In this document: positions 1-64,000 of the stretch, in pieces
Layout of the letters: the number at the start of each line of letters is the position of its first letter
Position numbering within the stretch: position 1 is the first letter of the stretch
NCBI GenBank assembly: GCA_964468755.1
Contig: CAYXWH010000001.1
Location: forward strand, 15,148-79,147
DNA from: an uncultured Dehalococcoidaceae bacterium
GTDB lineage: Bacteria; Chloroflexota; Dehalococcoidia; Dehalococcoidales; RBG-16-60-22
Length of the DNA stretch: 64,000 nt
Direction of reading: 5' to 3'
Program-made: the position numbers and the translations under genes
Notes under the pieces: model-generated
The model's input: only the letters and a program-made list of their open reading frames with translations
The model's database searches: none
Told to the model about the DNA's origin: nothing

Positions 1-122
1 TCGGTGACGCTGACCAGAATAACCTCCCTGGTATCACAGCCAGCAGCGATAGCCTCCACATGGGGTAAAACACATTCCGCCAGCTTCGAGCCATCCAGTG
101 GAATCATAATCCTTTTATACAT
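1..122 (-). CDS. universal stress protein (UspA family), N-terminal fragment; gene continues past window start
   Basis: Reverse-strand translation from ATG (rc of 120-122) gives MYKRIMIPLDGSKLAECVLPHVEAIAAGCDTREVILVSVT, a UspA-like N-terminus. AGGAGG (rc of 130-135) lies 7 nt upstream. Confidence 0.55.
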   Translation of the reverse strand, partial: MYKRIMIPLDGSKLAECVLPHVEAIAAGCDTREVILVSVT

Positions 123-761
123 CTGCCTGCCTCCTTGTCCGGTGCTGTACCGGTAATCCCTCCACCCTGAATGCTTACCTGCCTATTTCCAGCTCAGCCG
201 GTGTGGGTATCCAGGAACGAAACGCAAAGTAAAAATGATACCTGTAAGTATAGCAGAAATACGGAGATTGACAAGTGACTTGTAACCGGCATATTTGGAA
301 TCTGAACATGTCGTTATCCGCTCTGCCATGATATTTCCCATATCATTCTATTCACGAGCCTGACAAGACAGGAGGTAGATTATTGATACCAGCATGGCAC
401 ATAAAATTAGTATTGTCAATTGTCAGTTCGAAACCAGAAACTATAATTAATGCCCGTTCTGACCATCACACAGGCAAAGGTTGTGCTTTTTGTGATATTC
501 TGTTATCATTGCAGTAATATTCTGATACTGCACATCAAGCACTTGCTACTGAGCACATAGTGCTAAAGAGAATTGTTTCTCTATCTCTCTAGTACTGTAC
601 TGGTCCAGACTCCAGCACCCAAATAGTAACCGGGGGCACCATATTCTTTGTCAGTATATCAACTGATACCGCTATTAGCCGAACCAATGATACCGGGGCA
701 TACTGTCCAAGGATGTGACTGGTAAAAACCAACTGCCACTGTTGGAGATTAACTATTCACC

Positions 762-2144
762 ATGCAAGAGACACCAATTACCGATGGAAGAACGGTATCT
801 TATGGTAGGGACTGGACAAAGGGCAGCATTACCAAAAATCTGCTCCAGCTCTCCTGGCCTATAGTAATAAGCCAGAGTCTCAACATGATTGGTCCCACCA
901 TTGACATGATATGGGTGGGGAAGCTTGGTGCCGCTCCCATTGCCGGAGTGGGCGTTGCCGGTACCGTTGTCATGTTTATGACCTCGGCGATAATGGGTCT
1001 TGCCATAGGCACCAGAGCCATGATTGCCCGCTTCATTGGAGCCGGTGATACCACAGGGGCGAACCATGTGGCCCGGCAGGCATTCGTCATCAGCGCCATG
1101 TTTGCCGCACTCATGATTACCATCGGCATCTCCCTCGCCGAACCTATATTAGCCCTGATGGGAGTGGAACCAGAGGTGGTCGCTGAGGGGGCGGTCTATA
1201 TGCGCATCATGTTCGTAGGGGCATCCACCATGACCTTCCGGATGATGGCGGAAGGTATTATGCAGGCTTCGGGAGATTCCATCACCCCAATGCGAATAGC
1301 CATCCTTTTCCGCGCCGTCCATGTCGCCCTTTGTCCCTTCATGGTCCTGGGCTGGTGGATATTCCCCAATCTGGGCGTTACCGGTGCCGCGCTGACCAAT
1401 GTCATTTCCCAGTCTCTGGGCTTGGCACTGGCATTCTGGGTACTTTTCAGCGGCAAAACCCATTTGCGACTAACCATGCAGAATTTTCGTGTCGACTTCA
1501 GAATGATATGGCGCATCATCAGGATAGGCCTGCCCGCTTCAGTTATGGCTACACAACGGGGCCTGGGCCATCTCGTCCTGACGATGTTCATGGTGCCCTT
1601 CGGTACGCTGGCAGTAGCGGCACATACCCTGTGGCAGAGGGTGGAGATGGTAGTGGTCATGCTCAATATGGGAATAGGTATCGGGGCTGGTGTGCTGGTG
1701 GGTCAAAATCTTGGCGCCAATAATCCGGGAAGGGCGGAGAGAAGTGGTTGGCTGGCACTGGCTATTACCCAGGCATTTGTCACGCTCTGCGCCATCGCAA
1801 TACTCGTGTGGCCGGAATACATCGTTCGTATCTTTAACACGGAACCAAATCTTATCGCCACCGCCAGCAGCTTCCTGAGAATAGCCGCCACCGGCTACTT
1901 CGTTCTCAGTTCGGTTGTTGTCCTGGAGAACTGTATATCCGGCGCCGGAGACACCGTGCCACCGATGCTTTTTGAGATTGTACAGCGCTGGGTAATAATA
2001 GTGCCCCTGGCCTTCTTCCTGCCCAACATAGCCGGACTGGGCATGTACGGAGTACGCTGGGCAATAGTCGCCGGTATGATCCTCGGCGCCTTTATCTACG
2101 CCGCCTATTTCCGGCTGGGAAGATGGAAACGGAAAAGGATATAA
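762..2144 (+). CDS. MATE family efflux transporter
   Basis: 460 aa, hydrophobic throughout (about 12 TM). The N-terminal LLQLSWPIVISQSLNMIGPTIDMIWVGKLG block is typical of the MATE/NorM family. Confidence 0.85.
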   Translation: MQETPITDGRTVSYGRDWTKGSITKNLLQLSWPIVISQSLNMIGPTIDMIWVGKLGAAPIAGVGVAGTVVMFMTSAIMGLAIGTRAMIARFIGAGDTTGANHVARQAFVISAMFAALMITIGISLAEPILALMGVEPEVVAEGAVYMRIMFVGASTMTFRMMAEGIMQASGDSITPMRIAILFRAVHVALCPFMVLGWWIFPNLGVTGAALTNVISQSLGLALAFWVLFSGKTHLRLTMQNFRVDFRMIWRIIRIGLPASVMATQRGLGHLVLTMFMVPFGTLAVAAHTLWQRVEMVVVMLNMGIGIGAGVLVGQNLGANNPGRAERSGWLALAITQAFVTLCAIAILVWPEYIVRIFNTEPNLIATASSFLRIAATGYFVLSSVVVLENCISGAGDTVPPMLFEIVQRWVIIVPLAFFLPNIAGLGMYGVRWAIVAGMILGAFIYAAYFRLGRWKRKRI

Positions 2145-2315
2145 ACCGGCAAGCCGCCAGGGGTTATACTGCCATATACCACGATTTCATGGTCTATATC
2201 GATGTTCGGCTTCAATCGGTAAAACCAAAATTATTTTTTACTCATTTTTTTATAAATTAATATTATCTTAACATTTTTGTATTATTATTAGGCATTCTTA
2301 TCATAGCCAGCCAAA

Positions 2316-2344
2316 TTGACAATTACCGGTGGATGATTTACTAT
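2316..2344 (+). promoter_or_regulatory. sigma70-type promoter TTGACA-17-TACTAT, preceded by a very AT-rich tract (2220-2300)
   Basis: The -35 is at 2316-2321 and the -10 at 2339-2344. The ATG at 2361 lies only 17 nt after the -10 and has no SD. Confidence 0.5.
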
Positions 2345-2360
2345 AGCTGACAAACTGCAT

Positions 2361-3656
2361 ATGGTAGACAACCTACTGGAACAATATACCAAAGCCCAGC
2401 AAAGCAGGCAAGTCTATTTTAAGCGCCGGAAGATAGTTATTGCCGCTGTCAGTAGCTTCATTATACTCACCGCCACATTCTTCGGTCTCTATGGCTACAC
2501 CGACAAAATACTGGGACCTGATGTATCGCTAGACTCCGTCTCCGCCGCCGGGGAATGGGCGATGTTCCATCATTCGCCTTCCCATGCCGGAAGTATCAAT
2601 CCCGGCAGTAGCCCACCCCAGGGCACAATAAAGTCCGTTTTTGCTACCGGCGGCGCTATTTACTCCTCACCGGCAGTAGCCGATGGTATCGTCTATTTCG
2701 GCTCCAGAGATAACAAACTGTATGCCCTGGACACAGCCAGCGGTACCAAACTCTGGGAATTCGAGACCGGTAGCTGGGTAGATTCGTCGCCGGTGGTAGC
2801 CAACGGCACTGTCTATTTCGGCTCAAATGATAGCCGGCTCTACGCCCTCGATGCACGTACCGGTGAAGAGCGGTGGTGCTTCAAGACAGACTATGCTATC
2901 AGGTCGGCCCCGGCGGTAGCCGACGGCATCGTGGTTTTAGGCTCCACTGATTTTTATATCTATGGACTGGATGCCAGCAACGGAACGGAACTCTGGAGAT
3001 TTGAAACCGGAAATAATGTTACCTCGTCACCGGTGATAGTCAATGGCATCGTCTACATTGGCTCAATGGATGGCTCGCTTTATGCCCTGAATGCCGACAG
3101 CGGCCGGCTCCGGCTTCGCTACGAAGCATACTCGCCGCTAGCCGTTTCCCCGGCAGCAGGTAACGGTATTGTCTATTTCGGCAGTCACGGCGGTTTTGTT
3201 TACGCCATTGATGCCATGGCTCGAAACTGGCCCTTTGAAAACAACCTGATACCATATTGGAGAACGCTGTTCATATACGGGGTCCTTCCCCAACCCCCAT
3301 TGCCCTCCGGCTTGTTATGGTCCCTCAATCTGAGAGAAACAATCAGTTCCTCACCGACACTGTCGGGGGATAACCTGTACATAAGCGCGGGACATGAGCT
3401 GTTTGCCATAGATATTCAGCAACAGGAAACGCGCTGGTCATTTGAGACCGGGGATATCATACTTTCCTCGCCGGCAGTAGTTAACAAAACGGTCTATGTG
3501 GGCAGTACTGACGGTCACCTCTATGCCCTGGAGGCGACTACCGGTAACAAGCTATGGGACATCCCTTGCGGAGGCTGGATTAGTTCATCCCCGGCCGTAG
3601 CTAACGGGGAAATCTTTCTCGGCTCGCATGACGGTAACCTTTATATCATCGAGTAG
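2361..3656 (+). CDS. membrane-anchored PQQ-like (BamB/YVTN-type) beta-propeller repeat protein
   Basis: 431 aa with an N-terminal TM helix (IVIAAVSSFIILTATFFGLYG). It carries about 8 repeats of the pattern SSPAVADGIVYFGSxDxxLYALDAxxGxxLW. Confidence 0.75.
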   Translation: MVDNLLEQYTKAQQSRQVYFKRRKIVIAAVSSFIILTATFFGLYGYTDKILGPDVSLDSVSAAGEWAMFHHSPSHAGSINPGSSPPQGTIKSVFATGGAIYSSPAVADGIVYFGSRDNKLYALDTASGTKLWEFETGSWVDSSPVVANGTVYFGSNDSRLYALDARTGEERWCFKTDYAIRSAPAVADGIVVLGSTDFYIYGLDASNGTELWRFETGNNVTSSPVIVNGIVYIGSMDGSLYALNADSGRLRLRYEAYSPLAVSPAAGNGIVYFGSHGGFVYAIDAMARNWPFENNLIPYWRTLFIYGVLPQPPLPSGLLWSLNLRETISSSPTLSGDNLYISAGHELFAIDIQQQETRWSFETGDIILSSPAVVNKTVYVGSTDGHLYALEATTGNKLWDIPCGGWISSSPAVANGEIFLGSHDGNLYIIE

Positions 3657-3977
3657 TACACCAAGACCGGGGGTGAATAGCCATCTTTTCAATAAGAAAC
3701 GCTGTCGGCAAAAGAGGCGTTGCCACTGGCGGTTACTATCGCTGACCGTATCCAATAACCGGAACAACTTGACCACTCCAGCACCGCCTGCCCTTTTCCC
3801 CGGGGCTTTTTCCTCAGGGTCAATTCAGCACGGTCGCTTTACAATGGCACTAGTCATCCCATATCTCCTGTGGAACCCTATTATTACACAGAAGCGAGTT
3901 CGCCATTACCCGTGAAAGGCACGGCATCACCGGCGACTGTACCAGGGCGAGTCCCGTGCCTGATTGGTTGGACAGCA

Positions 3978-5015
3978 CTAAATCTGGTGACAGGCTACCT
4001 CGTGACCACCACCGATATCATGCAGCGGTGGAATGATCTGGCTGCATTCCGGCTTCGCATAGGCGCAGCGGGGGTGAAAACTACAGCCGGGAGGTGGATT
4101 AAGCGGGCTGGGCACTTCACCTTTAAGGATAATTCGCTCGCGCTTCTCCTCCACAAAGGGGTCAGCTATGGGCACCGCCGACAGGAGCGCCTTGGTGTAA
4201 GGGTGCATCGGATTACTGTAGAGTTCCTCGGAACTGGTAATCTCGACGATACGCCCCAGATACATTACCGCCACTCTATTACTGATGTGCCGCACCACGG
4301 ACAGGTCATGAGCAATGAAGAGATAGGTCAGCCCTTTCAAACCTGCCTGAAGCTCCTCCAGAAGATTGATTATCTGGGCCTGAATGGAAACATCCAGCGC
4401 TGAAATAGGCTCATCACAGATTATTAATGAAGGTTCACAGGCAAGGGCACGGGCAACTCCGATACGCTGCCGCTGACCACCGCTGAATTCATGCGGGACC
4501 CGGTCGACCATGCTGGGGTCAAGCCCGACAATACGGAATAACTGCTCTATTCTCTCCTCATATTCACCCTTGGTAGTGACCATGTGGTGCACCAGTAACG
4601 GCTCACCAACAATACTTCCCGCACTCTGGCGCGGGTCAAGCGAACCGTAGGGGTCCTGAAAGATGAGTGCCATTTTACGGCGAAGCGGTCTTATTTTCCT
4701 CTCCGATACTCTGGAAATATCAAGCCCTTCAAAAAGTATCCGTCCCGCAGTGGGGTCATATAACCGTAAAATACAACGGCCGGTGGTCGTCTTACCACAG
4801 CCGCTCTCACCGACCAGTCCCAGCGTTTCGCCCCTTTTCACCTTGAAACTTACATCATCAACCGCCTTCACATCAGCAATCTTGTGTTTTAAAAGTCCCC
4901 TTGTCACCGGGAAATACATTTTCAGGTTGCTGACATCCAGGACTATATTATTTTGCGTTGAGTTCACCAACCTTTTCCTCCATATTGGCATAGCAAGCAA
5001 CATAATGCTGGTCAT
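3978..5015 (-). CDS. oligopeptide/dipeptide ABC transporter ATP-binding protein (OppF/DppF-like)
   Basis: Walker A GESGCGKTT, signature SGGQRQR, Walker B LIICDEP and the C-terminal oligopeptide-type extension are present. The start is uncertain because it overlaps the upstream gene (alternatives 4991 or 4967). Confidence 0.85.
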   Translation of the reverse strand: MTSIMLLAMPIWRKRLVNSTQNNIVLDVSNLKMYFPVTRGLLKHKIADVKAVDDVSFKVKRGETLGLVGESGCGKTTTGRCILRLYDPTAGRILFEGLDISRVSERKIRPLRRKMALIFQDPYGSLDPRQSAGSIVGEPLLVHHMVTTKGEYEERIEQLFRIVGLDPSMVDRVPHEFSGGQRQRIGVARALACEPSLIICDEPISALDVSIQAQIINLLEELQAGLKGLTYLFIAHDLSVVRHISNRVAVMYLGRIVEITSSEELYSNPMHPYTKALLSAVPIADPFVEEKRERIILKGEVPSPLNPPPGCSFHPRCAYAKPECSQIIPPLHDIGGGHEVACHQI

Positions 5016-5973
5016 GCAATTGTTTCAGTGGCGGCCAGGGTTCCTGTCGACACCGGTCAATGCTGTAGGGACACCTCGGGAGAAAAGCACAGGTGGTTGG
5101 CATATTAACCAGATTGGGTGGCAAGCCGACAATAGGGACCAGCTTCCGTCCCCGCTCTTCATCCAGCCGTGGCACGCACTTGAGCAGACCCATGGTATAG
5201 GGGTGCCGAGGCCTGGCAAAAATATCCTTGGTGGTACCCGCCTCAACAATGCGTCCGGCATACATCACATATATCCGCTGGGCATACCGGGCTACCACCC
5301 CCAGGTTGTGGGTCACCACCACCAGCGAGGCACGGAAATGGTCAACCATGTCCTTCATCAATTCCAGTAGCTGTGCCTGAGTGGTGACATCCAGAGCAGT
5401 AGTTGGCTCATCGGCTACCAGTATCCGGGGGTTGCAGGAAAGTGCCATAGCAATCATCACCCTCTGCCGCATACCTCCGCTAAACTGGTGGGGATAGTCA
5501 TCAATACGGCTTTCCGCGCTGGGGATACCCACCAGTTTGAGCAATTCAATAGACCGTTCTCTGGCAGTTTCCCGGTTCATGCCCAGGTGCAACTCCAGCG
5601 TTTCCGATATCTGCCGACAGATGGTCATGACCGGATTCAACGAGGTCATTGGTTCCTGGAAAACCATGGCGATTTTGGCGCCGCGGACGGAACGCATTTC
5701 CGGCCCGTGCGCCGGATACTTGAGCAAGTCCCGTCCCTCAAAGATGACCTCACCACCCACTATTTCACCCGGTGGTGTCGGTATCAATTGCATTGTTGAT
5801 AGCTGGCTCACCGATTTGCCGCAACCACTTTCCCCTACCAGGCCGATTATCTCAAGCTCATCTATATAATAGGAAATACCATCCACCGCTTTGACCAGAC
5901 CTGCTTCCGTGGAAAAATGGGTCTTCAGGTTGCTTACTTCCAGCAGATGTGACATTTCATCTCCCTCAACCAT
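4948..5973 (-). CDS. oligopeptide/dipeptide ABC transporter ATP-binding protein (OppD/DppD-like)
   Basis: Walker A GESGCGKS, signature SGGMRQR and Walker B ILVADEPTTALD are present. A likelier start is ATG at 5955 (MSHLLEVSNL), preceded by GAGGGAG. Confidence 0.85.
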   Translation of the reverse strand: MVEGDEMSHLLEVSNLKTHFSTEAGLVKAVDGISYYIDELEIIGLVGESGCGKSVSQLSTMQLIPTPPGEIVGGEVIFEGRDLLKYPAHGPEMRSVRGAKIAMVFQEPMTSLNPVMTICRQISETLELHLGMNRETARERSIELLKLVGIPSAESRIDDYPHQFSGGMRQRVMIAMALSCNPRILVADEPTTALDVTTQAQLLELMKDMVDHFRASLVVVTHNLGVVARYAQRIYVMYAGRIVEAGTTKDIFARPRHPYTMGLLKCVPRLDEERGRKLVPIVGLPPNLVNMPTTCAFLPRCPYSIDRCRQEPWPPLKQLHDQHYVACYANMEEKVGELNAK

Positions 5974-5976
5974 ACT

Positions 5977-6876
5977 CTAGAGTGTTCCTCTCAGCCTGGG
6001 GTCAAGAGCATCACGCAGACCGTCACCGACCATATTAAAGGCAAACACCACCAGCATGATAGCGATTCCAGGCGCAAAAGAGAGCACCGGGACAGTCAGC
6101 AAGTAGCGATAGCCCTCACTCACCATGGCTCCCCAGGCAGCACCCGGCGGGTCTATGCCAATGCCAAGGAAGCTGAGACCGGCTTCAGCAAGTATGGCAG
6201 CACCAATCATCATTGTCATCAGCACTATCAGCGGCGGGAAGGCATTGGGAGCGATATGCCGCAACATGACCCGCCAGTTACCGGCCCCGATAGCATGCGC
6301 CGCGACAACATAATCATTTTCCTTGATGTGGAGCGCCTGCCCACACATCAACCTCGCATAAGGCGGTATCATAGAGATGCCCAGGGCAATCACAATATTT
6401 CTCAACCCCCCACCCAGCAGGGCGGCGATGGTGAGCGCCAGCAGTATCATCGGGAATGCCATCAGGGCATCGATAACCCTCATGATAACACTATACGTCC
6501 AGCCACCGAAGTAGCCGGCAACAAGCCCCAGGGTCATACCGACAGTGGCGGCAAAAAAAATTGCCACGAAACCGACAATCAGTGACGTCCGTGACCCGTA
6601 AATAATCCGACTAAGCGTATCCCTGCCCAAGGTATCAGTACCCAACAAGTGCTCGGTACTGGGACTGGCTTTTACATTATCGAGATCCTGCAAATAAGGG
6701 TCATAGGGAGCCAGCCAGTTGGCAAAAATGGCGGTAATCATCAAGCCTATCAGTATAATCATGCCGAAGATAACTATTCTTCGTCCAAAGAATACAGTGA
6801 TAAAACGCTTCCACGCGCTTACTCGCGGTGGTGCTTCTATAAATTCCTGTATTACTGTTTCCCTACTTTCTGACAT
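5977..6876 (-). CDS. ABC transporter permease (OppC/DppC-like)
   Basis: 299 aa with about 6 TM and a BPD-transporter EAA-type loop (AAHAIGAGNWRVMLRHIAPNA). Confidence 0.85.
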   Translation of the reverse strand: MSESRETVIQEFIEAPPRVSAWKRFITVFFGRRIVIFGMIILIGLMITAIFANWLAPYDPYLQDLDNVKASPSTEHLLGTDTLGRDTLSRIIYGSRTSLIVGFVAIFFAATVGMTLGLVAGYFGGWTYSVIMRVIDALMAFPMILLALTIAALLGGGLRNIVIALGISMIPPYARLMCGQALHIKENDYVVAAHAIGAGNWRVMLRHIAPNAFPPLIVLMTMMIGAAILAEAGLSFLGIGIDPPGAAWGAMVSEGYRYLLTVPVLSFAPGIAIMLVVFAFNMVGDGLRDALDPRLRGTL

Positions 6877-6890
6877 GCTTGCCTTCCCCT

Positions 6891-7850
6891 CTATTGATAA
6901 CGGATCCTGGGATCAATCCAGCCATAGGAAATATCTACCAGCAAGTTCGACAATACTATTACGGCAGCCATCATTAACGTCACTCCCTGGACTATTGCGT
7001 AGTCCTGACTGAACAACGCGTCTACTGCCAGGCGGCCCATACCCGGGATATTGAAAACCACCTCAATCAGTACCGCACCGCCCAGCACACGCGGAACTGC
7101 CATGCCTCCCAGGGTAACTACCGGAATAATGCCGTTTCTTACCGCATGCCGCATCACCACGGTACGTTCTCGCAATCCCTTGGACCAGGCAGTGCGAATG
7201 TAGTCCTGACGAATCACTTCCAGCATGGCAGACCGGGTCTGACGAGTTGAACCGGCCATATGCGGCAAAGACAAACAGAAAGCCGGCATAACAAGTTGCT
7301 GGGTGCTCATCCAGAAATCCTTAAACGGGGAGGTATAACCCTGAATGGGCAGCCACCCGAGGTAAAGTCCGAACCCATATATCAGTAGAATACCTACCCA
7401 GAAAATGGGAGCACATATCCCGATATTTGCCAGGGTAGTCAGCGTCGTATCTGCCCATCTGCCCCGCCTCACCGCCGTGATTACGCCCGCCGGTATGCCT
7501 ATAATATGAGCCACAATGAAAGATATAACACCAAGGTGAAGTGTCACCGGCAATGCCCGACCAATTTCCTCGGCAACGGTAGTGCCCATGAATATGGACT
7601 CACCTAGGTCTCCCCGGAAGATGCCGCCAAACCAGTACACGTACTGAAGCAACAATGGCTGGTCCAACCCGAACTGAGCCCGTAAGGCGGCAATCTCCTC
7701 GGCAGAGGTCATACGGGTAAATTCATCCTGGCTGACGTAAAGCAAAATAGGGTCACCCGGCAGCAGCCGCATAATCAGGAACACCCCCAAGGTAGCCAGC
7801 ACCAGGACGAATATCGCCTGAATCAGTCTACGTACAATATAGGTTGTCAC
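6891..7850 (-). CDS. ABC transporter permease (OppB/DppB-like)
   Basis: 319 aa. The N-terminus MTTYIVRRLIQAIFVLVLATLGVFLIMRLLPGDP is the canonical OppB/DppB start, and the loop YIRTAWSKGLRERTVVMRHAVRNG is present. Confidence 0.85.
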   Translation of the reverse strand: MTTYIVRRLIQAIFVLVLATLGVFLIMRLLPGDPILLYVSQDEFTRMTSAEEIAALRAQFGLDQPLLLQYVYWFGGIFRGDLGESIFMGTTVAEEIGRALPVTLHLGVISFIVAHIIGIPAGVITAVRRGRWADTTLTTLANIGICAPIFWVGILLIYGFGLYLGWLPIQGYTSPFKDFWMSTQQLVMPAFCLSLPHMAGSTRQTRSAMLEVIRQDYIRTAWSKGLRERTVVMRHAVRNGIIPVVTLGGMAVPRVLGGAVLIEVVFNIPGMGRLAVDALFSQDYAIVQGVTLMMAAVIVLSNLLVDISYGWIDPRIRYQ

Positions 7851-7915
7851 CGCTCATCTCCATCAATATATGGTTGGTGTTAAACGACCCGGCTAAACCA
7901 TTCTTTGACTGGTAC

Positions 7916-7952
7916 AGGTGTGTGACCGGTGTTTAGCCCCGGTCACACACCT
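7916..7952 (-). promoter_or_regulatory. intercistronic 14-bp perfect stem-loop between the SBP gene and the first permease gene
   Basis: AGGTGTGTGACCGG (7916-7929) pairs with CCGGTCACACACCT (7939-7952) around a 9-nt loop. No T-tract follows on the coding strand. Confidence 0.5.
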
Positions 7953-7970
7953 CAGAGAACTAACGCTACC

Positions 7971-9626
7971 TCACTCGTTTAGCCAGGCATACTGCAGCTT
8001 GGGATGAGGCCCACCGCCGTACATCAATATCGCGTCCTCAACATACGGGTGAACGATATGAATGAACTGGGCACCCCACAGGGGTACGAACATGGCATTC
8101 TCATAAGCCAGCTTGTCCAGCTTTGCCGCAATTTCCAGTGCCTCAGCCGGGTCATCCTTGTGGAGAGCCTCCTGCAGCAATTCCTGGAAGCCTGCCGGCT
8201 TCTCCACCCCGGCGAAATACATGGACTTTTCGCTGAAGCTCTCCTTGGCACCCTGTAGCGGATTACCCGGTCCGCCGCGCTGGGCTTCACCCCGCAGGTC
8301 ATTGCCCGTCGGTGGCTCAAAGCCCAGCTTGACAAAGGTGGTCTCCGTGACCGGGTTCAGTTCTATTTCAATACCCACCTCGGCAAGCTGTGACTGAACA
8401 GCGATGTTGGGTTCCTGCGGACCCATGGCATTCACCGTGTATTCAACCTTTATCCCCTCGGCGTAGCCGGCTTCAGCTATGAGCTGCTTTGCCTTCTCCG
8501 GGTTATATGTGCGGGGTGTAGTGCCAGGCTCAACACCAGCGTCATGAATGCCCTTGATTATCTCATACGCTGGCGTTCCATAGCCATGCATCAGGGTTTC
8601 TACTATTTTTTCCTTGTCAATGGCATATTCCAGCGCCTCCCGCATCTTCTGGTTGGACCATACAGACTCGGGATCTGCCGAGTGGAATAATATCGCATTA
8701 CCCGGCCCATCGGATACCAAGACCGTGTATTTGCCGGTCTTTTCCAGCTCACCGGCGGTAATCGGATCCACTGAATAGAGGATGTCCACATCCCCTTTGA
8801 GGAACGCCGCCTGGTAGGTCATCGGGTCCTGAATGTGAAGTACTTCCAGCTCATCGAGGTAGGGTACCTGACCCCAGTAGTCCTCATTTTTCTCGTATTT
8901 CACATGCAGGTTACGCGCATAATCGGTCATTATCCAGGGTCCGGTCCCTACCGGGTGGGTGTTCGCCCAGTCCTCGCCGTTCTTTTCGTAGGCGGTTGGG
9001 GAGATGAGGAAACCCTTATCGGAGGCAAGTCCAGCTAGTACCTGGTTATCCCATTCTTTTAGGTTGAGAAGCAGGGTGTAATCATCAATGACTTCAATTG
9101 ATTCCCACAATGCGGAGACGGGGTTTGGGGTGGCGAGAACCTTGTCCAGATTCCACTTGACTGCCTGAGCATTGAAATCGCTACCGTCGTGGAACTTGAT
9201 CCCCTTTCTCAGGTAGAAGGTATAAGATGACTTGTCCGGAGACAGCTCCCACCTGGTCGCCAGCAGAGGTTCATTGGCGCCGGCTTGATCCTCAGACGGC
9301 TCAACAAGCTTCTCCAGGGCGTGCTCGGCATACCAGTGGTCAGCATGGCGGATATTGAGTGGAACGCCAAAGCGGCTGGCAGGTCTCATGAAGTTAACAG
9401 TTAACGTCCCACCTGTTTTGATTTCTTTCCCCGGCGTTGGTGCCGGGGCAGGACCTGGTGCTGGAGCCGGGGCTGGACCCGGCGCGGGACCTGGTGCTGG
9501 TGCTGGTGCTGGGGCTGGGGCTGTGGGTGGGGCGGGACTTGGAGCCGGTTCGGGAGTGGTACAACCACTCAGAATCAAGCCGCTCACTATCAAGGTAGTC
9601 AGGACAACAAAAAATAGCTTCTTCAC
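7971..9626 (-). CDS. ABC transporter substrate-binding lipoprotein, family 5 (peptide/nickel type)
   Basis: 551 aa. It has a lipobox LILSGC, a 40-residue Pro/Ala linker, and then an SBP_bac_5-like body (GGTLTVNF...FHDGSDFNAQAVKWN). Confidence 0.85.
   Translation of the reverse strand: MKKLFFVVLTTLIVSGLILSGCTTPEPAPSPAPPTAPAPAPAPAPGPAPGPAPAPAPGPAPAPTPGKEIKTGGTLTVNFMRPASRFGVPLNIRHADHWYAEHALEKLVEPSEDQAGANEPLLATRWELSPDKSSYTFYLRKGIKFHDGSDFNAQAVKWNLDKVLATPNPVSALWESIEVIDDYTLLLNLKEWDNQVLAGLASDKGFLISPTAYEKNGEDWANTHPVGTGPWIMTDYARNLHVKYEKNEDYWGQVPYLDELEVLHIQDPMTYQAAFLKGDVDILYSVDPITAGELEKTGKYTVLVSDGPGNAILFHSADPESVWSNQKMREALEYAIDKEKIVETLMHGYGTPAYEIIKGIHDAGVEPGTTPRTYNPEKAKQLIAEAGYAEGIKVEYTVNAMGPQEPNIAVQSQLAEVGIEIELNPVTETTFVKLGFEPPTGNDLRGEAQRGGPGNPLQGAKESFSEKSMYFAGVEKPAGFQELLQEALHKDDPAEALEIAAKLDKLAYENAMFVPLWGAQFIHIVHPYVEDAILMYGGGPHPKLQYAWLNE
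9429..9548 (-). repeat. low-complexity GC-rich tandem repeat encoding the (PA)n/(PG)n linker
   Basis: Repeated GCTGG(T/G)GC(T/C)GG units encode PAPSPAPPTAPAPAPAPAPGPAPGPAPAPAPGPAPAPTPG. Confidence 0.8.
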
Positions 9627-9941
9627 TATCCCTCCTTTTTTTGCCTATGGCTCAGCCATAGCATCATTTTCCCAACTAAATACTACGCCATTGGCAACCT
9701 CCTTTTATTTCAGCACATTGCTTAACAGCCATATTATCAGCATAACCTTATCACGTTAATAATTGCTAGATAACAGGCAATCTACGCAATTATATCAAAA
9801 CAATCTCGGGTTGCGGTGTCAGCAACTCGGCGGACATACTGGACAATCCGACAGTCTGATTACGACATACACAACCGCTTTGACCGAATACTACCACAGC
9901 GTTTTACAGGTGTCAACACCTTTTTATATGCCTGTATAACA

Positions 9942-9971
9942 TTGACATTTCACCATTAAATTAGGCATAAT
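9942..9971 (+). promoter_or_regulatory. sigma70-type promoter TTGACA-18-CATAAT upstream of AprA-like copy 1
   Basis: The -35 is at 9942-9947 and the -10 at 9966-9971, about 136 nt upstream of the TTG start at 10108. Confidence 0.45.
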
Positions 9972-10107
9972 ACCGTTAGGAAAAACGCGATGGTTTTTTC
10001 AACTAACCCCGCAGAATGCATATGGTAGCCAAATTGATTGCCGAAACAATGAGACCCCACACCAGAAGTCCCGTATTTCATTGGTTATAAGCTGAGGAGG
10101 TAAAACA

Positions 10108-12081
10108 TTGAGCGGTTATCAGGAGCTTATTGGAAACCATACCTTGAAATGGCCCTATCCCGTCAATTACGGTAAGGAGACCGAGGTCAGTACCGATGTC
10201 CTCATCATCGGCGGTGGTGTTGCCGGTTGCCATGCCGCCATCAATGCCGCTAAACAGGGAGTAAAGGTTGCCGTGGTTGACAAGGCTTCAATCTACCGGA
10301 GCGGCTCGGGGGGAGCCGGCGTTGACCACTGGGGCGGTGCTTTGACCAATCCACGCTCCAGAACCACCCCTGAAGAATCGATAGAACTAGCGGAAGGGCC
10401 GTTTATTCCAAGCGACTATTCTCTGGGACATATCCGTTACATTACTTCCAAGGAAAGCTATGATGCCCTCCTTGACATGGAACAGATGGGGATGAAAATC
10501 CGGGACGTGGACGACGAGTTTGTCGGCGCTCCATTCCGGGATGAAGAGACCAGGCTCATGTTTGCCTACGATTACGATAACCCGACCTGTATCCGCGTCA
10601 TGGGATCTAATGTTAAGCCCTGCCTGTATAACGAGCTCAAGCGACTGGGTGTAGAGCTCCGGGAGCATATCATGGTGACCGGACTGCTCAACGAGGGGGG
10701 CAAACAGGGGGGTAGGATAGTCGGCGCCACCGGGGTGAATATCAGGACCGGCGAGTTCTACATCTTCAAGGCGAAAGCTACCATCCTCGCCACCGCCCAG
10801 CCGTTGCGCATCTGGATATTCAACACCGAGCTGGTGGGGTCATATGTTGAGCACGATGACCCGAACCTCGCCGGCGACGGCGATGCCATGGGCTGGCTGG
10901 CCGGCGCCGAGCTGACCATGATGGAGCGGAGCCAGGATTCATCCGGCCCGTTCCGCTATCCGCCTTACGGCACCGGAAACGCGAGCAACACCTGGTTTGC
11001 CTGCAGCATGGTGGACGCTGACGGCAAAGAAATCCCCTGGGTCGACGGTAATGGTAACGTACTGAAAACGGTTGAAGAACGATACCATAACGGCGGAGAA
11101 GGGGGACGCCGGGGCAATGGCGCCCGGCTTATCCCTGACCTGGCCGAGCGCATCACGAAGGGGGAATACAAGCTCCCCCTGTATGCTGATCTGCCCGGCA
11201 TGCCGGAGCATGAGCGAAGGGCAATCTTCGGCTTAATGGTGGGGAACGAGGGCAAGACCCGCATGGCAGTATATGACATGTACACCAGGTATGGATTTGA
11301 CCCGGACAAGGATATGCTCCAGGCTAACGTTTTACCACCGGCACTTGCCGGAAGAATGGGCCCCTGGTGGGATATGAAATCAGCCCTGGCCTCGGCGCCG
11401 CAGTGGCGGGCGACTGCCTTTATCGGCGGCGGCGGACTGCTGGTCGACTGGGATATGAAGACGACGCTCGAAGGTTTATATGCCGCCGGTGCCCAGACCG
11501 CTGGCGGCGGTGGTCATGCCGGGGCGGCTGCCACCGGCAGGTATGCCGGCAGGAAAGCGGCTGCCTACATAAAGGAAGCCGGAGACCCCGTTATCGACCG
11601 CACGCAGGTGGATGAGGAAAAAACCCGGGTCTATTCTCCCGTCGGCCGCAAGGGCGATATCGGCTGGAAAGAGTTGCATGGAGGGATTGCCCGCATCATG
11701 CAAGACTACTGCGGTGAGTACAAGAGCGAGGAAGTCCTCAAGAGGGGGCTGTGGTGGCTGAACAGTATCCGGGAGAGCGAGGCGGAGCGGGTCTATGTCC
11801 GCAACCCGCATGAGCTGGCGCGCTTCCTGGAGACAATGGTACGACTCACCGTAGGTGAGCTAATCATGAACGCATCACTGGCGCGGCAGGCAAGCAGCGA
11901 GCCGCTGGACTTCTGGCGTCTGGACTACCCCGAGGTTGACCCGCCGGAATGGCAGAGGTTTGTCACCATCAGGCTGGAAAACGGCGAGGCTAAGGTGGGT
12001 GAGCGGCCGTTTAAATTCTGGCTGCTGCCGCCCAACGCCCCCACATATGAAGAAAACTACCGGCAGCACTGCGGACTTTAA
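10108..12081 (+). CDS. AprA-like FAD flavoprotein (adenylylsulfate-reductase-alpha / fumarate-reductase superfamily), copy 1, with no adjacent ferredoxin gene
   Basis: 657 aa with a TTG start 7 nt after GAGGAGG. AprA-like blocks include the FAD fold DVLIIGGGVAGCHAA, FYIFKAKATILATA and the C-terminal LDYPEVDPPEWQRFV. It is a close paralog of 18245-20218. Confidence 0.7.
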   Translation: MSGYQELIGNHTLKWPYPVNYGKETEVSTDVLIIGGGVAGCHAAINAAKQGVKVAVVDKASIYRSGSGGAGVDHWGGALTNPRSRTTPEESIELAEGPFIPSDYSLGHIRYITSKESYDALLDMEQMGMKIRDVDDEFVGAPFRDEETRLMFAYDYDNPTCIRVMGSNVKPCLYNELKRLGVELREHIMVTGLLNEGGKQGGRIVGATGVNIRTGEFYIFKAKATILATAQPLRIWIFNTELVGSYVEHDDPNLAGDGDAMGWLAGAELTMMERSQDSSGPFRYPPYGTGNASNTWFACSMVDADGKEIPWVDGNGNVLKTVEERYHNGGEGGRRGNGARLIPDLAERITKGEYKLPLYADLPGMPEHERRAIFGLMVGNEGKTRMAVYDMYTRYGFDPDKDMLQANVLPPALAGRMGPWWDMKSALASAPQWRATAFIGGGGLLVDWDMKTTLEGLYAAGAQTAGGGGHAGAAATGRYAGRKAAAYIKEAGDPVIDRTQVDEEKTRVYSPVGRKGDIGWKELHGGIARIMQDYCGEYKSEEVLKRGLWWLNSIRESEAERVYVRNPHELARFLETMVRLTVGELIMNASLARQASSEPLDFWRLDYPEVDPPEWQRFVTIRLENGEAKVGERPFKFWLLPPNAPTYEENYRQHCGL

Positions 12082-12155
12082 ACCCGGCATGTTGCTATCG
12101 CATAAAATAATTAAATAAAAACTATTTAAATAGAGAAAGGGGATACATCATCGCT

Positions 12156-14117
12156 ATGAGCAAATTACTGTGGGAACCTACCGAGGAAACAATAAAACAG
12201 GCTAACATGACCAGATTTATCAACTTTGTCAATGAAAAACAAGGCATGAAACTAAACTCGTATGATGACCTCTATCAGTGGTCAATCGAGAATATACCTG
12301 AGCTCTGGGGAGCCGTCTGGGAATTCACCGATGTCAAAGCTTCGCGCGGCTATGACCGGGTGGTCGACGACCTCAATAAGTTCCCCGGTGCCACGTGGTT
12401 TGAAGGCGCCCGGCTGAACTTCGCCGAGAACCTGCTCCGCTACCGCGATAACCACACGGCATTCATCTTCAGGGGCGAGGATAAGAAATATACCCGCATG
12501 ACCTACGCCGAACTCTACTATACAGTAGCTCGCCTCGCCAAATCATTGCGTGAAATGGGGGTGAAGCCCGGGGACCGGGTAGCCGCCTATATGCCCAACT
12601 TGATAGAGACCGCTGTTGCCATGCTGGCGGCTACCAGTATCGGGGCGGTCTGGGCATCCTGCGCCACTGACCTTGGCCCGGGAGCTGTAATCGACCGTCT
12701 CGGGCAAATCGAACCGAAGGTCCTTTTCACCGTTGACGGCTATTTCTACAAAGCCAAGACCTTCAGCTCACTGGCCAACGCCGCCGAAATCGCCAACGGG
12801 ATACCGTCTCTGGAAAAGGTCATCGTGGTCCGTTATACCGAAGCGGACTCGGATATCAGCCAGATTCCCAACTCCGTCTACTATGACGTCTTTACCTCCC
12901 AGGAAGAAAAACCCGAGATTGAATTTGAACAACTCCCATTTATGCACCCGTTACTCATCATGTTCTCTTCCGGAACCACCGGAAAGCCAAAGTGTCTCGT
13001 CCAGAGTGCCGGAGGTATCCTGCTTAACCACGCGAAAGAGCTCATGATTCAGTCCGACGTCAAACGCGAGGACAAAATCTTCTACATCACCACCTGTAGC
13101 TGGATGATGTGGAACTGGCTGATCAGTTCTCTGGGAATCGGGGCGACAGTCATCCTCTACGACGGCAACCCCATGTACCCGGACGCCGGTGCCATGTGGA
13201 AGCTCATCCAGGATGAAAAGATAACCATTTTCGGCACCAGTGCCAGCTTCATTAACTACTGCAAGAGCGAAGGACTACAACCGGGCAAGGACTATAACCT
13301 TTCATCGATGCGGGAGATGTGTCAGACCGGCTCGGTGCTTTCCAGCGATGGTTTTGAATACATCTATGAGGCGATCAAGAAAGACCTGCACTTCAATTCC
13401 ATCGCCGGTGGTACCGACATTAACGGTTGCTTCGCCATCGGAAGCCCCACTGTCCCCGTTTACGCCGGTGAGCTACAGAGGTGGGGATTGGGCTTCAAGA
13501 TGAAATGCTACAACGAGAACGGCAAACCGGTAGTCGACCAGCTGGGTGAACTCGTCTGTGAAGCGCCCGCTCCGCCCATGCCACTCTACTTCTGGAATGA
13601 CCCGAACAATGAACGGTACATGGATGCATACTTCAACGTATATCCGGGAATCTGGCGCCACGGCGATTATGTCATGGCCCACAGTGATACCAACGGGGTA
13701 ACCTTCTTCGGTCGCTCCGATGCCCTCCTCAAACCTTCGGGAGTACGTATCGGCACGGCGGAAATCTATAATCAGGTAGAACTGCTGGATGAAATCGCCG
13801 ATAGCCTGGCGATAGGTCAGGACTGGAAGGGCGACCAGCGGGTGATACTTTTTGTGAAACTCGCCGAGGGATACGAACTGACCGAGGAACTGGAGAAGAA
13901 GATTAAAACGACCCTCCGGGTGAAAGCCTCGCCCCGGCATGTTCCGGCACGAATTCTCACCGCTCCCGACATTCCTTACACCCTTAATGGCAAGAAGGTG
14001 GAGACTGCGGTTACCAATATCATTCAGGGCAAGCCCGTATTGAACCGGGATGCCTTGAGCAACCCCGAATCGCTGGACTTCTACGAAAATATTGTCCCCG
14101 AACTGGAGAGGGCCTAA
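12156..14117 (+). CDS. aacS: acetoacetate--CoA ligase (acetoacetyl-CoA synthetase)
   Basis: 653 aa. The N-terminus MSKLLWEPTEETIKQANMTRF, the AMP-binding motif MFSSGTTGKPKC and the overall length fit the AacS subfamily of acyl-CoA synthetases. Confidence 0.75.
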   Translation: MSKLLWEPTEETIKQANMTRFINFVNEKQGMKLNSYDDLYQWSIENIPELWGAVWEFTDVKASRGYDRVVDDLNKFPGATWFEGARLNFAENLLRYRDNHTAFIFRGEDKKYTRMTYAELYYTVARLAKSLREMGVKPGDRVAAYMPNLIETAVAMLAATSIGAVWASCATDLGPGAVIDRLGQIEPKVLFTVDGYFYKAKTFSSLANAAEIANGIPSLEKVIVVRYTEADSDISQIPNSVYYDVFTSQEEKPEIEFEQLPFMHPLLIMFSSGTTGKPKCLVQSAGGILLNHAKELMIQSDVKREDKIFYITTCSWMMWNWLISSLGIGATVILYDGNPMYPDAGAMWKLIQDEKITIFGTSASFINYCKSEGLQPGKDYNLSSMREMCQTGSVLSSDGFEYIYEAIKKDLHFNSIAGGTDINGCFAIGSPTVPVYAGELQRWGLGFKMKCYNENGKPVVDQLGELVCEAPAPPMPLYFWNDPNNERYMDAYFNVYPGIWRHGDYVMAHSDTNGVTFFGRSDALLKPSGVRIGTAEIYNQVELLDEIADSLAIGQDWKGDQRVILFVKLAEGYELTEELEKKIKTTLRVKASPRHVPARILTAPDIPYTLNGKKVETAVTNIIQGKPVLNRDALSNPESLDFYENIVPELERA

Positions 14118-14160
14118 CCACAGCGCAAAGCCGGATAGTGCTGTCTACAATTTAATACAT

Positions 14161-15351
14161 TTAATAACCCAGCCTGGAGAGTCGGTCGGCTAATTTCTTA
14201 TCCCGGTCTGCCACCCGGTCTATCCGAACCACTGCCGACTTACCCGTTTCTTCCGGTATCCACTCAAATTTGCCCGGGTCAAGCTTATGGCCACTCAGCC
14301 CGGGATAATCAGGGGCATAGCGATAGGCCCGGAAAACCTGGTTGTTCAAGCCAAACACGGGGTGTTCATAGTAAAAGGGGCTGATGAACTCCCAGACGGT
14401 CTCCCCGTCGGGGGTTACCTCAAATATTCGGCCCTTATGTCCCTCACAAACCAGGGTATTCCCGTTGGGCAACCTCTGGCAGCCGGATACTATGGACGAC
14501 TGGAAATTGTGCCTGGTTTTATCCATGTATTCCCACTCGATTTGACCGGTTTTGGGATTCATTTCAACCACACGGGAATAGCTGATATGGGCTGTCCTCC
14601 GGTGGTGACCATTGTCGAAGACCAGGATGTTCCCGTTTTCCAGCAGCGTCGGGTCATGCGGATGAGCCAGCTCCCCGGCTCCCCAGCGCCACTTAATATC
14701 GCCGGTGGTACGGTCAATAATGACCATCCAATCAGTATGGCGGAACGTGGTTAAAATATCTCCATCAGGCATCACAAAACAGGCATTGCCGTGAGTCCAT
14801 TCGGCACGGCCACAGAGGGGGCAGATAATATCAACTTCCGGGTCAAGGTGTTCATAACTCAGCCACTCCCATACAACCTCACCATCCCGGGAAATCTCAC
14901 GGAAGGAATCCGCCCACATCACCCCGTTATGCTCAGTGCCCGGAACACCACCCTTAACCCCGGCGGTAATATCATCCGGCACCTGCACCCATCTCAGATA
15001 CATGGTATTGCCATTGTCCAGTCGGCAAAAGTCATGGTGGTGGTACGTGTCTTCATACTTCCAGATAATGTTGCTATCCCAATCCGCTTCGAGCAGTACA
15101 CCACCGGCCCCACCCATATCCGTCAGGGGGCCATCGAGAACCCTCCCTGCATAGAGCAGGTTACCATTGGGTAGCAGCTTCCCGTATTCTCCGGGGATGT
15201 AGGGTAATTTCCAGCGGTGGACAAAGCGGCCCTGCATGTCCACCAGCCACACCATTCCAGTACCCCACGGAGCGAAAAGCGTATACCCGTGAAATGATTT
15301 CGACGAGTCAAATCTGGTTACCAGCTCCGGTTTTCCTTCTTTAAACTGCAT
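14161..15351 (-). CDS. aryl-sulfotransferase (ASST)-like beta-propeller protein, cytoplasmic (no signal peptide)
   Basis: 396 aa. Repeated W-rich propeller blades (LLPNGNLLY, RLDNGNTMY, LENGNILVFDNG, RLPNGNTLV) are typical of the arylsulfotransferase family. Confidence 0.55.
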   Translation of the reverse strand: MQFKEGKPELVTRFDSSKSFHGYTLFAPWGTGMVWLVDMQGRFVHRWKLPYIPGEYGKLLPNGNLLYAGRVLDGPLTDMGGAGGVLLEADWDSNIIWKYEDTYHHHDFCRLDNGNTMYLRWVQVPDDITAGVKGGVPGTEHNGVMWADSFREISRDGEVVWEWLSYEHLDPEVDIICPLCGRAEWTHGNACFVMPDGDILTTFRHTDWMVIIDRTTGDIKWRWGAGELAHPHDPTLLENGNILVFDNGHHRRTAHISYSRVVEMNPKTGQIEWEYMDKTRHNFQSSIVSGCQRLPNGNTLVCEGHKGRIFEVTPDGETVWEFISPFYYEHPVFGLNNQVFRAYRYAPDYPGLSGHKLDPGKFEWIPEETGKSAVVRIDRVADRDKKLADRLSRLGY

Positions 15352-15408
15352 AATAACTCCCCCTTTTTCATTACAGTCTTGAGATAGCCCCGATATTTAT
15401 CCGTATCC

Positions 15409-16743
15409 TTACCGGTAAACACCATACTCTCTAGCCGCTTCGGTTATGGCATGGAGATTATCCGGACTTGCCTCATCAATTACCACGCCGGCATCCAGGA
15501 TAAAACCGCCACCTTTACCGGCAGTCTCTATGAGGTTCCGGCAATACTCCCTGGTCTTTTCCGGTGTACCGGAGACCAGCAGCGACGAAGGAATATTCCC
15601 CATGATACACGCGGTTTGCCCAAGCACTTCCCTGGCTCTGGCCATATCGGTCTGGTCGAAGTGCCACACTACCTTACCCCGGGGCAGGTCTTTGATAATG
15701 TCCAGTCGCGAATTGTAGCCACCCTCAGCAAATAAAGAGGGTATCAGTCCTTCATCAATCAAGCCCAGGATTACCTTCTTGAGGGTAGGCCAGTAAAATG
15801 TCCGGTACTGCCCGGCCGACATAAAGCCGTCAGCGCCTTTATGCAACGGTATAAATATTACCGGAACTCCCGAAGTGTCGGCTGCGGAGACGCCGCGCTT
15901 GATTTCCATGGCAACCAGACCCTCCATAGCTTCCAGAAGCTTGTCCGGCTGCCGGTACATATCCATTATTATCCCCTGAGTACCCCGCAGGGTATCACCG
16001 ATGGTGTCAAATGGCGCCTTGGCCATGCCGCCATTGAACAGCGGCAGTCCCGATGCCATCGCCGCTTCATCACATTTATTAATGATATCCATCCATTTAC
16101 GTGATTCGCTGCCCGCTTCCAGTAGCGCCTGGAACGCAGCCTGGACTTCCGGCCGCCCCAACGGCGCCAGGCTGGGCGCAGTAGCCGGCATTTCGATGAT
16201 ATCGGTAAAGGGCACTAACTTCGCCAAAGGCTCCAGGGTACCGAAGATGCGGGGCATATAGACCCTCAGCCAGAAATCGGACGGGTCTTGAATGAGGATA
16301 TCGTATTCATCGGCTTTCATGTATTCCGCCTCGACACACTGATATGACGTCATCGGCGAGGTGCCATGGCCGGGCCATCGGTATAATCTATAATCAATGA
16401 TTTCCAACGCTTTTCCGGGGCCAATCGCCCCGGGACTGAAAAATACATCCGGGTCAAAGTCACGGGCAAACTGCAACCAGGCATGGCTCAGTTTTTTATA
16501 GTCGTACATGACGGCTTCCGGCGTTAGTCCGGCGTAAAAAGCCGGGTAAAAGCCCATAGACAGGTGGACCGGGACCCGGTCCGGCTGGCGCAAATTGATG
16601 GCATCAACCAGCCTGGTCACCCGTTCCCGGTAGCGTTTCTCAGCCTCCGGACTGGTAAACACCAGTCCTTCCGGGGAAAGCCACTGCTTAAACCGCTCTT
16701 GCCACTTTTCTTCGGCAGATAGTCCCGCCCATTGCTTTTCCAT
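15409..16743 (-). CDS. uroporphyrinogen decarboxylase (URO-D) family protein (methyltransferase/decarboxylase-like)
   Basis: 444 aa. The N-terminal helical extension followed by a TIM-barrel-like body (DRVPVHLSMGFYPAFYAG...IPLHKGADGFMS...GGGFILDAG) resembles non-HemE URO-D family members. Confidence 0.55.
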   Translation of the reverse strand: MEKQWAGLSAEEKWQERFKQWLSPEGLVFTSPEAEKRYRERVTRLVDAINLRQPDRVPVHLSMGFYPAFYAGLTPEAVMYDYKKLSHAWLQFARDFDPDVFFSPGAIGPGKALEIIDYRLYRWPGHGTSPMTSYQCVEAEYMKADEYDILIQDPSDFWLRVYMPRIFGTLEPLAKLVPFTDIIEMPATAPSLAPLGRPEVQAAFQALLEAGSESRKWMDIINKCDEAAMASGLPLFNGGMAKAPFDTIGDTLRGTQGIIMDMYRQPDKLLEAMEGLVAMEIKRGVSAADTSGVPVIFIPLHKGADGFMSAGQYRTFYWPTLKKVILGLIDEGLIPSLFAEGGYNSRLDIIKDLPRGKVVWHFDQTDMARAREVLGQTACIMGNIPSSLLVSGTPEKTREYCRNLIETAGKGGGFILDAGVVIDEASPDNLHAITEAAREYGVYR

Positions 16744-16934
16744 AGCTACTTCACGCCTGCCCGTCCTTTTTAACAGCTCCGCTATGGCATCGCGCCCGGG
16801 CCACTCACCGGGTCTTCAGCCATATAACTATATATTATTACGTTATCACGATACCCAAAATACAACTCGCGCTACTGTCACCTAGAGCTAAAGGGATTGC
16901 CAAGCCCGACCATCCGAATTTTCTGTATAAATAA

Positions 16935-17705
16935 CTATATACGACTGGTCAACCCACCATCCACATAGAGTATTTGTCCGGTAATGAAATTAGATGCCGG
17001 CGAAGCCAGAAACAGGGTAGGTCCAACAATATCCTCAGGCATCGCCCAGCGGCCAATCGGGATGCTCTCCCTTAGCTGCCGGGCTCCCTCAGGACTTTCC
17101 AGAACGGAACGGGTAAATTCAGTCTCGACCACGGTGGGAGCAAGGGCATTGACCAGGATATTGTGTTTTGCCCAGGCACAGGCGAGCGCCTTGGTAATAA
17201 GATTGACCGCAGCCTTGCTGTCGCAGTAGCCAAGACCGCCATCCGGTGGCGCGTAGGAGCCTCTCACCGAAGAAATATTGATGATTCTACCGCCACCCTG
17301 CTTAATCATCATTCTGCCCACTGCCTGGCAACAGAGCAGGGTGCCGCGGGTATTAACATCAATAACCTTCTGCCATTCTTCAATCGGAAAATCGGTGGCG
17401 TCATAACCCCTGATATTTATTCCGGCGGCATTCACCAGAATATCAATGCGGCCAAAGGTATCTATGGCTTTTGTTACCATGCCCGTTACCGACTTCTCAT
17501 CGGTAACGTCTACCTTTACGGCAAGCGCCTTTCTTGCCAGCGCCCTCACCTTCTCGGCTGCCGTCTCAGCCACTTCCAGCCTGCTATCGGCAGTAACTAT
17601 GTCAGCGCCATGCCCGGCAAACCCCAGAGCTTGGGCACTGCCAATACCACCAGCGCCGACTATCATGGCGACCTTCCCGGCAAAGTCAAAAACATCACTC
17701 ATCAT
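16935..17705 (-). CDS. SDR family oxidoreductase (FabG-like), paralog of 21175-21939
   Basis: 256 aa with a glycine-rich GAGGIG motif, NAAG, and catalytic S...YCDSK. Confidence 0.85.
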   Translation of the reverse strand: MMSDVFDFAGKVAMIVGAGGIGSAQALGFAGHGADIVTADSRLEVAETAAEKVRALARKALAVKVDVTDEKSVTGMVTKAIDTFGRIDILVNAAGINIRGYDATDFPIEEWQKVIDVNTRGTLLCCQAVGRMMIKQGGGRIINISSVRGSYAPPDGGLGYCDSKAAVNLITKALACAWAKHNILVNALAPTVVETEFTRSVLESPEGARQLRESIPIGRWAMPEDIVGPTLFLASPASNFITGQILYVDGGLTSRI

Positions 17706-17853
17706 TTTTCCCCTGGATTCATACTATTTTACTATACGGCGTTGTTATCCCCTCCGAAACACACTATCACACCCAACCGCACTATTGTTCAGGTTAGCCA
17801 TCTTGAAGTTAACCCTGAATAACACACTATCTATACAGGCACTGTCCAACCCC

Positions 17854-18204
17854 TTAGCCCACCGGCGGTCTGGTGTTGGGTGGCGGGGGGTTCTTCATGC
17901 CGATGCGGAAGTACTCGCCGGTCGCCTTGCGCTTCCAGCCAACCCGCTGGTTCAACGGGTGCTCCATCCGTATCGCCCCCGGTACCGGACACGGCTCAAC
18001 ACAGCAACCACCAAACCAGCACTCATCAGGATAGAGCACTATAGGCGGTTTGCCCTTCTCCAGATTGGGCACCAGCACATCCGTCCGGCATACCTCCACG
18101 CAATTATTACACCCGGTACAGAGCTCCGGGTCGATGATTATTGCCTGGCATGGGGTCATCGGATTGGGGACCATGTAGGCCTCATTGTAGACTTCGCTCA
18201 CCAT
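17854..18204 (-). CDS. AprB-like 2x[4Fe-4S] ferredoxin subunit, copy 1
   Basis: 116 aa (MVSEVYNEAY...). It has CTGCNNCVEVC and CWFGGCCVEPCP cluster motifs, then a basic beta-hairpin tail WKRKATGEYFRIG as in APS reductase beta. AGGAGG precedes the ATG at 18204. The longer 157-aa ORF in the track is rejected. Confidence 0.65.
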   Translation of the reverse strand: MVSEVYNEAYMVPNPMTPCQAIIIDPELCTGCNNCVEVCRTDVLVPNLEKGKPPIVLYPDECWFGGCCVEPCPVPGAIRMEHPLNQRVGWKRKATGEYFRIGMKNPPPPNTRPPVG

Positions 18205-18244
18205 TAGACAAGACCTCCTTATTTTTAAAGTAACCCGGTAAGAG

Positions 18245-20218
18245 TTAGAGACCGCTATGCAATTTGTAATTCTCTTCATAAGTAGTCGCATAGGGCGGAC
18301 GCAGCCAGAAATCAAGGGGTCGCTCACCTACCCTTACCTTGCCGTTTTCCAGCTTGATGGTGACAAACTTCTGCCATTCCGGCGGGTCAACCTCGGGGTA
18401 GTCCAGACGCCAGAAGTCCAGCGGCTCGCTGCTTGCCTGCCGCGCCAGTGATGCGTTCATGATTAGCTCACCTACGGTGAGTCGTACCATTGTCTCCAGG
18501 AAGCGCGCCAGCTCATGCGGGTTGCGGACATAGACCCGCTCCGTCTCGCTCCCCCGGATACTGTTCAGCCACCACAGCCCCATCTTGAGGATTTCCTCGC
18601 TCTTGTACTTACCACAGTAGTCCTGCATGATGCGGGCAATCCCCCCGTGCAACTCCTTCCAGCCGATATCGCCCTTGCGGCCGACGGGAGCATAGACCCG
18701 GGTTTTTTCATTATCCACCTGCGTGCGGTCGATAACGGGGTCTCCGGCTTCCTTTGCGTAGGCAGCCGCCTTTCTGCCAGTATACCTGCCGGTGGCAGCC
18801 CCCCCGGCATGACCACCACCACCGGCGGTCTGGGCTCCGGCGGCATATAAACCTTCGAGCGTCGTCCTCATATCCCAGTCGACCAGCAGTCCGCCGCCGC
18901 CGATAAAGGCGGTCGCCCGCCACTGCGGCGCCGAGGCGAGACTACTTTTGTGGTCCCACCAGGGTATGAACTCTCCGGCTAATTGCGGGGGCAGGACATT
19001 TGCCTGGAGCATATCCTTGTCCGGGTCAAATCCCGCCCGGGTATATGTCTCATATATGCCAATGCGGGTCTTGCCCTCGTTGCCCACCATTAAACCGAAC
19101 AGTGCCCTCCGTTCATGCTCCGGCATACTGGGCAAATCAGCATACAGGGGGAGCTTGTATTCCCCCTTCGCGATGCGCTCGGCAAGGTCAGGTATAAGCC
19201 GGGCTCCGTCACCAAAGGGACCACCTTGCCCCAAACGGGTCCGTTCTTCAACCGTCTTCAGCACATTACCATTACCATCGACCCAGGGGACTTCTTTGCC
19301 GTCGGCGTCAACTATGTTGCAGGCGAACCAGGTGTTGTGCGCATTGCCGGTGCCGTAGGCCGGATAGCGGAACGGGCCGGCTGACTCCTGGCTCCGCTCC
19401 ATCATGGTCAGCTCGGCGCCGGCCAGCCACCCCATGGCGTCACCGTCGCCGGCGAGGTTCGGGTCATCATGCTCAACATTTGACCCCACCAGCTCGGTGT
19501 TGAATATCCAGATGCGCAGCGGCTGGGCGGTGGCGAGGATGGTAGCTTTCGCCTTGAAGATATAGAACTCGCCGGTCCTGATATTCACCCCGGTGGCGCC
19601 GACTATCCTGCCCCCCTGTTTACCCCCCTCGTTGAGCAGTCCGGTCACCATGATATGCTCCCGGAGTTCTACGCCCAGTCGTTTCAGCTCGTTATACATG
19701 ATGGGCTTGACATCGGCTCCCATGACACGGATAACCGAGCGGTCATTCACATAGTCATAGGCAAACATGAGCCTGGTCTCTTCATCCCGGAATGGGGCGC
19801 CAACAAATACATCATCGACATCTCTAATTTTCATCCCCATCTGTTCCAGGTCAAGGAGGGCATCATAACTTTCCTTGTGCACGATGTAGGTAAGATGCCC
19901 CATGGAATATCTACCGGTAAAAGGTCCCTCTCCACGCTGCTTCATCACGTCTTCCGGGGTTATCTTCGAGCACGGGTTGGTAACCGCTCCATGCCAGTGG
20001 TCAACGCCGGCTCCCCCCGAGCCGCTCCGGTAGATTGAAGCCTTGTCGACTACCGCAACCTTTACCCCTCTTTTCGCGGCATTGATAGCGGCATGGCACC
20101 CAGCAACACCACCACCGATGATGAGGACATCAGCGCTGACCTCGGTCTCCTTACCGTAATTGACTGGATAGGGCCATTTCAAGGTATGTCTTCCTACTGG
20201 TTCCTGATAGCTCGACAA
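18245..20218 (-). CDS. AprA-like FAD flavoprotein, copy 2 (paired with AprB-like 17854-18204)
   Basis: 657 aa when started at the TTG at 20218, which is homologous to the copy-1 start and preceded by AAGGAGG. Nucleotide identity to copy 1 is roughly 90-95% (estimated by eye). Confidence 0.7.
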   Translation of the reverse strand: MSSYQEPVGRHTLKWPYPVNYGKETEVSADVLIIGGGVAGCHAAINAAKRGVKVAVVDKASIYRSGSGGAGVDHWHGAVTNPCSKITPEDVMKQRGEGPFTGRYSMGHLTYIVHKESYDALLDLEQMGMKIRDVDDVFVGAPFRDEETRLMFAYDYVNDRSVIRVMGADVKPIMYNELKRLGVELREHIMVTGLLNEGGKQGGRIVGATGVNIRTGEFYIFKAKATILATAQPLRIWIFNTELVGSNVEHDDPNLAGDGDAMGWLAGAELTMMERSQESAGPFRYPAYGTGNAHNTWFACNIVDADGKEVPWVDGNGNVLKTVEERTRLGQGGPFGDGARLIPDLAERIAKGEYKLPLYADLPSMPEHERRALFGLMVGNEGKTRIGIYETYTRAGFDPDKDMLQANVLPPQLAGEFIPWWDHKSSLASAPQWRATAFIGGGGLLVDWDMRTTLEGLYAAGAQTAGGGGHAGGAATGRYTGRKAAAYAKEAGDPVIDRTQVDNEKTRVYAPVGRKGDIGWKELHGGIARIMQDYCGKYKSEEILKMGLWWLNSIRGSETERVYVRNPHELARFLETMVRLTVGELIMNASLARQASSEPLDFWRLDYPEVDPPEWQKFVTIKLENGKVRVGERPLDFWLRPPYATTYEENYKLHSGL

Positions 20219-20407
20219 TTCCTTCCTCCTTGAACACATTAAGATTAGTATCCTGAACGGCTATACACCGGCAGCCGTTGTCTACCAATTTTCTTAAATG
20301 TTTAATATATTTATGTGGAGGATTGTCTCATTACTTTAGCTAGAAATGATTTCTGTACGGATTATCTATAATACCACCGGCGAATGTCAACAGTCCAGTA
20401 GTGAACA

Positions 20408-20436
20408 TTGACAAATCGTGCACGACATGATAATAT
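20408..20436 (+). promoter_or_regulatory. sigma70-type promoter TTGACA-17-TAATAT abutting the Lrp start codon
   Basis: The -35 is at 20408-20413 and the -10 at 20431-20436. The ATG at 20446 lies 10 nt after the -10 with no SD. Confidence 0.5.
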
Positions 20437-20445
20437 TCAGTCGAA

Positions 20446-20877
20446 ATGACCGTTGATGAACTGGACAAAATATTAATAAAACTCCTCTCGGAAAACGCAA
20501 GACAGAGCAGCTATCAACTCGCCAAACAAGTGAACGTAAGCCCCAGCACTATAAGGAGAAGGATAAGGGAGCTTATTAAAAACGGCATCATCCGCACCAC
20601 CCTCACCATTGATTATGCGTCACTTGGTCTCCCCCTGGCAGCCCATATTGCATTGAATGTAAACCACGAGCAACTGGAGTCCGTCTGGGAAGCACTGCGG
20701 AAACTTCCCAATATAAAGCACGTTTCAATTACTGCCGGCAGATTTGATGTAATGGGAATGGTCCGGGTTTCATCCACGGAAGAGCTCTTAAAATTTGTCC
20801 AAAAGCAGATTACCCAGATACCCGGCGTGGAGAAGTGTGAAACGTTCATTTGCTTGCGTATGGAAAGGGCAACCTGA
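20446..20877 (+). CDS. Lrp/AsnC family transcriptional regulator
   Basis: 143 aa with an N-terminal HTH (LDKILIKLLSENARQSSYQLAKQVNVSPSTIRRRIRELI) and a C-terminal AsnC-type ligand domain. Confidence 0.85.
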   Translation: MTVDELDKILIKLLSENARQSSYQLAKQVNVSPSTIRRRIRELIKNGIIRTTLTIDYASLGLPLAAHIALNVNHEQLESVWEALRKLPNIKHVSITAGRFDVMGMVRVSSTEELLKFVQKQITQIPGVEKCETFICLRMERAT

Positions 20878-21174
20878 TATTATATAGATAATAATCCCGG
20901 TAAAAATCATCATGAATGCTTGTGTCCTAGCAATGGGCCATAAATAAACAATCTGGATAAAGCCAGGATCAGTGACAATCACCAGTAGAAAACGAGAGTG
21001 ACTATCAGCTACCCAAAACGAGCCTAATACACCTAATACGAGGTCAAGTGGAGGGAGTCTGTTGGGGTTTACCTCACCGGAGCGGTTGTTCGCACTACCA
21101 CCGGAGCAGAAGGGGGTGATGCCAGCAACACGTTGACTTAAATTGGCGCGATAATTTTATGTAAGGAGGGTACT

Positions 21175-21939
21175 ATGGCTGATTTATTTGATTTGACAGG
21201 AAAGGTTGCTGTCGTCACCGGTGGTGCGGGTGGCATCGGGTATGCTATCACGCTCGGGCTTGCTGATGCCGGTGCCGATGTGGTTGTCGCCAGTCGTAAG
21301 CTGGAGCACCTGAAGCCAGTGACCGAGGAGATTCGCAAAAAGGGCAGAAAATCACTGGCAGTCAGTGTCGACGTCGTTGATGAGAAGTCGACAAGCGATA
21401 TGGTAAAGAAGGTGATTGACGAGTTCAAGCGCATTGACATTCTGGTAACAGCCCACGGCCTCGCCATCCGGAACCCGGCTGATACTTTCTCGGTTGAAGA
21501 CTGGCAAAAAGTAATGGATATCAATGCACGCGGTGTTTTCATGACCAACCAGGCAGTGGGCCGGGAGATGATCAAGCAGAAAAGCGGCAAGATTATCAAC
21601 CTGTCTTCGGTGAGGGGCAGATATGGGCTCCCCAATGGCTATGTGGCTTATTGCCCCAGCAAAGGTGCTGTCGATATGCTAACGAGAACGCTTGCGTGTG
21701 AGTGGGCCAAATATAATGTTCTGGTAAATGCAGTCGCTCCAACTTTTGTAGAAACCGAGCTTACCCGGACTGCTCTTGCTAATCCCGAGTTTGCCGCTCA
21801 GGTTAAGGCTCGTATTCCGCTGGGCCGCTGGGCGTTGCCTGAGGATATTGTTGGCCCCACCCTGTTTTTCGCCTCGCCAGCATCGGATTTTGTTACCGGG
21901 CAAGTTCTCTACATTGATGGTGGTGTGACCACCTGGTAG
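21175..21939 (+). CDS. SDR family oxidoreductase (candidate phloroglucinol-reductase-type enzyme)
   Basis: 254 aa with TGGAGGIG, catalytic S...YCPSK and an AGGAGG RBS. It is the first gene of a 4-gene string. Confidence 0.8.
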   Translation: MADLFDLTGKVAVVTGGAGGIGYAITLGLADAGADVVVASRKLEHLKPVTEEIRKKGRKSLAVSVDVVDEKSTSDMVKKVIDEFKRIDILVTAHGLAIRNPADTFSVEDWQKVMDINARGVFMTNQAVGREMIKQKSGKIINLSSVRGRYGLPNGYVAYCPSKGAVDMLTRTLACEWAKYNVLVNAVAPTFVETELTRTALANPEFAAQVKARIPLGRWALPEDIVGPTLFFASPASDFVTGQVLYIDGGVTTW

Positions 21940-22000
21940 TAGCATAGTTAAAAAAGCAATAATTTTGCGGAACCTTTTACCACAAAAGGAGTAAGCGCAT

Positions 22001-22339
22001 ATGAAAAAGATAGCACTGGACCAGGTTAAGCCCTACGAGGCACCCGGACACTTTAAAATGGTTGCGCTCAGGTTAGCCGGAAAGGATGAGACCGGTTCCG
22101 AGAAATTCTGGATGGGCATGTCTCATTTCCTCCCCGGAGGCGGTGCCGAATGGGCTTATGAGGACTCACCCGCGGAGAAAGTGTACTTCGTCATTGACGG
22201 TGAAATCACGGTCAAGACCAAAGAGCAGGAAGTTACCGTCGGTCCCATGGAAGGGGTTTTTCTTCCGCCCAATGAGGGAAGAGAAATTCTTAATAAGACC
22301 AACAAGACGGTCAGTATGCTGGTAATAGTTAATTATTAG
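22001..22339 (+). CDS. small cupin domain protein
   Basis: 112 aa with single beta-barrel signatures (GHFKMVALRL...HFLPGGGAEWAYEDSPAEKVYFVIDGEITV). Confidence 0.6.
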   Translation: MKKIALDQVKPYEAPGHFKMVALRLAGKDETGSEKFWMGMSHFLPGGGAEWAYEDSPAEKVYFVIDGEITVKTKEQEVTVGPMEGVFLPPNEGREILNKTNKTVSMLVIVNY

Positions 22340-22659
22340 GATACTATCTTCGGTAGTCTGAGTGATTCGTTTGCCCATGGCTATGGGTAAAATCACTCGG
22401 ACTGCCGTAGGTGGGTTACAGGATGGTTACCCGGTCTTGTATGAGGGGCGGAGGAGCTGTTGTTTGGAGCCAACGGGATAGTGGACACCAAAATAGGCAG
22501 GGTTAGCATAGTGGGGTACCTGTTTCACCGGGGATGGGCCCGGTGCTTGTCAGATGCCAAGTAATCTGCTACCAGTGGAGAGAAAGGCATACAGTTTCCT
22601 TACACCTCATTGACACAGTAACTACTGAGACCAAAAAGGTATGGAAAGAGGGAGATAAC

Positions 22660-23610
22660 ATGCAAGCAAAGGACGTTACCAATATCTCGTTAATTGGTGC
22701 GGGCATGATAGCGCCTGGCGTTGCTCAGATATTCGCCACCGGCAACTACAATGTATGTATCTATGCCCGAAGACAGGAAGCACTGCCCACCGCTCTTGAC
22801 CGTATCAGGTCAAATCTCTCGACCATGGCCAAAAGTGGACTAGTCTCAGAAAATGACATTGAGCCAACGGTGAGCCGGATAAAAACGACCACCAATCTGG
22901 CTGAAGCGGCGACTGATGCTCATCTGGTTATCGAATGTATTGCCGAAAATCTGGAGGTAAAGCAGAATATCTTCCAACAGCTGGACCAACTTAGCCCGGC
23001 AGACGCCATTCTGGCAACCAACACCTCGGTAATCAGCATAACCCAGATTGCCGCCACGTCTAAAAACAGGCAGAGAATCCTGGGGACCCATTTCTGGAAC
23101 CCGCCTTACATGATTCCCCTGGTAGAAGTCGTCAAGGGAGATGAAACCTCTGACGAAGCCATGGAGATAACCTATCAGGTTATGAAGGCAGCGGGTAAAC
23201 ACCCGGTGAAGTGCCTGAAGGATGTCCCCGGATTTATCGCCAACCGAATGCAGCATGCCCTGTGGCGGGAAGCAATTTCCATCGTGGAAAACGGTATTTG
23301 TGACGCCGCCACTGTCGATGAAGCCCTCAAGAATAGCTTTGCTATCCGTCTCCCGGTCCTGGGACCAATTGAGACCGCGGATATGGTGGGGCTTGACCTG
23401 ACCCTATCCATCCACGATTACATTTTCAAGCACCTTGAATCCTCACGTGAAGCGTCCCCCCTTATCAAAGAGAAGGTGAAGAAGGGAGACCTGGGGTTCA
23501 AAACGGGTCAGGGTCTTCAGAAGTGGTCGCCTGAGGAGGCTCAGCAGTCACGCGACAGATTGCTGGAATACCTTATCGAATGGAGCAAGAGGACACAGGG
23601 TAAAGCCTAG
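22660..23610 (+). CDS. 3-hydroxyacyl-CoA dehydrogenase family protein (L-carnitine-dehydrogenase-like NAD-dependent 3-hydroxy acid dehydrogenase)
   Basis: The start is moved to ATG 22660, which follows GGGAGA. It has a Rossmann motif ISLIGAGMIAPGVA, the core NTSVISITQ...HFWNPPYMIPLVEVV, and GFIANRMQ. Confidence 0.8.
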   Translation: MQAKDVTNISLIGAGMIAPGVAQIFATGNYNVCIYARRQEALPTALDRIRSNLSTMAKSGLVSENDIEPTVSRIKTTTNLAEAATDAHLVIECIAENLEVKQNIFQQLDQLSPADAILATNTSVISITQIAATSKNRQRILGTHFWNPPYMIPLVEVVKGDETSDEAMEITYQVMKAAGKHPVKCLKDVPGFIANRMQHALWREAISIVENGICDAATVDEALKNSFAIRLPVLGPIETADMVGLDLTLSIHDYIFKHLESSREASPLIKEKVKKGDLGFKTGQGLQKWSPEEAQQSRDRLLEYLIEWSKRTQGKA

Positions 23611-23683
23611 CGCAGCTCTGGACAGCAATCCGGGCAACTCTTCGTTTAATTTAATAAAATCTAGGGTACTGGAGGAATAAATA

Positions 23684-24619
23684 ATGGATAAACTTATCAT
23701 CACGGCGGCATTAACGGGTAACATCACACTCCCCACCCAGACGCCCTATCTACCGCTGACACCCCAGCAAATTGCCGAGGAGGCGAAAAGGGCGGCTGAT
23801 GCCGGGGCGGCTTCGATACATGTTCATGGCAGAGACCCCAATACCGGAAGGCCGACCACCGACCCCGAAGTATACCGGGAAATCGCCACTCTGATCAAAG
23901 AAAAAACGGACGCCATTGTCTGCATCACCACCGGCGGCACCATGTACATGACCGCCGAGGAACGGGTGCGCGTTGTCCCCGCCCTCAAACCGGAGCTAGC
24001 CACGTTCAACATGGGTTCTATCAACTTCTCCATCCACCCCATTGCGGAACGGTACAAGGACGAGGATTACGTTTATCCCTGGGAGAAAGAATTCGCGGAG
24101 AGCACCAAGGAATTTATCTTCCGCAACACCTTCGCTGATATTGAGCACTTCTGCAAGACAATGCAGGAAAATGACACCAAGCCGGAGCACGAGTGCTATG
24201 ATGTCGGCCACCTCTACAATATGTACTACTTTGTCCGCAAGGGCTTAATCAAACCGCCTCTGTGGATGCAGTTTGTCACCGGCATTCTGGGAGGAATCGG
24301 CTCTAACCCGGAAACTGTCATGTTCCTGAAACAAACGGCTGACCGTTTGTTCGGCGTCGGCACCTATAACTGGTCGGTCATCGGCGCTGGCTACCCGGCA
24401 GAATTTAATGCATGTGCCCTATCAACAATGATGGGAGGACACGCTCGCGTCGGTCTGGAGGATAACATCTTCATTGAGAAAGGCGTCCTCGCCAAGAGCA
24501 ATGGCGAACTGGTCGAGAAGGCGGTGAGAATTGCCAGAGAACTCGGCCGTGAGATTGCCTCCCCTGACGAAGCCAGGCAAATCCTTGGCTTAAAAGGCAG
24601 GGACAAGGTCGGCTACTAG
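23684..24619 (+). CDS. beta-keto acid cleavage enzyme (BKACE / 3-keto-5-aminohexanoate cleavage enzyme family, DUF849)
   Basis: 311 aa. MDKLIITAALTGNITLPTQTPYLPLTPQQIAEEAKRAADAGAASIHVHGRDP is the canonical BKACE N-terminus. Confidence 0.8.
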   Translation: MDKLIITAALTGNITLPTQTPYLPLTPQQIAEEAKRAADAGAASIHVHGRDPNTGRPTTDPEVYREIATLIKEKTDAIVCITTGGTMYMTAEERVRVVPALKPELATFNMGSINFSIHPIAERYKDEDYVYPWEKEFAESTKEFIFRNTFADIEHFCKTMQENDTKPEHECYDVGHLYNMYYFVRKGLIKPPLWMQFVTGILGGIGSNPETVMFLKQTADRLFGVGTYNWSVIGAGYPAEFNACALSTMMGGHARVGLEDNIFIEKGVLAKSNGELVEKAVRIARELGREIASPDEARQILGLKGRDKVGY

Positions 24620-24647
24620 GCGAATAAGCCGGGCAACGTGGTGAACC

Positions 24648-25238
24648 TTATTCAGAATCCCGGCTTGGTGGGCTATCGTCCTTAGCAAATGACTTAAAAA
24701 AAGGCACTTCGCGGTATCTCCAATCCGCTGGCGGGGTTATCTGTGGCGGTGATTGCGTAAAATCAGCAATAACCTCAAAGTCATAAGCGGAGAAATATCG
24801 CAGAAGTGCCTTTTGTAATATACTTCTGACAATTATAAGTACGCTGGCCTCGGCTTCCAGAGCAAGTTTGACAGCCGGCATGAGCCCCCCGCCGGACAGT
24901 TCCACCGGACCAACTTCATCAATCACCACCAGATCACATTTATTGCCTGCCGCCTGCTCGATAGCCCGGCGGGCGAATTGAATTCCGTCGCGGCTAAAAG
25001 TATAGCGCCCGGCTATTTCCTCTTCACCGGATGGGCTGTCACCTGACTTCCGGGCAAAAGGCACCTCTTCGCCGGTTAACACATCAAGTACAGTATAGCC
25101 AGTCCGTACACCGTGCTCGCGTATCTCCGGAGAAATTACGCCGCCGACACTGAGCCCACAGCTCCGTAACCGGCTGATGTACTGCTGACACCAGGTGGTC
25201 TTGCCCGAACCCGGTTTACCGATAACAAGCATATTCAT
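24648..25238 (-). CDS. P-loop NTPase (THEP1/DUF2478-like)
   Basis: 196 aa with Walker A GKPGSGKTT and Walker B DLVVIDEVG. Confidence 0.6.
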   Translation of the reverse strand: MNMLVIGKPGSGKTTWCQQYISRLRSCGLSVGGVISPEIREHGVRTGYTVLDVLTGEEVPFARKSGDSPSGEEEIAGRYTFSRDGIQFARRAIEQAAGNKCDLVVIDEVGPVELSGGGLMPAVKLALEAEASVLIIVRSILQKALLRYFSAYDFEVIADFTQSPPQITPPADWRYREVPFFKSFAKDDSPPSRDSE

Positions 25239-25299
25239 GGCGATAAAATGTAACAGTTAATATTTACTCAAAGCTTTCTGTTTTGTCAACCATCCACTC

Positions 25300-25327
25300 T
25301 TGACAACTAACAATTGTGGTGTATAAT
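25300..25327 (+). promoter_or_regulatory. consensus sigma70 promoter TTGACA-16-TATAAT
   Basis: The -35 is at 25300-25305 and the -10 at 25322-25327. It implies a leader of about 220 nt before the SBP gene. Confidence 0.55.
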
Positions 25328-25546
25328 TCAGACAAAATCATGTGTTACTTTTCCCGGACTAAAGTCAAACCACCATTTACCATACACGACATCACCTATA
25401 GTATCACTGTAATCTGCGATATTAGATAGTCTACTATGCCAGATAGCTATCAACGAAGAGGCGTTCTCACCCTTGAAAGGAGGTGATATTCTGGCGAAGC
25501 AGTATACATGAAACTTTTCGTACAGCAATAACTATTAAAGGAAGGA

Positions 25547-27016
25547 TTGAAGCAAGTGAAAAGGTTAGTTATCATTCCGGTACTAATAATACTTGTCAGT
25601 GCCTCGCTCCTTATCAGTTGTGCTGAACCAGCTCCAGCTCCGGCACCAAGTCCAGCTCCAAGTCCAGCTCCAAGTCCAGCCCCAACCCCAGCACCAAGTC
25701 CAGCACCAAGTCCAGCACCAAGTCCAGCTCCAAGTCCAGCACCAAGCCCAGCACCAACACCGGCGCCAGCGGGACCAGAAGAGATTCTGATTGGTGCTGA
25801 CGCCTGCTTAACCGGCATGTATGCCGGTTTCGGTGAAGGTGCCGTATTTGGGATGGAAGCTGCTGTCGAGGATATTAACAAGCAAGGTGGCATATATATA
25901 GAAGAGTATGGCCGCAAAATCCCTGTCAAACTCGTAGTTGCCGACAATGAAAGCGATCTATCCAAGGCAGGGACTCTGGCTGAAGACCTGATACTCCGCG
26001 ACAAGGTAAAGTTCCTCATGACAACTGGAGCACTGGAGGTTAATTTCCCGATAGCGAGGGTAGCTGAGCGGTACAAAGTCCCATTTATGATCGGACCCGG
26101 TCCCTATGAATCCTGGCAAGCTATGCGTATGGAAGCCGATCCGCCCTGGAAATACACCTGGGGTGTCAGTTTTGCTATAGCCACTCCATCTCCAGAGGGA
26201 GATTTTCGCCATGATACACCGGGATATTCTATGTTTGATGCCTGGTTGGGTGCGCTTCAATTCTTCGGTGATGAGACCAATAAGAAGATAGCTCTCCTGG
26301 CCTCGGATGACCAGGACGGCAGAGGTTGGTATTTGGCGTTTGCACCAACGGCTGAATCAATAGGCATGGAGACTTATCATTCGGATGAACAATTTGGCCT
26401 GGTGCCTATGGATACCACGGACTTTAGCGCCCTGATAGGGAAATGGAAGGCCGACAATTGTGAGCTACTCTGGTCCAATTGTCCGGCGCCCTTTTTCGGG
26501 ACATTTTGGAGACAAGCTCGCACGCTGGGCTATCAACCCAAGCAGGTTTTTGCTACCAGGGCGGGGCTTTTCTACACCGATGTAACAGCGTGGGGAGGTG
26601 ACCTGCCACAGGGTATCTGCAATGAGATGTTCTGGAATCCGTCGATTGAGGGTACTCACGGTATTGGCGACACCACTGCCGTGAGCCTCCATGAAAGATG
26701 GTTTGAAGCGACAGGTCAACCAATGCACCAGATTATGGGCTGGATCTATGCTGATGCGCAAGTCCTGTTCGATGCTATTGAAAGAGCCGGCAGCCTTGAC
26801 GGAGAAAAAGTTAATGCAGCTCTGGCGCAAACCGATATGATGACAATTTATCATCGTGTCGTGTTTGACAAAGATCAGTATAGCCGGATTCCGGTTACTT
26901 TTGGCCAATGGCAGAAGACGGACAAGCCCTGGGTATGGGACAACCCGATAGTCTACTCGGATCATGATTTCATGCCGACCACGGCTGAGATGATATTCCC
27001 TATCCCCTATGACTAG
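25547..27016 (+). CDS. orphan LivK-type (PBP type 1) ABC substrate-binding lipoprotein
   Basis: It has a lipobox LLISC, a 50-residue PAPS linker, then [37 protein letters not shown], which is typical of Leu/Ile/Val-type binding proteins. A likelier start is GTG 25556, 9 nt after AAGGAAGGA. Confidence 0.8.
25628..25777 (+). repeat. 12-nt tandem repeat (CCAAGTCCAGC[T/A]C-type) encoding the (PSPA)n linker
   Basis: About 10 imperfect 12-nt units encode [50 protein letters not shown]. Confidence 0.8.
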
Positions 27017-27091
27017 ACCGGGAAATACCGGAAAGCGTGCTTTCCCACTGACGTCACCTCAGGTTTGACACGATAAAGTACGAAAAGACAA

Positions 27092-27137
27092 GCGGGGAAA
27101 CCAGCCAAGTAAGATTCTCATAGGCTGGTTTCCCCGC
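27092..27137. terminator. 15-bp perfect stem-loop 3' of the SBP gene (terminator or mRNA stabiliser; no T-tract)
   Basis: GCGGGGAAACCAGCC (27092-27106) pairs with GGCTGGTTTCCCCGC (27123-27137) around a 16-nt loop. Confidence 0.45.
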
Positions 27138-27182
27138 AGTAATGCCGAATACCAGCCCTTGCCGGTCAGGTGTGGAAACAAG

Positions 27183-27211
27183 TTGACTAATCCATCTCGG
27201 AATGCAATAAT
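27183..27211 (+). promoter_or_regulatory. sigma70-type promoter TTGACT-17-AATAAT upstream of the athL-like gene
   Basis: The -35 is at 27183-27188 and the -10 at 27206-27211. AGGAGGG RBS and the ATG at 27244 follow. Confidence 0.45.
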
Positions 27212-27243
27212 TGAGTAAATACTAATAGCGCAGGAGGGAAAAC

Positions 27244-29838
27244 ATGGCTTATTCCGCAAATGGTGAACAAGTTTTTACCAACTGCACCGTGGGCGGGCCC
27301 GTCAATGTCTACGTTAAAGACGGAAGAATAACCCGAATGGAACCTCTGCAACTTGATGAGGACGATGCCAAATCCTGGGTAATCGAAGCACGGGGTAAGA
27401 AGTTCTCCCCCCCCAGGAAAGCACTGCTTTCCCCGTATACGTTGACCGAGAGGGCAAAAATATACTCGGCAAACCGCCTTCTTTACCCGATGAAGCGGGT
27501 AGACTTCGACCCTAAAGGCAATCGAAATCCACAGAACAGAGGCAAATCAGGATACCAGCCAATCAGCTGGAAGGAAGCCCTGGATATCCTCTGTCCGGAA
27601 ATAGAGCGCATCCATGCTAAATACGGTCCGGGGGTTGTCGCCAGTACCGCATCTTCTCACCACAGCTGGGGCAATATCGGGTACCGGCACAGTACCTATT
27701 TCCGGTTCATGGGCATCCTCGGCTATACCTACTGCGACCATAACCCGGATAGCTGGGAAGGCTGGCACTGGGGGGCCATGCACACCTGGGGCTTTGCCTG
27801 GAGGCTGGGGGCTCCGGAACAATACGACCTTTTACAGGACGCCCTGAAGAACACTGAGATGATGATTTTCTGGTCGGCTGACCCTGAGTCCACCAGTGGA
27901 ATTTACGCCGGGCAGGAATCAACCCCGAGGCGCTTCTGGCTGAAAGACCTGGGGGTAAAGATGGTCTTTATTGACCCCTACTATAATTTCACGGCGCCCA
28001 ACTTCTGCGACAAATGGTTTGCGCCACGTCCAGGCACCGATACCGCCCTCGCTGCGGCTATCGCCTACGTCTGGATGACCGAAAACATATATGACAAAGA
28101 ATATGTTGCCAAGCGAACCTACGGCTTTGAAAAATGGCGTGACTACATACTCGGCGACGACGGCAGCTTCCCCAAGACACCGGAGTGGGCGGAGAAGGAG
28201 ACCGGAATACCCGCCCGGGAGATTAAAGCCCTCGCCCGGGAATGGTCGAAGAAGAAGACCATGCTGGCGGCTGGGGGTCTTGGCGGCTGGGGAGGAGCCT
28301 GCCGAAGCGCCTACGGGACCGAGTGGGCGCGGATGATGGTGCTCCTTCAGGCAATGCAGGGCCTGGGCAAACCCGGCATCAATATCTGGGCAACCACCGG
28401 CGGCGCCCCCTATAACTCCGATTTTGTCTTTCCCGGATACGCTGAAGGCGGAATATCCGGCGACCCGCTAAATTCCGCCGCGACCTATCAAATGGTAAGC
28501 CGTGGAAGCACCATGAGCCCGGTTAACTCGGCAATAAACAATCCCGGCGGACAGCACATACCGCGGATTCTGGTTCCGGAGTGTATCATGGACGCGCCCC
28601 AGGAATGGCGGGGCAAGGGATTTTGCGGTTCCTCCACCGAATTCCAGTTCAAGAAGTACAAGTACCCCGAAGACGGATTTTCCCGGGTGAAAATGTTTTG
28701 GCGGTATGGCGGTGCCTATATCGGCACCATGAACAATACCAACCGCTGGGTCAAGATGTACCAGAGCCCGAACCTGGAAATGGTGGTCAACCAGTCCATC
28801 TGGCTGGAAGGCGAAGCCCAGTTTGCTGACCTGATACTCCCTGCCTGCACCAACTTCGAAAGGTGGGACATCGGTGAGTGGTCCCATTGCTCGGGTTACA
28901 TACCCCATAACTCCTACCAGACCAACCACCGCATAATCGTCTTTGAAAAGAAATGCATTGAACCACTCGGAGAATCGAAGTCAGACTACGATATATTTGC
29001 CATGATTGCCGACCGGCTCGGCTTCCACGACAAGTTCACCGAGGGAGGCATGACTGACTTAGACCGGGTCAAGAGGATGTATGAGGTAACCGACCTGTCG
29101 AAGTACATTTCCTGGGAGGATTTCGAGAAGAAAGGCTACTTCGTGGTTCCCATGCCTGACGATTATAAACCAACACCAGCGCTGAGGTGGTTTGCCGAGA
29201 ACCGGCACCGGGATACACCCGATTGGGGTCCTGTTGGCGCCGCTGTGGAAGGCCTGCCCGACCGTGAAGGAAACCTGAGCACCCAGACCGGTAAAATTGA
29301 ATTTGAGTCGCAGAGCCTCAAGCGCTTCGACCCTGATGACCCGGAGCGGCCGCTGGTCCCCAAGTACATACCATCGTGGGAGGGCCACCATACCACGGAG
29401 CTTCTTGAAAATTATCCGCTGCAGCTTATTTCACCGCATCCCAGGTTCAGCTTCCATACCCAGTACGATGGCAAAGAAAGCTGGATGAACGAGATACCGG
29501 AGCACCGTGTCAAGGCAAAAGACGGTCACTACTACTGGGTAATCAGGCTAAACAAAGTGGATGCTGACAAGAGAGGTATCAAGAGCAATGACATCGTCAG
29601 GGTCTTTAACGACCGGGGCGTTGTTTTATGTGCCGCCCAGGTTACCGGGCGCGTCCCGACCGGTGTGGTCCATTCTTATGAGTCCAGTGCTGAATACCAG
29701 CCCATCGGCGAGCCCGGTGAATCACCGGACAAAGGCGGCAGCATTAACCTGCTGACCAATCACCGCTTCATGTCAAAGAATGCCTGCGGCATGGCACCTA
29801 ATTCATGCCTCGTGGAAATAGCCAAGGAAGGAGCTTAA
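27244..29838 (+). CDS. athL: pyrogallol hydroxytransferase (transhydroxylase) large-subunit-like molybdopterin enzyme (DMSO reductase family)
   Basis: 864 aa. Recalled from memory, it is full-length colinear with Pelobacter acidigallici AthL (GGPVNVYVKDGRITRMEP, SSHHSWGNIGYRHSTYFRFMGILGYTYCDHNPDSWEGWHWGAMHTWGF, LPACTNFERWDI, GMAPNSCLVEI). Like AthL it has no Tat signal and no N-terminal Cys cluster. Confidence 0.8.
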   Translation: MAYSANGEQVFTNCTVGGPVNVYVKDGRITRMEPLQLDEDDAKSWVIEARGKKFSPPRKALLSPYTLTERAKIYSANRLLYPMKRVDFDPKGNRNPQNRGKSGYQPISWKEALDILCPEIERIHAKYGPGVVASTASSHHSWGNIGYRHSTYFRFMGILGYTYCDHNPDSWEGWHWGAMHTWGFAWRLGAPEQYDLLQDALKNTEMMIFWSADPESTSGIYAGQESTPRRFWLKDLGVKMVFIDPYYNFTAPNFCDKWFAPRPGTDTALAAAIAYVWMTENIYDKEYVAKRTYGFEKWRDYILGDDGSFPKTPEWAEKETGIPAREIKALAREWSKKKTMLAAGGLGGWGGACRSAYGTEWARMMVLLQAMQGLGKPGINIWATTGGAPYNSDFVFPGYAEGGISGDPLNSAATYQMVSRGSTMSPVNSAINNPGGQHIPRILVPECIMDAPQEWRGKGFCGSSTEFQFKKYKYPEDGFSRVKMFWRYGGAYIGTMNNTNRWVKMYQSPNLEMVVNQSIWLEGEAQFADLILPACTNFERWDIGEWSHCSGYIPHNSYQTNHRIIVFEKKCIEPLGESKSDYDIFAMIADRLGFHDKFTEGGMTDLDRVKRMYEVTDLSKYISWEDFEKKGYFVVPMPDDYKPTPALRWFAENRHRDTPDWGPVGAAVEGLPDREGNLSTQTGKIEFESQSLKRFDPDDPERPLVPKYIPSWEGHHTTELLENYPLQLISPHPRFSFHTQYDGKESWMNEIPEHRVKAKDGHYYWVIRLNKVDADKRGIKSNDIVRVFNDRGVVLCAAQVTGRVPTGVVHSYESSAEYQPIGEPGESPDKGGSINLLTNHRFMSKNACGMAPNSCLVEIAKEGA

Positions 29839-29841
29839 ACG

Positions 29842-30672
29842 ATGACTAACTGGGGTATGATAATCGATGTATCAAAGTGCACCGGCTGCTACAACTGTTT
29901 CACCGCTTGTAAAGACGAATACTGGGATAATGATTATCCCCCCTATTCCTCAGGTCAGCCAAAGCACGGGCAATTCTGGATGAATATCGATACCAGAGAA
30001 CGTGGCGCCCACCCCTTCGTAAAAGTCGCTCACATACCTCTGCCCTGCATGCACTGTGACGACGCCCCCTGCATTAAGGCAGCCAAGGATGGTGCCGTCT
30101 ACAAGAGACCTGACGGCGTAGTTATCATAGACCCGAAGAAGGCGGTGGGACAAAAGCAAATAGTTGATGCCTGTCCCTATAATGTAATTTACTGGAATGA
30201 GGAAAAACAGCTTCCCCAGAAGTGTACCTTCTGTGTCCACCGGCTTGAAGCCGGAGAGGTTCCGCGCTGTGTACAGGCATGTCCCAGCGGGGCCCTGATA
30301 TTCGGTGACATGGATGACCCTAAAAGTGAGATTTCCCAGGTTATGGCCTCCGGGAAGACCGAAGTCCTCAATCCGGAACTAAAGACCAAGCCAAGGGTAT
30401 ACTACATCGGGATACCCAGAATGTTTATCGCGGGCAGTGCCGTATTTGAAGACACAGACGAATGTGCCGAGGGAGTGACGGTCACCCTGACCGAACAGTC
30501 TTCCGGCAAATCAATGAAGACCGCTACCAACAACTATGGAGAATTTGAATTTGACGGTCTTGTGTCCGGAAAGTACGTGGTGCAACTGGGATACAACGGT
30601 TATGCGGGAAAGAAGATTGATATAGAACTGAAAACAGACAACTACCTGGGAGCAATTTCCCTGTCTCGATAA
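29842..30672 (+). CDS. bthL: pyrogallol hydroxytransferase small-subunit-like 4Fe-4S protein with C-terminal Ig-like domain
   Basis: 276 aa with CTGCYNCFTAC, CMHCDDAPC and CTFCVHRLEAGEVPRCVQACP. The C-terminal NNYGEFEFDGLVSGKYVV beta-sandwich matches that of BthL. Confidence 0.8.
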   Translation: MTNWGMIIDVSKCTGCYNCFTACKDEYWDNDYPPYSSGQPKHGQFWMNIDTRERGAHPFVKVAHIPLPCMHCDDAPCIKAAKDGAVYKRPDGVVIIDPKKAVGQKQIVDACPYNVIYWNEEKQLPQKCTFCVHRLEAGEVPRCVQACPSGALIFGDMDDPKSEISQVMASGKTEVLNPELKTKPRVYYIGIPRMFIAGSAVFEDTDECAEGVTVTLTEQSSGKSMKTATNNYGEFEFDGLVSGKYVVQLGYNGYAGKKIDIELKTDNYLGAISLSR

Positions 30673-30733
30673 CCATTACGACAGTTCTTGATACGCTATA
30701 AACATGATCTAAGCACAAAAGGAGGTATAAGAA

Positions 30734-31438
30734 GTGCAACGTCTCAGCAATATTAAGAGTCCCATGACGTCAGAGAGTTTGGTAGGTGCTCTGATTGCGG
30801 TGGTGGTCTTCGGTTCTATCTGGGGGCTGGTAGAAGCCACGCTGGGTGGCTTCCTGCACCTCATCCACGTACCCCCATTGTATAAAGGAGCTATTACCGG
30901 TGGCATCGGTATGGCACTCATGGCAATCTTTGTCACCACCTACAAACGGCCCACCCTTGTCTTCGCGATAGGAGTGATTGCCGCACTTTTCAAGCCATTG
31001 AGCGCTATTATATATGCCCAGCCGGTTTTCGCTCCGTTTGTGGTCAACCCGGCCACGGCAATCGTTCTCGAGGCGCTGGGGTTCTGCCTGGTAGCCAGCC
31101 TGCTGCACAAAGGCTTCGAAAGCAGCGTTAAATCACGCGTAGCCATTGGCGTCTCCGCCGGTTACCTGGGCTTTATTCTATTCGCCATTGTCGCCTCGGC
31201 ACTGGGCTTTGGCAAATGGCCCATGATGGGGATTACTGATAAATTAGTTACCACACTGTCCAATGGCACAGCCCTGGCTATTGTCGGTACGTTGCTGCTG
31301 CTGCCGGGGCATCTCGCTGGCAGGCAACTGAGACCCATACTCAGTGCCATGAAACCCAGGACATTCTATGCCGGCGCTGCGGTCAGTATCGTGTTTTGCT
31401 GGGCTATCGCGTCACTTGCCTTTGCCGTCGGTTTGTAG
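30734..31438 (+). CDS. integral membrane protein of unknown family (about 6 TM), co-transcribed with the athL/bthL-like genes
   Basis: 234 aa with a GTG start 7 nt after AAGGAGG. It is hydrophobic throughout. I recognise no motif. Confidence 0.55.
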   Translation: MQRLSNIKSPMTSESLVGALIAVVVFGSIWGLVEATLGGFLHLIHVPPLYKGAITGGIGMALMAIFVTTYKRPTLVFAIGVIAALFKPLSAIIYAQPVFAPFVVNPATAIVLEALGFCLVASLLHKGFESSVKSRVAIGVSAGYLGFILFAIVASALGFGKWPMMGITDKLVTTLSNGTALAIVGTLLLLPGHLAGRQLRPILSAMKPRTFYAGAAVSIVFCWAIASLAFAVGL

Positions 31439-31475
31439 TGAACCTGCTGGCATAAATTAAATTAACCATTGTCAG

Positions 31476-31510
31476 AACCAGCCAGTGCTGTCAATACACT
31501 GGCTGGTTTT
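31476..31510 (+). terminator. rho-independent terminator after the membrane-protein gene
   Basis: The 12-bp stem AACCAGCCAGTG / CACTGGCTGGTT has a 9-nt loop and runs into TTTT. Confidence 0.6.
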
Positions 31511-31603
31511 AGCCATTGGGATTAAGCCAGGTTCGGCAAGTTTCCGAGGTTATGTTGGTTTCCGCAGCTATCAGGCAGTAATAAAGAGCATGAGAGTATT
31601 GGA

Positions 31604-32326
31604 ATGGTAAACACCACCACAAAGGGACATGACGAAGTAGCCGAGGCACGCAGCCAGATATACAACCTCTTTGGTGCTCTTTATCTTGAACTGCCCGGTT
31701 TACCGCTGCTGGAAAGCGTATTTGGCGATGAGTTTGAGCGCCAGCTCTCCATGGCTGCCACCAAACTCGATTTGACCAAGATGAAGCGGGGGTTAAAGCT
31801 GGTTACCCGGTTTGTTAACGACTTTAAAGACCAGCCCAGGGATGAAGTCCTCACCCTCGTTTCCGTTGACCGGACACGGCTCCTGCGGGGAGTCAACGCA
31901 CAACTCAGCCCATTACCACCCTACGAGTCAGTTTACCGGGAAGGTCGCCTCTGGGGAGAATCCACTGTAGACGTCGCTCATACTTTTCCCAAACTGGGAG
32001 CCAAACTTCCCGAGCAATGGACTGAGCCACCGGACTACATTGGTATTGAGTTTGACCTCATGCGCCTCATCTGCCAGAGCGAACATGACGCGTGGCATTC
32101 CGGCGATGCCGCCAAAGCTCTGGAATATCTGGAAGCAGGACGAGACTTCTTGAAGAAACATATCCTGCTGTGGGTCCCCGGTTTCTGCGATCAAATGTAC
32201 CGGAGGGCGGAGATCACCTTTTACCAGGGAATCGCCCGGATGACCGATGGCTTCGTAAAGTATGACGGTCATCTCGTGGATTATCAGATTAACGTGGTTA
32301 GAAAGAATCTCGCCGAGCAAGCTTAG
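31604..32326 (+). CDS. TorD/DmsD/NarJ-family molybdoenzyme maturation chaperone
   Basis: 240 aa, all-helical. The conserved PPDYIGIEFDLMRLI block matches the (E/P)PxDHIxxELxFM motif of the TorD family. Confidence 0.7.
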   Translation: MVNTTTKGHDEVAEARSQIYNLFGALYLELPGLPLLESVFGDEFERQLSMAATKLDLTKMKRGLKLVTRFVNDFKDQPRDEVLTLVSVDRTRLLRGVNAQLSPLPPYESVYREGRLWGESTVDVAHTFPKLGAKLPEQWTEPPDYIGIEFDLMRLICQSEHDAWHSGDAAKALEYLEAGRDFLKKHILLWVPGFCDQMYRRAEITFYQGIARMTDGFVKYDGHLVDYQINVVRKNLAEQA

Positions 32327-33279
32327 TAGGTGATATAGGTATCCGATACCGGAAGTAGTACCCCGTCAATATTAAGCGTGGTTCTTGTTCCCCCGGCGAC
32401 AATGATGTGTCTCAACATGAGCCCGCCAAAGAGCCCTATCACACTCACAATTGCAGTGGGAATCAGCATTGTTACCGTTGCCGCCGACGATAGGTAGCCA
32501 ACGTACAGCTCAAATACAAAAGGCACCAGCAGGCCGGAGACCACTACCCCACCCCAGAAACGCGCCGACAGGTTGCCAGTGACCACCATGTTCGCCGAAA
32601 GCCGGGCTTCAGCAAGCTGATACATCCGGTACAGATAGACAACAAGTATAATTGCCTCTACTATTACTATGAAGACATCATACCGGGCGAGGCGAACCAA
32701 CGCAGGTTCGACAGCGGTTCCCGCCGATAAGCCAAATATGGTGAGTATGAACGCTGTCCCCATGATACCGGTGGATATCCCCGACACCAGAAAGAGTACC
32801 GGAAGTACCGTCTGGCTCCAGAATGGAATGGGCTTGGCGGCTCCCAGGAGCAGACCGGTATAAATCATGGTGAGCACGGCAAATATGGAGCCGATAATTC
32901 CAAGAGCGAGAAACGCACCCGCATTATCAGCCAGAATGTTAAACGGCCATATCCACAATCCGATATGTATTATGTCAAGTATTAAAAATATGGTTATGAT
33001 GATACTCCCCCGCGCCATCCATGATGACAGAGGCCGTAAAAACACCATAGCGAATATTTGCTTCTGACCGAGGTCCAGTACCAGCAAAAAGAGCCCGATA
33101 ACCATCAGGGGCGCCGCCAGAATGATGGCTATTTTCGAGAAAAGTGCGAATTCAGAATTGACCAGTCCGAGGATAAAACCCATCAGGTATGCCCCGGCAC
33201 CCATACCCGCCAGGAAAAGATAGGTAGCTACACTCCAGCCCCACACTTTCTGCTTGCGTAGAGTATCAGTCATCTCCAT
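32323..33279 (-). CDS. NrfD/PsrC/DmsC-type polytopic membrane (quinone-interacting) subunit
   Basis: 318 aa with 8 TM. The WGWSVATYLFLAGMGAGAY motif is typical of the NrfD family. Confidence 0.8.
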   Translation of the reverse strand: MEMTDTLRKQKVWGWSVATYLFLAGMGAGAYLMGFILGLVNSEFALFSKIAIILAAPLMVIGLFLLVLDLGQKQIFAMVFLRPLSSWMARGSIIITIFLILDIIHIGLWIWPFNILADNAGAFLALGIIGSIFAVLTMIYTGLLLGAAKPIPFWSQTVLPVLFLVSGISTGIMGTAFILTIFGLSAGTAVEPALVRLARYDVFIVIVEAIILVVYLYRMYQLAEARLSANMVVTGNLSARFWGGVVVSGLLVPFVFELYVGYLSSAATVTMLIPTAIVSVIGLFGGLMLRHIIVAGGTRTTLNIDGVLLPVSDTYITY

Positions 33280-33280
33280 G

Positions 33281-33910
33281 TCACTTCTTTACCTCATCCT
33301 TCGGTAAGTAATACACTGATGGTTTGGTGCCAAATTCCGGGTTAAGCACAAAGCCTTCCCTTTCCCGGATAAGCCTGGATACCTCGCTATCCGGGTCATC
33401 CAGGTCGCCGAAGAAACGGGCCTCGGCCGGGCAGACCTCCACACATGCCGGCTGTAGACCCCGCTCAACTCGTGATTGGCACATATCGCATTTCTGCACC
33501 GTACCCAGTTTATGCTTCTGGTAACCTTCTTTCTCATATGGGGTCATGTGTTCCGGGTAGTAGCTACGCAGCTCATCAAAGAAGTACCGGGTGGCGTAAG
33601 GGCAAGCTATCATGCAGTACCGGCAGCCCACGCACTTATCACTATCAATAACCACAATGCCGTCCTCTCGCTTGGTGCTCGCGCCGGTAGGACACACCTT
33701 CACACATTCCGGGTCCTCACAATGCATGCAGGTTATCGGCAAAAAGTTCAGCCGGCTATCCGGATATTTCCCCGTCTCGTACTTGAGGACTCGGTTCCAC
33801 ATTATTCCCCGTGAGGTGGCATTTTCCGCCTTACATGCAATGGAGCAAGCATCACAGCCTATGCACCGCTTGAGGTCGATTACCAATCCGTACCTGGGCA
33901 TTTGGTTCAA
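33281..33910 (-). CDS. 4x[4Fe-4S] electron-transfer subunit (DmsB/PsrB-type)
   Basis: 209 aa with CIGCDACSIAC, CMHCEDPECVKVCP, CVGCRYCMIACP and CDMC...CVEVCP. Confidence 0.85.
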   Translation of the reverse strand: MNQMPRYGLVIDLKRCIGCDACSIACKAENATSRGIMWNRVLKYETGKYPDSRLNFLPITCMHCEDPECVKVCPTGASTKREDGIVVIDSDKCVGCRYCMIACPYATRYFFDELRSYYPEHMTPYEKEGYQKHKLGTVQKCDMCQSRVERGLQPACVEVCPAEARFFGDLDDPDSEVSRLIREREGFVLNPEFGTKPSVYYLPKDEVKK

Positions 33911-33916
33911 TGCTCC

Positions 33917-36664
33917 TTATATTTTAGATATCTTTACCCTGGGACTGATGCAGATAGACCCGCTCACCGGGTCGATACTGGTCTCTTCATTCCCGGTAAG
34001 TAAGATGTTATAGTACGTACCCTTCCTGGCATCGGGACTCATCAGTACCGTACCGCTGCCGTAGCACGCCGGGATACCGACTACCTCCGGATGAATGAGT
34101 TCAGTTAGTTTCAGTTTGCCTCCGGTCTTGCCATGCTGCGACTCAATCCGGATTTCGTCCCCGTTCTTGAGCCCTTTCTTCCTGGCGGTCTCGGGATTTA
34201 TCCATACATACAATTCATAGGGGTCCGCTTCACGCAGCTCAGCCAGCCAGGCATTCTCCTGCGTATCACCGGCACCAAAGGGCATAAAGTGAGTCTTCCA
34301 GTTGCACACCCACATATCGTACTCCGGCGGCGCTGACAGCTCCGGATTGGGTATCCAGTAAGGGATAGGCTCATAGTACCTGAAGTAGTCTTCCTGGTCT
34401 TTCCAGTTGGGAAGTTTGGCATTATACTTCTTGAGATTCTCCTTCATCCTGTCGCCAGCCGCCTTCAAAAGGTCGAAGTAAATGGGAAATCTCGTCTGGT
34501 TATCCGGCCAGTAATAATAATTGTAGCCGCGTTTGCCGGTGGCGTCATACTTGTAGATAACACCGTGTTTCAACAGGTCGTCGAAGCTGTACTCGTCACC
34601 AAAGACCTGCTTGACCCGCCGGTCTATCATCTCATCGATAGTATACTTCTTATCCAGGTCCAGCTTGTTTTTGCCCTGGAGCTGGAAGGCCACATTGATA
34701 CAGTCGTTAATGCCACCGGGTCCGGTGCGAAAGCCTGCCCGGTCCGCCAGCTCCATCAAGATGTCATCCATACGTTTGGCATCAAACAGTGGCTGTACCG
34801 GGTTGCGTCCGAGAGCCATAATCAAACCACGGGCGCTATCGTCGATATTTTGATGGACAACCAGGTAGAACCTGGCATACTGCCGCTCAAGGAAGTGGTG
34901 CTCAGGTAGCACGATATCGGCCATCATGGTCGGCTCATCAAAGTTAATTGAAACGGTGACAACAAACGGGACTTTCTGGAAAGCCTTGACAAACAGCTCA
35001 CGGTCGCTGGTGCTGCGGATGGAATTTGCACCGCAGACAAGCATGGTATCCAGCTCATAGTCAAGGTAATATTTCTTCGGGTCCAGCACCGACCGGACTA
35101 AAAGATAGGGGGTAGCATGGGAGTGCGGATAAAACTCGTTCATCCCTACATGGTCCGGCGGGAACTTGAAGGGGACTCCCACCGCCTCCATGATCGGCGT
35201 CACCACGCCATCTTCATTGGGCTGAAGCGTCTCGGCGCACGCCCCGGGATTCCGGTTTCCGGTTATACCGCCGGGTACCTCTACCGAGCCTACCAGCATA
35301 TTGATAATCTTACCGGCAAGGTCGAAATAGGTACCGCCTTTTTGTGACATCGTGCCGCGTCCTGAACCAGCAAACTGGGCGGGACGCAATGGGAACTCAA
35401 AGCCATCTATGGTTATAGTGCTACCAATCTGGGCATGCTCTACGAATTCCTGGGTTACCTCACGGATAGTTGACGCCGGTATGGTGGTGATTTCTTCCGC
35501 CCACTCCGGCGTGTAGTCCTTCATCTGCTCTTTTATCAGCTGCAGTGCCGGTTTCACTTTAACGCCGGCTACCGTGTATTCACCATCAAGGGCATAGTCC
35601 TTGATAGAGGTATCATCAAATGTCTTGGCCTTATTGTCCACCGGGTCCCATACCAGCGGCTTCCCGGTGGCGCTATCCCTGAAGTAATAGCCGTCAGGAC
35701 CAATGAGGTAGGGGCCGTTGGTGCGGTTTTTAACCGACCACTCGTCAAGCTTCTTAATTTCGTAGAAGATGACGTGTATCATGGCCAGGGCAAACGCCAA
35801 CTCGGTACCCGGCCTTACCGGTATCCAGCGATATGCCTTGGACGCCTCAGGAGAAAAGCGGGGGTCAAGGGTAACCAGCTTCATACCGCGGTCGATAGCG
35901 TCCAGGAACCGCTTGGTGGCGTGCGGCGAACCGGCGTTGGGGCCCACCGTTCTGCCGGGAGCAATGAGGTATTTACAGTGTTGCAGGTCGGTAATGTATT
36001 CCGGATGCTGCCCGTGGACGAGGTTGGCTGCATAGTGAATGGCACAGAGCGGGCCGTGAGAAAAGACTTCATTCGGTGTCCCGAAGGCTCTGGAGAAGAT
36101 AAGGCTGCCATGGGTGTAGTTAACACTCTTTTCCCACTCTTTACAGGTAACGAGAAAGTCCTCAGCGGCACCCCAGCCTTCCCATACCGCCAGCTTACGA
36201 GGGTCTTCCTCCCTGATTTTCTTCAGCCGCTGGCCTACCGTGTCCAGGGCTTCCTCCCAGCTAATCTCCACCCAGCCCGGGTCGACATCAGGACCCTTCT
36301 CCGGGTTGGTACGCTTCATGGGAGCTTTTACCCGATACGGATTATACAATCCCTGAACGGCAGCAACGCCCCGGATACAGAGCCTGCCCTGACTCAGCGG
36401 GCTGTCCGGATTGCCTTCGATATTGACTACCACGCCATCTTTGAGGTGGACCCTGGTGCTACAGTCAGCCTGCATGCAGCCCATGCAGTAGCTATATATC
36501 CACTCCTCTTGCGATGAATTCTTCTCGGGCATGGGAGTACCCAGTGTGACCGTGGTCTTGCGTTCGATATCAAGGGATTTACTGAGTGAGGCTAATTCCT
36601 TGGCTGCTGAGGATGTGTGCTGAATTGCTGATTCGTTGTTTTCACCCGCTTTTTTTCTCGGCAT
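33917..36664 (-). CDS. molybdopterin (bis-MGD) oxidoreductase catalytic subunit, DMSO reductase family, without a twin-arginine signal
   Basis: 915 aa. An FS0-type Cys motif CMGCMQADC...C follows a roughly 55-aa polar N-terminal extension with no RR or hydrophobic core. The C-terminal beta-barrel domain reads GDEIRIESQHGKTGGKLKLTELIHPEVVG. Confidence 0.85.
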   Translation of the reverse strand: MPRKKAGENNESAIQHTSSAAKELASLSKSLDIERKTTVTLGTPMPEKNSSQEEWIYSYCMGCMQADCSTRVHLKDGVVVNIEGNPDSPLSQGRLCIRGVAAVQGLYNPYRVKAPMKRTNPEKGPDVDPGWVEISWEEALDTVGQRLKKIREEDPRKLAVWEGWGAAEDFLVTCKEWEKSVNYTHGSLIFSRAFGTPNEVFSHGPLCAIHYAANLVHGQHPEYITDLQHCKYLIAPGRTVGPNAGSPHATKRFLDAIDRGMKLVTLDPRFSPEASKAYRWIPVRPGTELAFALAMIHVIFYEIKKLDEWSVKNRTNGPYLIGPDGYYFRDSATGKPLVWDPVDNKAKTFDDTSIKDYALDGEYTVAGVKVKPALQLIKEQMKDYTPEWAEEITTIPASTIREVTQEFVEHAQIGSTITIDGFEFPLRPAQFAGSGRGTMSQKGGTYFDLAGKIINMLVGSVEVPGGITGNRNPGACAETLQPNEDGVVTPIMEAVGVPFKFPPDHVGMNEFYPHSHATPYLLVRSVLDPKKYYLDYELDTMLVCGANSIRSTSDRELFVKAFQKVPFVVTVSINFDEPTMMADIVLPEHHFLERQYARFYLVVHQNIDDSARGLIMALGRNPVQPLFDAKRMDDILMELADRAGFRTGPGGINDCINVAFQLQGKNKLDLDKKYTIDEMIDRRVKQVFGDEYSFDDLLKHGVIYKYDATGKRGYNYYYWPDNQTRFPIYFDLLKAAGDRMKENLKKYNAKLPNWKDQEDYFRYYEPIPYWIPNPELSAPPEYDMWVCNWKTHFMPFGAGDTQENAWLAELREADPYELYVWINPETARKKGLKNGDEIRIESQHGKTGGKLKLTELIHPEVVGIPACYGSGTVLMSPDARKGTYYNILLTGNEETSIDPVSGSICISPRVKISKI

Positions 36665-37033
36665 CGCTTGTTAGCTCCAGAAATCCGGTTTTCACTATAT
36701 ATGCTGGTTATTAATTACATCAACCAGCATCAGAGCATCACCACTCGCACTCGCATGCTTATTCGGTTCAACATCGAATTCAGCTCGCAGTGGCTGATTT
36801 TATCCAGCAACACCACTTCGCTAGTGAAAGAAGAATGAAGCTCTTCTCTTATTATTATACGTATAGAGTTACGGGAAAGTCAACGAACCAATACCAGTGC
36901 TCAGTCTTCCATTCTGTTTCCAGGTTGGTTCAGGTACGCGCTGTCTTAAAGCAATCCCCGCACCGGAACAATAGCAAGGATGAAGACTACCATGATGATT
37001 GGCCTTCATCCATCGCTCATTAGTAAGCTGTCG

Positions 37034-37384
37034 TTAGCCTACTGGCGGTCTGGTGTTGGGTGGCGGGGGGTTCTTCATGCCGATGCGGAAGTACTCGCCG
37101 GTCGCCTTGCGCTTCCAGCCAACCCGCTGGTTCAACGGGTGCTCCATCCGTATCGCCCCCGGTACCGGACACGGCTCAACACAGCAACCACCAAACCAGC
37201 ACTCATCAGGATAGAGCACTATAGGCGGTTTGCCCTTCTCCAGATTGGGCACCAGCACATCCGTCCGGCATACCTCCACGCAATTATTACACCCGGTACA
37301 GAGCTCCGGGTCGATGATTATTGCCTGGCATGGGGTCATCGGATTGGGGACCATGTAGGCCTCATTGTAGACTTCGCTCACCAT
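37034..37384 (-). CDS. AprB-like 2x[4Fe-4S] ferredoxin subunit, copy 2 (protein identical to 17854-18204)
   Basis: The 351-nt CDS differs from copy 1 only by two synonymous changes, in the third- and fourth-from-last sense codons. Confidence 0.65.
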   Translation of the reverse strand: MVSEVYNEAYMVPNPMTPCQAIIIDPELCTGCNNCVEVCRTDVLVPNLEKGKPPIVLYPDECWFGGCCVEPCPVPGAIRMEHPLNQRVGWKRKATGEYFRIGMKNPPPPNTRPPVG

Positions 37385-37497
37385 TAGACAAGACCTCCTT
37401 AGCTATGCGACTGGCAGCCTTCTGCAAAAATTTATCCATTAATAACGATTATCCAAATATCGCTCAATTTTCGGCAAATACTCTTAATCGTTCTTAT

Positions 37498-37719
37498 CTA
37501 TCCCCAGCTCACTAGCAGCGGCGAACTCTTTTCCGGGGTAACCGTTATCGCATTCGTCGGGCAGTCAAGCACGCAGAATTCGCACAACATGCAGTCTTCA
37601 GGATAGGTAATGACCGCTTTCTTGCTTTTCCTGTCCATCCGAAACACGTCCATGGGACATATTTTAACACATATCCCGCAGCCGTTGCATAGTTCCGGGT
37701 CAATCCTCTCTATCGCCAT
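37498..37719 (-). CDS. 2x[4Fe-4S] ferredoxin (short homolog of the AprB-like N-terminal domain)
   Basis: 73 aa with CNGCGICVKICP and CMLCEFCVLDCP. AGGAGG lies upstream. Confidence 0.8.
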   Translation of the reverse strand: MAIERIDPELCNGCGICVKICPMDVFRMDRKSKKAVITYPEDCMLCEFCVLDCPTNAITVTPEKSSPLLVSWG

Positions 37720-37795
37720 TATACTACCTCCTGCCCATAGAGTTCAAGAATCTCAAGTTAGTCCATGCTACCACCAGTTCAAAAAACAGTGACCA

Positions 37796-39403
37796 CTACT
37801 CTCCGGGAAGCCGCCAGGGATACCTCTGTTCATAGGGCTGGGACAGGTCAGGCCGCCATTCCTGGGGTACCGGCTGCTTAAATACCTTCATCTCACTGTT
37901 TTCCTCCTGCAGCAGTACCCATGCCAGCCAGTTCGCGTCATCCCGGCGGGGATAGTCTTCACGGTAATGGCAGCCACGGCTTTCTGTCCGGAATAGCGAA
38001 GCCCTCAGCCTCATCTCGGCATTCAGAATCATGTTCTTCGTTTCAAGTGCCAAACGCAACTCGTGCGGGTCCCGGGCAAATATTTTTGGAGCCATGTGGT
38101 CTCTCAGGAACTCGGTTATGGTCAATGCCGCTCTCATGCGGTCTTCTTTCTTGATATACAAAATGAAATACGGCATCATGGTGTTCTGTAATACCTGGGT
38201 CACCCACCTCGGACTGAAGCCACCTTTACGCTCCGCCGGCGCCTGGACTATCTTCTTTATCCGGGACACCTCCTGGTCGTCGATTTCCGGCTTCTCTGCC
38301 TGTTTGGCATACCCGGCAGCCGCCACACCGGCAATAGTCCCGGTAACCGAGGAACCGCCGAGCGCACAACCAATGGCACCGTACACAGCACCCATCTGCA
38401 TGGTGCCCAGAGCATCGCCAGCGGCGTAAAGCCCGGAGAGACTGGTGGCACAGCTGGTATCAACCGGCCAGATACCTTCGGCTTTATGGACCGACATGCC
38501 AGAGGAAGCTCCGCCTATCCGTACCGACTTCTCGCCATCAGGCATTTGCGAATATACTGGTGCCCGTCCCGCATGGGCTTCAAACTCCATATCCAGAAAC
38601 AAGGTACCGCGACCGGTTATCTCATTACCCTCGGCATTTAACTGCTTGCCCCGGCGGGGTCCGCCACTCATCCTCTTGGCGAAGCCGAGATATGCCGGGT
38701 GCTCGGCACCGGTGGGGTGCGTATCGGCAAATTCCTTGCCGGTTATCTCAGCACCGGCCCGGTACGCCATGGCATCACCATCCGCCGTCAACGCCGAAAT
38801 GGGCCAGCCCCAGGGCTTGAAACCCCCGGCTCCCGAGCACAGCACCGTCGCCTTTACCCGGAAAACATAAATATCATAACTCTCCATGGGAATGCCGATG
38901 ACACCCACAATCCGGCCGTCCTGCTTCAAAAGGTCGGTGACCATGATTCTGTCCATGAGCTTGACGCCCCGCTTCACCGCCTGCTTCCTCATAAGCTCGG
39001 CAAATACCTTGGCCCCCATATGGGCTGCCCGGCAGGGTCCCAGCATCGATTCGGACCGGAATAGCGTCCCATCTTCATTCTTGCGGAACTCCACTCCCCA
39101 GGAAACGAGGTCCTGGTACCGGGCGTAGGACTCCTTAAAGGCGATTTCCGTCCATTCCCGGTTATTGACATACTGACCCACCCGGCTGACCTGTTCCACC
39201 CAGGCAGCTAAATCATCACCCCACTCCGGGTTAAAGACCGAGTAACTGCCGGCAAACGGGGTTTGCCCTGATTTACCAGCATACCCCTTGTCCACCAGGG
39301 TCACCACTACCCCCTGCTCCTTTGCCTTTATCGCCGCAAAGAGACCGGCTATGCCTCCACCGACTATCAGTACATCCGTCTCTACCACCTTTGCCGCTGG
39401 CAT
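37796..39403 (-). CDS. FAD-dependent oxidoreductase, fumarate reductase/succinate dehydrogenase/L-aspartate oxidase flavoprotein family
   Basis: 535 aa with DVLIVGGGIAGLFAA and the canonical C-terminal RTESRGCHYREDYP motif. Confidence 0.8.
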   Translation of the reverse strand: MPAAKVVETDVLIVGGGIAGLFAAIKAKEQGVVVTLVDKGYAGKSGQTPFAGSYSVFNPEWGDDLAAWVEQVSRVGQYVNNREWTEIAFKESYARYQDLVSWGVEFRKNEDGTLFRSESMLGPCRAAHMGAKVFAELMRKQAVKRGVKLMDRIMVTDLLKQDGRIVGVIGIPMESYDIYVFRVKATVLCSGAGGFKPWGWPISALTADGDAMAYRAGAEITGKEFADTHPTGAEHPAYLGFAKRMSGGPRRGKQLNAEGNEITGRGTLFLDMEFEAHAGRAPVYSQMPDGEKSVRIGGASSGMSVHKAEGIWPVDTSCATSLSGLYAAGDALGTMQMGAVYGAIGCALGGSSVTGTIAGVAAAGYAKQAEKPEIDDQEVSRIKKIVQAPAERKGGFSPRWVTQVLQNTMMPYFILYIKKEDRMRAALTITEFLRDHMAPKIFARDPHELRLALETKNMILNAEMRLRASLFRTESRGCHYREDYPRRDDANWLAWVLLQEENSEMKVFKQPVPQEWRPDLSQPYEQRYPWRLPGE

Positions 39404-39640
39404 TTATGATTCTCCTTTCCCACGCTTTTCAGCAAACAGGCACGGATATAACATCATTCCAAGCCTGCCGAAAGTATGACCGCGCAGCACGGTTTCTCAT
39501 TTTCGATGACGGGAAAAACACCAAGGACAACCCTGCGGACAGCAGAGCCCTCACACCAGGGATGACGCTATCCAGCACATTGTCATATCGACCAACATCC
39601 ATTGTTTTATGCTCGATATGGTAATTTTTTATCCATTTTG

Positions 39641-39669
39641 TTGACATTCTATAACTCAAAAGTGATAAT
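39641..39669 (+). promoter_or_regulatory. sigma70-type promoter TTGACA-17-GATAAT abutting the MFS start codon
   Basis: The -35 is at 39641-39646 and the -10 at 39664-39669. The ATG at 39685 lies 16 nt after the -10 with no SD. Confidence 0.5.
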
Positions 39670-39684
39670 AATACATAACGACTT

Positions 39685-40908
39685 ATGAAGTCAAGCCATT
39701 ACTGCTGGTATATTCTGTCTCTGGCTACGGCAACCCATATATTTGCGGTTGCCATGCCTATGATGTGCATGCCCGTGCTTTTCAGCGAGATAGCCGGTGA
39801 CCTTAATTTGAATCTTGTACAGATAGGCACGGTCTGGGGCGCCGGTTACCTGGCAGGAGCAATCAGCGGTCTTGGTGGCGGCTTGATTGGCGACCGGTAC
39901 GGGACCAAACGCACCCTCATAACTACCTGCCTGCTCGGCGGAATCACCGGAGCACTGCGGGGTATAGCCACCAGTTTCATCGGGCTATCGACAACCGTGT
40001 TCTTCTTTGGCTTCATGACCACCACGATATCATTAAACGCGCACAAAGTTGCCGGCGAACAGTTTTCCAGGCACCGCCTGGGAATTGCCAACGGCATCCT
40101 CTCCGCCGGTATGGGCATCGGCTTTATGCTGGGGTCAATGATCAGCGCCACGGTACTTTCCCCGCTACTCGGCGGCTGGCGAAATGTCCTCTTCCTCTAC
40201 GGAAGTATTTCCATATTATTTGGTTTTCTCTGGTTTCTTCCCGGGCGTGAGCCCGACCAGCTTGAAACCACGCCCTCCCCCACTGTAATCCCGTTTCGCC
40301 AGGCACTAGTGAAAGTGCTCCCCATGAAAAATGTGTGGCTCATTGCCCTGGTTAGAATGTTTTTTACCGCCGCTACTGTGGGATACGCCGGTTACCTGCC
40401 CCTTTTCCTTCGAGGAGTGGGCTGGACGGCAGTCAGTGCCGACGGTGCCCTGGCTGCCGCCACCGGGGTAAGTACGATAGGGGTAATAGCCCTGACCTTG
40501 CTCTCAGATAAGCTGGGGTTGAGAAAAGTGGTCCTCATCGCCACGGCGCTGGTAGTGACTACCGGCATCGGTCTACTCTCAGTACTGCATAATATGATGG
40601 TCTGGCTGATAGTGGTACTGGTGGGCTTTGTCCGTGAAGGATTTGTCGCCACCACCATCACCACAACCATGGAGACCAGGGGTGTTGGCAGCCAGTACGC
40701 CGGAACAGCCCTCGGAATCACCGTAGCCTTTATGAACCTGGGCGGGTTTTTCGGTCCGCCCCTCGGCAATAGTCTGGCAACTATTAATGCCGGCCTGCCC
40801 TTTGCCTTCTGGGCTGCCATGGGAATCATTACTCTATTGGTAATCCTGTTCGTGGAGGAGACGGGGCAAAGGAAAGGCGGTTTGACAAGCACAAATCAGG
40901 TAACATAG
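39685..40908 (+). CDS. MFS transporter (paralog of 42485-43735)
   Basis: 407 aa with 12 TM and an MFS loop motif GLIGDRYGTKRTL. Confidence 0.8.
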   Translation: MKSSHYCWYILSLATATHIFAVAMPMMCMPVLFSEIAGDLNLNLVQIGTVWGAGYLAGAISGLGGGLIGDRYGTKRTLITTCLLGGITGALRGIATSFIGLSTTVFFFGFMTTTISLNAHKVAGEQFSRHRLGIANGILSAGMGIGFMLGSMISATVLSPLLGGWRNVLFLYGSISILFGFLWFLPGREPDQLETTPSPTVIPFRQALVKVLPMKNVWLIALVRMFFTAATVGYAGYLPLFLRGVGWTAVSADGALAAATGVSTIGVIALTLLSDKLGLRKVVLIATALVVTTGIGLLSVLHNMMVWLIVVLVGFVREGFVATTITTTMETRGVGSQYAGTALGITVAFMNLGGFFGPPLGNSLATINAGLPFAFWAAMGIITLLVILFVEETGQRKGGLTSTNQVT

Positions 40909-41076
40909 AATTGAAGACTGCACCTGCGGAAAAGGTTAAAATACTCAATCCGAATTTCACCCCGCTTGTTGAGCGATGTCTTACCCACCCAACGGCAAAA
41001 TACTGCTAACCCGGCAGTTTCCAAAAAAGAAGACGCTGGTCTGTCTTTGAGCTGGAGAGCAAGGAATAAGCCCGGC

Positions 41077-41328
41077 ATGAGTGAAAAGATAAAGGTCCTG
41101 GTTCAAGCGACAATTTTGTTTATTATTACCGTGTTGCTGATATGGCATGCCGTCAACTGGCATGTCACCGGAATGCACCTTCAGATGTTCGACTGGATTG
41201 GGACCGATAAGACCTATATCGCCGTGCTTTACAATTTGGGTTTGATGCTGGTAACCGGCATGGCACTGGGATTCCTTACAGATAGAATTGCTACCCTGCT
41301 AAGGCACGGGAAAAGAGGGGACAAATAA
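41077..41328 (+). CDS. small 2-TM membrane protein preceding the TauE/SafE gene
   Basis: 83 aa from ATG 41077 (MSEKIKVLVQATILFIITVLLIW...). It ends 25 nt before the TauE start. The function is unknown and the call is weak. Confidence 0.35.
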   Translation: MSEKIKVLVQATILFIITVLLIWHAVNWHVTGMHLQMFDWIGTDKTYIAVLYNLGLMLVTGMALGFLTDRIATLLRHGKRGDK

Positions 41329-41353
41329 CCATTAATACTAGTGGTTAAACAAA

Positions 41354-42442
41354 ATGATAACATTCCCAGCATTATCCGGAGTTGAGATCAACGTATTTTT
41401 ACTCGTCTTCATCGGACTTGGCGCCGGGATTCTCAGCGGTTTTTCCGGCGTCGGCGGCTCATTTGTGGTGACACCGGCCCTGATTATTATTGGCTTCCCG
41501 GCCAATTACGCCGTAGGCACCAGCCTTGCCTGGGTTATGGGCAATGCCATCGTCGGCACCTTCCGGCACAGAAAACTGGGTAACGTTGATATGAAGCTGG
41601 GGCTGGTCATTATCGTGGCAGTCATGGGAGGCGTGGAAATCGGGGTGAGAATTATCAACCGGGCTACCGCCGCCGGGATGGCTAACGAGGTAGTACTCTC
41701 CATTTCCACATGTGTTCTGCTTATCGTAGGCACCTATACCCTGCTGGAAAGCATCCGCAGGAAGCGATACCTTGACCGGGCACTGGCTCAAGGGGCCAAA
41801 TCAGCGCCGGAGACAAATGGCACCTCTCTTTCCCGGAAGCTACAGAGCATTTACCTGCCGCCGAGAATACATTTTGCAAGGTCGGGGATTACCATATCCC
41901 TGTGGATTATACTCGCCGCAGGTTTCATCACCGGCATGATAGTGGGTATTATCGGGGTTGGCGGCGGTTTTATTATGGTGCCGTCACTGGTATACCTCAT
42001 CGGCCTGCCATCGTTCATGGCCGTCGGCACTGATCTGTTCCAGATTATCTTCTCCGCCGCTTTCGGTTCTATCCGCCACACCATGAGCGGCAATGTGATT
42101 ATCTTTGCTTCCCTGATTATGCTTATTGCCTCCAGCGTCGGGGTACAGTTCGGGGCACTGGTCACCCGCTATGTACGCGGTGTCTCGGTGCGATTTGTCC
42201 TCGGCCTTACCATAGTAATCGCCGCTGTGGGCGCCATCCTCAAGCTGGCAAATACCCTGGTTACAACCACCACTGTAGGACTTGAGATAGGGTCAATCGT
42301 GGTTATTTTTAGCGGTATGGGAATAGCCATAGTGATAATTGCCTTACTTTTTATTATGGCTCTTCGCTCCCGCTCCGGTCATTCCATTCCACCCTTTATA
42401 AAGGCTTTTCTGGCTACCGGCGGTTCCCCTGCGGAAAAGTAG
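41354..42442 (+). CDS. TauE/SafE family anion (sulfite-exporter family) permease
   Basis: 362 aa with a duplicated 4-TM architecture. GILSGFSGVGGSFVVTP and GIIGVGGGFIMVPSLVYL are the family's G-rich motifs. Confidence 0.8.
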   Translation: MITFPALSGVEINVFLLVFIGLGAGILSGFSGVGGSFVVTPALIIIGFPANYAVGTSLAWVMGNAIVGTFRHRKLGNVDMKLGLVIIVAVMGGVEIGVRIINRATAAGMANEVVLSISTCVLLIVGTYTLLESIRRKRYLDRALAQGAKSAPETNGTSLSRKLQSIYLPPRIHFARSGITISLWIILAAGFITGMIVGIIGVGGGFIMVPSLVYLIGLPSFMAVGTDLFQIIFSAAFGSIRHTMSGNVIIFASLIMLIASSVGVQFGALVTRYVRGVSVRFVLGLTIVIAAVGAILKLANTLVTTTTVGLEIGSIVVIFSGMGIAIVIIALLFIMALRSRSGHSIPPFIKAFLATGGSPAEK

Positions 42443-42484
42443 TCATTCTCTATACCGGCGACTTTATCACACTTTCCGCAAATT

Positions 42485-43735
42485 CTATAAGCGGTCGGAC
42501 GGTATCTCCGCGGTCGCCGACATTCTCACGCCCTTGCCCACCCCGGACTCCCTTATGAAATAGAAGCTAATCAGGGCAACTGCCGCCCACACCGCCCAGA
42601 ACATGAAGGGGACATTCAGTCCGAAGCTGGCAAAGCTGTTGCCCAGCGGCGGAGAGAACACATTGCCAAGCTTGCCAAGGGTATAAATCAACCCCAGTGC
42701 CGTACCGGTATAGGCTGCCCCAACCCCTTCCGTCTCGATAACCATGGTAATATAGAGCGCCATAAAACCATCGCGAGCCATGCCGGCTATCAATACCGCC
42801 ACCCATACCAGCGGGCCGGACACTACCGACAGTAGACCGACGCCGATTACCGCCATCAGGGCAGCAATAAAAAGGAGCGGTTTTCTTATGCCAAGCCGGT
42901 CGGATAACAGGGTGAGCGGGATAGCCGTCGCCATGCTGATTCCGTGGAATGAGGCCAGGGCACCATCGGCACTGGCTGCTGTCCAGCCAATCTCACGCAA
43001 ATACAGTGGCAGATAACCAAGCATCCCCTGATAACAGCCGCCTACACCGAGCACAACGAGAGCGATAACCCACACCTGCTTGATTCGGACCACTCTGGAA
43101 ACCGCCCGGCGGAACGGAACGGTACCGCTATCACCGGAGGCTTGCCCCACCTCAGCGGGCTTCGTTCTAGTCAGAAACCAGAGGAAACTGATAACCAGGG
43201 AAACAGCCCCGTAGAGAAAGAGGACATTTCGCCAGCCACCGAGTAGCGGGGAAAGTACCGTGGCGCTGAACATCGACCCCAGTAAAAAACCCAGCGCCAT
43301 TCCCACGGCAACAACGCCATTGGCCAGCCCCAGACGCTTTCCGGTGAACCACACGCCACAGGTTTTGTGCACTCCCATCGGCACCATTATCGTAGCCAGA
43401 CCGAAGAGCACCACTGTTGCCGCCAGACTGGTAAATCCAACGGCTAACCCTCGTAGTCCACCCGCCAGGCCAGCCAGCAGGCAACCGAAAGCGAGCATGC
43501 GCTTCGTGCCAATCCGGTCACCAATCAGTCCGCCAAATAGACTTACAAAAATACCGGCCACGCCGAACATGCCCCATATCGTGCCTACCTCAACCAGGCT
43601 CAAACCCAGCTCATCAGATATCTCGCTGAAGAGCACCGGCATGCACATCTGGGGCATGGCAACCGAAAAGGTATGGGTAAGCGCTGCCAGAGACAGGATA
43701 TACCATTTGTAGTTTGAGTGATGACTGTTTTTCAT
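42485..43735 (-). CDS. MFS transporter (paralog of 39685-40908)
   Basis: 416 aa. KWYILSLAALTHTFSVAMPQMCMPVLFSEI here matches CWYILSLATATHIFAVAMPMMCMPVLFSEI in the paralog. Confidence 0.8.
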   Translation of the reverse strand: MKNSHHSNYKWYILSLAALTHTFSVAMPQMCMPVLFSEISDELGLSLVEVGTIWGMFGVAGIFVSLFGGLIGDRIGTKRMLAFGCLLAGLAGGLRGLAVGFTSLAATVVLFGLATIMVPMGVHKTCGVWFTGKRLGLANGVVAVGMALGFLLGSMFSATVLSPLLGGWRNVLFLYGAVSLVISFLWFLTRTKPAEVGQASGDSGTVPFRRAVSRVVRIKQVWVIALVVLGVGGCYQGMLGYLPLYLREIGWTAASADGALASFHGISMATAIPLTLLSDRLGIRKPLLFIAALMAVIGVGLLSVVSGPLVWVAVLIAGMARDGFMALYITMVIETEGVGAAYTGTALGLIYTLGKLGNVFSPPLGNSFASFGLNVPFMFWAVWAAVALISFYFIRESGVGKGVRMSATAEIPSDRL

Positions 43736-44388
43736 AAGCGAGTACTGGCCGTCTAGTTGACTTTCAGACTGGAGGAAGCCAATATGATAGAGGGATACTA
43801 TCCAGCATAACCCGTGTAATTTTAATCATATCCGGCGGTTATTCATTCCCCGGATGTCGCTGGCTGGCGTCTGCCTGACGGAACGCTCAACTCACCGTCA
43901 CTATCAGTGTAGTGCAGGTCAAACCACCACTTCTCTTCCTCATTGGACCTGCCATAGCCAAGCAGCCAGCTTGACTTTGTAGCGAGCCTCATGGTTAACG
44001 CCGAGCGTTCCACGAAACTCCTCGAGTAATCCAGACTGCGATTGCAATTCAGTGAGGTCAATGCTCGTTCTCAGCCAGTTTCGGTAGCGATAGCCAGCAG
44101 GAATGATGCGAATAATCCCTCTAACATTACCAGCATTACTTGATAAATGTCAATGTTTCAAAAATGTAAAATCGTCAGATTGCCTATTATTATAATGTAA
44201 ATTGCCATTATGACTATGGACACAGCCTGCATGCCGGTCAATTCTATCAGTAGCCAGTGGCTTGCCGGCGCAGTTTACCGGTCAGAAGCCAAAGATAAGT
44301 TTGAAAAATTTACCTAAAGGTGCAATACTGAAATTAGTACAGAAAAACCAGATTTGCCAGCATATTTCCACCAAGTGAATGGTGCACC

Positions 44389-46488
44389 ATGCATGATTTC
44401 TTCTTTAACCCGGAAAGCATAGCGGTTATCGGGGCATCTCGCCAGCCGGGCAAGGTTGGCTATGACGCCCTGAAAAATTTAATAGACGCCAACTACGGGG
44501 GTAAAATATACCCGGTAAACCCGAGCGTTGATAACATCCTCGGACTGAAAACGTACCATAACGTACTGGATATCGAGGATGAGGTTGACCTGGCACTGGT
44601 AATCGTTCCGGCCCCTCTGGTCATCAATACCTTTAAGGCTTTGATAGACAAAGGGGTGAAGGGAGCGGTAGTCATTACGGCCGGTTTCAAGGAGATAGGC
44701 GGCAAAGGGGCGGAAATGGAGCGGGAACTGGTCGAGCTTTGCCGGGGTAAAATCCGGGTTATTGGCCCCAACTGCCTGGGTATCATTGATACCTATGCCA
44801 ACCTTAACGCCTCATTCGCTCCGACCATGCCACGCCAGGGCAAGATAGGGTTCATTTCCCAGTCGGGCGCCATGGTTAGCTCTATCCTTGATTTTGCCGC
44901 CGGTAGAGACATGGGGTTCTCCAAGTTTATCAGCATGGGCAATAAAATGGACCTTGACGAGACACACTTCCTGGAGATTCTCGGCGAGGATAAAAACACC
45001 AGGGTCATCATCGGCTATATTGAGAGTGTCACCGACGGCAAAAAATTCATCGATGTGGCCGAGAAGATATCCAGGAAAAAACCGGTTATTCTCTTTAAAT
45101 CAGGCGTATCCGCGGAAGGAACCAGAGCCGCCTCTTCCCATACCGGGGCGTTGTCCGGTCTCGACAGGGCTTACGAATGTGCCTTCAATAAGTCGGGCGT
45201 AATCAGAGCCAGGTCAATAGAGGACCTGTTTGACTGGGCTGAGGTATTCGCTTCGCAGCCACTCCCAACCGGGAAACGAATCGCCATTGTCACCAATGCC
45301 GGTGGTCCGGGGATAATCGCCACTGACAAAGCCTCCGAGGAACAGCTACTGCTGGCCTCGCTCAGTACCACCACGGTGAAAAGTCTGCAGGAGTTACTGC
45401 CGCCAGCGGCATCTGCCTATAACCCCATTGATGTCCTCGGCGATGCTGACAGTACCCGCTACGAGGGCGTTATCGAGGCAGTGGTTCAGGCTAATGAAGT
45501 GGACGGACTCGTCGTTATCCTGTCACCGCAGGCAAATACTCAAATTGAAGAGACAGCAAAAATCGTATCCAATTTCGCATACACTTCCCCCAAGCCGATA
45601 ATCACCTCCTTCATGGGGCAAGACCGGGTGGCTACCGCGTCCAGTATCTTCAAGAAGGGCAGAGTCGCCAACATCGCCTTCCCTGACCGCGCCGTGCGGG
45701 CTATGTCAGTCATGGCTAGCTACAGCCAGTGGAAGCGGCAGGAAAAGAGTGAAGCCCTTATCAAGAATATCAATAGCAGAAAAGTTGAAGAGTTTCTGAG
45801 AGCGAAGCTGAGCCAGGACAAGATAAAACTGGCCGACTTCGAGGCAAGGGAACTGCTCGAGCTTTGTGATATCCCGACATTACCCACCGCCCTGGCCAAT
45901 ACCGCCGATGAGGCGGTGAGCCATGCCCGTGAAATGGGGTTCCCGGTGGTTATGAAGGTCTATTCCCCCGAGATTTTACACAAGACAGACGTCGGTGGGG
46001 TTAAAGTGGGACTGAGAACCCCGGAGGAAGTGGTCGGAGCCTTTGAAGAAATCATGGTGAACGTCAACAGATATCTCCCCCAGGCGCCGGTAGTGGGCAT
46101 TACCGTGCAGAAGATGGTAGATGGAGGCAAGGAGGTTATTGCCGGCTTCTCCCGCGATCCACAGTTTGGCCCGCTCATGATGTTCGGACTGGGTGGTGTC
46201 TACGTTGAAGTCCTGAAAGATGTCAACTTTGCCCTCACCCCGCTTAGTAAGAGGGAGATAGTAGAGCTGGTATCCGGGATAAAATCCTTCCCGCTGCTGA
46301 GCGGGATAAGGGGCGAAAAAGAAAAAGACCTCGACGCGCTCTACGAAGTTATCGCCACTCTGTCCACTTTGGGAGAGCAGTATCCGGAAATTGTAGAGAT
46401 GGAAATAAATCCGCTGGTGATAAAAGATAAGGGCGAAGGACTGTGTGCAATTGACGGCAGACTAATCTTAAAGGGGGCACCACAATGA
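44389..46488 (+). CDS. ADP-forming acetyl-CoA synthetase (acetate--CoA ligase, fused alpha/beta; NDP-forming acyl-CoA synthetase family)
   Basis: 699 aa. It has a CoA-binding N-terminus PESIAVIGASRQPGKVG, succinyl-CoA-synthetase-like ligase domains and a C-terminal ATP-grasp. Confidence 0.85.
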   Translation: MHDFFFNPESIAVIGASRQPGKVGYDALKNLIDANYGGKIYPVNPSVDNILGLKTYHNVLDIEDEVDLALVIVPAPLVINTFKALIDKGVKGAVVITAGFKEIGGKGAEMERELVELCRGKIRVIGPNCLGIIDTYANLNASFAPTMPRQGKIGFISQSGAMVSSILDFAAGRDMGFSKFISMGNKMDLDETHFLEILGEDKNTRVIIGYIESVTDGKKFIDVAEKISRKKPVILFKSGVSAEGTRAASSHTGALSGLDRAYECAFNKSGVIRARSIEDLFDWAEVFASQPLPTGKRIAIVTNAGGPGIIATDKASEEQLLLASLSTTTVKSLQELLPPAASAYNPIDVLGDADSTRYEGVIEAVVQANEVDGLVVILSPQANTQIEETAKIVSNFAYTSPKPIITSFMGQDRVATASSIFKKGRVANIAFPDRAVRAMSVMASYSQWKRQEKSEALIKNINSRKVEEFLRAKLSQDKIKLADFEARELLELCDIPTLPTALANTADEAVSHAREMGFPVVMKVYSPEILHKTDVGGVKVGLRTPEEVVGAFEEIMVNVNRYLPQAPVVGITVQKMVDGGKEVIAGFSRDPQFGPLMMFGLGGVYVEVLKDVNFALTPLSKREIVELVSGIKSFPLLSGIRGEKEKDLDALYEVIATLSTLGEQYPEIVEMEINPLVIKDKGEGLCAIDGRLILKGAPQ

Positions 46489-47543
46489 TTGAGCTACTCA
46501 TCGGTTCGACAACCAAGTATGCCGGAAAAACGATGGCAGCACTGGCGATTCTCGATTTCTTGAAAAGCAAAGGCCTCAAAATAGGCTATTTTAAACCCAT
46601 CGGCAAGAACTTTGTCCTCAAGGAAAAGGAAAAGGTCGAAGAGGATGTGCTGCTGATCAAAGAGTACTTTGCCCTGGAGGATGACCTGTCCCTCATGTGT
46701 CCCTTTTACCTTGACCGGGCTGACTATATTAACCTCGCTTTGGGCAAGCTGGATAATGCCGGCAGCCGGATATACCAGGCATACCAGGAGCTTAAAAAAG
46801 GGAAGGATGCGGTACTGGTTGGCGGCGGTCAGGACCTGTATGAAGGGTATTCTATCGGTGTTTCCAACACACACTTTTTGGAACGACTTAATATGCCGGT
46901 TGTCATGCTTGATTTACCTGTTTTCGGAGAGGTGAACCTGGATAGAATAGTGGCAGCGCAGGAAAGGGTCGGGGATAAGCTCCGCGGCGTTATTCTCAAT
47001 CACCTGCCGCCCTCGATGGTTGACTTCGTTAACAAGTACTTTGTTCCCTTCCTGGAAGGGAAAGGCATAAAGGTCTGGGGACTGATACCAAGCAATCCGA
47101 AATTAAGTTCACTCACCATTGAAGAAATTAGGGGTGTGCTTGGCGGTGAGGTTATATGCTGTGAAGATAAAAAGGAAGAAAGCGTGGAGACTTTTATGCT
47201 TGGTGCCATGAGTGTTGAGAGTGCCCTTAAATACTTTCGCTCCCAGGCAAACAAAGCAGTCATTACCGGCGGTGACCGGACGGATATCCAGCTCGCCGCC
47301 CTGGAAACACCAACCAAAGTACTGATACTCACCGGTGGGATGTACCCGAACAGCTCCATCATCACCGCCGCCCAGGAAAAGAACGTCCCGATAATGGTGG
47401 CCGGAAATGATACCATGACCACCGTCGAGAAACTGGAGTCGGTAATCCGCAAGGTTAGCATCAGCGGTAAAAGAATCAAGGAAAGTATCGATACTTTTTA
47501 CCAATATGTTGATACCAGCTACCTTGAAGGACTCTTGGAGTAA
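46485..47543 (+). CDS. phosphotransacetylase N-terminal-domain-like protein (BioD/CobQ-like + DRTGG domains, no PTA catalytic domain)
   Basis: 352 aa. It has a GGDRTDIQLAALE (DRTGG-type) block, and its ATG overlaps the ACD stop codon (ATGA at 46485-46488). Confidence 0.6.
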   Translation: MIELLIGSTTKYAGKTMAALAILDFLKSKGLKIGYFKPIGKNFVLKEKEKVEEDVLLIKEYFALEDDLSLMCPFYLDRADYINLALGKLDNAGSRIYQAYQELKKGKDAVLVGGGQDLYEGYSIGVSNTHFLERLNMPVVMLDLPVFGEVNLDRIVAAQERVGDKLRGVILNHLPPSMVDFVNKYFVPFLEGKGIKVWGLIPSNPKLSSLTIEEIRGVLGGEVICCEDKKEESVETFMLGAMSVESALKYFRSQANKAVITGGDRTDIQLAALETPTKVLILTGGMYPNSSIITAAQEKNVPIMVAGNDTMTTVEKLESVIRKVSISGKRIKESIDTFYQYVDTSYLEGLLE

Positions 47544-47691
47544 CCAGCAGCAAGTCAATAGTCTTTATCTGTCCAGAGTAGGGTCTTGTGTCCCCTGCAC
47601 CGATTCAAGGAATAGTGAGTCATGACCATTCGGAAGCGTTTTTTAGCTTTATTTTTACCATTTGTACCCCTTACGCCATTACCAAAGGGGC

Positions 47692-47720
47692 TTGACATTT
47701 GGTAATGATTGTGTTAAAGT
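47692..47720 (+). promoter_or_regulatory. sigma70-type promoter TTGACA-17-TAAAGT of an orphan transcription unit
   Basis: The -35 is at 47692-47697 and the -10 at 47715-47720. Confidence 0.5.
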
Positions 47721-47771
47721 AAATTAAGAAGCTAGGTGGTACACCCTGAATACTGCTTCTGGAGGTGGACT

Positions 47772-47873
47772 ATGAGGCTTCACGGATTATTGGGAGTCTG
47801 GCAAGTAGACAGTGAGGGCCCTGTCGAAAGGCAGGGCGGGCAGAACTCAAGCCCAGCTCAACGAGATAGTTGA
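47772..47873 (+). CDS. hypothetical 33-aa small ORF inside the candidate RNA
   Basis: The ATG lies 5 nt after GGAGGTGG. The peptide is MRLHGLLGVWQVDSEGPVERQGGQNSSPAQRDS. There is no homology evidence. Confidence 0.2.
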   Translation: MRLHGLLGVWQVDSEGPVERQGGQNSSPAQRDS

Positions 47874-47952
47874 GTGGTCAGTCTCGAAAGAGAGATCATC
47901 TTTGGTGGTAATCACCAGAAGTGAGTTGGGTGAGAGCAAAAGGGTGAAATGA

Positions 47953-47992
47953 GTGGAGGTTGCTATAAACAAGCAGCCTCCACTTTTTATTT
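47953..47992 (+). terminator. rho-independent terminator
   Basis: The 11-bp stem GTGGAGGTTGC / GCAGCCTCCAC is followed by TTTTTATTT. Confidence 0.75.
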
Positions 47993-48065
47993 GGGGAATC
48001 CCCCACCATCGCAACGGATTGGGGAAATGAAACGGTTGTTTTACCCGTAGTGCCGGTTACTCAGT

Positions 48066-48344
48066 TTATGGCTCAACCCTGTCCAGCTCGGCGCGTTCCA
48101 GTAACCGGTCATAGTACCGGGCTATGTCATCGTCATATATCTTATCCTTGGCGTCATTCAAAGGTGAGAGGAGCGCCTCACTATATATCTTTTCAATATC
48201 AGGCAGTAACTCCATCAGGCTGAAATTGTCCGACGTATTATCCGAACCATCAGTCTGCGCACGTATCGGTAATGCCGATATCAATATCAGCAAGATTATT
48301 CCACAGACAATTACACCAGAGACGAAGCCGATTATCGTTTTCAC
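48066..48344 (-). CDS. hypothetical membrane-anchored protein
   Basis: 92 aa with an N-terminal TM (IIGFVSGVIVCGIILLILISALPI). No motif is recognisable. Confidence 0.4.
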   Translation of the reverse strand: MKTIIGFVSGVIVCGIILLILISALPIRAQTDGSDNTSDNFSLMELLPDIEKIYSEALLSPLNDAKDKIYDDDIARYYDRLLERAELDRVEP

Positions 48345-48635
48345 ACAGCGCCCCCACCCTATGTATCTAGCTACAGTTTCATTGTGCCACGCAAGTATAA
48401 AGGAACAGATAAAGACTATAAATATCCCATAAAGGTATGATTAATTTTCTATAAAGAAGCCTATACTTACCGGAAATATGGCTGTCCTTGACATTACCGG
48501 CAACCCACGCTTAAAATCTAGAATAGCCGGGTCGTGGTAACTGTTCAGCCCAGACATAATGTGTCAGCCGCGAACCGCCCTACCGTACCGGCAGGACCAG
48601 GTTGTCCCGGTGCCAAAATTCCTCCAGGAGGTAGT

Positions 48636-49328
48636 ATGAGTAAAGTCCGTCTGGTACCAGCTATCCTCACCAATGAACCGGAAGCACTGGAACGGATGGT
48701 GCGCCAGGTAGAAACGTTCACCACTCATGTCCAGTTTGATATCATGGACGGTGAGTTCGTTCCTTCCCGCAGCGTAACCTGGGAACATCTGGCGGCGCTA
48801 TCGACCGCACTAACCTGGGAAGCCCATCTCATGGTACGGGAACCGCAGCGTTATCTTGAAGATTTCGTTCGTTTGGGAGCCAAAAAGATTGTCTTTCACT
48901 ATGAAGCTACCGGCGCGCCAGGGGAGGTCATCTCGCTCGTCAGAAAGCTCGGCCGGCAAACCGGGCTTGCCGTCAACCCCGACACCCCGATATCGACCAT
49001 TGCCCCCCTGGTCGGCGAGGTGGACAGCATTCTATTCATGTCGGTCCAGCCGGGCTACTACGGCAGCCCGTTCATTCCCGAAGTGCTGGATAAAATAAAG
49101 AAATTTCGCAGCAGCTACCCTGATATGGAGATTGGTATTGACGGCGGCGCCAAAGAGAGCAATATCACCCAGATTGCCCGCAGCGGGGTTGATGTTATCT
49201 ACGTGGGCAGCGCCATACTACTCCAACCAAATCCTGGTAAAAGCTACCAACACCTGCTGTCACTTATTAATGATGACATCACTCATACACATCGCCAGGG
49301 GAAAAATAAACCGCCCGGTGGCTGGTAA
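48636..49328 (+). CDS. rpe: ribulose-phosphate 3-epimerase family protein
   Basis: The start is set at ATG 48636, after GGAGG. Family blocks include LVPAILT...FDIMDGEFVP...HLMV...FHYEA...MSVQPGYYGSPF...GIDGG. A TTGACA-18-TAAAAT promoter lies at 48488-48517. Confidence 0.7.
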   Translation: MSKVRLVPAILTNEPEALERMVRQVETFTTHVQFDIMDGEFVPSRSVTWEHLAALSTALTWEAHLMVREPQRYLEDFVRLGAKKIVFHYEATGAPGEVISLVRKLGRQTGLAVNPDTPISTIAPLVGEVDSILFMSVQPGYYGSPFIPEVLDKIKKFRSSYPDMEIGIDGGAKESNITQIARSGVDVIYVGSAILLQPNPGKSYQHLLSLINDDITHTHRQGKNKPPGGW

Positions 49329-49596
49329 TTAACCTTCCCTAAGCCTTAACTTAGCCAGGCGGACTACGCTGAACACAAAGACACCATCCATGGCGATGCC
49401 CCCACTTTATCCCCTTCTTCTTGTATTGAACCTGAGAAAATTCGCCATCCTGGCCCTGATTGCTGCCTTCACCAACAAAGAATAGTTCAGCCAATAAACG
49501 CTCAATTTTAATAAATTATCTATTACCAGCTTAATAAAACCGGGGACAAAACCGCTGCCTTGGCTCAATTTAATCAACAAATTGCTTGAAAAACGG

Positions 49597-49643
49597 TTGC
49601 AATTCACATTAATGTTTGCTACTATCTTGATACATAGAGTATC
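49597..49643 (+). promoter_or_regulatory. promoter TTGCAA-17-TACTAT with an adjacent inverted repeat GATAC-N5-GTATC (candidate PadR operator)
   Basis: The -35 is at 49597-49602 and the -10 at 49620-49625. The inverted repeat at 49629-49643 lies directly downstream of the -10. Confidence 0.4.
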
Positions 49644-49672
49644 TAAGTAAATTGACCGCAGAGGTGACTCCG

Positions 49673-50017
49673 ATGGAAGCAAAAGAAACGAGGCGCGACT
49701 TAATAAAAGGTGGCTCTGATTCTTTGCTTCTTTGCTTGTTAGAGCAACAGCCTATGTACGGTTATCAGATTATCAAGGAACTGGAAGCTAGAAGCCAGGG
49801 CTATTTCAAGCTCAAGGAAGGAACTCTCTACCCGGCCCTTCACCGCCTGGAAAGGTCCGGATTAATCATTAGCAAGTGGCAGTTGCTGCCCAACGGGCGG
49901 CAACGGCGGTATTACTATATCACTGCCAAAGGTCTCTCTAATCTGGTGGTGGAAAGGTCCCAGTGGCAGGAATTCTTAGCCGCTATGAACCTGATTATAC
50001 AACCCGGGCGTGCCTAG
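49673..50017 (+). CDS. PadR family transcriptional regulator
   Basis: The winged-helix block is MYGYQIIKELEARSQGYFKLKEGTLYPALHRLERSGLI. The ATG at 49673 lies 6 nt after GAGGTG. Confidence 0.85.
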   Translation: MEAKETRRDLIKGGSDSLLLCLLEQQPMYGYQIIKELEARSQGYFKLKEGTLYPALHRLERSGLIISKWQLLPNGRQRRYYYITAKGLSNLVVERSQWQEFLAAMNLIIQPGRA

Positions 50018-51008
50018 ACGAGGGTTAGGAACAATGACCACATCGCTGAGTCATTACCTTGACACTATCAGAGCCAGAATTAAGCTGGACTCCACCGAAG
50101 AGACAGAAGTTATCCACGAGCTGGAAACCCATATTGAGGACCGTCTTCAGGAACTTACCGAGTCTGGCCTTTCCGAAGAAGAAGCCGCAGAGAAGTGCGC
50201 GGGGTTGCTCGGCTCCGCCAAGCTGGTAGCCCGCCAGATATACGAAGCCCACAGCCAAGGTACCTGGAAACAATCTCTATTAGCGGCAATGCCCCACCTG
50301 CTTTTCGGTCTTATGTTTGCCCTTAACTGGTGGCAGCACCTCAGCGGGTTGTTAATCATGCTGGCAGTGGTTATTCTGGCTACAATATACGGGTGCTGGC
50401 GCGGCAAACCAACCTGGGTCTTTCCCTGGCTTGGGTATTCCCTGCTGCCGGTAATGGTGATTGGCGTTCTCTTCCTCTATCTACCCAAGGAGTGGTCATT
50501 TATTTTACTACCCCTCTACTTCCCGCTGGCATTATGGTGGCTGTACTACATTATCGTCCAGAGCACCAGACGAGACTGGTTGTGCAGCTCGTTGGCACTG
50601 CTACCCATACCAATCGTCATTGGCTGGTTTTTAACGATAGCTCCTGAGGGCAGGTTCACCGGTTATGCTATCCAGCGCCTGTATTACTTTGCCCCCTGGA
50701 TCGGGCTCAGTTTTATGGCGCTGGCGCTTACCATCGCGGTGTTCATCCGGGTCAGGCAGCGCTGGTTAAGGATAGGCCTGCTTATTTTTTCGGGCTTATC
50801 CACGTTTGCCTTGCTGGCTTACTACGCCAAGGAGCGGCTCAGTATTTCAACATTACTGGGCCTTATTCTGGTACTGTGGGGCGTTTTCTTAATCCCGCCC
50901 CTGCTGGAACGATGGGTTAAAAGCAAGAAAATACCCGGGAGTCACCTGAGGACTATCAATCACCATGCCGAAGAGGTATCGGACGCAACAGGTAGCCATA
51001 GTCACTGA
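50010..51008 (+). CDS. PadR-associated polytopic membrane protein
   Basis: 332 aa. An N-terminal soluble helical segment (HELETHIEDRLQELTESGLSEEEAAEK) is followed by about 7 TM. The gene overlaps the PadR stop. Confidence 0.55.
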   Translation: MPRRGLGTMTTSLSHYLDTIRARIKLDSTEETEVIHELETHIEDRLQELTESGLSEEEAAEKCAGLLGSAKLVARQIYEAHSQGTWKQSLLAAMPHLLFGLMFALNWWQHLSGLLIMLAVVILATIYGCWRGKPTWVFPWLGYSLLPVMVIGVLFLYLPKEWSFILLPLYFPLALWWLYYIIVQSTRRDWLCSSLALLPIPIVIGWFLTIAPEGRFTGYAIQRLYYFAPWIGLSFMALALTIAVFIRVRQRWLRIGLLIFSGLSTFALLAYYAKERLSISTLLGLILVLWGVFLIPPLLERWVKSKKIPGSHLRTINHHAEEVSDATGSHSH

Positions 51009-51840
51009 CAGTTTAGCCTGTCTGACCAGGGAACTCGCCGAACAGTACGGAATTGAGATTATTCCTATCTACTTTCACGTCGGCGACAACGTATATAAGG
51101 ACTGGGTAAATATAACGCCGTCTGAGGCATATGAGTTGTTTTTACAGGACCCCGAGTCATTTAAGACATCGGCGGCTCCTCCCGAAGAATGTCTTCAGGC
51201 CTACCGCAAGGCTATGCAACGAGCCAGTAATATCCTCTGTATCACCGTCTCAGCCAAGCTCAGTACCGTATTTAATATGGCCCAAATAGCCAAAGAGCAG
51301 GCTTACCGGGAACACCCCGAGGTGACTATAGAAGTGCTTGACTCGCGAACCGCCACGGCGTGTGAAGGGTTAATAGCGCTGGCCGCCGCCCGGTCAGCCG
51401 CCCTGGGCAAAGACCTTACCGAAGTGATGAGGGCGGCCCATGACATGATGGAGAAGGCGAATTGTGTTATCCTGCTGGACACCATCCGCCATGTCTACCG
51501 CTCCGGGCGCATTCCCAAGGTAGCATCCAGGATTGGCTCGGCTCTGAATATCAAGCCCATCTTTACCATTTCCGCCGGAGCGGTGCGCTTTGTTAGCGCC
51601 GTGAGAAACCGCCAACAGGGAATCAACCGTATCATCCAGAAGATGAGAAACAAAGTGGGACAAAGACCCGTGCATGTTGCCGTGATGCATGCCTATGCTC
51701 GCGACGAAGCGGAACAGCTGAAGCAACGGATAGCCACCGAGTTTAACTGTACCGAGTTGTGGCTGACCGAATTCAGCCCCCTTATGGGCTATGCCTGCGG
51801 CACCGGGACCCTGGGTCTTGCCTTCTACCGCGAAGATTAA
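50965..51840 (+). CDS. DegV family (fatty-acid-binding, FakB-like) protein
   Basis: 291 aa with VAIVTDSLACL, a DegV-type start, and the family length. Confidence 0.8.
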   Translation: MPKRYRTQQVAIVTDSLACLTRELAEQYGIEIIPIYFHVGDNVYKDWVNITPSEAYELFLQDPESFKTSAAPPEECLQAYRKAMQRASNILCITVSAKLSTVFNMAQIAKEQAYREHPEVTIEVLDSRTATACEGLIALAAARSAALGKDLTEVMRAAHDMMEKANCVILLDTIRHVYRSGRIPKVASRIGSALNIKPIFTISAGAVRFVSAVRNRQQGINRIIQKMRNKVGQRPVHVAVMHAYARDEAEQLKQRIATEFNCTELWLTEFSPLMGYACGTGTLGLAFYRED

Positions 51841-51865
51841 AACCGGTTAACCGGGGCAATTATCG

Positions 51866-52507
51866 ATGGCATTTTACATAGTTGCTGCAATCATTATCGG
51901 TTATTTGCTGGGAGCCATTCCTTTCGCTTACCTGGCCGGGCGTTTTATCAAAGGCATTGACATCCGTCAGGCAGGCGGCGGCAATGTGGGTACCCTTAAT
52001 ACCCTGCGTGAAATCGGACTGGTTCCCGGAATACTGGTCATGGTCGCTGACATTGCCAAGGGTACTCTCGCCGTCTTTTGCGCCCGGTGGCTGGATGTTG
52101 CCTTGCCCTGGGTACTGGTAACCGGCTTTGCCGCTATCGCCGGTCATATCTGGCCCGTTTTCCTGAGGTTCCGGGGCGGCAGAGGAGCGGCTACTACCCT
52201 TGGCGTCTTTTTCGCCGTCCTTCCCGCTGAAACGGGCATCAGCTTTGCTATTATCACCACAATTGCCATCGTGACCAGCAATATCCGACTGGCCATCACC
52301 ATCGGGTTGTTCCTGTTACCCATCATCGTCTGGCAACTCAATGGCTCGATTACATTCATCATTTACACGGTAGCGCTGGCCCTGTTTCTCCTCGCCATAT
52401 CATTTACCGGCATGAAGCAAGCTGTTACCGATAGCCGCCTGAAAAAGAATCTCATTATTGACCGGAACTATCATTTCTGGCAGGCACGTAAAAAGCCGAA
52501 AAGCTGA
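51866..52507 (+). CDS. plsY: glycerol-3-phosphate acyltransferase PlsY (acyl-phosphate dependent)
   Basis: 213 aa. The IGYLLGAIPFAYL and GGGNVGTLN motifs and 5-6 TM fit PlsY. Confidence 0.85.
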   Translation: MAFYIVAAIIIGYLLGAIPFAYLAGRFIKGIDIRQAGGGNVGTLNTLREIGLVPGILVMVADIAKGTLAVFCARWLDVALPWVLVTGFAAIAGHIWPVFLRFRGGRGAATTLGVFFAVLPAETGISFAIITTIAIVTSNIRLAITIGLFLLPIIVWQLNGSITFIIYTVALALFLLAISFTGMKQAVTDSRLKKNLIIDRNYHFWQARKKPKS

Positions 52508-52542
52508 ACCCGGCATCAAACCACTTTCAAAAAAGGAACCCA

Positions 52543-53406
52543 ATGAAGAAGGTAGCCATTGTTACCGACACCACCGCGTGTATCCCACAAGCGAAAGTGG
52601 CCAGGTATGGCATTGAACTGGTGCCGGTACTGCTTATCTGCGAAAATAAGAGTTACCGTGATGGAATAGATATCAGCGCCAGCCGGTTTTATAACCTCCT
52701 GCGGCAGTCGCAAAGTCCCATCACCACCGCCAGCTCCTCGCCGGAGTACTACCTTGACTCCTTCGGTAAAGCCAGTGAACAGGCAGAGAGTGTGCTCTGC
52801 CTCACCGAGCCCTCCCGATTCAGCGCCATGTTTGAATCGGCAACCATCGCCCGGGAAATGGCACAAACCTCCCTGCCCGGTGTAGCCATCGAGGTAGTCG
52901 ACGCTACCACGGCGGCGGCCGGACTGGGGCTGGTTGTCCTCGAAGCCGCCCGTACCGCCGCGGAAGGAAGAGACCTGAACGAGGTGGTGGCAACCACGCG
53001 GAGCGTGATGTCACGGGTAAATCTATTTGCCACACTGGATACCCTGCACTATCTGGCGAAAAGCGGGCGGGTGCCCCAGGCGGCGGCGCTGGTCAATTCC
53101 CTGCTCAAAATCAAACCCGTTTTCACCCTCAACCATAGCGATGCCCACACCGTTGCCCTGCCGAGAAGCTCACTCAGTGCCACCAAACACATGCTTAAAT
53201 GTATGGAAAGGAATATAGCCGATACCCAACAACCGCTTCATGCCGCTGTCATGCATGCCGATGTCCCCGATAAAGCTTTGGCTCTCCGGAACCTGATTGC
53301 TTCCCGGTTTCACTGTGCCGAAATCTTCATCACCGAGTTTACGCCGGTAATGGGCGTCCATACCGGACCCGGTTTGCTCGGAGTAGCTTTCTACACCAAT
53401 AAGTAG
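52543..53406 (+). CDS. DegV family (fatty-acid-binding, FakB-like) protein
   Basis: 287 aa with the start MKKVAIVTDTTACIP. It is a paralog of 50965-51840. Confidence 0.85.
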   Translation: MKKVAIVTDTTACIPQAKVARYGIELVPVLLICENKSYRDGIDISASRFYNLLRQSQSPITTASSSPEYYLDSFGKASEQAESVLCLTEPSRFSAMFESATIAREMAQTSLPGVAIEVVDATTAAAGLGLVVLEAARTAAEGRDLNEVVATTRSVMSRVNLFATLDTLHYLAKSGRVPQAAALVNSLLKIKPVFTLNHSDAHTVALPRSSLSATKHMLKCMERNIADTQQPLHAAVMHADVPDKALALRNLIASRFHCAEIFITEFTPVMGVHTGPGLLGVAFYTNK

Positions 53407-53464
53407 GACCCTCCACTGCTACCTCCTAGCGAAATCGCTGAAAACATCTTATAATCATTATGAT

Positions 53465-54034
53465 ATGGATGATGCCGAGCAACTAGCTGCCCATTTAGGT
53501 CCGCTGCCGGAGCCGGAACTGAAGCCGTCTTTTATCGTGGTGAGTGGTCTGCCCGGTACCGGGAAAACCCATTTCTGCAAAAAACTCTCGGAACGGCTAC
53601 CGCTGCTTATTCTGGAAAGTGATGCCCTGCGCAAGTCCCTTTTCCCCTCGCCAAGCTATGCACCCGGGGAGAGTGCCCGCCTCTTCCGGGCAATCCACCG
53701 GCTCATCGAAGGGCTACTAAACAAAGGCATTTCCCTCGTCCTGGATGCCACCAATCTTTCCGAACGGTACCGGGAACAGCTTTACAGTATCGCCGAGCGT
53801 CTTGGCGTCAGGCTCATCCTGGTACGCGTAGAGGCGCCACCGGCTCTGGTGCAGGCAAGGCTCAAACAACGTTCAGCCGCCAATAACGCGGCGGATAAAT
53901 CAGAGGCCGACTGGACCGTTTATCAGAAGATGATACCCTCGGTACAAATAATCCGCCGTCACCACTACGCAGTGGATACCTCCCGGGATATAACGCCGGT
54001 GCTGGATAAAATTTTGAGAGAAGTACGTCGTTGA
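53465..54034 (+). CDS. P-loop kinase-like ATPase (AAA_33 / zeta-toxin-like fold)
   Basis: 189 aa with Walker A GLPGTGKTH. The DATN block is typical of small-molecule or polynucleotide kinases. Confidence 0.55.
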   Translation: MDDAEQLAAHLGPLPEPELKPSFIVVSGLPGTGKTHFCKKLSERLPLLILESDALRKSLFPSPSYAPGESARLFRAIHRLIEGLLNKGISLVLDATNLSERYREQLYSIAERLGVRLILVRVEAPPALVQARLKQRSAANNAADKSEADWTVYQKMIPSVQIIRRHHYAVDTSRDITPVLDKILREVRR

Positions 54035-54044
54035 AAGGAGACCA

Positions 54045-55547
54045 ATGGAGATTACGGTCATTGCTAAAGAAATAGCCAAAGTGAAAGCTGCGGCGATAAT
54101 GGTTACTCACTTTGAAGGCAAGAAACACCCGGAGGGCGACCTCGCCACCGTTGACCGGATGCTGGACGGTGCCATTTCCCGGCTCATCCGGCAGGGTGAC
54201 ATCAAGGGCAAGCTCAACGAAATCACCCTTATCCACAGCCTGGGCAAACTACCGGCAGCCCGCGTGGTAATTACCGGTCTGGGCAAGAAGCGGCAACTAT
54301 CCGCCAATAAGGTACGCGGTGCCGTTGCCGAGACCTGTCGCTGGCTGCGACAGAGGGGGGTGGACACTATCGCCACGGTCGCCCAGGGAGCCGGGATTAA
54401 CGGCATTACCCCGGAGAATGCTGCCCAGGCGGTAACCGAGGGGGCACTACTCGGCCTCTATACTTTCCGCCGGTACCTGAGCAAAAAAGACAAGGACTAC
54501 CGCGAGGTCAAGAAGCTGGTGATAACGGGCAGCAGCAAAATTAAACCGCTCCTGGACAAGGGTCATATCCGCGGCAAGATACTGGCGGAAGCCAGCAACC
54601 TGGCCCGCGACATGGTCAACGAGCCAGCCAACTACATGACCCCTACCCGGATGGCGGAAGCTGCGGTAAAGCTGGCCCGGGATTATGGCCTGGAGGTAAC
54701 CGTGCTGGAACGGGAGCAAATGGCGGAAATGGGCATGGAGGCGCTCCTTGGGGTTGCGCAGGGAAGCCAGCAGCCACCGAAATTCATCGTGCTCAAATAC
54801 CGGGGCAGCGACACTGCCGACGTCGACCTGGCCCTGGTGGGCAAAGGGATCACCTTTGATTCCGGGGGTATTTCCATCAAACCATCGGAGCACATGGCTG
54901 ACATGAAAGGAGACATGGCCGGCGGTGCCACCGTCATGGCGGTGATGACCGCCGTTGCCCGGCTTAAACCCGGTATTAATGTGACCGCCATTATTCCCGC
55001 CACGGAAAACTTGCCCGGCGGCAACGCCCTGAAACCGGGTGACGTTCTCAAGGCAATGAACGGCAAGACCATCGAGGTTATCAATACCGATGCGGAGGGG
55101 AGACTCATCCTGGCGGATGCCCTGAGCTACGCCCAGAAACTGGGGAGCAAACAGATCATTGACGTGGCTACCCTCACCGGAGCCTGCATGGTAGCACTGG
55201 GGACTATATGCAGCGGTGCGTTCAGCAATAACCAGCAGCTTGCCAACAGAGTAATCGCCGCCGGCAACGAATCGGGAGAACTCGTCTGGCAGATGCCAAT
55301 GTATGATGACTATCGTGAGGCAATCAAGAGTGACGTGGCTGATATGAAAAATGTCGGTAACCGCTACGGTGGCGCCATCACCGCCGCCAAGTTTCTCGCT
55401 GAGTTTATCGATAATACCCCCTGGGTTCACCTGGATATTGCCGGCACCAGCCAGAGCGATAAGGAGCGCGGCTACCTGGTAAAAGGGGCCAGCGGTATAC
55501 CGGTGCGCACCCTGATAAACTTTATCCTTGCCACCGTTCAACAGTAA
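54045..55547 (+). CDS. pepA: leucyl aminopeptidase (M17)
   Basis: 500 aa with the M17 signature NTDAEGRLILADAL and metal ligands in VGKGITFDSGG. Confidence 0.9.
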   Translation: MEITVIAKEIAKVKAAAIMVTHFEGKKHPEGDLATVDRMLDGAISRLIRQGDIKGKLNEITLIHSLGKLPAARVVITGLGKKRQLSANKVRGAVAETCRWLRQRGVDTIATVAQGAGINGITPENAAQAVTEGALLGLYTFRRYLSKKDKDYREVKKLVITGSSKIKPLLDKGHIRGKILAEASNLARDMVNEPANYMTPTRMAEAAVKLARDYGLEVTVLEREQMAEMGMEALLGVAQGSQQPPKFIVLKYRGSDTADVDLALVGKGITFDSGGISIKPSEHMADMKGDMAGGATVMAVMTAVARLKPGINVTAIIPATENLPGGNALKPGDVLKAMNGKTIEVINTDAEGRLILADALSYAQKLGSKQIIDVATLTGACMVALGTICSGAFSNNQQLANRVIAAGNESGELVWQMPMYDDYREAIKSDVADMKNVGNRYGGAITAAKFLAEFIDNTPWVHLDIAGTSQSDKERGYLVKGASGIPVRTLINFILATVQQ

Positions 55548-55564
55548 CCCAAGGAGGTAGTACC

Positions 55565-56206
55565 ATGAAAATAAAATGGCTGGGGCACGCTGCCTTTCTG
55601 ATTACCTCGAAGACGGGGACCAGAATAATTACCGACCCTTACGCTCCCGGCGATGATTTATGCTACGGCGAAATAAACCAATCAGCCGATATCGTTACCG
55701 TGAGCCATCTTCATCACGACCACAACAACACGGCTACCGTTGGTGGCAGCCCCGCGGTTGTCCGCAGTACCTCAATAGTGAAGGACATACAGTTTACGGG
55801 CGTGGCTACCTACCACGATGACGCTCTCGGTCAGGACCGGGGCGATAACACCGTTTTCTGCTTTACGATTGACGGGGTACGCATCTGCCACCTGGGCGAC
55901 CTGGGTCACCCCCTTGATGAGCGACAGCGAGCTGAAATAGGCAATATCGATGTGTTACTCATTCCGGTGGGGGGCCGTTTTACCATAGACCCCGGCACCG
56001 CTACCCGGGTCGTCAACCAGCTCCAGCCCAGAGTGGTGATACCCATGCACTTTGCAAACAATAAATGTAAATTCCTCACCAGCGGGGTCGACGATTTCCT
56101 CCGCGGTAAAAAGAACGTAAAACAACTTAATAGCAGTGAAGTCAAATTCGGGGCGTATGAATTGCCGGCAGAGACACAATTCGTCAAGCTACAGCCAGAA
56201 CTATAG
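55565..56206 (+). CDS. MBL-fold metallo-hydrolase
   Basis: 213 aa with the start MKIKWLGHAAFLI and the SHLHHDH motif. Confidence 0.75.
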   Translation: MKIKWLGHAAFLITSKTGTRIITDPYAPGDDLCYGEINQSADIVTVSHLHHDHNNTATVGGSPAVVRSTSIVKDIQFTGVATYHDDALGQDRGDNTVFCFTIDGVRICHLGDLGHPLDERQRAEIGNIDVLLIPVGGRFTIDPGTATRVVNQLQPRVVIPMHFANNKCKFLTSGVDDFLRGKKNVKQLNSSEVKFGAYELPAETQFVKLQPEL

Positions 56207-56314
56207 CCGCAACAGAACATCCATCGTTTCCACTTCACCAGCCCACCCCCTCACTTATATTGACTATTTATGGTAAAATAGTATGTAGGGGATAATGTCA
56301 AGCATTTACGTGAT

Positions 56315-56935
56315 TTGGATATAAGCAGTATTATTCTCGCGGGTGGGAAAAGTTTAAGGTTCGGATACAACAAGATTGTAGAAACCGTTGGTCAGGGAAA
56401 TCTGCTCTCCCAGGTTATATCCTGTGTTAGTACTCTCTGTCGGGAAATAATTATCGTTACCAGGCAAGAACAGGTTCTGCCTGATTTGACTGATTTCCCC
56501 GAAGTAAAAATAGTAACTGATATTATTCCTGACAAGGGTCCTCTGGGGGGAATTTATACTGGACTGGTAAAATCACCAACGTTCTATAATCTGGTTGTTG
56601 CCGCTGATATGCCATTTCTGAACCGTTCTTTACTGAACTATATGCTGAGCGTTTCCGCCGGCTCTGACATAGTCATGCCAACAATGAATAACCAGTTTGA
56701 ACCACTTCATGCCATCTATAGCCGAAACTGCATGGCTCCGGCAGCAGACTTAATCCGGCAAAACAGGCTCTTCGTGTTGGAGCTTTTCGATTTGGTTAAG
56801 ACAAGGTACGTTTCAGCTGAGGAGATTGACCGGTTTGACCCCAAGCACCTCAGTTTTTTCAACATCAATACTACGAATGACCTGAAACAGGCAAGAAAAC
56901 TAGCCAGAGGCGAGATAGATAATGATAAGCGTTGA
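56315..56935 (+). CDS. mobA: molybdenum cofactor guanylyltransferase
   Basis: 206 aa with a TTG start. The IILAGGKSLRFG motif is of the LAGGxSxRxG type. Confidence 0.8.
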   Translation: MDISSIILAGGKSLRFGYNKIVETVGQGNLLSQVISCVSTLCREIIIVTRQEQVLPDLTDFPEVKIVTDIIPDKGPLGGIYTGLVKSPTFYNLVVAADMPFLNRSLLNYMLSVSAGSDIVMPTMNNQFEPLHAIYSRNCMAPAADLIRQNRLFVLELFDLVKTRYVSAEEIDRFDPKHLSFFNINTTNDLKQARKLARGEIDNDKR

Positions 56936-58202
56936 ACAGGCACTGGAAAAGGTACTCAGTTTTGTCGATGAGCTGGACGCGGAGACCGTACCAGTTTTAA
57001 GCTCGATGGGTCAGGTGCTGGCTGAAGATATCAACTCTGACATTGACATACCACCGCTGGATAATGCCGCTATGGACGGCTATGCGGTGCGAGCCAGCGA
57101 CACCGCCGGAGCCAGCCCTGAGTCACCCAAACCGCTTAAGGTCATTGATACGGTTATGGCGGGCTCCATTTCCCGACAGGAAGTAACCCCCGGCACTGCT
57201 ATCCGCATCATGACCGGCGCCCCGGTACCCGGAGGCGCCGACAGTGTGGTTCAATTTGAGAATACCGACGAAGAGTCAAGAGGAACATCTACCCCGGGCT
57301 ATCCCCCCGGTGAAGTAAATATATTATGTCAAGTTGGCCACGGGCTGAATATACGGCGGGCCGGTGAGGATATCCAACGGGGCGCCACGGTCCTCAAGAA
57401 AGGGACCGTCATCAGACCGGCGGAAATCGGTGTCATTGCTTCACTGGGGCGGACTGAGGTCAGGGTCACCCGCCGCCCGGTGGTAGCGATTTTAGCTACC
57501 GGGAATGAACTTACGCCAGTGGGCCAGCCGCTCCCTTCCGGCAAGATATACAACAGCAATTCCTACAGCGTGGCTGCCCTGGTCCAGCGCTGCGGCGCCC
57601 TACCCCGCATTCTGGGCATAGCCGCCGACCAGGAAGATTCACTGGTCACCAGTATCCGCCAGGGACTGGACGCAGATATGCTGATAACCAGTGGCGGCGT
57701 CTCCATGGGAGATTATGATATCGTCAAGGACGTTCTGGCCAAGGAAGGGGAGATTACCTTCTGGTCAGTCCGGATGAAACCCGGAAAACCGCTGGCTTTT
57801 GGCAGTTTCAGGACGACCAGCCCGGGAGGGCAAAGTAGAAGCATTCCTCATCTGGGACTCCCCGGTAACCCGGTGAGCTCGATGGTAACCTTTGAGCTAT
57901 TTGCCCGCGCGGCTATTCTCAAAATGATGGGGAAAAAGAACCTGAATAAGCCGGTAGTAGCGGCAACATTGGAAGATGCCATTGTCAATAAGGCCGGACG
58001 CCGTCTCTACAACCGGGTCATTGTGGCTAAACGTCGCGGCCAGTACTTTGCCCGGCTCACCGGCGAGCAGGGTTCCGGCATCCTGACCTCAATGAGTATG
58101 GCTAACGGTCTGGCCATTATTCCCGAGGACAAGGTCGAAACGAAAAAAGGAGAAACCGTCCAGGTAGTGATGCTGGACTGGAACGAGGAAGTAAACATTT
58201 GA
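56922..58202 (+). CDS. moeA: molybdopterin molybdotransferase
   Basis: 426 aa with the ISVEQALEKVL start and the TSGGVSMGDYD motif. It overlaps the mobA stop by 14 nt. Confidence 0.9.
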   Translation: MISVEQALEKVLSFVDELDAETVPVLSSMGQVLAEDINSDIDIPPLDNAAMDGYAVRASDTAGASPESPKPLKVIDTVMAGSISRQEVTPGTAIRIMTGAPVPGGADSVVQFENTDEESRGTSTPGYPPGEVNILCQVGHGLNIRRAGEDIQRGATVLKKGTVIRPAEIGVIASLGRTEVRVTRRPVVAILATGNELTPVGQPLPSGKIYNSNSYSVAALVQRCGALPRILGIAADQEDSLVTSIRQGLDADMLITSGGVSMGDYDIVKDVLAKEGEITFWSVRMKPGKPLAFGSFRTTSPGGQSRSIPHLGLPGNPVSSMVTFELFARAAILKMMGKKNLNKPVVAATLEDAIVNKAGRRLYNRVIVAKRRGQYFARLTGEQGSGILTSMSMANGLAIIPEDKVETKKGETVQVVMLDWNEEVNI

Positions 58203-58873
58203 CCAGACAACAGTATCCCGGCATGTATCCCATTATCTCTATTGTCGGCAAGTCCGATTCCGGCAAGACAACCCTGCTGGAAAAGCTGATTGGCGAGCTC
58301 AAGCGACGGGGCTATCGAGTGGTGGCGATGAAGCATTCTGATAAAGACCTGGAACCGGACACAGTAAACAAGGATAGCTGGCGGCTGAGTCAGGCCGGGA
58401 GCGAGATTACAGTGCTGAGCTCGGTACAGAAGCTGGCTGTTTTTACCACCCTGTCAACTGATGTGAGTCCGGAAGAACTATCGGCGCTCATTAGCTGGGA
58501 CTATGACCTGCTGCTGACCGAAGGATTCAAGAAAAACCACTATCCCAAAATCGAGGTCCACCGCAAGGAACAGGGTACGGGACTGTTAAGCCAGCCCGGG
58601 CAGCTACTGGCGCTGGTTACCGATGAGCCGGTGGATGTAGATGTGCCCCAGTTTTCCCAGGATGATATTAGCCGGATCGCTGACCTGATTGAGAGCAGCT
58701 TACTGGACCGCAGGGGAGAAGACCGGATTGACCTGCTCATCAATGGCCGCCATATACCGGTCAGTCGGTTCCTCCAGAACCTGCTGGCCAGGACACTCAT
58801 AGCTATGATACCTGCCCTCAGGAAATGCCAGGAGTTGAGAAGCATGCGCATCTGGCTAAGGAGGCAAGGTTGA
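58199..58873 (+). CDS. mobB: molybdopterin-guanine dinucleotide biosynthesis adapter protein MobB with about 55-aa C-terminal extension
   Basis: Walker A GKSDSGKTT is present. The TTG start overlaps the moeA stop (TTGA). An alternative start is ATG 58223. Confidence 0.75.
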   Translation: MTRQQYPGMYPIISIVGKSDSGKTTLLEKLIGELKRRGYRVVAMKHSDKDLEPDTVNKDSWRLSQAGSEITVLSSVQKLAVFTTLSTDVSPEELSALISWDYDLLLTEGFKKNHYPKIEVHRKEQGTGLLSQPGQLLALVTDEPVDVDVPQFSQDDISRIADLIESSLLDRRGEDRIDLLINGRHIPVSRFLQNLLARTLIAMIPALRKCQELRSMRIWLRRQG

Positions 58874-59601
58874 TATTCGAGGCTTCTGATTTCTCTTTTA
58901 AAGCCCCGGCAGTGCTTTCACGGGCACGGCGTGTCCTGATTAAACCCAGTGCCGCCTATCCGATGCCTTTCCCGATTGCCACCAGTCAAAACCTGCTGGC
59001 GGCGATAATATCGGGTATCCGACAGGTAAGCGACGCCGATATTGTACTACTTGAAGGTACTCCCGGTGGTGAGCCAATCCGCCCCATCTATAAGACTCTG
59101 GGATACAACTTCCCCCGGGTTCTCGAAATGGACGTTAAGGACTGTGTGCTGGTCGAGGTGGACAATCCCCTGCCCAAACCGTTCGCCGTACCCACTTTCT
59201 GGGTGCCCAATGTTATCCTTTCCAGCGACTACCTGATAACCGTGGCGCCGATGAATGCCCTGGACGGAAGGGTAGGTCTCAGCATAATGAACCTGCTCAC
59301 CCTGCTCCCGACCAGTAAATATCACGGTGAGGCACCGGGTGGCTGGCAGAGCCTGTATAGTCTCGGTATCGACCGGGTACTGGCTGACCTTTACTTTACC
59401 CTCCCCTTTGACCTGGGTATTGTTGAAGTCAGGCAAAAATTTGCTATCAGTGACACTACTACCCCGGATGAATTCCAGGACTTCAATAAAATATTTGTCG
59501 GCGAGCCTTATGATGTCGACCGCACCGTTACCGAGACTCTGGGGCTTAAAACAGAATACCTTGACCTGATTAGAATGGCCAAAGTGGAATTGGAGACATA
59601 A
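58870..59601 (+). CDS. DUF362-like protein
   Basis: The RVLIKPSAAYPMPFPIATSQNLLAAIISGIR...IVLLEG pattern resembles DUF362. The likely TTG start at 58870 lies 5 nt after AAGGAGG and overlaps the mobB stop (TTGA). The ORF-track start is 58825. Confidence 0.45.
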   Translation: MIFEASDFSFKAPAVLSRARRVLIKPSAAYPMPFPIATSQNLLAAIISGIRQVSDADIVLLEGTPGGEPIRPIYKTLGYNFPRVLEMDVKDCVLVEVDNPLPKPFAVPTFWVPNVILSSDYLITVAPMNALDGRVGLSIMNLLTLLPTSKYHGEAPGGWQSLYSLGIDRVLADLYFTLPFDLGIVEVRQKFAISDTTTPDEFQDFNKIFVGEPYDVDRTVTETLGLKTEYLDLIRMAKVELET

Positions 59602-59623
59602 TACTCATACTTTAGGTGGATTT

Positions 59624-60043
59624 ATGGATACCGAAGATACAGGCACTGACCAATTGAAGACGCGCTGGTTTATTGACCTTGACTGGTACCAGCAGCATAG
59701 CCGTTCCTTCGTTACTTTGGCCAGGGAATATCTCTGCCCCAATTGTGCCCAGCGGTGGGCTACCGAAAAGAAGCAACTTTCAGCAGAGGTCCTCCTAGCC
59801 AACATCAGGGACTGTTGCTCCCATGTCCCGGGATTTATCAATGACCGGTTGCCTGTACTGGAGAGTGCCTTCCGCCTGTTACTAGCCAATAACAACCAGC
59901 CCATTGAGTTGGAGGAACTGGGCAGACAGTTAAGCGAACTCCGCGGCGGGGATACCTATCGCACTTCAGCCGATATTTTATTCCGCCTGCTCAGTAAGGA
60001 TACATACTACGGATTCCGGCAAATTGAGGGAAAATCAACTTAA
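59624..60043 (+). CDS. hypothetical protein
   Basis: 139-aa ORF in a tight gene string. It has a CPNC...CC motif, and I recognise no family. Confidence 0.4.
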   Translation: MDTEDTGTDQLKTRWFIDLDWYQQHSRSFVTLAREYLCPNCAQRWATEKKQLSAEVLLANIRDCCSHVPGFINDRLPVLESAFRLLLANNNQPIELEELGRQLSELRGGDTYRTSADILFRLLSKDTYYGFRQIEGKST

Positions 60044-60044
60044 G

Positions 60045-60326
60045 TCAGTACCGTATCTGAAAGTCATGGTATTTCCCGGTAAATTCCAACCAGTTGGTGG
60101 TGACCTTCTCCACTCGCGACACCGGCGGCCCTTCTTCTAGATGTCTGACCAGCTCGGCTAACCGCTCCTTTTCACCTTCAGCCCTCACCTCCACGTCACC
60201 ACCGGGTAAATTGCGCACGTAACCACCCAAGCCCAGTTCAATAGCCCACCGGCTAACAAAGGCACGAAAGAAAACGCCCTGGACACGACCGCGAACAATT
60301 GCCTCCAGCGAGATAAGGTCAGCCAT
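60045..60326 (-). CDS. acyP: acylphosphatase
   Basis: It has the RVQGVFFRAF signature and GYVRNLPGGDVEV. The start is set at ATG 60326; the ORF track extends it to a GTG at 60398. Confidence 0.8.
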   Translation of the reverse strand: MADLISLEAIVRGRVQGVFFRAFVSRWAIELGLGGYVRNLPGGDVEVRAEGEKERLAELVRHLEEGPPVSRVEKVTTNWLEFTGKYHDFQIRY

Positions 60327-60401
60327 ACTTCCCTTCTCAGCCAAAACATGAGGCATTGCTGACTGCCAAAGACCTGGCAAGCATCCGTGGGTTACCACCC
60401 C

Positions 60402-60548
60402 CTACTCCCCCTCTTCCCGCTTCTTTCTTTCCTTCCTGATTACTTCCGATTCTACCGTGTGCATTGGTTGGATGGCAGCCAGGGATGGTTTTTTGGCGTC
60501 TTTCTTCGGTTTCTTTGGTTCATGATGCCGATAGTCCCGTTTACCCAT
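60402..60548 (-). CDS. hypothetical small, highly basic protein (48 aa)
   Basis: The ATG (rc of 60546-60548) lies 6 nt after AGAGGTG. The peptide is MGKRDYRHHEPKKPKKDAKKPSLAAIQPMHTVESEVIRKERKKREEGE. It falls below the ORF-track cutoff. Confidence 0.3.
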   Translation of the reverse strand: MGKRDYRHHEPKKPKKDAKKPSLAAIQPMHTVESEVIRKERKKREEGE

Positions 60549-60623
60549 GACAGCACCTCTGATTGAATTTCGCAGTAAAGGATGGACAATTGAAGTTTAG
60601 CAGAGAGCCATGACAGTGTAAAG

Positions 60624-61313
60624 TCACCGGTAAAGTTGTTCCAGGGCAACACGGGCCGCATCAGTCTCCGCCAGCTTTTTACTCTTGCCGGAACCCTTGC
60701 CCAGCACTGCGCCGCTGGCGAGTACCTCGACAGTGAATGTCTGGTCATGGTCCGGGCCGATAACTCTTATCGTCCGGTAGGTAGGCGCCAGCTGCTGACG
60801 AGACTGAATTAATTCCTGCAACTGTGATTTATAATCGATTCCGAGGTTTCGAATGGATACCGTTGAAAATGCATCACTGAGTAATTGCAAAATACAGTCC
60901 CGGGCGACTTCCAGGCCACGGTCAAGGTAAACGGCGGCAATTACCGCTTCCAGAGCGCACGACAGATTAGCCAGCTTGTTTCGGCCGCCAGTCGCCTCTT
61001 CACCTTTACCCAGATAGAGGTAATCGCCGAGTTTTATCATTTTGGCTACGCGGGCAAGTGTGTCCCGGCGCACCAGCGCCGAGCGAATTTTGGTCATTTC
61101 ACCCTCGGCAAGCTCCGGGAAATCCTGGTATAACTTTTCCGCGACCACACAGCCCAAAACAGCATCACCCAGAAACTCGAGCCTTTCATTGGAATCCCGG
61201 GCAATTATCGGATTTTCATTCACGTAGGAAGTATGCAATAATGCCGTCTCAAGTAGAGAGATATCCCTGAAGGAAACACCGATGGTCTTCTGAAAAATCG
61301 CTAAATCGCTCAA
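60624..61313 (-). CDS. rnc: ribonuclease III
   Basis: 229 aa with the RNase III signature NERLEFLGDAVLG and a C-terminal dsRBD (GPDHDQTFTVEV...GSGKSKKLAETDAA). Confidence 0.9.
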   Translation of the reverse strand: MSDLAIFQKTIGVSFRDISLLETALLHTSYVNENPIIARDSNERLEFLGDAVLGCVVAEKLYQDFPELAEGEMTKIRSALVRRDTLARVAKMIKLGDYLYLGKGEEATGGRNKLANLSCALEAVIAAVYLDRGLEVARDCILQLLSDAFSTVSIRNLGIDYKSQLQELIQSRQQLAPTYRTIRVIGPDHDQTFTVEVLASGAVLGKGSGKSKKLAETDAARVALEQLYR

Positions 61314-61524
61314 TAAATTTTCCTTCTACTCAAGGTCTATGGGCTACCGTAGAGCCAGATATAACGGTAGCCGGCGGGGCACCATTACCATCTCGGGCAA
61401 AGATTATCTTTGTTATCAAAATATAGTGTACCATATCGACCGTAAATAGTTAACCGGCGTCAATTGCCGGCTCCGATTACAACCCCACTGACAGCCCGAT
61501 GGACAAGCTACTCTTTTCCGGTTA

Positions 61525-61553
61525 TTGACAACCGTCAAGGAAAAGGTTACACT
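61525..61553 (+). promoter_or_regulatory. sigma70-type promoter TTGACA-17-TACACT
   Basis: The -35 is at 61525-61530 and the -10 at 61548-61553, upstream of ORF 61627. Confidence 0.4.
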
Positions 61554-61626
61554 CTACTCCCGACCGGCAACATTCCGACCCAATAACCGGCACGCATGCC
61601 GGGGAAAACCGGGGAATGAGTGATAT

Positions 61627-61938
61627 ATGGTAAGTGAGACCTGTGAACTGTGCCGGCATAAGAGTCCTCCGGGGACAGTGGCAACACATTATATCGTTCC
61701 CCAGGATGTCGCCATGCTGGCCGGTTTACCATGCCCGAGAACCGTCGCCCTGTGCACCCGATGCCAGAACGAGTTACGCAGCTGGTATTCCCGAAAAGTG
61801 CTCGATGTGACCTATGACCCCGGGACCAAGCGGTTTACCCCCCGGTCGCCAGAAGATATGGTGATTGAATATGAGGCTGCCTATAAAGCCTTCGCCAGTT
61901 ATAAGGAACGGACCCGCCAGACGAGCACCACTACCTGA
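61627..61938 (+). CDS. hypothetical zinc-ribbon-like protein
   Basis: 103 aa. The CELC...CTRC spacing suggests a Cys4 ribbon. I recognise no family. Confidence 0.4.
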   Translation: MVSETCELCRHKSPPGTVATHYIVPQDVAMLAGLPCPRTVALCTRCQNELRSWYSRKVLDVTYDPGTKRFTPRSPEDMVIEYEAAYKAFASYKERTRQTSTTT

Positions 61939-62038
61939 GCAGTCACCGGATTGACCGCCAGCCTGAACGCTGCCAACTAATACTCTCCGCACTACGCAGT
62001 GTCAGCTACCGGAATATAATCACACCGTTTACCCCGCT

Positions 62039-62067
62039 TTGACACATTCAGTCTCAGGGTTTATAAT
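62039..62067 (+). promoter_or_regulatory. consensus sigma70 promoter TTGACA-17-TATAAT driving the tRNA pair
   Basis: The -35 is at 62039-62044 and the -10 at 62062-62067. The first tRNA starts at 62079. Confidence 0.7.
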
Positions 62068-62078
62068 TTTGAGTGTGT

Positions 62079-62152
62079 TGGGGAGTAGTCTAGCGGTAGG
62101 ACAGCGGACTCTGGATCCGTCAGCGAAGGTTCGAATCCTTCCTCCCCAGCCA
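62079..62152 (+). tRNA. tRNA-Gln (anticodon CUG), CCA encoded
   Basis: Manual cloverleaf: acceptor TGGGGAG/CTCCCCA, D arm GTCT/GGAC, anticodon stem GCGGA/TCCGT with loop CTCTGGA, T arm GAAGG-TTCGAAT-CCTTC. Confidence 0.9.
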
Positions 62153-62163
62153 GAAAATCAGAT

Positions 62164-62239
62164 GGCGCATTCGTCTAGCGGTTAGGACACCTCCCTCTCA
62201 AGGAGGAGATCACCGGTTCGAATCCGGTATGCGCTACCA
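62164..62239 (+). tRNA. tRNA-Glu (anticodon CUC), CCA encoded
   Basis: Manual cloverleaf: acceptor GGCGCAT/ATGCGCT (G1-U72 wobble), anticodon stem CCTCC/GGAGG with loop CTCTCAA, T arm ACCGG-TTCGAAT-CCGGT. Confidence 0.9.
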
Positions 62240-62253
62240 ACTGGATTTGAAGG

Positions 62254-62287
62254 AAGCACGGCGGAGAGACCGTGCTTATTGGTTTTT
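62254..62287 (+). terminator. rho-independent terminator after the tRNA pair
   Basis: The 8-bp stem AAGCACGG / CCGTGCTT has an 8-nt loop, followed by ATTGGTTTTT. Confidence 0.65.
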
Positions 62288-62445
62288 AGTAGTCAGATGC
62301 TTAAAACACCGGCCCGGAATGCTTCCGGTGCAGACTATCAGTGAGATTTAAAATCCCTGACAGGCTTGGGCAGTCACCTGCGCGGACTTGCCCCCAAACC
62401 CGTACTATACTACACTATCAGCGACCACATAAGTGAGCTACGGCA

Positions 62446-62781
62446 ATGTCCCAGATAACCTATGATGATTTCGAAAAGGTTGCCATCCACGTGGGCAGGA
62501 TTATCCGGGTCGAAGACTTCCCCAAAACGAGGAATCCCGCCTACAAGCTCTGGATAGACTTCGGCAACCTCGGAGTAAAAAAGTCGAGTGCTCAGATTAC
62601 CCGCCTCTACAACCGGGACGAACTGGTGGGCAGGCTTGTTCTGGCAGTTACCAACTTCCCGCCGCGACAGATTGCCGATTTTATGTCCGAAGTACTCATA
62701 CTTGGTGTCGTCCTTGATGACGGTGCCGTGGTCCTGGTGCAGCCCGACCGCGATGTCCCCCCCGGCACGCGAGTGCTTTGA
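62446..62781 (+). CDS. csaA: tRNA-binding (EMAP/CsaA-type OB-fold) protein
   Basis: 111 aa. ITYDDFEKVAIHVGRIIRVEDFPKTRNPAYKLWIDFG matches the CsaA family pattern. Confidence 0.8.
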   Translation: MSQITYDDFEKVAIHVGRIIRVEDFPKTRNPAYKLWIDFGNLGVKKSSAQITRLYNRDELVGRLVLAVTNFPPRQIADFMSEVLILGVVLDDGAVVLVQPDRDVPPGTRVL

Positions 62782-62912
62782 CCGCAAACACAATTTTTTT
62801 CATGTAATTGGGCGAACCGGGGGCATATTTATTCTTGACAAATAGCCAACTGTATACTAATATTTATCCGTTATACCTAGATTATCTATGTAATAAGGAA
62901 GTCTAGGCGTAA

Positions 62913-63350
62913 ATGGGAATTGGCAGTAGTGCTTATTTATTTGGAATGGAAAGAATAGAGTATTCTCAACTGAACCAGGGCTACGAATTTCCCCGTACCG
63001 TTTACCGGATAGACTCCACAATGGTTGCTGATTACCTCGGGGTGATTGGCGAGACCAATACGGTATATCGGGATACCGGCTTAGTTCCGCCGATGGCGGT
63101 GGCTGCCCTAGCTATGGCGCAATTATCCGGGAACCTTTCCTTCCCCGCCGGGGCGATTCACGTCTCCCAGACATTTCAATTTCACCGGCTCGCCAGCATT
63201 CAAGACAGTTTCACCAGTTGCGCCAGAGTGAGCCGGAAACACGGTCGTGGCAAGCTGCGGCTGATGACCATCGCTATTGATGTGTATAACCAAAAAAAGG
63301 GCCGGGTAGTATCCGGAGAAACCACCTTTTTACTTCCCGCTTCGGACTAA
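62913..63350 (+). CDS. hotdog-fold MaoC-like dehydratase, N-terminal-type subunit
   Basis: 145 aa, adjacent to and the same size as the canonical MaoC gene. This two-subunit (R)-hydratase arrangement is known from other bacteria. Confidence 0.55.
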   Translation: MGIGSSAYLFGMERIEYSQLNQGYEFPRTVYRIDSTMVADYLGVIGETNTVYRDTGLVPPMAVAALAMAQLSGNLSFPAGAIHVSQTFQFHRLASIQDSFTSCARVSRKHGRGKLRLMTIAIDVYNQKKGRVVSGETTFLLPASD

Positions 63351-63359
63351 GAGGACTGG

Positions 63360-63797
63360 ATGATGTTTGCCGTTTCTGAATTAAAGGAAGGACTGGAATT
63401 ACCCCGGCTGACCAAGCCCGTCAGCCAGGAGAACATCAACCGCTATGCTGAGGTGAGCCGGGATTTTAACCCCATCCACATTGACGCCGAGTACGCCGGC
63501 AAGACGCCCCTCGGCGGTACCATTGCCCACGGCATGTTAGTTCTGGCTTATGTCTCGCAGATGATGACCGATGCCTTCGGTCGGCACTGGGTTACCGGCG
63601 GTGAGCTTACGGTCCGTTTTAAAGCCCCGGCCCGTCCCGGCGATACACTAACCGTCGGCGGTCAGATATGCCGGGTTCACAGCAGCGATGACCGGGAACA
63701 GGTCACCTGTGAGGTATTCTGTATCAACCAGAACGGTGAAACGGTACTTACCGGAGATACATCAGTGAGGTTCAGGAAAAATGAAAATAGCCGTTGA
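63360..63797 (+). CDS. MaoC family (R)-specific enoyl-CoA hydratase/dehydratase
   Basis: The hydratase motif is DFNPIHIDAEYAGKTPLGGTIAHGML. Confidence 0.8.
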   Translation: MMFAVSELKEGLELPRLTKPVSQENINRYAEVSRDFNPIHIDAEYAGKTPLGGTIAHGMLVLAYVSQMMTDAFGRHWVTGGELTVRFKAPARPGDTLTVGGQICRVHSSDDREQVTCEVFCINQNGETVLTGDTSVRFRKNENSR

Positions 63798-64000
63798 TGG
63801 TATGGGCGGTGATTACGCCCCTGAAGAGATTGTAAAAGGAGCGATTGCCGGCTCCAGGGAATACGGTGTCCAGGTCGCGCTGGTTGGCCCTTCCGAGACG
63901 ATGGAAAGGGAACTGGCCAAGCACGACCGTTCCGGCGCCGACATTGAGGTAGTCCATGCCTCTGAATATCTGGTTGAGGGCGAACCCCCGGCCTACGCCC
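63781..64000 (+). CDS. plsX: phosphate acyltransferase PlsX, N-terminal part (runs off window end)
   Basis: Translation from ATG 63781 gives MKIAVDGMGGDYAPEEIVKGAIAGSREYGVQVALVGP..., the canonical PlsX N-terminus. It overlaps the MaoC stop. Confidence 0.85.
   Translation, partial: MKIAVDGMGGDYAPEEIVKGAIAGSREYGVQVALVGPSETMERELAKHDRSGADIEVVHASEYLVEGEPPAYA

Follow-up and report, generated by a model that had tools for sequence, protein, structure and literature searches.

The window analysed here, a stretch of 64,000 nt to which all coordinates refer, contains two copies of a small ferredoxin gene (beta) which form a direct repeat of 368 nt each at a distance of 19,180 bp (copy 1: 17854–18221; copy 2: 37034–37401; both on the minus strand). 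Copy 2 is probably a lineage-specific duplicate that was largely homogenised by gene conversion with copy 1. Both loci are real, copy 2 is lineage-specific in its presence, the differences between the copies are gathered in islands, and the paralogous flavoprotein genes (alpha) contain a recent conversion tract.

Copy 1 comprises the coding sequence (CDS) of beta-ferredoxin gene 1 (17854–18204) and a 17-nt leader, and copy 2 comprises that of beta-ferredoxin gene 2 (37034–37384) with the same leader; the start codons are ATG at 18204 and ATG at 37384. The repeat begins with the TAA stop codon itself (17854–17856; 37034–37036 in copy 2) and ends 2 nt past the ribosome-binding site (RBS) AGGAGG (18214–18219), 17 nt upstream of the ATG (18202–18204). 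Within the window the copies differ at only two of 368 positions, 17860/37040 and 17863/37043, with C in copy 1 and T in copy 2. Both mismatches are synonymous third-position changes (Val115 GTG/GTA and Pro114 CCG/CCA) and lie 7–10 nt from the repeat border. Outside the repeat, direct comparison of 150 nt on each side of the copies gave a match at chance level only. Direct comparison and translation thereby bear out the earlier note, which had described a 368-bp repeat with two synonymous changes and unrelated flanks, bounded by the stop codon and by AGGAGG. The self-BLASTN search of the window that it had proposed recovered the repeat and no other near-identical pair, the 368-bp unit being present in two copies only; the next-best pairs were the alpha flavoprotein genes (87%), a pair of SDR genes (69%) and a pair of MFS genes (68%). 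The identity of 90–95% that had been given for the partner flavoprotein genes has to be corrected to the 86–87% measured here.

Both window copies encode an identical di-cluster ferredoxin of 116 aa. The first cluster motif is canonical (C29-x2-C32-x2-C35-x3-C39; Fer4-type), and the second (C62...C67-C68-x3-C72-P) carries Gly where most members of the family carry Cys65. C-terminal to the motifs lies a strongly conserved tail of approximately 40 aa, GWKRK-TGEYFRIGMKNPPPPNTRPPVG, in which the confidence of the AF2 model is low (pLDDT 51–63); the model as a whole reached a pLDDT of 72 with a poorly defined tail. AprB itself has two [4Fe-4S] motifs, and its C-terminal extension clasps alpha. The ferredoxin had been called AprB-like, which holds at the level of architecture and superfamily but not of membership: against the AprB model TIGR02060 it scored 21.0 bits at a cutoff of 135.65, with only the region of the first cluster motif aligning. 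A fold search of the AF2 model against the PDB returned generic di-cluster ferredoxins first and AprB only at rank 41, and did not tell an AprB-type protein apart from other ferredoxins. Among the best solved matches of beta is 8a8o_C (E = 6e-6). For alpha, the best solved matches are 8a8o_A (E = 2e-33) and 1jnr_A (E = 3e-25), and the best NCBIfam match, PRK08275, remains below its threshold (198 vs 587). The two alphas scored 98.5 bits (alpha2) and 101.2 bits (alpha1) against the AprA model TIGR02061, for which the cutoff is 641.75. An identity as APS reductase (AprA/AprB) was rejected, both subunits lying far below the thresholds of the curated models.

The ferredoxin belongs, as the small (beta) subunit, to a large, uncharacterised family of flavoprotein/ferredoxin enzymes. 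The alpha-beta pair occurs as a large multi-copy family in MAGs of Dehalococcoidia, Desulfobacterota, Actinomycetota and Acidobacteriota, and alpha is directly followed by beta for 64 of the 67 assessable alphas of the fetched loci, a biased sample as many of these loci were retrieved via beta. The family is found next to polyphenol, aryl-sulfate and methyltransferase genes and not next to sat, qmo or dsr. Where relatives carry several ferredoxin paralogs on one contig, these are only 60–79% identical at the nucleotide level. One subfamily of relatives has a GltD-like NAD(P)H/FAD domain inserted between the cluster motifs of beta, which, on the basis of this domain arrangement, supports the view of beta as a putative electron-entry subunit. 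Neither the 116-aa ferredoxin nor the 657-aa alpha2 had an exactly matching record, a scan of GTDB genomes with the ferredoxin gave no genome of the same species (best match 81–86% on the aa level), and literature searches on the family in Dehalococcoidia gave nothing specific. This large family is AprAB/PAPS-reductase-like, and its annotation as APS reductase is to be avoided.

At locus 1, alpha2 (18245–20218, minus strand) precedes beta copy 1 at a distance of 40 nt and is its cis partner. It encodes a FAD flavoprotein of 657 aa that belongs to the AprA/SdhA superfamily, and it likely starts with TTG at 20218, a longer ORF starting from ATG at 20239. The place directly behind alpha is the canonical position of beta, and the order alpha-beta is kept in relatives. 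The paralog alpha1 (10108–12081, plus strand, 657 aa) has the inverted orientation and is followed by an acetoacetate-CoA ligase gene and not by a ferredoxin gene. A remnant of a ferredoxin gene was not found downstream of alpha1, where the homology to alpha2 ends at the stop codon. Copy 2 has quite a different setting. Its CDS follows fer73 after 113 nt and is the last of the flavo535-fer73 operon (37498–39403, minus strand). This operon encodes a different flavoprotein of 535 aa (flavo535, 37796–39403) and a 73-aa 2x[4Fe-4S] ferredoxin (fer73, 37498–37719), which are conserved as a pair in relatives. The spacer between fer73 and copy 2 (37402–37497, minus strand) is unique, 96 nt in length and AT-rich (35% GC). 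At 369 nt downstream of copy 2 begins a PsrABC-like molybdopterin oxidoreductase operon, whose first gene encodes the PsrA/PhsA-like catalytic subunit of the Mo-oxidoreductase (33917–36664, minus strand). A scan of the spacer between fer73 and copy 2 found no terminator, RNA folding gave no structure of significance (z = -0.39), and the only promoter-like match in the spacer is weak (TTGCCG-18-GATAAT, 37477–37448, 9/12). Since neither a terminator nor a stable structure and only this weak match lie between fer73 and copy 2, copy 2 is likely expressed by read-through from the flavo535-fer73 operon.

Repeats in metagenome-derived contigs bear a general risk of misassembly, and it was considered whether the repeat is an assembly chimera and only a single locus exists. 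Apart from this general risk nothing speaks for it, and the evidence from independent assemblies makes it next to impossible. Public metagenome contigs of the same population, 99.8–99.97% identical to the window, were reached with flavo535, SDR, Mo-oxidoreductase, AsnC and fer73 as queries (L numbers denote fetched loci or contigs). For copy 1, the SDR-side junction is present in L152–L159 from eight samples and the alpha2-side junction in L164 and L165. For copy 2, the Mo-oxidoreductase-side junction is present in L160–L163 and the fer73-side junction in L147/L170, L148, L171 and L172. Thus, every junction recurs in two to eight independent assemblies, which were made with different assemblers from at least eight samples in all, and the two border SNPs are fixed per copy and linked to the correct flank in 12 of the 12 assemblies that reach them. 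Moreover, the contig k141_695216 (19,315 nt) spans the segment between the repeats and has both of its ends within the repeat. Both loci are real, and the repeat is not an assembly chimera. This answers the concern about an assembly artefact raised in the earlier note as far as the junctions are concerned, but not for the identity of the repeat interior.

De Bruijn assemblers break at two-copy repeats. In line with this, every independent short-read contig stops inside the repeat, and the start of the Logan contigs (k = 31) precedes the first copy-specific SNP by exactly 30 nt. In these contigs a second island of differences, a patch at 37271–37304 (sites 37271, 37280, 37283, 37284 and 37304; equivalent to 18091–18124 in copy 1), becomes visible. 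Copy 2 differs from copy 1 at the patch in all four fer73-side assemblies, copy 1 carries the patch version of the window in both alpha2-side assemblies, and the window shows the copy-1 version at both loci. The patch differences translate into Asn34Ser and three synonymous changes. For the sample ERZ27256778 both sides are contained in one assembly with k = 141, and the patch lies 97–131 nt from the unique flank. The linkage of patch and flank is therefore physical in this sample, as the distance is shorter than k; both contigs end exactly 141 nt past the last patch site (17950 and 37130). Because the five extra differences of copy 2 are found in four of four other assemblies, the true divergence of the copies in the population is approximately 7/368 (98.1% identity), and the value of 2/368 in the window is due either to a conversion specific to this strain or to the assembler having collapsed the interior of the repeat.

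The latter would mean that both loci are real and that the window overstates their identity, since a short-read assembler popped the bubble formed by the patch and threaded the same interior twice. We consider this quite possible, with a chance that is still somewhat below even, and it is compatible with gene conversion between the copies. It would fit that the only differences that survive in the window are those closest to the repeat border, that every assembly entering from the fer73 side showed the alternative patch in copy 2 and every one entering from the alpha2 side the reference patch in copy 1, and that all other short-read contigs break within the repeat. The deviation of copy 2 in the window from the patch of the other assemblies may have arisen in this way. 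A donor of the alternative patch was searched for in the window (up to three mismatches) and in all fetched loci, and only the fer73-side contigs carry this patch. The outgroup L169 gave no clear polarity for the patch, as two sites agree with the alternative version, one agrees with the reference version and two with neither. The islands could also have come in from a third beta paralog at another site of the genome instead of being left over from an older divergence.

The distribution of the differences between the beta copies is that of a mosaic and not that of random or clock-like point mutation. The seven differences form two islands, one of five in 34 nt and one of two in 4 nt at the 3' end. 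A further 324 nt of the repeat are identical, and with seven differences placed at random the probability that the two longest identical runs sum to at least 324 nt is P = 3e-4. Within the islands the local divergence is 15–17%, which matches the average between alpha1 and alpha2 (13.8%). The alpha pair offers a second, larger record of the same kind. The homology of alpha1 and alpha2 is confined to the CDS and ends at its limits, and identity varies between 63% and 100% per block of 40 codons. A stretch of 92 consecutive codons shows no third-position change. Amid the divergence of 13.8%, the alpha1 conversion tract (11783–11956, plus strand) is identical to alpha2 18370–18543 over 174 nt, a perfect run that was reached in 0 of 10,000 permutations (P < 1e-4).

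This tract, with no differences between alpha1 and alpha2 in the window, contains nine in the sister strain of ERZ27256778 (L152 vs L164) and is therefore a recent conversion tract in the strain of the window. The alpha2 variants of the ERZ27256778 tract are shared by L165. Only 7 nt lie between the last alpha2-specific site and the first converted site, and because of this short distance the tract cannot have been produced by k-mer path switching of an assembler. This also bears on the suspected collapse of the beta repeat interior: as the window strain underwent a real, strain-specific conversion involving alpha2, a real conversion of beta in the same strain is plausible. Furthermore, strain variants cluster in the paralogs: 12 of 12 variants of L164 fall into alpha2 (P = 3e-7), and five of the 11 strain differences of L147 fall into the repeat (P = 8e-6).

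The closest relative found is the MAG GCA_964489415.1 (L150 and L169). At the site that corresponds to locus 2, its contig L150 carries flavo535 (84% identical on the aa level) and fer73 (86%), a spacer of 236 nt and the Mo-oxidoreductase gene (87%), with no beta gene in between, and the site is likewise empty of beta in L151. An ordinary alpha-beta pair is present on another contig of this MAG (L169). A beta gene after fer73 is moreover absent from all of the approximately 45 other flavo535-fer73 loci examined. As beta is missing from the L150/L151 junction and from these loci, copy 2 is a lineage-specific duplicate. The L150 spacer between fer73 and the Mo-oxidoreductase gene (236 nt) and that of the window (833 nt) could not be aligned, and therefore the exact sequence of the empty site is beyond reconstruction. 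It is an alpha gene that follows fer73 in L089, L096, L097, L100, L137 and L168, and in L089, L137 and L168 this alpha lacks a beta, an arylsulfotransferase gene coming next instead. A search for the remnant of an excised alpha gene, in which the fer73 spacer and the leaders of alpha1 and alpha2 were compared with L137, L089, L096, L097 and L100, aligned CDS ends only.

For beta and alpha alike, the two paralogs of the window resemble each other more than they resemble the orthologue of the nearest relative. The two betas are 98.1–99.5% identical at the nucleotide level and the window beta is 80.5% identical to that of L169; alpha1 and alpha2 are 86% identical, and the L169 alpha is 77.3% identical to alpha1 and 77.0% to alpha2. 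Judged from these identities, the duplications of alpha and beta, or their last homogenisation, postdate the split from L169. None of the relatives carries an old, diverged beta at locus 2, and the duplication could be very young.

The identity of the copies might consequently reflect youth alone. Copy 2 would then be the product of a very recent one-off duplication, in which beta was inserted between fer73 and the promoter of the Mo-oxidoreductase operon by illegitimate or microhomology-mediated recombination, and the few differences would have been acquired later, by error-prone synthesis at the junction or by a single import. The empty site in the closest relative and the lack of beta at locus 2 in all relatives agree with this, as does a microhomology of 3–5 nt (TTA or TTAGC) at the junctions of copy 2. 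Break-induced synthesis is error-prone near junctions, and both border SNPs lie within 10 nt of the junction. However, it would take coincidence to place the two breakpoints no more than 0 and 17 nt away from the functional limits of the gene, and point mutation fails to explain a patch of five SNPs that lies 97 nt inside the repeat (P ~ 3e-4). As the patch does not derive from point mutation, even a one-off duplication still needs an event of the conversion type. Moreover, the alpha pair is equally bounded by its CDS at an identity of 86%, which cannot be due to youth. On balance, we regard a one-off duplication as rather unlikely.

The earlier note concluded on a recent duplication or gene conversion, and the data support both, the duplication by the lineage-specific copy 2 and the conversion by the islands of differences and the alpha tract. 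Its term gene cassette is justified as a description of the tight borders; attC, terminal inverted repeats and target-site duplications are absent. In principle, the coincidence of the borders with the limits of the translation unit could point to a mobile or templated cassette, i.e., an integron-type cassette, a transposable element or a reverse-transcribed processed transcript, and in one relative (L001) a fragment of a DDE transposase and recombinase genes are indeed located beside alpha-beta pairs. However, neither an attC-like site nor a terminal inverted repeat, a target-site duplication or a flanking repeat was found at either copy, and the window holds no third copy. The neighbouring genes have metabolic and transport functions and include no integrase or reverse transcriptase (ORFs scanned to approximately 46.5 kb), and a copy derived from a transcript should end at a terminator and not at a stop codon. 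A mobile or templated origin is therefore hardly credible. A related reading, in which the precision from RBS to stop codon marks a retrogene-like copy that arose from a processed transcript or by templated synthesis and was captured by the flavo535-fer73 operon as a beta acting in trans and shared by several alpha flavoproteins, is very unlikely as well.

For the lineage-specific duplication followed by gene conversion, the following course of events may be envisaged. The lineage would have duplicated the alpha and beta genes of an enzyme of the AprAB/PAPS-reductase-like family, and beta copy 2 would have landed without an alpha at the 3' end of the flavo535-fer73 operon. Afterwards, repeated gene conversion of the RecA type between the paralogs would have overwritten one copy with the other. 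Both the involvement of RecA and a contemporaneous duplication of alpha and beta are inferred. The cassette-like borders would follow from the fact that the segment from RBS to stop codon is the only homologous segment, so that conversion stops there. Likewise, beta may be homogenised almost completely because its 351 nt correspond to about one conversion tract, and the alphas of 2 kb remain patchy. The homology at the borders is short, with the AGGAGG leader on one side and approximately 10 nt with two mismatches on the other side, which would give little anchor for a conversion tract reaching the very ends.

Both beta copies are intact and have an identical RBS. Nearly all changes that distinguish the copies are synonymous, which is consistent with purifying selection acting on both genes. 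The window contains two alphas and two betas, and alpha1 is without a beta in cis. This suggests that copy 2, co-transcribed with flavo535-fer73, may supply the beta-less alpha1 in trans and so restore the balance of the subunits, and sequence identity of the two betas would preserve the compatibility with both alphas. The earlier note had proposed such a service to alpha1 or, as a second possible role, the addition of an electron-entry module to the third flavoprotein locus. The flavo535-fer73 type of operon is often linked with alpha/beta genes in relatives. It speaks against a supply in trans that beta-less alphas also occur in L089, L137 and L168, where no extra beta is encoded nearby.

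Beyond the single locus, the system presents a clean, population-resolved case of concerted evolution of the genes of both subunits of an accessory redox enzyme in an uncultured anaerobe, with tracts that are present in one strain and absent in its sister. It also illustrates that MAGs assembled from short reads distort the copy number and the identity of such short paralogs, and the figure of two mismatches in the window may be inflated in this sense towards identity.

Compared with known systems, copy 2 resembles integron cassettes in being a promoter-less unit with a single ORF and tight borders at the end of another transcription unit. Unlike integron cassettes, it comes without attC and integrase, exists in two copies only, and one of these is the canonical operon copy; the tight borders are for these reasons better explained by the limits of homology. 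On the protein level, the system resembles the dissimilatory adenylylsulfate reductase AprAB (1jnr, 3gyx) and the AprAB-like PAPS reductase of Methanothermococcus thermolithotrophicus (8a8o) in that a gene for a FAD flavoprotein is followed by one for a two-cluster ferredoxin, with an alpha of the SdhA/FrdA/AprA superfamily and a beta with a conserved C-terminal tail. It differs from AprAB in its multiple copies per genome and in having no sat, qmo or dsr neighbours. The closest parallel to the evolution of the gene pairs is the concerted evolution by gene conversion described in bacteria for tufA/tufB and the rRNA operons (PMC6053082). In contrast to these, the genes studied here have no housekeeping function in translation; they come from an uncultured Dehalococcoidia-like lineage and encode the subunits of an enzyme of an accessory redox family. 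Their duplicate is restricted to this lineage and not ancient, a dependence on RecA is assumed, and one beta copy is separated from its partner alpha. As for tufA/tufB and the rRNA operons, the paralogs within a genome are more alike than orthologues and have unrelated flanks, and they share a mosaic pattern whose tracts are a few hundred bases long and occur in some strains but not in others. The phenomenon is thus of a known kind and does not overturn the current understanding.

The two paralogous FAD flavoprotein genes of the AprA/SdhA superfamily, alpha1 (10108-12081, plus strand) and alpha2 (18245-20218, minus strand), form a mosaic when they are compared with each other, as their identity per block of 40 codons ranges from 63 to 100%. 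They share a perfect tract of 174 nt (11783-11956 in alpha1 and 18370-18543 in alpha2), within which the two genes of the sister strain from metagenome assembly ERZ27256778 differ at nine positions. These nine differences mark the tract as the product of a recent gene conversion, which ran mostly from alpha1 to alpha2. For alpha2 the longest open reading frame starts at the ATG at 20239 and encodes 664 aa. The ribosome-binding site, the alignment with alpha1 and with relatives, as well as the gene calls of other assemblies, all point to the TTG at 20218 as the start codon rather than this ATG, yielding a protein of 657 aa. Among other paralogs in the window, no sign of homogenisation was found in the diverged SDR gene pair (16946-17390 and 21486-21931; inverted orientation, 69% nucleotide identity) or in the likewise diverged pair of MFS transporter genes (39706-40238 and 43173-43705; inverted orientation, 68%). 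Differences between strains outside the paralogs likewise fall into tight clusters (20367-20378, 22390-22420, 32202-32282, 36753-36759, 37010-37012 and 43815-43943), such as eight changes within 31 nt at 22390-22420 in the fetched locus L167. This clustering points to recombination over short patches, or to intergenic spots that are hypervariable.

In three relatives (L089, L137 and L168) an operon recurs in which the conserved 535-aa flavoprotein (flavo535) and 73-aa ferredoxin (fer73) genes are followed by an alpha gene lacking the di-cluster ferredoxin beta and then by an arylsulfotransferase gene, with MFS transporters on both sides (e.g., L168:3942-9197). The window alphas have some of their closest homologues in the alphas of L137 and L168 (80-82% at the amino acid level). 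The absence of beta is thus a state that recurs where alpha follows fer73.

Codon 65 of the beta ferredoxin gene (18010-18012 and 37190-37192) encodes Gly, whereas most family members have a Cys here, the second one in their second cluster motif (WFGGCC in the window, WFCGCC in most members). Cys67 may substitute for the missing Cys, or the second cluster may differ, being e.g., a [3Fe-4S] cluster. In one subfamily (L039, L041, L042, L051, L052 and L056-L058) beta is split between its first and second cluster motifs by an insertion of approximately 1.4 kb encoding a GltD-like NAD(P)H/FAD pyridine-nucleotide oxidoreductase domain, suggesting NAD(P)H as electron donor for these enzymes. The example at L042:8410-10198 contains an apparent frameshift, possibly a long-read error. 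In some genomes the alpha-beta family has mobile DNA as its neighbour: in L001, L002 and L006 (JGI 3300056889, among others) a DDE_Tnp_ISL3 fragment is framed by two divergent, head-to-head alpha-beta pairs, and the adjoining block encodes a phage integrase along with a serine recombinase and an RHS/YD-repeat protein.

Recombination between the inverted alpha genes could invert the intervening 6.2 kb (12082-18244; AACS, arylsulfotransferase, URO-D-like, SDR and the beta1 copy), and the direct beta repeats could allow deletion or amplification of the 18.8-kb catabolic segment between them (18222-37033). L152-L155 match the window orientation, and alternative isomers, which lie beyond the reach of short-read contigs, were not seen. 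The candidate catabolic genes (21175-24619, 27244-30672 and 12156-14117) look like a polyphenol catabolic island. They include, in a row, genes for an SDR, a small cupin, a 3-hydroxyacyl-CoA-dehydrogenase-like protein and a BKACE protein, and genes close by encode an acetoacetate-CoA ligase and a Mo enzyme that resembles pyrogallol hydroxytransferase (AhtL-like_1st domain). Three of the four enzyme families of this row have counterparts in the cluster for anaerobic phloroglucinol degradation in Clostridium scatologenes (PMC10470551); that cluster has a 'cyclase'-family hydrolase where the window row has the cupin.

Follow-up and report, generated by a model that had tools for sequence, protein, structure and literature searches.

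Does an operon whose other genes point to the anaerobic degradation of phloroglucinol open the ring with a small cupin, or with an enzyme encoded elsewhere? This question arises from a 64-kb stretch of bacterial DNA (the window), which had previously been annotated without database searches. This sequence-only reading described five consecutive genes, for an Lrp/AsnC regulator, a short-chain reductase (SDR), a cupin, a 3-hydroxyacyl-CoA-dehydrogenase-fold enzyme (HCDH) and a BKACE. An ORF and Pfam check found all five on the plus strand, exactly where they had been placed (Table 1).

Table 1. Features of the predicted pyrogallol/phloroglucinol island, in window coordinates.
Feature	Position	Strand	Basis
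Acetoacetate-CoA ligase	12156..14117	+	TIGR01217 851 bits (cut-off 521), NF002937 893 bits
Lrp/AsnC-family transcription regulator, opens the cluster	20446..20877	+	Pfam HTH_AsnC-type and AsnC_trans_reg
SDR1-type short-chain reductase, 254 aa	21175..21939	+	Pfam adh_short
SDR-cupin spacer, 61 bp, site of the cyclase-family (DPGC) gene in relatives	21940..22000	.	Gene absent here
Small cupin, 112 aa, Rv1717/CSCA_1081 family	22001..22339	+	Pfam Cupin_2
Very stable RNA hairpin directly 3' of the cupin stop codon	22344..22414	+	-45.8 kcal/mol, z = -7.4
Spacer with a weak trace of a former bicupin gene	22415..22659	+	blastx E = 0.001
3-Hydroxyacyl-CoA-dehydrogenase-fold enzyme (HCDH)	22660..23610	+	Pfam 3HCDH_N and 3HCDH
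BKACE, 311 aa	23684..24619	+	Pfam E = 2.7e-108
NTPase_1/DUF2478 protein	24648..25238	-	Pfam; conserved beside transhydroxylase genes
Solute-binding protein, periplasmic-binding-protein type, Pro/Ala/Ser-rich linker	25547..27016	+	Pfam Peripla_BP_6
Transhydroxylase large (Mo-bisMGD) subunit, AthL	27244..29838	+	Pfam AhtL-like_1st; PDB 4v4c_A match
Transhydroxylase small (Fe-S) subunit, right after the large-subunit gene	29842..30672	+	Pfam Fer4_11
Conserved 234-aa protein (unk234), transhydroxylase-associated	30734..31438	+	Homologues adjoin AthL/BthL and NTPase, >12 loci
TorD/NarJ-type chaperone for Mo-enzyme maturation	31604..32326	+	Pfam Nitrate_red_del

The order SDR-cupin-HCDH-BKACE is shared by 10 or more independent metagenome contigs (L081-L087) and by locus L004, and it is therefore due neither to chance nor to misassembly. 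The regulator keeps its position in L004 and L082-L087. In L048, which is cut at its upstream edge, the SDR gene is followed directly by those for cupin, HCDH and BKACE. The HCDH reading frame is open already from 22534; the 316-aa form starts at 22660, as chosen by gene callers on identical metagenome contigs. The dN/dS values between the window and L081 are 0.05-0.18 for SDR, cupin, HCDH, BKACE and AthL, and the remaining genes of this cyclase-less operon are under purifying selection.

A predicted route from pyrogallol to acetoacetyl-CoA

The acetoacetate-CoA ligase gene and the region 20446-32326 would jointly form an island for fermentation of the plant phenols pyrogallol and phloroglucinol in an uncultured member of the Chloroflexota (probably Dehalococcoidia). 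An AthL/BthL-type molybdenum transhydroxylase, judged by homology and catalytic residues, would convert pyrogallol to phloroglucinol. The SDR would reduce the latter with NADPH to dihydrophloroglucinol (DPG), a role suggested by its position and by its mutual exclusivity with canonical-type phloroglucinol reductases (PGRs). The HCDH-fold enzyme would oxidise the ring-opened product, (S)-3-hydroxy-5-oxohexanoate; BKACE and acetyl-CoA would split triacetate into acetoacetate and acetoacetyl-CoA, and the nearby ligase would activate the acetoacetate that BKACE releases. The earlier assignment of the operon to the anaerobic phloroglucinol pathway is well supported by the BKACE model, the transhydroxylase, the ligase and synteny with genes of the cyclase family, to which the DPG cyclohydrolase (DPGC) belongs, in about 130 related loci.

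The AthL gene lies 2.6 kb downstream of the operon. Judged by its alignment to the Pelobacter acidigallici enzyme (4v4c_A; 1140 bits, residues 11-861 aligned to 7-866), AthL is orthologous over its full length to the pyrogallol-phloroglucinol transhydroxylase of Pelobacter, and His144, Arg153, Asp174, the Mo ligand Ser175 and Tyr404 of that enzyme are all kept. Both enzymes have a beta subunit with Fe-S clusters and a C-terminal Ig-like domain (CarboxypepD_reg in the window), and neither has an evident signal peptide. Unlike in P. acidigallici, the predicted transhydroxylase is accompanied by unk234, for which no Pfam or NCBIfam match was found, by the NTPase_1 protein, whose gene is syntenic with those for unk234 and AthL in >12 loci, and by a TorD-like chaperone, which matches the NCBIfam TorD and DMSO-reductase type II chaperone models below their cut-offs. 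The product of the gene at 25547, which is conserved in related loci, is probably a substrate-binding protein.

The HCDH-fold enzyme, whose gene is in synteny with those for cupin and BKACE in most loci, is probably the (S)-3-hydroxy-5-oxohexanoate dehydrogenase, equivalent to TfD/HOHD. Its S123, H144 and N195, read from the sequence, have the same spacing as S122, H143 and N194 of Clostridium scatologenes TfD (CsTfD). BKACE is probably the triacetate (3,5-dioxohexanoate) acetoacetate-lyase (TAL). Its best NCBIfam model is NF053538 ('3,5-dioxohexanoate:acetyl-CoA acetone transferase'), with 414.5 bits, 15 bits below the curated equivalog threshold of 430, and its best PDB match is 3lot (4e-114), compared with 4e-49 for the lysine enzyme Kce (2y7d). 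Homologues of the ligase are encoded at most 10 kb from the cupin in >10 related loci.

The SDR is probably a functional phloroglucinol reductase, but not orthologous to the PGR type whose structure is known: its identity to PDB 5g4k is 34% (33-37% for the SDR1 type overall), compared with 44-49% for the SDRs encoded in clusters of Desulfobacterota. In most loci from Dehalococcoidia the SDR1 gene immediately precedes that for the cyclase. An arginine ('ASRK') can be read at the NADP site of the window SDR.

These data bear on two other readings of the operon. Pairs of HCDH and BKACE are known also from carnitine catabolism, and the sequence-only reading had offered a carnitine-like or other 3-hydroxy-acid module as its alternative, with lysine-fermentation subfamilies also named. 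The HCDH does match carnitine dehydrogenase models, but weakly (127-141 bits against cut-offs of 414-592), while BKACE scores only 276 bits on the lysine Kce model. The synteny is to cyclase, cupin and transhydroxylase, and genes of lysine fermentation or carnitine metabolism were not found within the window. We reject this alternative on the model scores and the synteny, and consider it highly improbable. The SDR1-type clusters of Dehalococcoidia might instead act on a different, though related, ring, such as a phloroglucinol with substituents or some other 1,3-dioxo ring. Such a substrate would fit the low identity to 5g4k relative to the Desulfobacterota SDRs, the higher scores of the window SDR on the KduD and gluconate 5-dehydrogenase models than as PGR type, and the neighbourhood, where a paralogue with 59% identity is encoded along with O-demethylase-like and arylsulfotransferase genes. 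However, these clusters share their cyclase, cupin, HCDH and BKACE families with the canonical clusters and very often adjoin transhydroxylase orthologues, whose product is phloroglucinol. Furthermore, SDR1 and 5g4k types exclude each other across clusters, as expected of functional equivalents. Together, these results make a different ring unlikely.

The cupin and the missing cyclase gene

The characterised DPGC is a Mn-dependent enzyme of the 'cyclase' family (PMC10470551). The previous statement that a hydrolase gene is absent between SDR and cupin is correct: only the short spacer is left. A cyclase-family homologue was not found in any frame of the window (best E = 0.33 with tblastn, 5.1 with a profile HMM), nor was a cyclase remnant detectable in the spacer or a DPGC found up to ~10 kb beyond the right end of the window. 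In L004 the spacer is 230 bp long and holds a cyclase pseudogene, internally deleted and frameshifted, as a deletion scar; in L044 (Desulfatiglandaceae) the cupin is kept and the cyclase is absent. It seems that the cyclase was lost repeatedly beside a retained cupin, in the lineage of the window and L081, in L004 (where the scar is fresh) and in L044. An ancestral gene between SDR and cupin would have been deleted in the window's lineage, with the other genes kept under purifying selection.

The cupin has 1173 homologues at 63-93% identity (pLDDT of its AF2 model, 80.5). A cyclase match is present in 72 of 80 related loci, usually directly upstream of the cupin; it is immediately upstream in 64/87 loci, with a median gap of 39 nt. 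The identity of the cyclase was confirmed on representatives with Pfam PF04199. In the reverse scan, 63 of the 75 informative cyclase loci contained the cupin. The two genes co-occur in about 85-90% of clusters from three phyla, and the cupin is found both in the HCDH and BKACE architecture and in that with CoA-transferase III and SDR. With it the pathway has a fifth gene, widely conserved, so far unexplained and maintained as a partner of the cyclase gene. Since it almost always adjoins the cyclase-family DPGC in both branches, it is most likely an accessory at the DPG step. The ring-opening position that it had been given in the sequence-only reading is not its usual one: the cupin normally stands beside the cyclase and not in its place. 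It is odd that the window's lineage lost the operon's cyclase gene yet has retained a cupin on which purifying selection is strong.

The cluster of C. scatologenes encodes PGR and DPGC as well as TfD and TAL; these four enzymes reconstitute the pathway without a cupin (Zhou et al. 2023, mBio, PMC10470551). The same organism also encodes the cupin, which speaks against the cupin as a non-orthologous replacement. Consecutive locus tags belong to the cupin (CSCA_1081, 113 aa), CsPGR (CSCA_1082) and CsDPGC (CSCA_1083), and cupin peptides from phloroglucinol-grown cells carry the family signature PNEGRE..N.TN; the cupin next to the reductase and DPGC genes is undiscussed in PMC10470551. CsDPGC is the slow step, with a kcat of about 1/s versus 22-25/s and 78-395/s for the neighbouring steps (PMC10470551). 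Speculatively, the cupin could bind or tautomerise the DPG enolate or act as partner of the slow cyclohydrolase. The window shares with C. scatologenes an SDR reductase, an HCDH-fold dehydrogenase with equal Ser/His/Asn spacing, a BKACE triacetate lyase and the same small cupin family. It differs in lacking a cyclase-family DPGC, in an SDR of another subfamily (about 34% identity to the structure of the PGR type), in its host (Chloroflexota versus Clostridia) and in its neighbours, a Mo transhydroxylase and an acetoacetate-CoA ligase instead of thiolase, CoA-transferase and butyrate genes.

A role of the cupin in opening the ring had been tied to metal ligands in this protein; the canonical histidine ligands are absent from it, as from its highly conserved family. 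The best structural match is TM1459, a small Mn-binding cupin of Thermotoga maritima of equal single-domain size (PDB 1vj2 and variants; Foldseek E about 1e-7, TM-score about 0.65, about 25% identity). TM1459 holds its metal with four histidines, where a HMMER alignment places E54, S56, K60 and R94 of the window cupin; in the register of 1v70 the ligand positions are occupied by Y53, D55, E59 and R94. The only NCBIfam match with a strong E-value is NF050094 ('beta-D-galactosidase'; Rv1717 of Mycobacterium tuberculosis, about 113 aa, a similar length), also the sole family reported at E <= 1e-8 for ten other cluster cupins. The matches to cluster cupins run end to end with 72-97 bits, far short of the 175 bits set as equivalog cut-off for the mycobacterial family. 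Rv1717 lies within the predicted operon Rv1714-Rv1718 (PMC2724278), and M. tuberculosis is among the organisms with a DPGC homologue according to Zhou et al. (PMC10470551). The activity published for this cell-wall-associated protein, without discussion of the operon, is hydrolysis of pNP-beta-galactoside (Bharti et al. 2021, PMC7873859); no link between this activity and the genomic setting of the window cupin is apparent.

Possible sources of the ring-opening activity

We consider it moderately likely that the locus is a pyrogallol/phloroglucinol island with the cupin as accessory at the DPG step, a deleted cyclase gene and a DPGC acting in trans. Ring opening would then most probably be supplied, as we assume, by a DPGC whose gene lies in another part of the genome. 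Two cupin loci occur in each of two MAGs, CAYFSE01 (L017 and L045) and CAZCZJ01 (L043 and L059), and related MAGs often have two SDR-cyclase-cupin modules, which could explain such a supply. But with a second complete module the window's cupin should be no less dispensable than the cyclase; the strongest constraint in the operon acts on it (dN/dS 0.054), which counts against supply by a second module. This constraint would suit a cupin that, alone or with the SDR, opens DPG by retro-Claisen cleavage as a non-orthologous replacement of a dispensable Mn cyclase. So would the absence of the cyclase from the operon, the whole window and at least 10 independent contigs, and its recurrent loss beside a retained cupin. 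The invariant K60 and R94, at the metal-ligand positions of other cupins, could in principle stabilise an enolate oxyanion. Against this stand the joint occurrence of cupin and cyclase in most clusters and the lack of a canonical metal site for a hydrolytic water. To our knowledge, no cupin catalyses hydrolytic retro-Claisen cleavage without metal or O2. Moreover, the window cupin keeps every family-invariant residue, with none changed lineage-specifically, and in C. scatologenes DPGC alone opens the ring (PMC10470551). We therefore regard catalysis by the cupin as improbable.

The pathway might also be truly incomplete. Making DPG from pyrogallol and phloroglucinol, to detoxify them or to dispose of electrons, would then be one activity of the organism, and using up 3-hydroxy-5-oxohexanoate or triacetate that neighbours with a DPGC release would be a separate one. 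Loss of the cyclase while genes both upstream and downstream of this step stay under selection is consistent with such a division of labour, as is the solute-binding protein of the cluster. The same division was proposed in a 2026 preprint for SAR116 genomes with transhydroxylase and PGR and without DPGC (10.64898/2026.07.17.739263). DPG would, however, have to be exported and a labile keto-acid imported, and a single co-oriented cluster holds all the genes behind one regulator; we give this reading a low probability.

Two further features lie between the cupin and HCDH genes. None of 200 shuffled sequences was as stable as the hairpin, which is conserved in L081 and matches no Rfam family. 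The spacer behind it gave a match, weak within the window, to a 280-aa bicupin of L056 and L008; bicupin remnants stand out more clearly in the corresponding spacers of L081-83 (3.5e-8) and L004 (1e-7).

Gene cluster and pathway assignment

The five open reading frames of the sequence-only reading were all recovered on the plus strand (see the table); for the HCDH-fold protein the start at 22660 is that of the 316-aa form, which gene callers had chosen on identical contigs. When the whole window was scanned with Pfam and NCBIfam, this operon proved to be the centre of a larger island with the order Lrp, SDR, cupin, HCDH, BKACE, NTPase (opposite strand), solute-binding protein, transhydroxylase large (AthL) and small (BthL) subunits, the 234-aa protein unk234 and a chaperone. 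The spacer between SDR and cupin is 61 bp long. The same order is repeated on at least ten contigs (L081-L087) that were assembled independently from JGI and ENA metagenome samples. It is kept in the related locus L004 as far as that contig extends, and the SDR-cupin-HCDH-BKACE portion is present at a contig edge in the relative L048. This repetition indicates that the arrangement is real. Among genomes, the cupin locus has its closest relatives in Dehalococcoidia.

Features of the island and of related loci (window coordinates unless a locus handle is given)
Feature	Position	Strand	Evidence or remark
AprA/fumarate-reductase-like flavoprotein paralogue	10108-12081	+
Acetoacetate-CoA ligase	12156-14117	+	TIGR01217, 851 bits, above curated cut-offs
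Arylsulfotransferase-family gene and URO-D-family gene (methyltransferase/O-demethylase-like)	14161-15351, 15409-16743	-	upstream of cluster
Group of second SDR, flavoprotein and small ferredoxin	16935-17705, 17854-18327, 18245-20239	-
Lrp/AsnC regulator	20446-20877	+	Pfam
SDR	21175-21939	+	Pfam
Cupin_2 protein, 112 aa	22001-22339	+	Pfam
Hairpin, directly 3' of the cupin stop codon	22344-22414	+	-45.8 kcal/mol, z = -7.4
Bicupin remnant	22415-22659		faint
3HCDH_N + 3HCDH protein, 316 aa	22660-23610	+	Pfam; ORF open from 22534
BKACE	23684-24619	+	Pfam, E = 2.7e-108
Solute-binding protein	25547-27016	+
Transhydroxylase large subunit	27244-29838	+	4v4c_A (Pelobacter acidigallici), 1140 bits, full length
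Transhydroxylase small subunit	29842-30672	+	Fer4_11 + CarboxypepD_reg (Fe-S + Ig-like)
unk234, 234 aa	30734-31438	+	no Pfam/NCBIfam match
AprA/fumarate-reductase-like flavoprotein paralogue	37796-39403	-
ADP-forming acetate-CoA ligase	44389-46488	+	score at its cut-off
Bicupin, 280 aa, intact	L008 920-1762, L009 3712-4575, L012 10169-11032, L013 2718-3581, L056 3616-4458
Bicupin remnants in related loci	L004 1979-2227, L081 1281-1912

The characterised anaerobic phloroglucinol pathway comprises four enzymes: an SDR-type phloroglucinol reductase (PGR), a Mn2+-dependent dihydrophloroglucinol cyclohydrolase (DPGC), an HCDH-fold 3-hydroxy-5-oxohexanoate dehydrogenase (TfD) and a BKACE-family triacetate acetoacetate-lyase (TAL) (Zhou et al. 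2023, PMC10470551). By far the best NCBIfam model for the BKACE of the window is NF053538, '3,5-dioxohexanoate:acetyl-CoA acetone transferase', with 414.5 bits, which is 15 bits below the curated cut-off of 430; the lysine Kce model reached 276 bits (cut-off 382). The nearest solved structure is 3lot (4e-114), with Kce 2y7d at 4e-49. The HCDH-fold protein carries S123, H144 and N195 in the motifs NTS, HFWNP and PGFIANR with the same spacing as S122, H143 and N194 of the Clostridium scatologenes enzyme CsTfD, offset by one residue, so that this catalytic Ser/His/Asn set is common to both and marks a putative 3-hydroxy-5-oxohexanoate dehydrogenase. The sequence YARRQ at the end of beta-2 suggests the use of NADP. 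Carnitine dehydrogenase models gave 127-141 bits against cut-offs of 414-592. Because the BKACE fits NF053538 best and the HCDH protein is far below the carnitine cut-offs, a carnitine-like module, which the sequence-only reading had offered as an alternative, and a lysine-fermentation module are both rejected. The tentative assignment of the operon to anaerobic phloroglucinol degradation in that reading is supported by the BKACE model ranking, the HCDH catalytic spacing, the transhydroxylase neighbours and synteny with the cyclase in related loci.

The transhydroxylase genes match the architecture of the Pelobacter acidigallici enzyme, with a full-length large subunit (residues 11-861 aligned with 7-866 of 4v4c_A) and an Fe-S/Ig-like beta subunit, the gene of which begins 4 nt past the end of the large-subunit gene. 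His144, Arg153, Asp174, Ser175 and Tyr404 are all identical in the window; we take Ser175 to be the Mo ligand and the other four to have the roles described by Messerschmidt et al. 2004, whose numbering fits the 4v4c chain. Companions of the transhydroxylase are a TorD/NarJ-type chaperone, an NTPase_1 protein and unk234, a conserved protein outside any family. In the 90% cluster of the transhydroxylase the named members are from Chloroflexota MAGs, and transhydroxylase operons in such organisms have been noted before (Hug et al. 2013, PMC3971608). One further MAG (JADHXB01, L088) has a transhydroxylase more than 90% identical to that of the window but in a different neighbourhood, with another cupin of 118 aa. 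Homologues of the acetoacetate-CoA ligase occur within 10 kb of the cupin in more than ten related loci; together with the acetate-CoA ligase this enzyme would allow phloroglucinol to be fermented all the way to acetate, with ATP made at the substrate level.

The reductase position is occupied by an SDR with an arginine at the NADP site and 34% identity to 5g4k, which we take to be the Clostridium phloroglucinol reductase. It belongs to a type, called SDR1 here, which throughout the Dehalococcoidia clusters is 32-37% identical to 5g4k (33-34% in the closest relatives of the window) and which, the SDR of the window included, has higher scores against KduD and gluconate dehydrogenase (Gno) models. 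For SDRs of the Desulfobacterota clusters 5g4k is the clear top match, with 246 bits vs 169 for the next and 44-49% identity. The distance of SDR1 from 5g4k and its preference for the KduD and gluconate dehydrogenase models would fit an enzyme acting on a different substrate. However, wherever an SDR could be recognised at the reductase position in the loci compared, it was of either the SDR1 or the 5g4k type, and the two never occurred together, which makes such a role improbable. We read this mutual exclusivity as functional equivalence, and SDR1 as a PGR analogue recruited from the same superfamily; in the literature found, this replacement of the canonical type is new.

Phloroglucinol is a funnel for the oxygen-free mineralisation of flavonoids and tannins. 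The pathway is thus relevant to carbon storage in peat and sediments and to gut polyphenol metabolism. Gene-based surveys (CAMPER-type annotation) take PGR and DPGC as markers; since the reductase of these Dehalococcoidia, which are abundant in the subsurface, is non-canonical and some of their clusters are without DPGC, surveys of this kind can miscount them.

The cyclase gene and its cupin partner

The sequence-only reading had offered the cupin as a candidate for the ring-opening hydrolase. The characterised DPGC is not a cupin; it belongs to the isatin-hydrolase-like 'cyclase' family (PMC10470551). No cyclase homologue was detected in the 64-kb window (tblastn E >= 0.33; profile HMM E >= 5, six frames), and about 10 kb past its right end hold fatty-acid synthesis and housekeeping genes only and no cyclase.

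The cupin has 1173 detectable homologues, almost all of 110-113 aa, with 70-93% identity among the matches listed. When one genome per GTDB species was scanned, 348 stretches came up, of which the best 80 were taken as loci; these belong to Dehalococcoidia, Desulfobacterota (Desulfobacteraceae, Desulfatiglandaceae, Syntrophales) and one Bacillota MAG. Mapping of the window's proteins onto them placed the cupin almost always beside SDR, HCDH and BKACE, and often beside AthL/BthL. The cyclase gene that is missing from the window is present in 72 of these 80 loci. It encodes a protein of 253-323 aa (Pfam Cyclase, PF04199) with the motif HxxTHxDxPxH and lies immediately upstream of the cupin in 64 of 87 loci, with a median gap of 39 nt. 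Two size classes can be distinguished, one of about 312 aa, like CsDPGC, and one of about 253-270 aa, which is near the 276-aa Mycobacterium tuberculosis DPGC homologue listed by Zhou et al. (PMC10470551). In the reciprocal scan of JGI metagenome contigs with cyclase alignment A2 the cupin was present in 63 of the 75 cyclase loci with room for it; among the 12 loci without it, several lie at contig edges. In L059 (2263-3159) a truncated cyclase seems to be fused to the cupin in one ORF, but this is an artefact of an N run in the genome record. The two counts do not support the idea of the cupin as a stand-in for the hydrolase: it is a partner of the cyclase and not its substitute, and for the lineage of the window such a role keeps low odds.

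The cupin-cyclase pair was found in two downstream architectures, one with HCDH and BKACE and one with a CoA-transferase of family III and a FabG-like SDR. The second has the order SDR1, cyclase, cupin, CoA-transferase III, FabG-like SDR, without HCDH or BKACE; the CoA-transferase/FabG-like pair lies at 10353-11573 and 11613-12404 in L011 and occurs in about 25 loci. A CoA-dependent phloroglucinol route has reportedly been proposed for Pelobacter acidigallici, and by analogy the second architecture is probably a branch of this kind. An aldolase-dependent pathway is said to have been described in Collinsella. Since SDR, cyclase and cupin are the genes common to both architectures, the cupin is tied to the steps from phloroglucinol through dihydrophloroglucinol (DPG) to 3-hydroxy-5-oxohexanoate.

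A trace of the lost cyclase was found in L004, the cupin of which is 79% identical to that of the window. Its 230-bp SDR-cupin spacer encodes MGKVTLVDLSHPPGGKCPLW joined to DPCHNIL, then a frameshift and then NGTTGWENVGGDRDQVTG; here a cyclase N-terminus is fused to the C-terminal third, with the metal-binding motif deleted. The position of the scar indicates an ancestral order SDR-cyclase-cupin. Because it is still readable although synonymous sites of L004 and the window have diverged to saturation (dS > 1.3), the deletion in L004 is recent and probably independent of that in the window. A 14.8-kb Desulfatiglandaceae contig (L044) also has cupin, BKACE, a 5g4k-type SDR, HCDH and AthL without a cyclase. 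The remaining genes are not decaying. Between the window and L081, both without cyclase, dN/dS is 0.175 for SDR, 0.054 for cupin, 0.076 for HCDH, 0.097 for BKACE and 0.059 for AthL, and these low values argue for functional genes. A cluster that has no DPGC and is still under selection in a Dehalococcoidia lineage is new with respect to the literature found.

Remnants of a 280-aa bicupin are present in the cupin-HCDH spacers of L004 and L081-83. The intact bicupin has normal HxH..E..H metal motifs and follows the small cupin in five clusters of the CoA-transferase type.

Cupin family, fold and ligand positions

The family of the window's cupin is also present in the CHARACTERISED C. scatologenes cluster. 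While the word 'cupin' is absent from the main text of Zhou et al., their proteomics supplement contains A0A0E3GQA0, a 'Cupin_2 domain-containing protein' of 113 aa (CSCA_1081), the locus tag of which adjoins CSCA_1082 (CsPGR) and CSCA_1083 (CsDPGC, 312 aa) (PMC10470551). Its peptides KNDSIFIGPNEGR and EMINETNTVATVLVIISYK align with the C-terminus of the window's cupin, MEGVFLPPNEGREILNKTNKTVSMLVIVNY; about half of the residues are identical by manual count, and every family-invariant residue of this region is kept (P90, E92, G93, R94, E95, N98, T100, N101). The cupin is not essential in vitro, since reconstitution with the four enzymes succeeds without it; CsDPGC is the slow step, with a kcat of 1.04/s vs 22-25/s for PGR and 78-395/s for TfD (PMC10470551). 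The cupin travels with DPGC in at least three phyla, as well as in the characterised Clostridium cluster, and the slowness of DPGC in vitro makes the cupin an obvious candidate for a missing piece of the ring-opening step. We found no paper giving this cupin a part in the phloroglucinol pathway.

The only strong NCBIfam match of the cupin is NF050094 (3.4e-20), followed by (S)-ureidoglycine aminohydrolase models at about 1e-6 to 1e-7. NF050094 is the equivalog model derived from M. tuberculosis Rv1717, and its name is 'beta-D-galactosidase'. With 72.3 bits over residues 6-110 (model 6-108 of 113) against a cut-off of 175, the window's cupin is homologous to this model over its full length, yet by its score outside the equivalog. 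For ten other cluster cupins (L041, L079, L110, L115, L116, L118, L120, L122, L124, L164) it is the sole model at E <= 1e-8; cluster cupins match it end to end with 72-97 bits, again below 175. Hydrolysis of pNP-beta-galactoside by Rv1717 has been reported in a paper that leaves the operon unmentioned (PMC7873859); the gene lies in the predicted operon Rv1714-Rv1718 (PMC2724278), and M. tuberculosis is among the organisms with DPGC homologues in the list of Zhou et al. (PMC10470551). Given the genomic context in three phyla, it is doubtful that 'beta-D-galactosidase' describes the physiological role of the family. The annotation of Rv1717 is probably misleading and, as the context suggests, deserves re-examination.

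The AF2 model of the cupin is a single small beta-barrel (pLDDT 80.5) with the Mn cupin TM1459 and TTHA0104 as nearest structural neighbours. The canonical motifs G-x5-HxH-x3,4-E-x6-G and G-x5-PxG-x2-H-x3-N were tested for the His/His/Glu/His ligands. There is no histidine at any of these ligand positions in the cupin; the motif-1 glutamate (E59) alone is kept. In the HMMER alignment E54, S56, K60 and R94 take the places of the four TM1459 histidine ligands, while in the register of 1v70 the HxH..E..H positions correspond to Y53, D55, E59 and R94. The HxH positions are thus Y53/D55 or E54/S56 depending on the register, and the motif-2 histidine is the invariant R94. The loop 51-56, which holds the HxH positions, is shortened or deleted in the 110-aa subgroup; K60, R94, H17, E30, K35, W37, Y62, E92 and E95 are among the invariant residues. 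As judged from these ligand positions the cupin is probably metal-independent, or at least non-canonical, which speaks against metal-dependent ring opening by this protein; the sequence-only reading had itself named missing metal ligands as a ground against such a role. A lysine and an arginine at the usual place of the metal would suit an anionic enolate such as DPG, or a carboxylate. The pathway and the transhydroxylase were already known, as were Dehalococcoidia DPGC homologues in the supplement of Zhou et al. (PMC10470551); new relative to the literature found is the near-universal, very conserved cupin partner of DPGC without histidine metal ligands.

Source of the ring-opening step and surroundings of the cluster

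In the proposed route the enzymes of the island, together with ring opening, would convert pyrogallol to phloroglucinol, DPG, 3-hydroxy-5-oxohexanoate and triacetate; the latter would give acetoacetate and acetoacetyl-CoA, and from these acetyl-CoA and acetate. The ring-opening step would be encoded outside the cluster, and the most economical reading is that a DPGC elsewhere in the genome supplies it. Two MAGs each contain two separate SDR-cyclase-cupin modules (CAYFSE01, L017 and L045; CAZCZJ01, L043 and L059), so that redundancy allowing the loss of one cyclase copy is plausible. However, supply in trans leaves unexplained why the cupin gene is more constrained than any other although it would be just as redundant as the cyclase, and why the cyclase was lost repeatedly while the cupin was retained.

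These two observations are the reason for retaining two further explanations. In one, a cupin of the Rv1717/CSCA_1081 type would itself be a DPG catalyst acting through the invariant Lys60 and Arg94 instead of a metal site and would suffice for ring opening in the lineage of the window, with the Mn-cyclohydrolase dispensable. The regular pairing of cupin and cyclase makes this unlikely; if it were true, the M. tuberculosis homologue would wrongly bear the name 'beta-galactosidase'. In the other, the pathway would be incomplete or the organism would depend on cross-feeding, as has been proposed for SAR116 genomes with PGR and transhydroxylase but without DPGC (10.64898/2026.07.17.739263); we give this little probability. 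The protein unk234 was considered as an alternative hydrolase and set aside, for many loci have both it and the cyclase, and its gene is always found among transhydroxylase genes. More than 12 Dehalococcoidia loci conserve it beside these and an NTPase_1/DUF2478 gene, and it may be a maturation factor or an extra transhydroxylase subunit.

The hairpin behind the cupin gene is kept in L081, where substitutions preserve the pairing, and is without a T-tract. As an intercistronic element for processing or stabilisation it might separate the expression of SDR-cupin from that of HCDH-BKACE. No Rfam family was matched by the hairpin or the remaining cluster, and a consensus promoter/terminator scan found fewer terminator-like sites than in shuffled sequence.

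Upstream of the cluster, the arylsulfotransferase and URO-D neighbours suggest that methoxylated or sulfated phenols are fed into the pathway; URO-D homologues near the cupin cluster were also seen in L010, L016, L017, L023, L038 and L046. The second SDR, 59% identical to that of the operon, lies beside an AprA/fumarate-reductase-like flavoprotein and a small ferredoxin, and in many Dehalococcoidia loci similar flavoproteins are encoded a few kb upstream of the SDR-cyclase-cupin genes. Together they may constitute a redox module with a link to polyphenol catabolism that has so far gone unrecognised. The solute-binding protein has a long (Pro-Ala/Ser)n low-complexity linker following its signal/lipobox region, which yields a spurious 208-aa ORF of GAGL repeats on the opposite strand.

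Follow-up and report, generated by a model that had tools for sequence, protein, structure and literature searches.

A membrane protein with a predicted S-component-like fold and its THEP1-type NTPase partner near transhydroxylase genes: a possible Mo/W-cofactor supply module

Within a 64,000-nucleotide stretch of DNA (the window), the gene that follows an athL/bthL-like transhydroxylase pair encodes a 234-aa, seven-helix membrane protein that belongs to an uncharacterised family and has a predicted ECF S-component-like fold (30734..31438, + strand, GTG start). Its tightest and constant partner across related loci is a THEP1/NTPase_1-type P-loop NTPase and not the BthL-like subunit, and the membrane gene–NTPase pair has a recurrent Mo/W-enzyme neighbourhood. 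We tentatively propose, as a reading to which we give somewhat less than an even chance, that the pair is an uncharacterised uptake or delivery module for the Mo/W-pterin cofactor pathway, and not an electron-transfer subunit.

The AthL-like large (Mo-bisPGD) subunit of pyrogallol-phloroglucinol transhydroxylase type (27244..29838, + strand, 864 aa) has no signal peptide, its N-terminus (MAYSANGEQVF) carrying neither a Tat nor a Sec signal, and matches Pfam PF21423 (AhtL-like_1st), Molybdopterin and Molydop_binding. The BthL-like small Fe-S subunit (29842..30672, + strand, 276 aa) matches Fer4_11 and CarboxypepD_reg and has a C-terminal beta-sandwich domain. Residues 11-861 of the AthL-like protein were aligned to residues 7-866 of the 875-aa PDB 4v4c_A at 1140 bits, with active-site H144, R153, D174, S175, W176, W354 and Y404 (Pelobacter numbering) kept, and residues 3-255 of the BthL-like protein to residues 3-255 of the 274-aa PDB 4v4c_B at 225 bits. 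Colinearity with the Pelobacter acidigallici enzyme, as claimed in the original prediction, was thus confirmed over full-length homologues, and 27244-30672 encodes a genuine cytoplasmic AthL/BthL-type pyrogallol-phloroglucinol transhydroxylase of a Dehalococcoidia-like bacterium. Pelobacter AthL/BthL is described as a soluble heterodimer with no third subunit; the pair in the window resembles it as colinear, full-length homologues with a conserved active site and no signal peptide, and adjoins phloroglucinol-pathway genes, but here the pair is clustered with a membrane protein, an NTPase, FmdE-type proteins and a TorD-like chaperone.

The transhydroxylase feeds the adjoining phloroglucinol pathway. 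Pfam matches on the + strand identify a phloroglucinol-reductase-like SDR (21175-21939), a Cupin_2 protein (22001-22339), a 3HCDH-type dehydrogenase (22534-23610) and a BKACE-type lyase (23684-24619), which are enzyme families of the characterised phloroglucinol pathway, and family-to-enzyme assignments for 21175..24619 follow the same source (PMC10470551). Orthologous loci hold the same set plus a cyclase-family gene. An AsnC/Lrp-type regulator (20446..20877, + strand; Pfam AsnC_trans_reg, HTH_24) heads the cluster, and a Peripla_BP_6 solute-binding lipoprotein (25547..27016, + strand; 130 bits) with a lipobox-like LLISC, followed by a long linker of ~50 aa in Pro/Ala/Ser repeats, is encoded upstream of athL; its orthologue adjoins bthL in several loci.

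All three ORFs were found on the + strand at the coordinates and lengths of the original prediction (864, 276 and 234 aa), with the expected 61-nt gap between bthL and the third gene. The initiation signal was as described except for its spacer, the Shine-Dalgarno AAGGAGG (30719..30725, + strand, read from the sequence) standing 8 nt, and not 7 nt, 5' of the GTG, and the start at 30734 is supported because >100 orthologues of ~235 aa align from residue 1 of the membrane protein. At 31476..31510 (+ strand) the sequence folds into a strong hairpin (~14-bp stem, −27.8 kcal/mol, z = −4.8 vs shuffles) with UUUUAG after it; it is probably an intrinsic terminator or attenuator, and was absent from a simple terminator scan because its T-run has only 4 T. 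The hairpin is real, but the claim that the unit clearly ends there needs amending: a gene for a TorD/NarJ-family molybdoenzyme maturation chaperone (31604..32326, + strand, 240 aa; Pfam Nitrate_red_del, 88 bits; NCBIfam DMSO_red_II_cha and TorD matches under cut-offs) begins 165 nt past the third gene, beyond the hairpin, so the functional cluster is not obviously ended by it. The chaperone gene is kept at the same position in two related loci (L006, L007).

Judged from its homologues (>500 sequences, 276 cluster representatives at 50% identity), the third gene is real and widely conserved. Its product has no Pfam, NCBIfam or PDB sequence match, in keeping with its earlier description as uncharacterised, and no sequence-level membership in any S-component family was found. 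Two independent AlphaFold models, for the window protein (pLDDT 93.2) and for a homologue of 30% identity encoded in an fwd operon (pLDDT 93.7), both gave the S-component YkoE (5edl) as the first Foldseek match with probability 1.0 (TM 0.55/0.64 and 0.52/0.56, respectively), and the homologue model also matched CbiM, PanT, ThiT and RibU, so that the fold class is modelled as ECF-transporter S-component-like. Seven hydrophobic helices were counted by AlphaFold DSSP and hydropathy, which corrects the six transmembrane segments of the original prediction, and the topology is probably N-in, C-out. Only G27, W30, G31, E34, A83 and K87 are invariant or nearly so across the family, and P106 and E113 are conserved beside W30, E34 and K87; the conserved polar cluster (W30, E34, K87, N105/P106, E113) sits in the outer membrane half. 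Neither a family-wide His pair nor His/Cys ligands were found among the homologues. The protein thus shares with ECF S-components (YkoE, ThiT, RibU, PanT, CbiM) a small all-helical architecture of ~200-235 aa, its best structural match (TM about 0.5-0.64), conserved polar residues buried in the outer membrane half, and a small stand-alone gene beside pathway genes that would use the ligand. It differs from them in matching none of the S-component Pfam families by sequence, in an additional seventh, C-terminal helix, and in a conserved partner that is a THEP1-type NTPase and not an ABC ATPase; no EcfT, EcfA or ABC ATPase genes were found near the membrane-protein gene.

In the window this usual coupled partner is displaced, a 196-aa THEP1/NTPase_1 (DUF2478) P-loop NTPase being encoded on the − strand at 24648..25238 (Pfam NTPase_1 98.6 bits, above cut-off; DUF2478 41 bits; PDB matches NTPCR 2i3b and THEP1 1ye8). 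For synteny, 80 related metagenome loci were sampled, of which 76 were evaluable for the NTPase and 55 for the athL/bthL flank; the close loci form one clade and are not independent observations. The NTPase_1 gene lies directly 3' of the membrane gene on the same strand in 61/76 loci, in 36/60 extracted pairs its stop codon shares 1 nt with the NTPase start codon, and the Walker A and B motifs, kept in the window protein, are invariant in the partner NTPases. Among distant homologues (24-43% identity) with enough downstream sequence the pairing was kept in 9/9 (L087, L088, L091 with a partial ORF, L093, L095, L097, L098, L100 and L101), including loci from a Ca. Altiarchaeota archaeon and a Ca. 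Aerophobetes bacterium. We know of no demonstration that a THEP1-type NTPase powers transport. Characterised THEP1/NTPCR members are described as soluble NTPases, orphans whose physiological role is not known (PMC1079890), and neither a conserved coupled membrane partner of a THEP1-type NTPase nor a link to Mo/W enzymes was found in the searchable literature.

Linkage to athL/bthL elsewhere was borne out in position though not in orientation: the membrane gene directly flanks the pair in 40/55 loci of the Dehalococcoidia clade (41/55 with one locus in which only an FmdE gene intervenes), but is divergent from athL in 34/55 and lies 3' of bthL on the same strand, as in the window, in only 6/55. 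The same-strand athL-bthL-membrane gene order is thus a minority arrangement of the family. Relatives at 30-43% identity, with their NTPase, stand beside fwd and FdhD, FmdE and FdhD, TtrA-like and xanthine-dehydrogenase-type enzymes. The order is FmdE-TM-NTPase-FdhD in L088 and FwdA/C/B/D (formylmethanofuran dehydrogenase)-TM-NTPase-FdhD in L095, where FwdB and FdhD score above NCBIfam cut-offs. In L097 a TtrA-like Tat enzyme, an Fe-S protein, a NarJ-like chaperone and TatA precede TM-NTPase and a MobA-like gene; in L100 the pair adjoins a MobA-like gene; and in L101 an XdhA/4-HBCR-like Mo subunit is followed by TM-NTPase, DUF364 ('heavy-metal chelation'), a MocA-like gene and XdhC, the MobA/MocA-like matches scoring below curated cut-offs. 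In L001 TM-NTPase comes after a TrmO_N/FmdE fusion, and a second membrane-protein paralogue is present. Mo/W-cofactor genes occur within three genes of the pair in 5/7 distant contexts with enough flanking sequence, the flanks of L093 and L098 holding no Mo/W genes, and a search of the window and of 15 loci for Moco riboswitches gave none.

The original prediction had suggested that the third protein may be a membrane anchor or quinone-coupling subunit. Such a subunit would hold BthL at the membrane and deliver electrons to quinone, giving a hydroxylase or dehydrogenase like resorcinol hydroxylase. The apparent co-transcription in the window (short gap, strong Shine-Dalgarno, 3' hairpin), an internal promoter scan without a match, and the BthL C-terminal beta-sandwich domain, whose role is unassigned, would suit such a subunit. 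The NrfD/PsrC, DmsC and NarI anchors of Mo-bisPGD enzymes are likewise membrane proteins with genes next to those for a Mo subunit and a four-cluster Fe-S subunit. The window has a genuine anchor of this type at 32323-33279 (− strand), but the protein at 30734-31438 has no sequence or fold similarity to these anchors and differs from them in helix number, in synteny logic and in the lack of conserved haem or quinone-site residues family-wide. Its fold matches S-components, a soluble P-loop NTPase is the partner with which it is translationally coupled, its gene is mostly divergent from athL, and its distant homologues adjoin, with the NTPase, soluble, non-respiratory Mo/W enzymes of other families. 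The adjoining phloroglucinol pathway is complete and needs no external acceptor, and its genes are consistent with a redox-neutral isomerisation of pyrogallol to phloroglucinol of the kind seen in Pelobacter. Fold, absent ligand residues, NTPase pairing and synteny speak against an electron-transfer identity, and we consider the anchor reading very improbable. The other earlier suggestion, a dedicated substrate channel, survives only in that the protein is transporter-like. Import of pyrogallol or gallate, or handling of the tetrahydroxybenzene cosubstrate, would accord with the tight linkage to athL/bthL and polyphenol-degradation genes in Dehalococcoidia, but the same invariant pocket residues and NTPase partner are also seen where polyphenol genes are missing, in loci of the fwd, ttr-like and xdh-like kinds, which argues against pyrogallol as ligand, and the cluster already encodes a binding protein, of Peripla_BP_6 or DctP type, to serve substrate uptake. 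The Peripla_BP_6 lipoprotein is the likelier aromatic-substrate uptake component, and we rate a dedicated polyphenol transporter as improbable.

Two further explanations retain the NTPase. NadR phosphorylates the cargo of PnuC inside the cell, and by analogy the pair could be a general salvage transporter for a Mo-unrelated metabolite (vitamin, nucleoside-like) with a trapping kinase-like NTPase, the Mo neighbourhoods being incidental or clade effects. This would agree with an S-component-like fold, typical of vitamin uptake, with the resemblance of THEP1 relatives to nucleotide kinases in sequence, and with the housekeeping or unrelated genes around the pair in L093 and L098. We nevertheless think it unlikely, since Mo/W enzymes of three families accompany the pair in five of the seven informative distant contexts, in unrelated lineages, together with maturation factors specific to them (FdhD twice, FmdE, MobA/MocA-like three times, XdhC, NarJ) for which chance is hard to credit. 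Less likely still is a Moco-insertion scaffold, in which the NTPase would be a MobB-like adaptor in final cofactor maturation or insertion and the membrane protein a mere tether: Pfam gives one partner NTPase a faint match to MobB (E = 1e-3) and the pair adjoins MobA/MocA-like, FdhD, XdhC and NarJ/TorD-like genes, but AthL/BthL, Fwd and XDH-type enzymes are soluble proteins of the cytoplasm, leaving a membrane tether without obvious purpose, and the conserved charges E34, K87 and E113 in the outer bilayer half, with the S-component-like fold, point to ligand binding and not to anchoring.

In the cofactor-supply reading, for which the TorD/NarJ-type chaperone 3' of the membrane gene was also counted, the membrane protein would bind a ligand outside, and the NTPase, presumably in physical contact with it, would drive, gate or trap the ligand inside. 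Gene neighbourhood suggests molybdate, tungstate or a cofactor precursor as the most likely cargo, and import as the probable direction. ModABC, TupABC and WtpABC, often encoded beside Mo/W enzymes and cofactor genes, serve the function proposed here, but they are ABC importers with a periplasmic binding protein, permease and ABC ATPase, none of which the module resembles in sequence or architecture. The membrane protein belongs to an undescribed family whose constant partner is the THEP1-type NTPase, and the module may have been recruited to the transhydroxylase cluster in the Dehalococcoidia clade.

The 234-aa membrane protein behind the athL-bthL genes (hereafter the TM protein, 30734-31438, + strand) is the last of three open reading frames, of 864, 276 and 234 aa, on the + strand at 27244-31438. 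The first (athL-like, 27244-29838) was aligned to the large subunit of the Pelobacter acidigallici transhydroxylase (PDB 4v4c, chain A, 875 aa) at 1140 bits, with residues 11-861 placed onto 7-866, and matched the Pfam AhtL-like first domain (PF21423) at 85 bits (cut-off 27), in keeping with an AthL-type large subunit of ~870 aa within the DMSO-reductase family. In the HMMER alignment, His144, Arg153, Asp174, Ser175, Trp176, Trp354 and Tyr404 (Pelobacter numbering), reportedly the Mo ligand and substrate-binding residues (Messerschmidt et al. 2004), are all identical. Coordination of Mo by Ser is described in PMC10100899. The N-terminus, MAYSANGEQVF, carries no Tat or Sec signal when read by eye, the 4v4c_A alignment begins at residue 11, and the large subunit is predicted to be cytoplasmic, as membership of AthL/BthL requires. 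The second (bthL-like, 29842-30672) aligned to 4v4c chain B (274 aa) at 225 bits over 3-255, and contains Pfam Fer4_11 and CarboxypepD_reg (a carboxypeptidase-regulatory-like beta domain), giving the ferredoxin-type Fe-S domains and C-terminal beta-barrel domain of an AthL/BthL small subunit. The colinearity with Pelobacter AthL/BthL proposed for these two reading frames was thus borne out by the chain A and B alignments. AthL/BthL proteins were already noted in Dehalococcoidia-related Chloroflexi in 2013 and 2016 (PMC3971608, PMC4959651), and the transhydroxylase part of the finding is known biology.

Between the AsnC-type regulator gene (20446-20877) upstream and the transhydroxylase genes lie genes for an SDR (21175-21939), a cupin (22001-22339), a 3-hydroxyacyl-CoA-dehydrogenase-type protein (3HCDH, 22534-23610), a BKACE-type protein (23684-24619), a THEP1/NTPase_1-DUF2478 P-loop NTPase (24648-25238, minus strand), and a Peripla_BP_6 lipoprotein (25547-27016). 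In the anaerobic phloroglucinol pathway, PGR, DPGC, TfD and TAL belong to the SDR, 'cyclase', 3HCDH-like and BKACE families (PMC10470551). Since the gene families of the window match this pathway, the cluster can be read as a route from pyrogallol through phloroglucinol to acetoacetate/acetyl units, apparently redox-neutral and of the Pelobacter type, and the adjoining SDR, 3HCDH and BKACE genes support the predicted conversion of pyrogallol to phloroglucinol with 1,2,3,5-tetrahydroxybenzene as cosubstrate. By tblastn, no copy of the 'cyclase'-family gene (candidate dihydrophloroglucinol cyclohydrolase) was found in the 64-kb window; in most orthologous loci it is located between the cupin and SDR genes, which here are separated only by 21939-22001. 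A second SDR gene, at ~16935-17705 (-), encodes a protein 60% identical to the first. The Peripla_BP_6 gene has a putative TTG start codon at 25547, and its product has a lipobox-like LLISC, then a Pro/Ala/Ser repeat of ~50 residues (PAPSPAPS...), and then the binding domain (25547-25800, +); the repeat resembles an extended linker that would hold the protein at the surface of a monoderm cell.

Flavoproteins of the fumarate-reductase/succinate-dehydrogenase type (FAD_binding_2 and Succ_DH_flav_C) are encoded on both sides of the cluster, at 18245-20239 (-) and 37796-39403 (-), and a similar gene is convergent on the TM gene in L004 (8802-10427, -), one of the loci on other contigs, numbered L001 to L101, that carry orthologues or distant homologues of the TM gene. 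A convergent, Psr/Phs-like Mo-bisPGD cluster of three genes (32323-36664, -) comprises an NrfD-type anchor (32323-33279, -; NrfD match 106 bits), a four-cluster Fe-S protein (33281-33910, -), and a catalytic subunit of 915 aa with an Fe4S4 domain (33917-36664, -). A gene for a TorD/NarJ-type molybdoenzyme chaperone (31604-32326), located 3' of the TM gene and on its strand, separates these three genes from those of the transhydroxylase, and its product could serve either enzyme; a role as Tat-proofreading factor for the Psr-like enzyme is doubtful, because no twin-arginine motif was found in the first 60 residues of that enzyme's catalytic subunit.

The TM gene begins 61 nt after the bthL stop codon. 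The proposed AAGGAGG is present before its GTG start, with a spacer of 8 nt instead of 7, and the start itself is supported by more than 100 orthologues of ~235 aa that align from residue 1. A strong hairpin follows the gene (31476-31510; -27.8 kcal/mol, z = -4.8, then UUUUAG), as had been predicted; in place of the six transmembrane helices claimed, seven hydrophobic helices were found in the AlphaFold model and by hydropathy. No Pfam or NCBIfam match was obtained in a scan of the single protein, and none to plasmids by tblastn. A family profile built from 48 diverse homologues gave no match to PDB sequences, and a second profile search, of a set of 5.8 billion proteins, returned the same close clade with no annotated relatives; among weak Pfam matches (E <= 1) of the 48 homologues, the 25 families displayed, with one member each, include no S-component family. 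The family is nonetheless real though it has no Pfam entry, with more than 500 matches in a set clustered at 90% and 276 representatives at 50% clustering, and its named members come almost exclusively from Dehalococcoidia/Chloroflexota MAGs. Conserved family-wide are G27, W30, G31, E34, A83 and K87, joined by P106, I110 and E113 in an alignment of 15 TM/NTPase pairs; the family has no invariant His or Cys, H42 being frequent but a single residue.

The AlphaFold model of the TM protein (pLDDT 93.2, pTM 0.89) consists of seven long helices, and its search against the PDB using Foldseek gave a single meaningful match, the ECF S-component YkoE (5edl; probability 1.0, TM 0.55/0.64, E = 5.6e-3). 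As a robustness check, a second model was made for P0157, a homologue with 30% identity that is encoded in an fwd operon (pLDDT 93.7), for which YkoE was again the top match, along with CbiM (5x3x_M), PanT (4rfs_S), ThiT (3rlb_B) and RibU (5kc0). Two independent models thus give an S-component fold, at weak Foldseek E-values and TM-scores of ~0.5-0.64, and on these models the proteins form an undescribed, S-component-like family. Hydropathy and the positive-inside rule suggest an N-in, C-out topology, in which helices 1, 3 and 4 would carry the conserved polar residues in their outer halves; W30, E34, K87, N105/P106 and E113 in these positions are the only indication of a putative extracytoplasmic ligand site.

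For comparison of gene order, metagenomes were scanned with an alignment of the closer homologues, giving 80 loci with orthologues 56-100% identical, onto which the window proteins were mapped by tblastn; a scan of genome contigs with the single TM protein as query gave one locus, L006. The close loci are all from one clade and are not independent. In 61 of 76 evaluable loci, the gene immediately downstream of the TM gene, in the same orientation, is an NTPase_1 gene, and the stop and start codons of the two overlap by one base in 36 of the 60 extracted pairs. The upstream neighbour is a divergent athL in 34 of 55 loci, a same-strand bthL (the window type) in only 6, an FmdE fusion in 1, and another gene in 14. 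From the downstream and upstream counts, the constant partner is the NTPase and not BthL. In the dominant layout, bthL(-) athL(-) are followed by TM(+) NTPase(+), and then BKACE(-) 3HCDH(-) cupin(-) cyclase(-) SDR(-); the TM gene would thus usually lie outside the athL-bthL transcript, yet in the clade it stays beside athL/bthL nearly always. The order athL-bthL-TM on one strand, on which the original prediction was based, is real in the window and is a minority form across loci, and from the arrangement the TM gene appears to have moved behind bthL while the NTPase gene remained beside BKACE. The window NTPase matches NTPase_1 at 98.6 bits (cut-off 23.9) and DUF2478 at 41 bits (cut-off 22.3), and the paired alignment shows no variation in Walker A (G-x4-GKT) or Walker B (DE). 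One metagenome contig (L007) has 99-100% protein identity to the window from the NTPase through the Psr-like Mo subunit.

The close loci vary in their surroundings. A second athL/bthL pair, 36-58% identical to that of the window, is present in L001, L010, L035, L037, L052, L053, L067, L071 and L085, and a third in L035 as well, with additional pairs often back-to-back with the first; multiple divergent pairs per locus suggest a family of hydroxyl-transfer enzymes with differing substrates. In L024 (2770-8390; also L029, L057 and L059), four genes separate the TM gene from a 57%-identical athL paralogue, encoding a DctP-type binding protein, an Amidohydro_2 protein (possibly an aromatic-acid decarboxylase), a 7-bladed lactonase-type propeller, and a 384-aa protein without Pfam match, and such loci may represent a different polyphenol entry route. 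In L001, a 246-aa protein without Pfam match (6282-7022, +) is a paralogue of the TM protein (34% identity) and is followed by a TrmO_N/FmdE fusion (7080-7949, +), and then by the TM orthologue and NTPase, so that two TM copies flank an FmdE-type gene; in L004 and L017, an FmdE gene lies between two athL/bthL pairs.

Among distant homologues (24-43% identity; informative contexts, n = 7), the NTPase gene is kept in every one with enough downstream sequence. On a short contig (L087), the TM gene is followed by the NTPase gene only, and in L091 a partial downstream ORF matches the NTPase. The gene order is FmdE-TM-NTPase-FdhD in L088 and FwdA/C/B/D-TM-NTPase-FdhD in L095, where FwdB and FdhD exceed NCBIfam cut-offs. 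In L097, the pair follows genes for a TtrA-like Tat enzyme, an Fe-S protein, a NarJ-like protein, a second Fe-S protein, cytochrome c and TatA, and precedes a MobA-like/NUDIX gene; in L100 (Ca. Altiarchaeota), a MobA-like gene is convergent on it. In L101 (Ca. Aerophobetes), genes for an XdhA/4-HBCR-like Mo subunit and an M20 peptidase precede the pair, and DUF4213/DUF364, the FAD and 2Fe-2S subunits, MocA-like and XdhC genes follow. MobA- and MocA-like matches fall below curated cut-offs. The DUF4213/DUF364 gene ('putative heavy-metal chelation'; 8163-8921, +) lies directly after the NTPase gene in this xanthine-dehydrogenase-type operon. Judged by gene content, the common denominator of these contexts is three Mo/W enzyme families with their own maturation factors, and not polyphenol genes. 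An Rfam scan of the window and 15 loci revealed only tRNAs, with no Moco or other riboswitch.

The TM protein had been proposed as a membrane anchor or quinone-coupling subunit. Anchors of Mo-bisPGD enzymes are co-transcribed with catalytic and Fe-S subunits, whereas the TM gene shows no such conserved co-transcription; the protein has no homology to NrfD, DmsC or Nitrate_red_gam (compared for the NrfD/PsrC, DmsC and NarI anchors), and the family lacks conserved haem-ligand or quinone-site residues. The fold, the mostly divergent orientation, the soluble NTPase partner, and the soluble, non-respiratory enzymes encoded nearby also contradict this role, which we regard as scarcely credible; a haem/quinone anchor was rejected, and a true NrfD is present in the window at 32323-33279. 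The alternative proposal of a dedicated substrate channel agrees with the transporter-like nature of the protein, and accords poorly with contexts that lack polyphenol genes and with clusters that already contain dedicated binding proteins, making a polyphenol transporter very unlikely. ECF S-components share the small helical-bundle membrane fold, although the TM family has no sequence membership in any described S-component family. S-components work with an EcfT scaffold and EcfA/A' ABC ATPases; in group I the genes for these lie close by, and in group II they are shared and distant. No CbiQ/EcfT gene was found in the annotated flanks of TM genes, the part of each genome in view, and ABC_tran genes occur there in L101 only, within an ABC transporter of the BPD_transp_2 type whose genes precede that of the Mo subunit.

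The explanation that we tentatively favour, with slightly less than even confidence, is that the TM protein and NTPase form a module that takes up or delivers material for the Mo/W-pterin cofactor pathway. The S-component-like protein would bind molybdate/tungstate or a cofactor precursor outside, the THEP1-type NTPase, presumably in physical contact with it, would drive, gate or trap the ligand inside, and the module would have been recruited to the transhydroxylase cluster in a Dehalococcoidia clade. A salvage transporter unrelated to Mo, with the NTPase as trapping kinase, would suit L093 and L098, where the pair is present with no Mo/W genes in view, and sits less well with the Mo/W neighbourhoods elsewhere; we consider it unlikely. 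A membrane-tethered, MobB-like insertion scaffold would be in keeping with the neighbouring maturation factors, and is set against the transporter-like fold; it appears distinctly unlikely. Extending the uptake module further, the pair might constitute an unrecognised class of energy-coupled importer, in which a non-ABC P-loop NTPase drives ECF-like membrane hardware. Such an importer would serve Mo/W enzymes in Dehalococcoidia, Aerophobetes, Altiarchaeota and others with molybdate/tungstate or with a pterin-cofactor precursor obtained by salvage, and would provide the first physiological role for the orphan THEP1/NTPCR family; this is a possibility that we hold as doubtful.

The novelty is the accessory pair, a Pfam-less membrane protein family coupled to a THEP1-type NTPase, of which no description was found in the searchable literature, which omits most subscription journals. 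To our knowledge, the THEP1-type NTPase has had no biological role assigned since its structure was solved, and in bacteria as well as archaea the pair adjoins three Mo/W enzyme classes together with the factors for their maturation. The result corrects a tempting misreading, that of a membrane-coupled, respiratory transhydroxylase in these organisms. If the pair takes up Mo/W or a precursor, it would bring the known kinds of system for acquiring Mo/W to four, would account for the provisioning of abundant molybdoenzymes in streamlined anaerobes of the subsurface, and would improve the annotation of polyphenol-degrading Dehalococcoidia in sediments.
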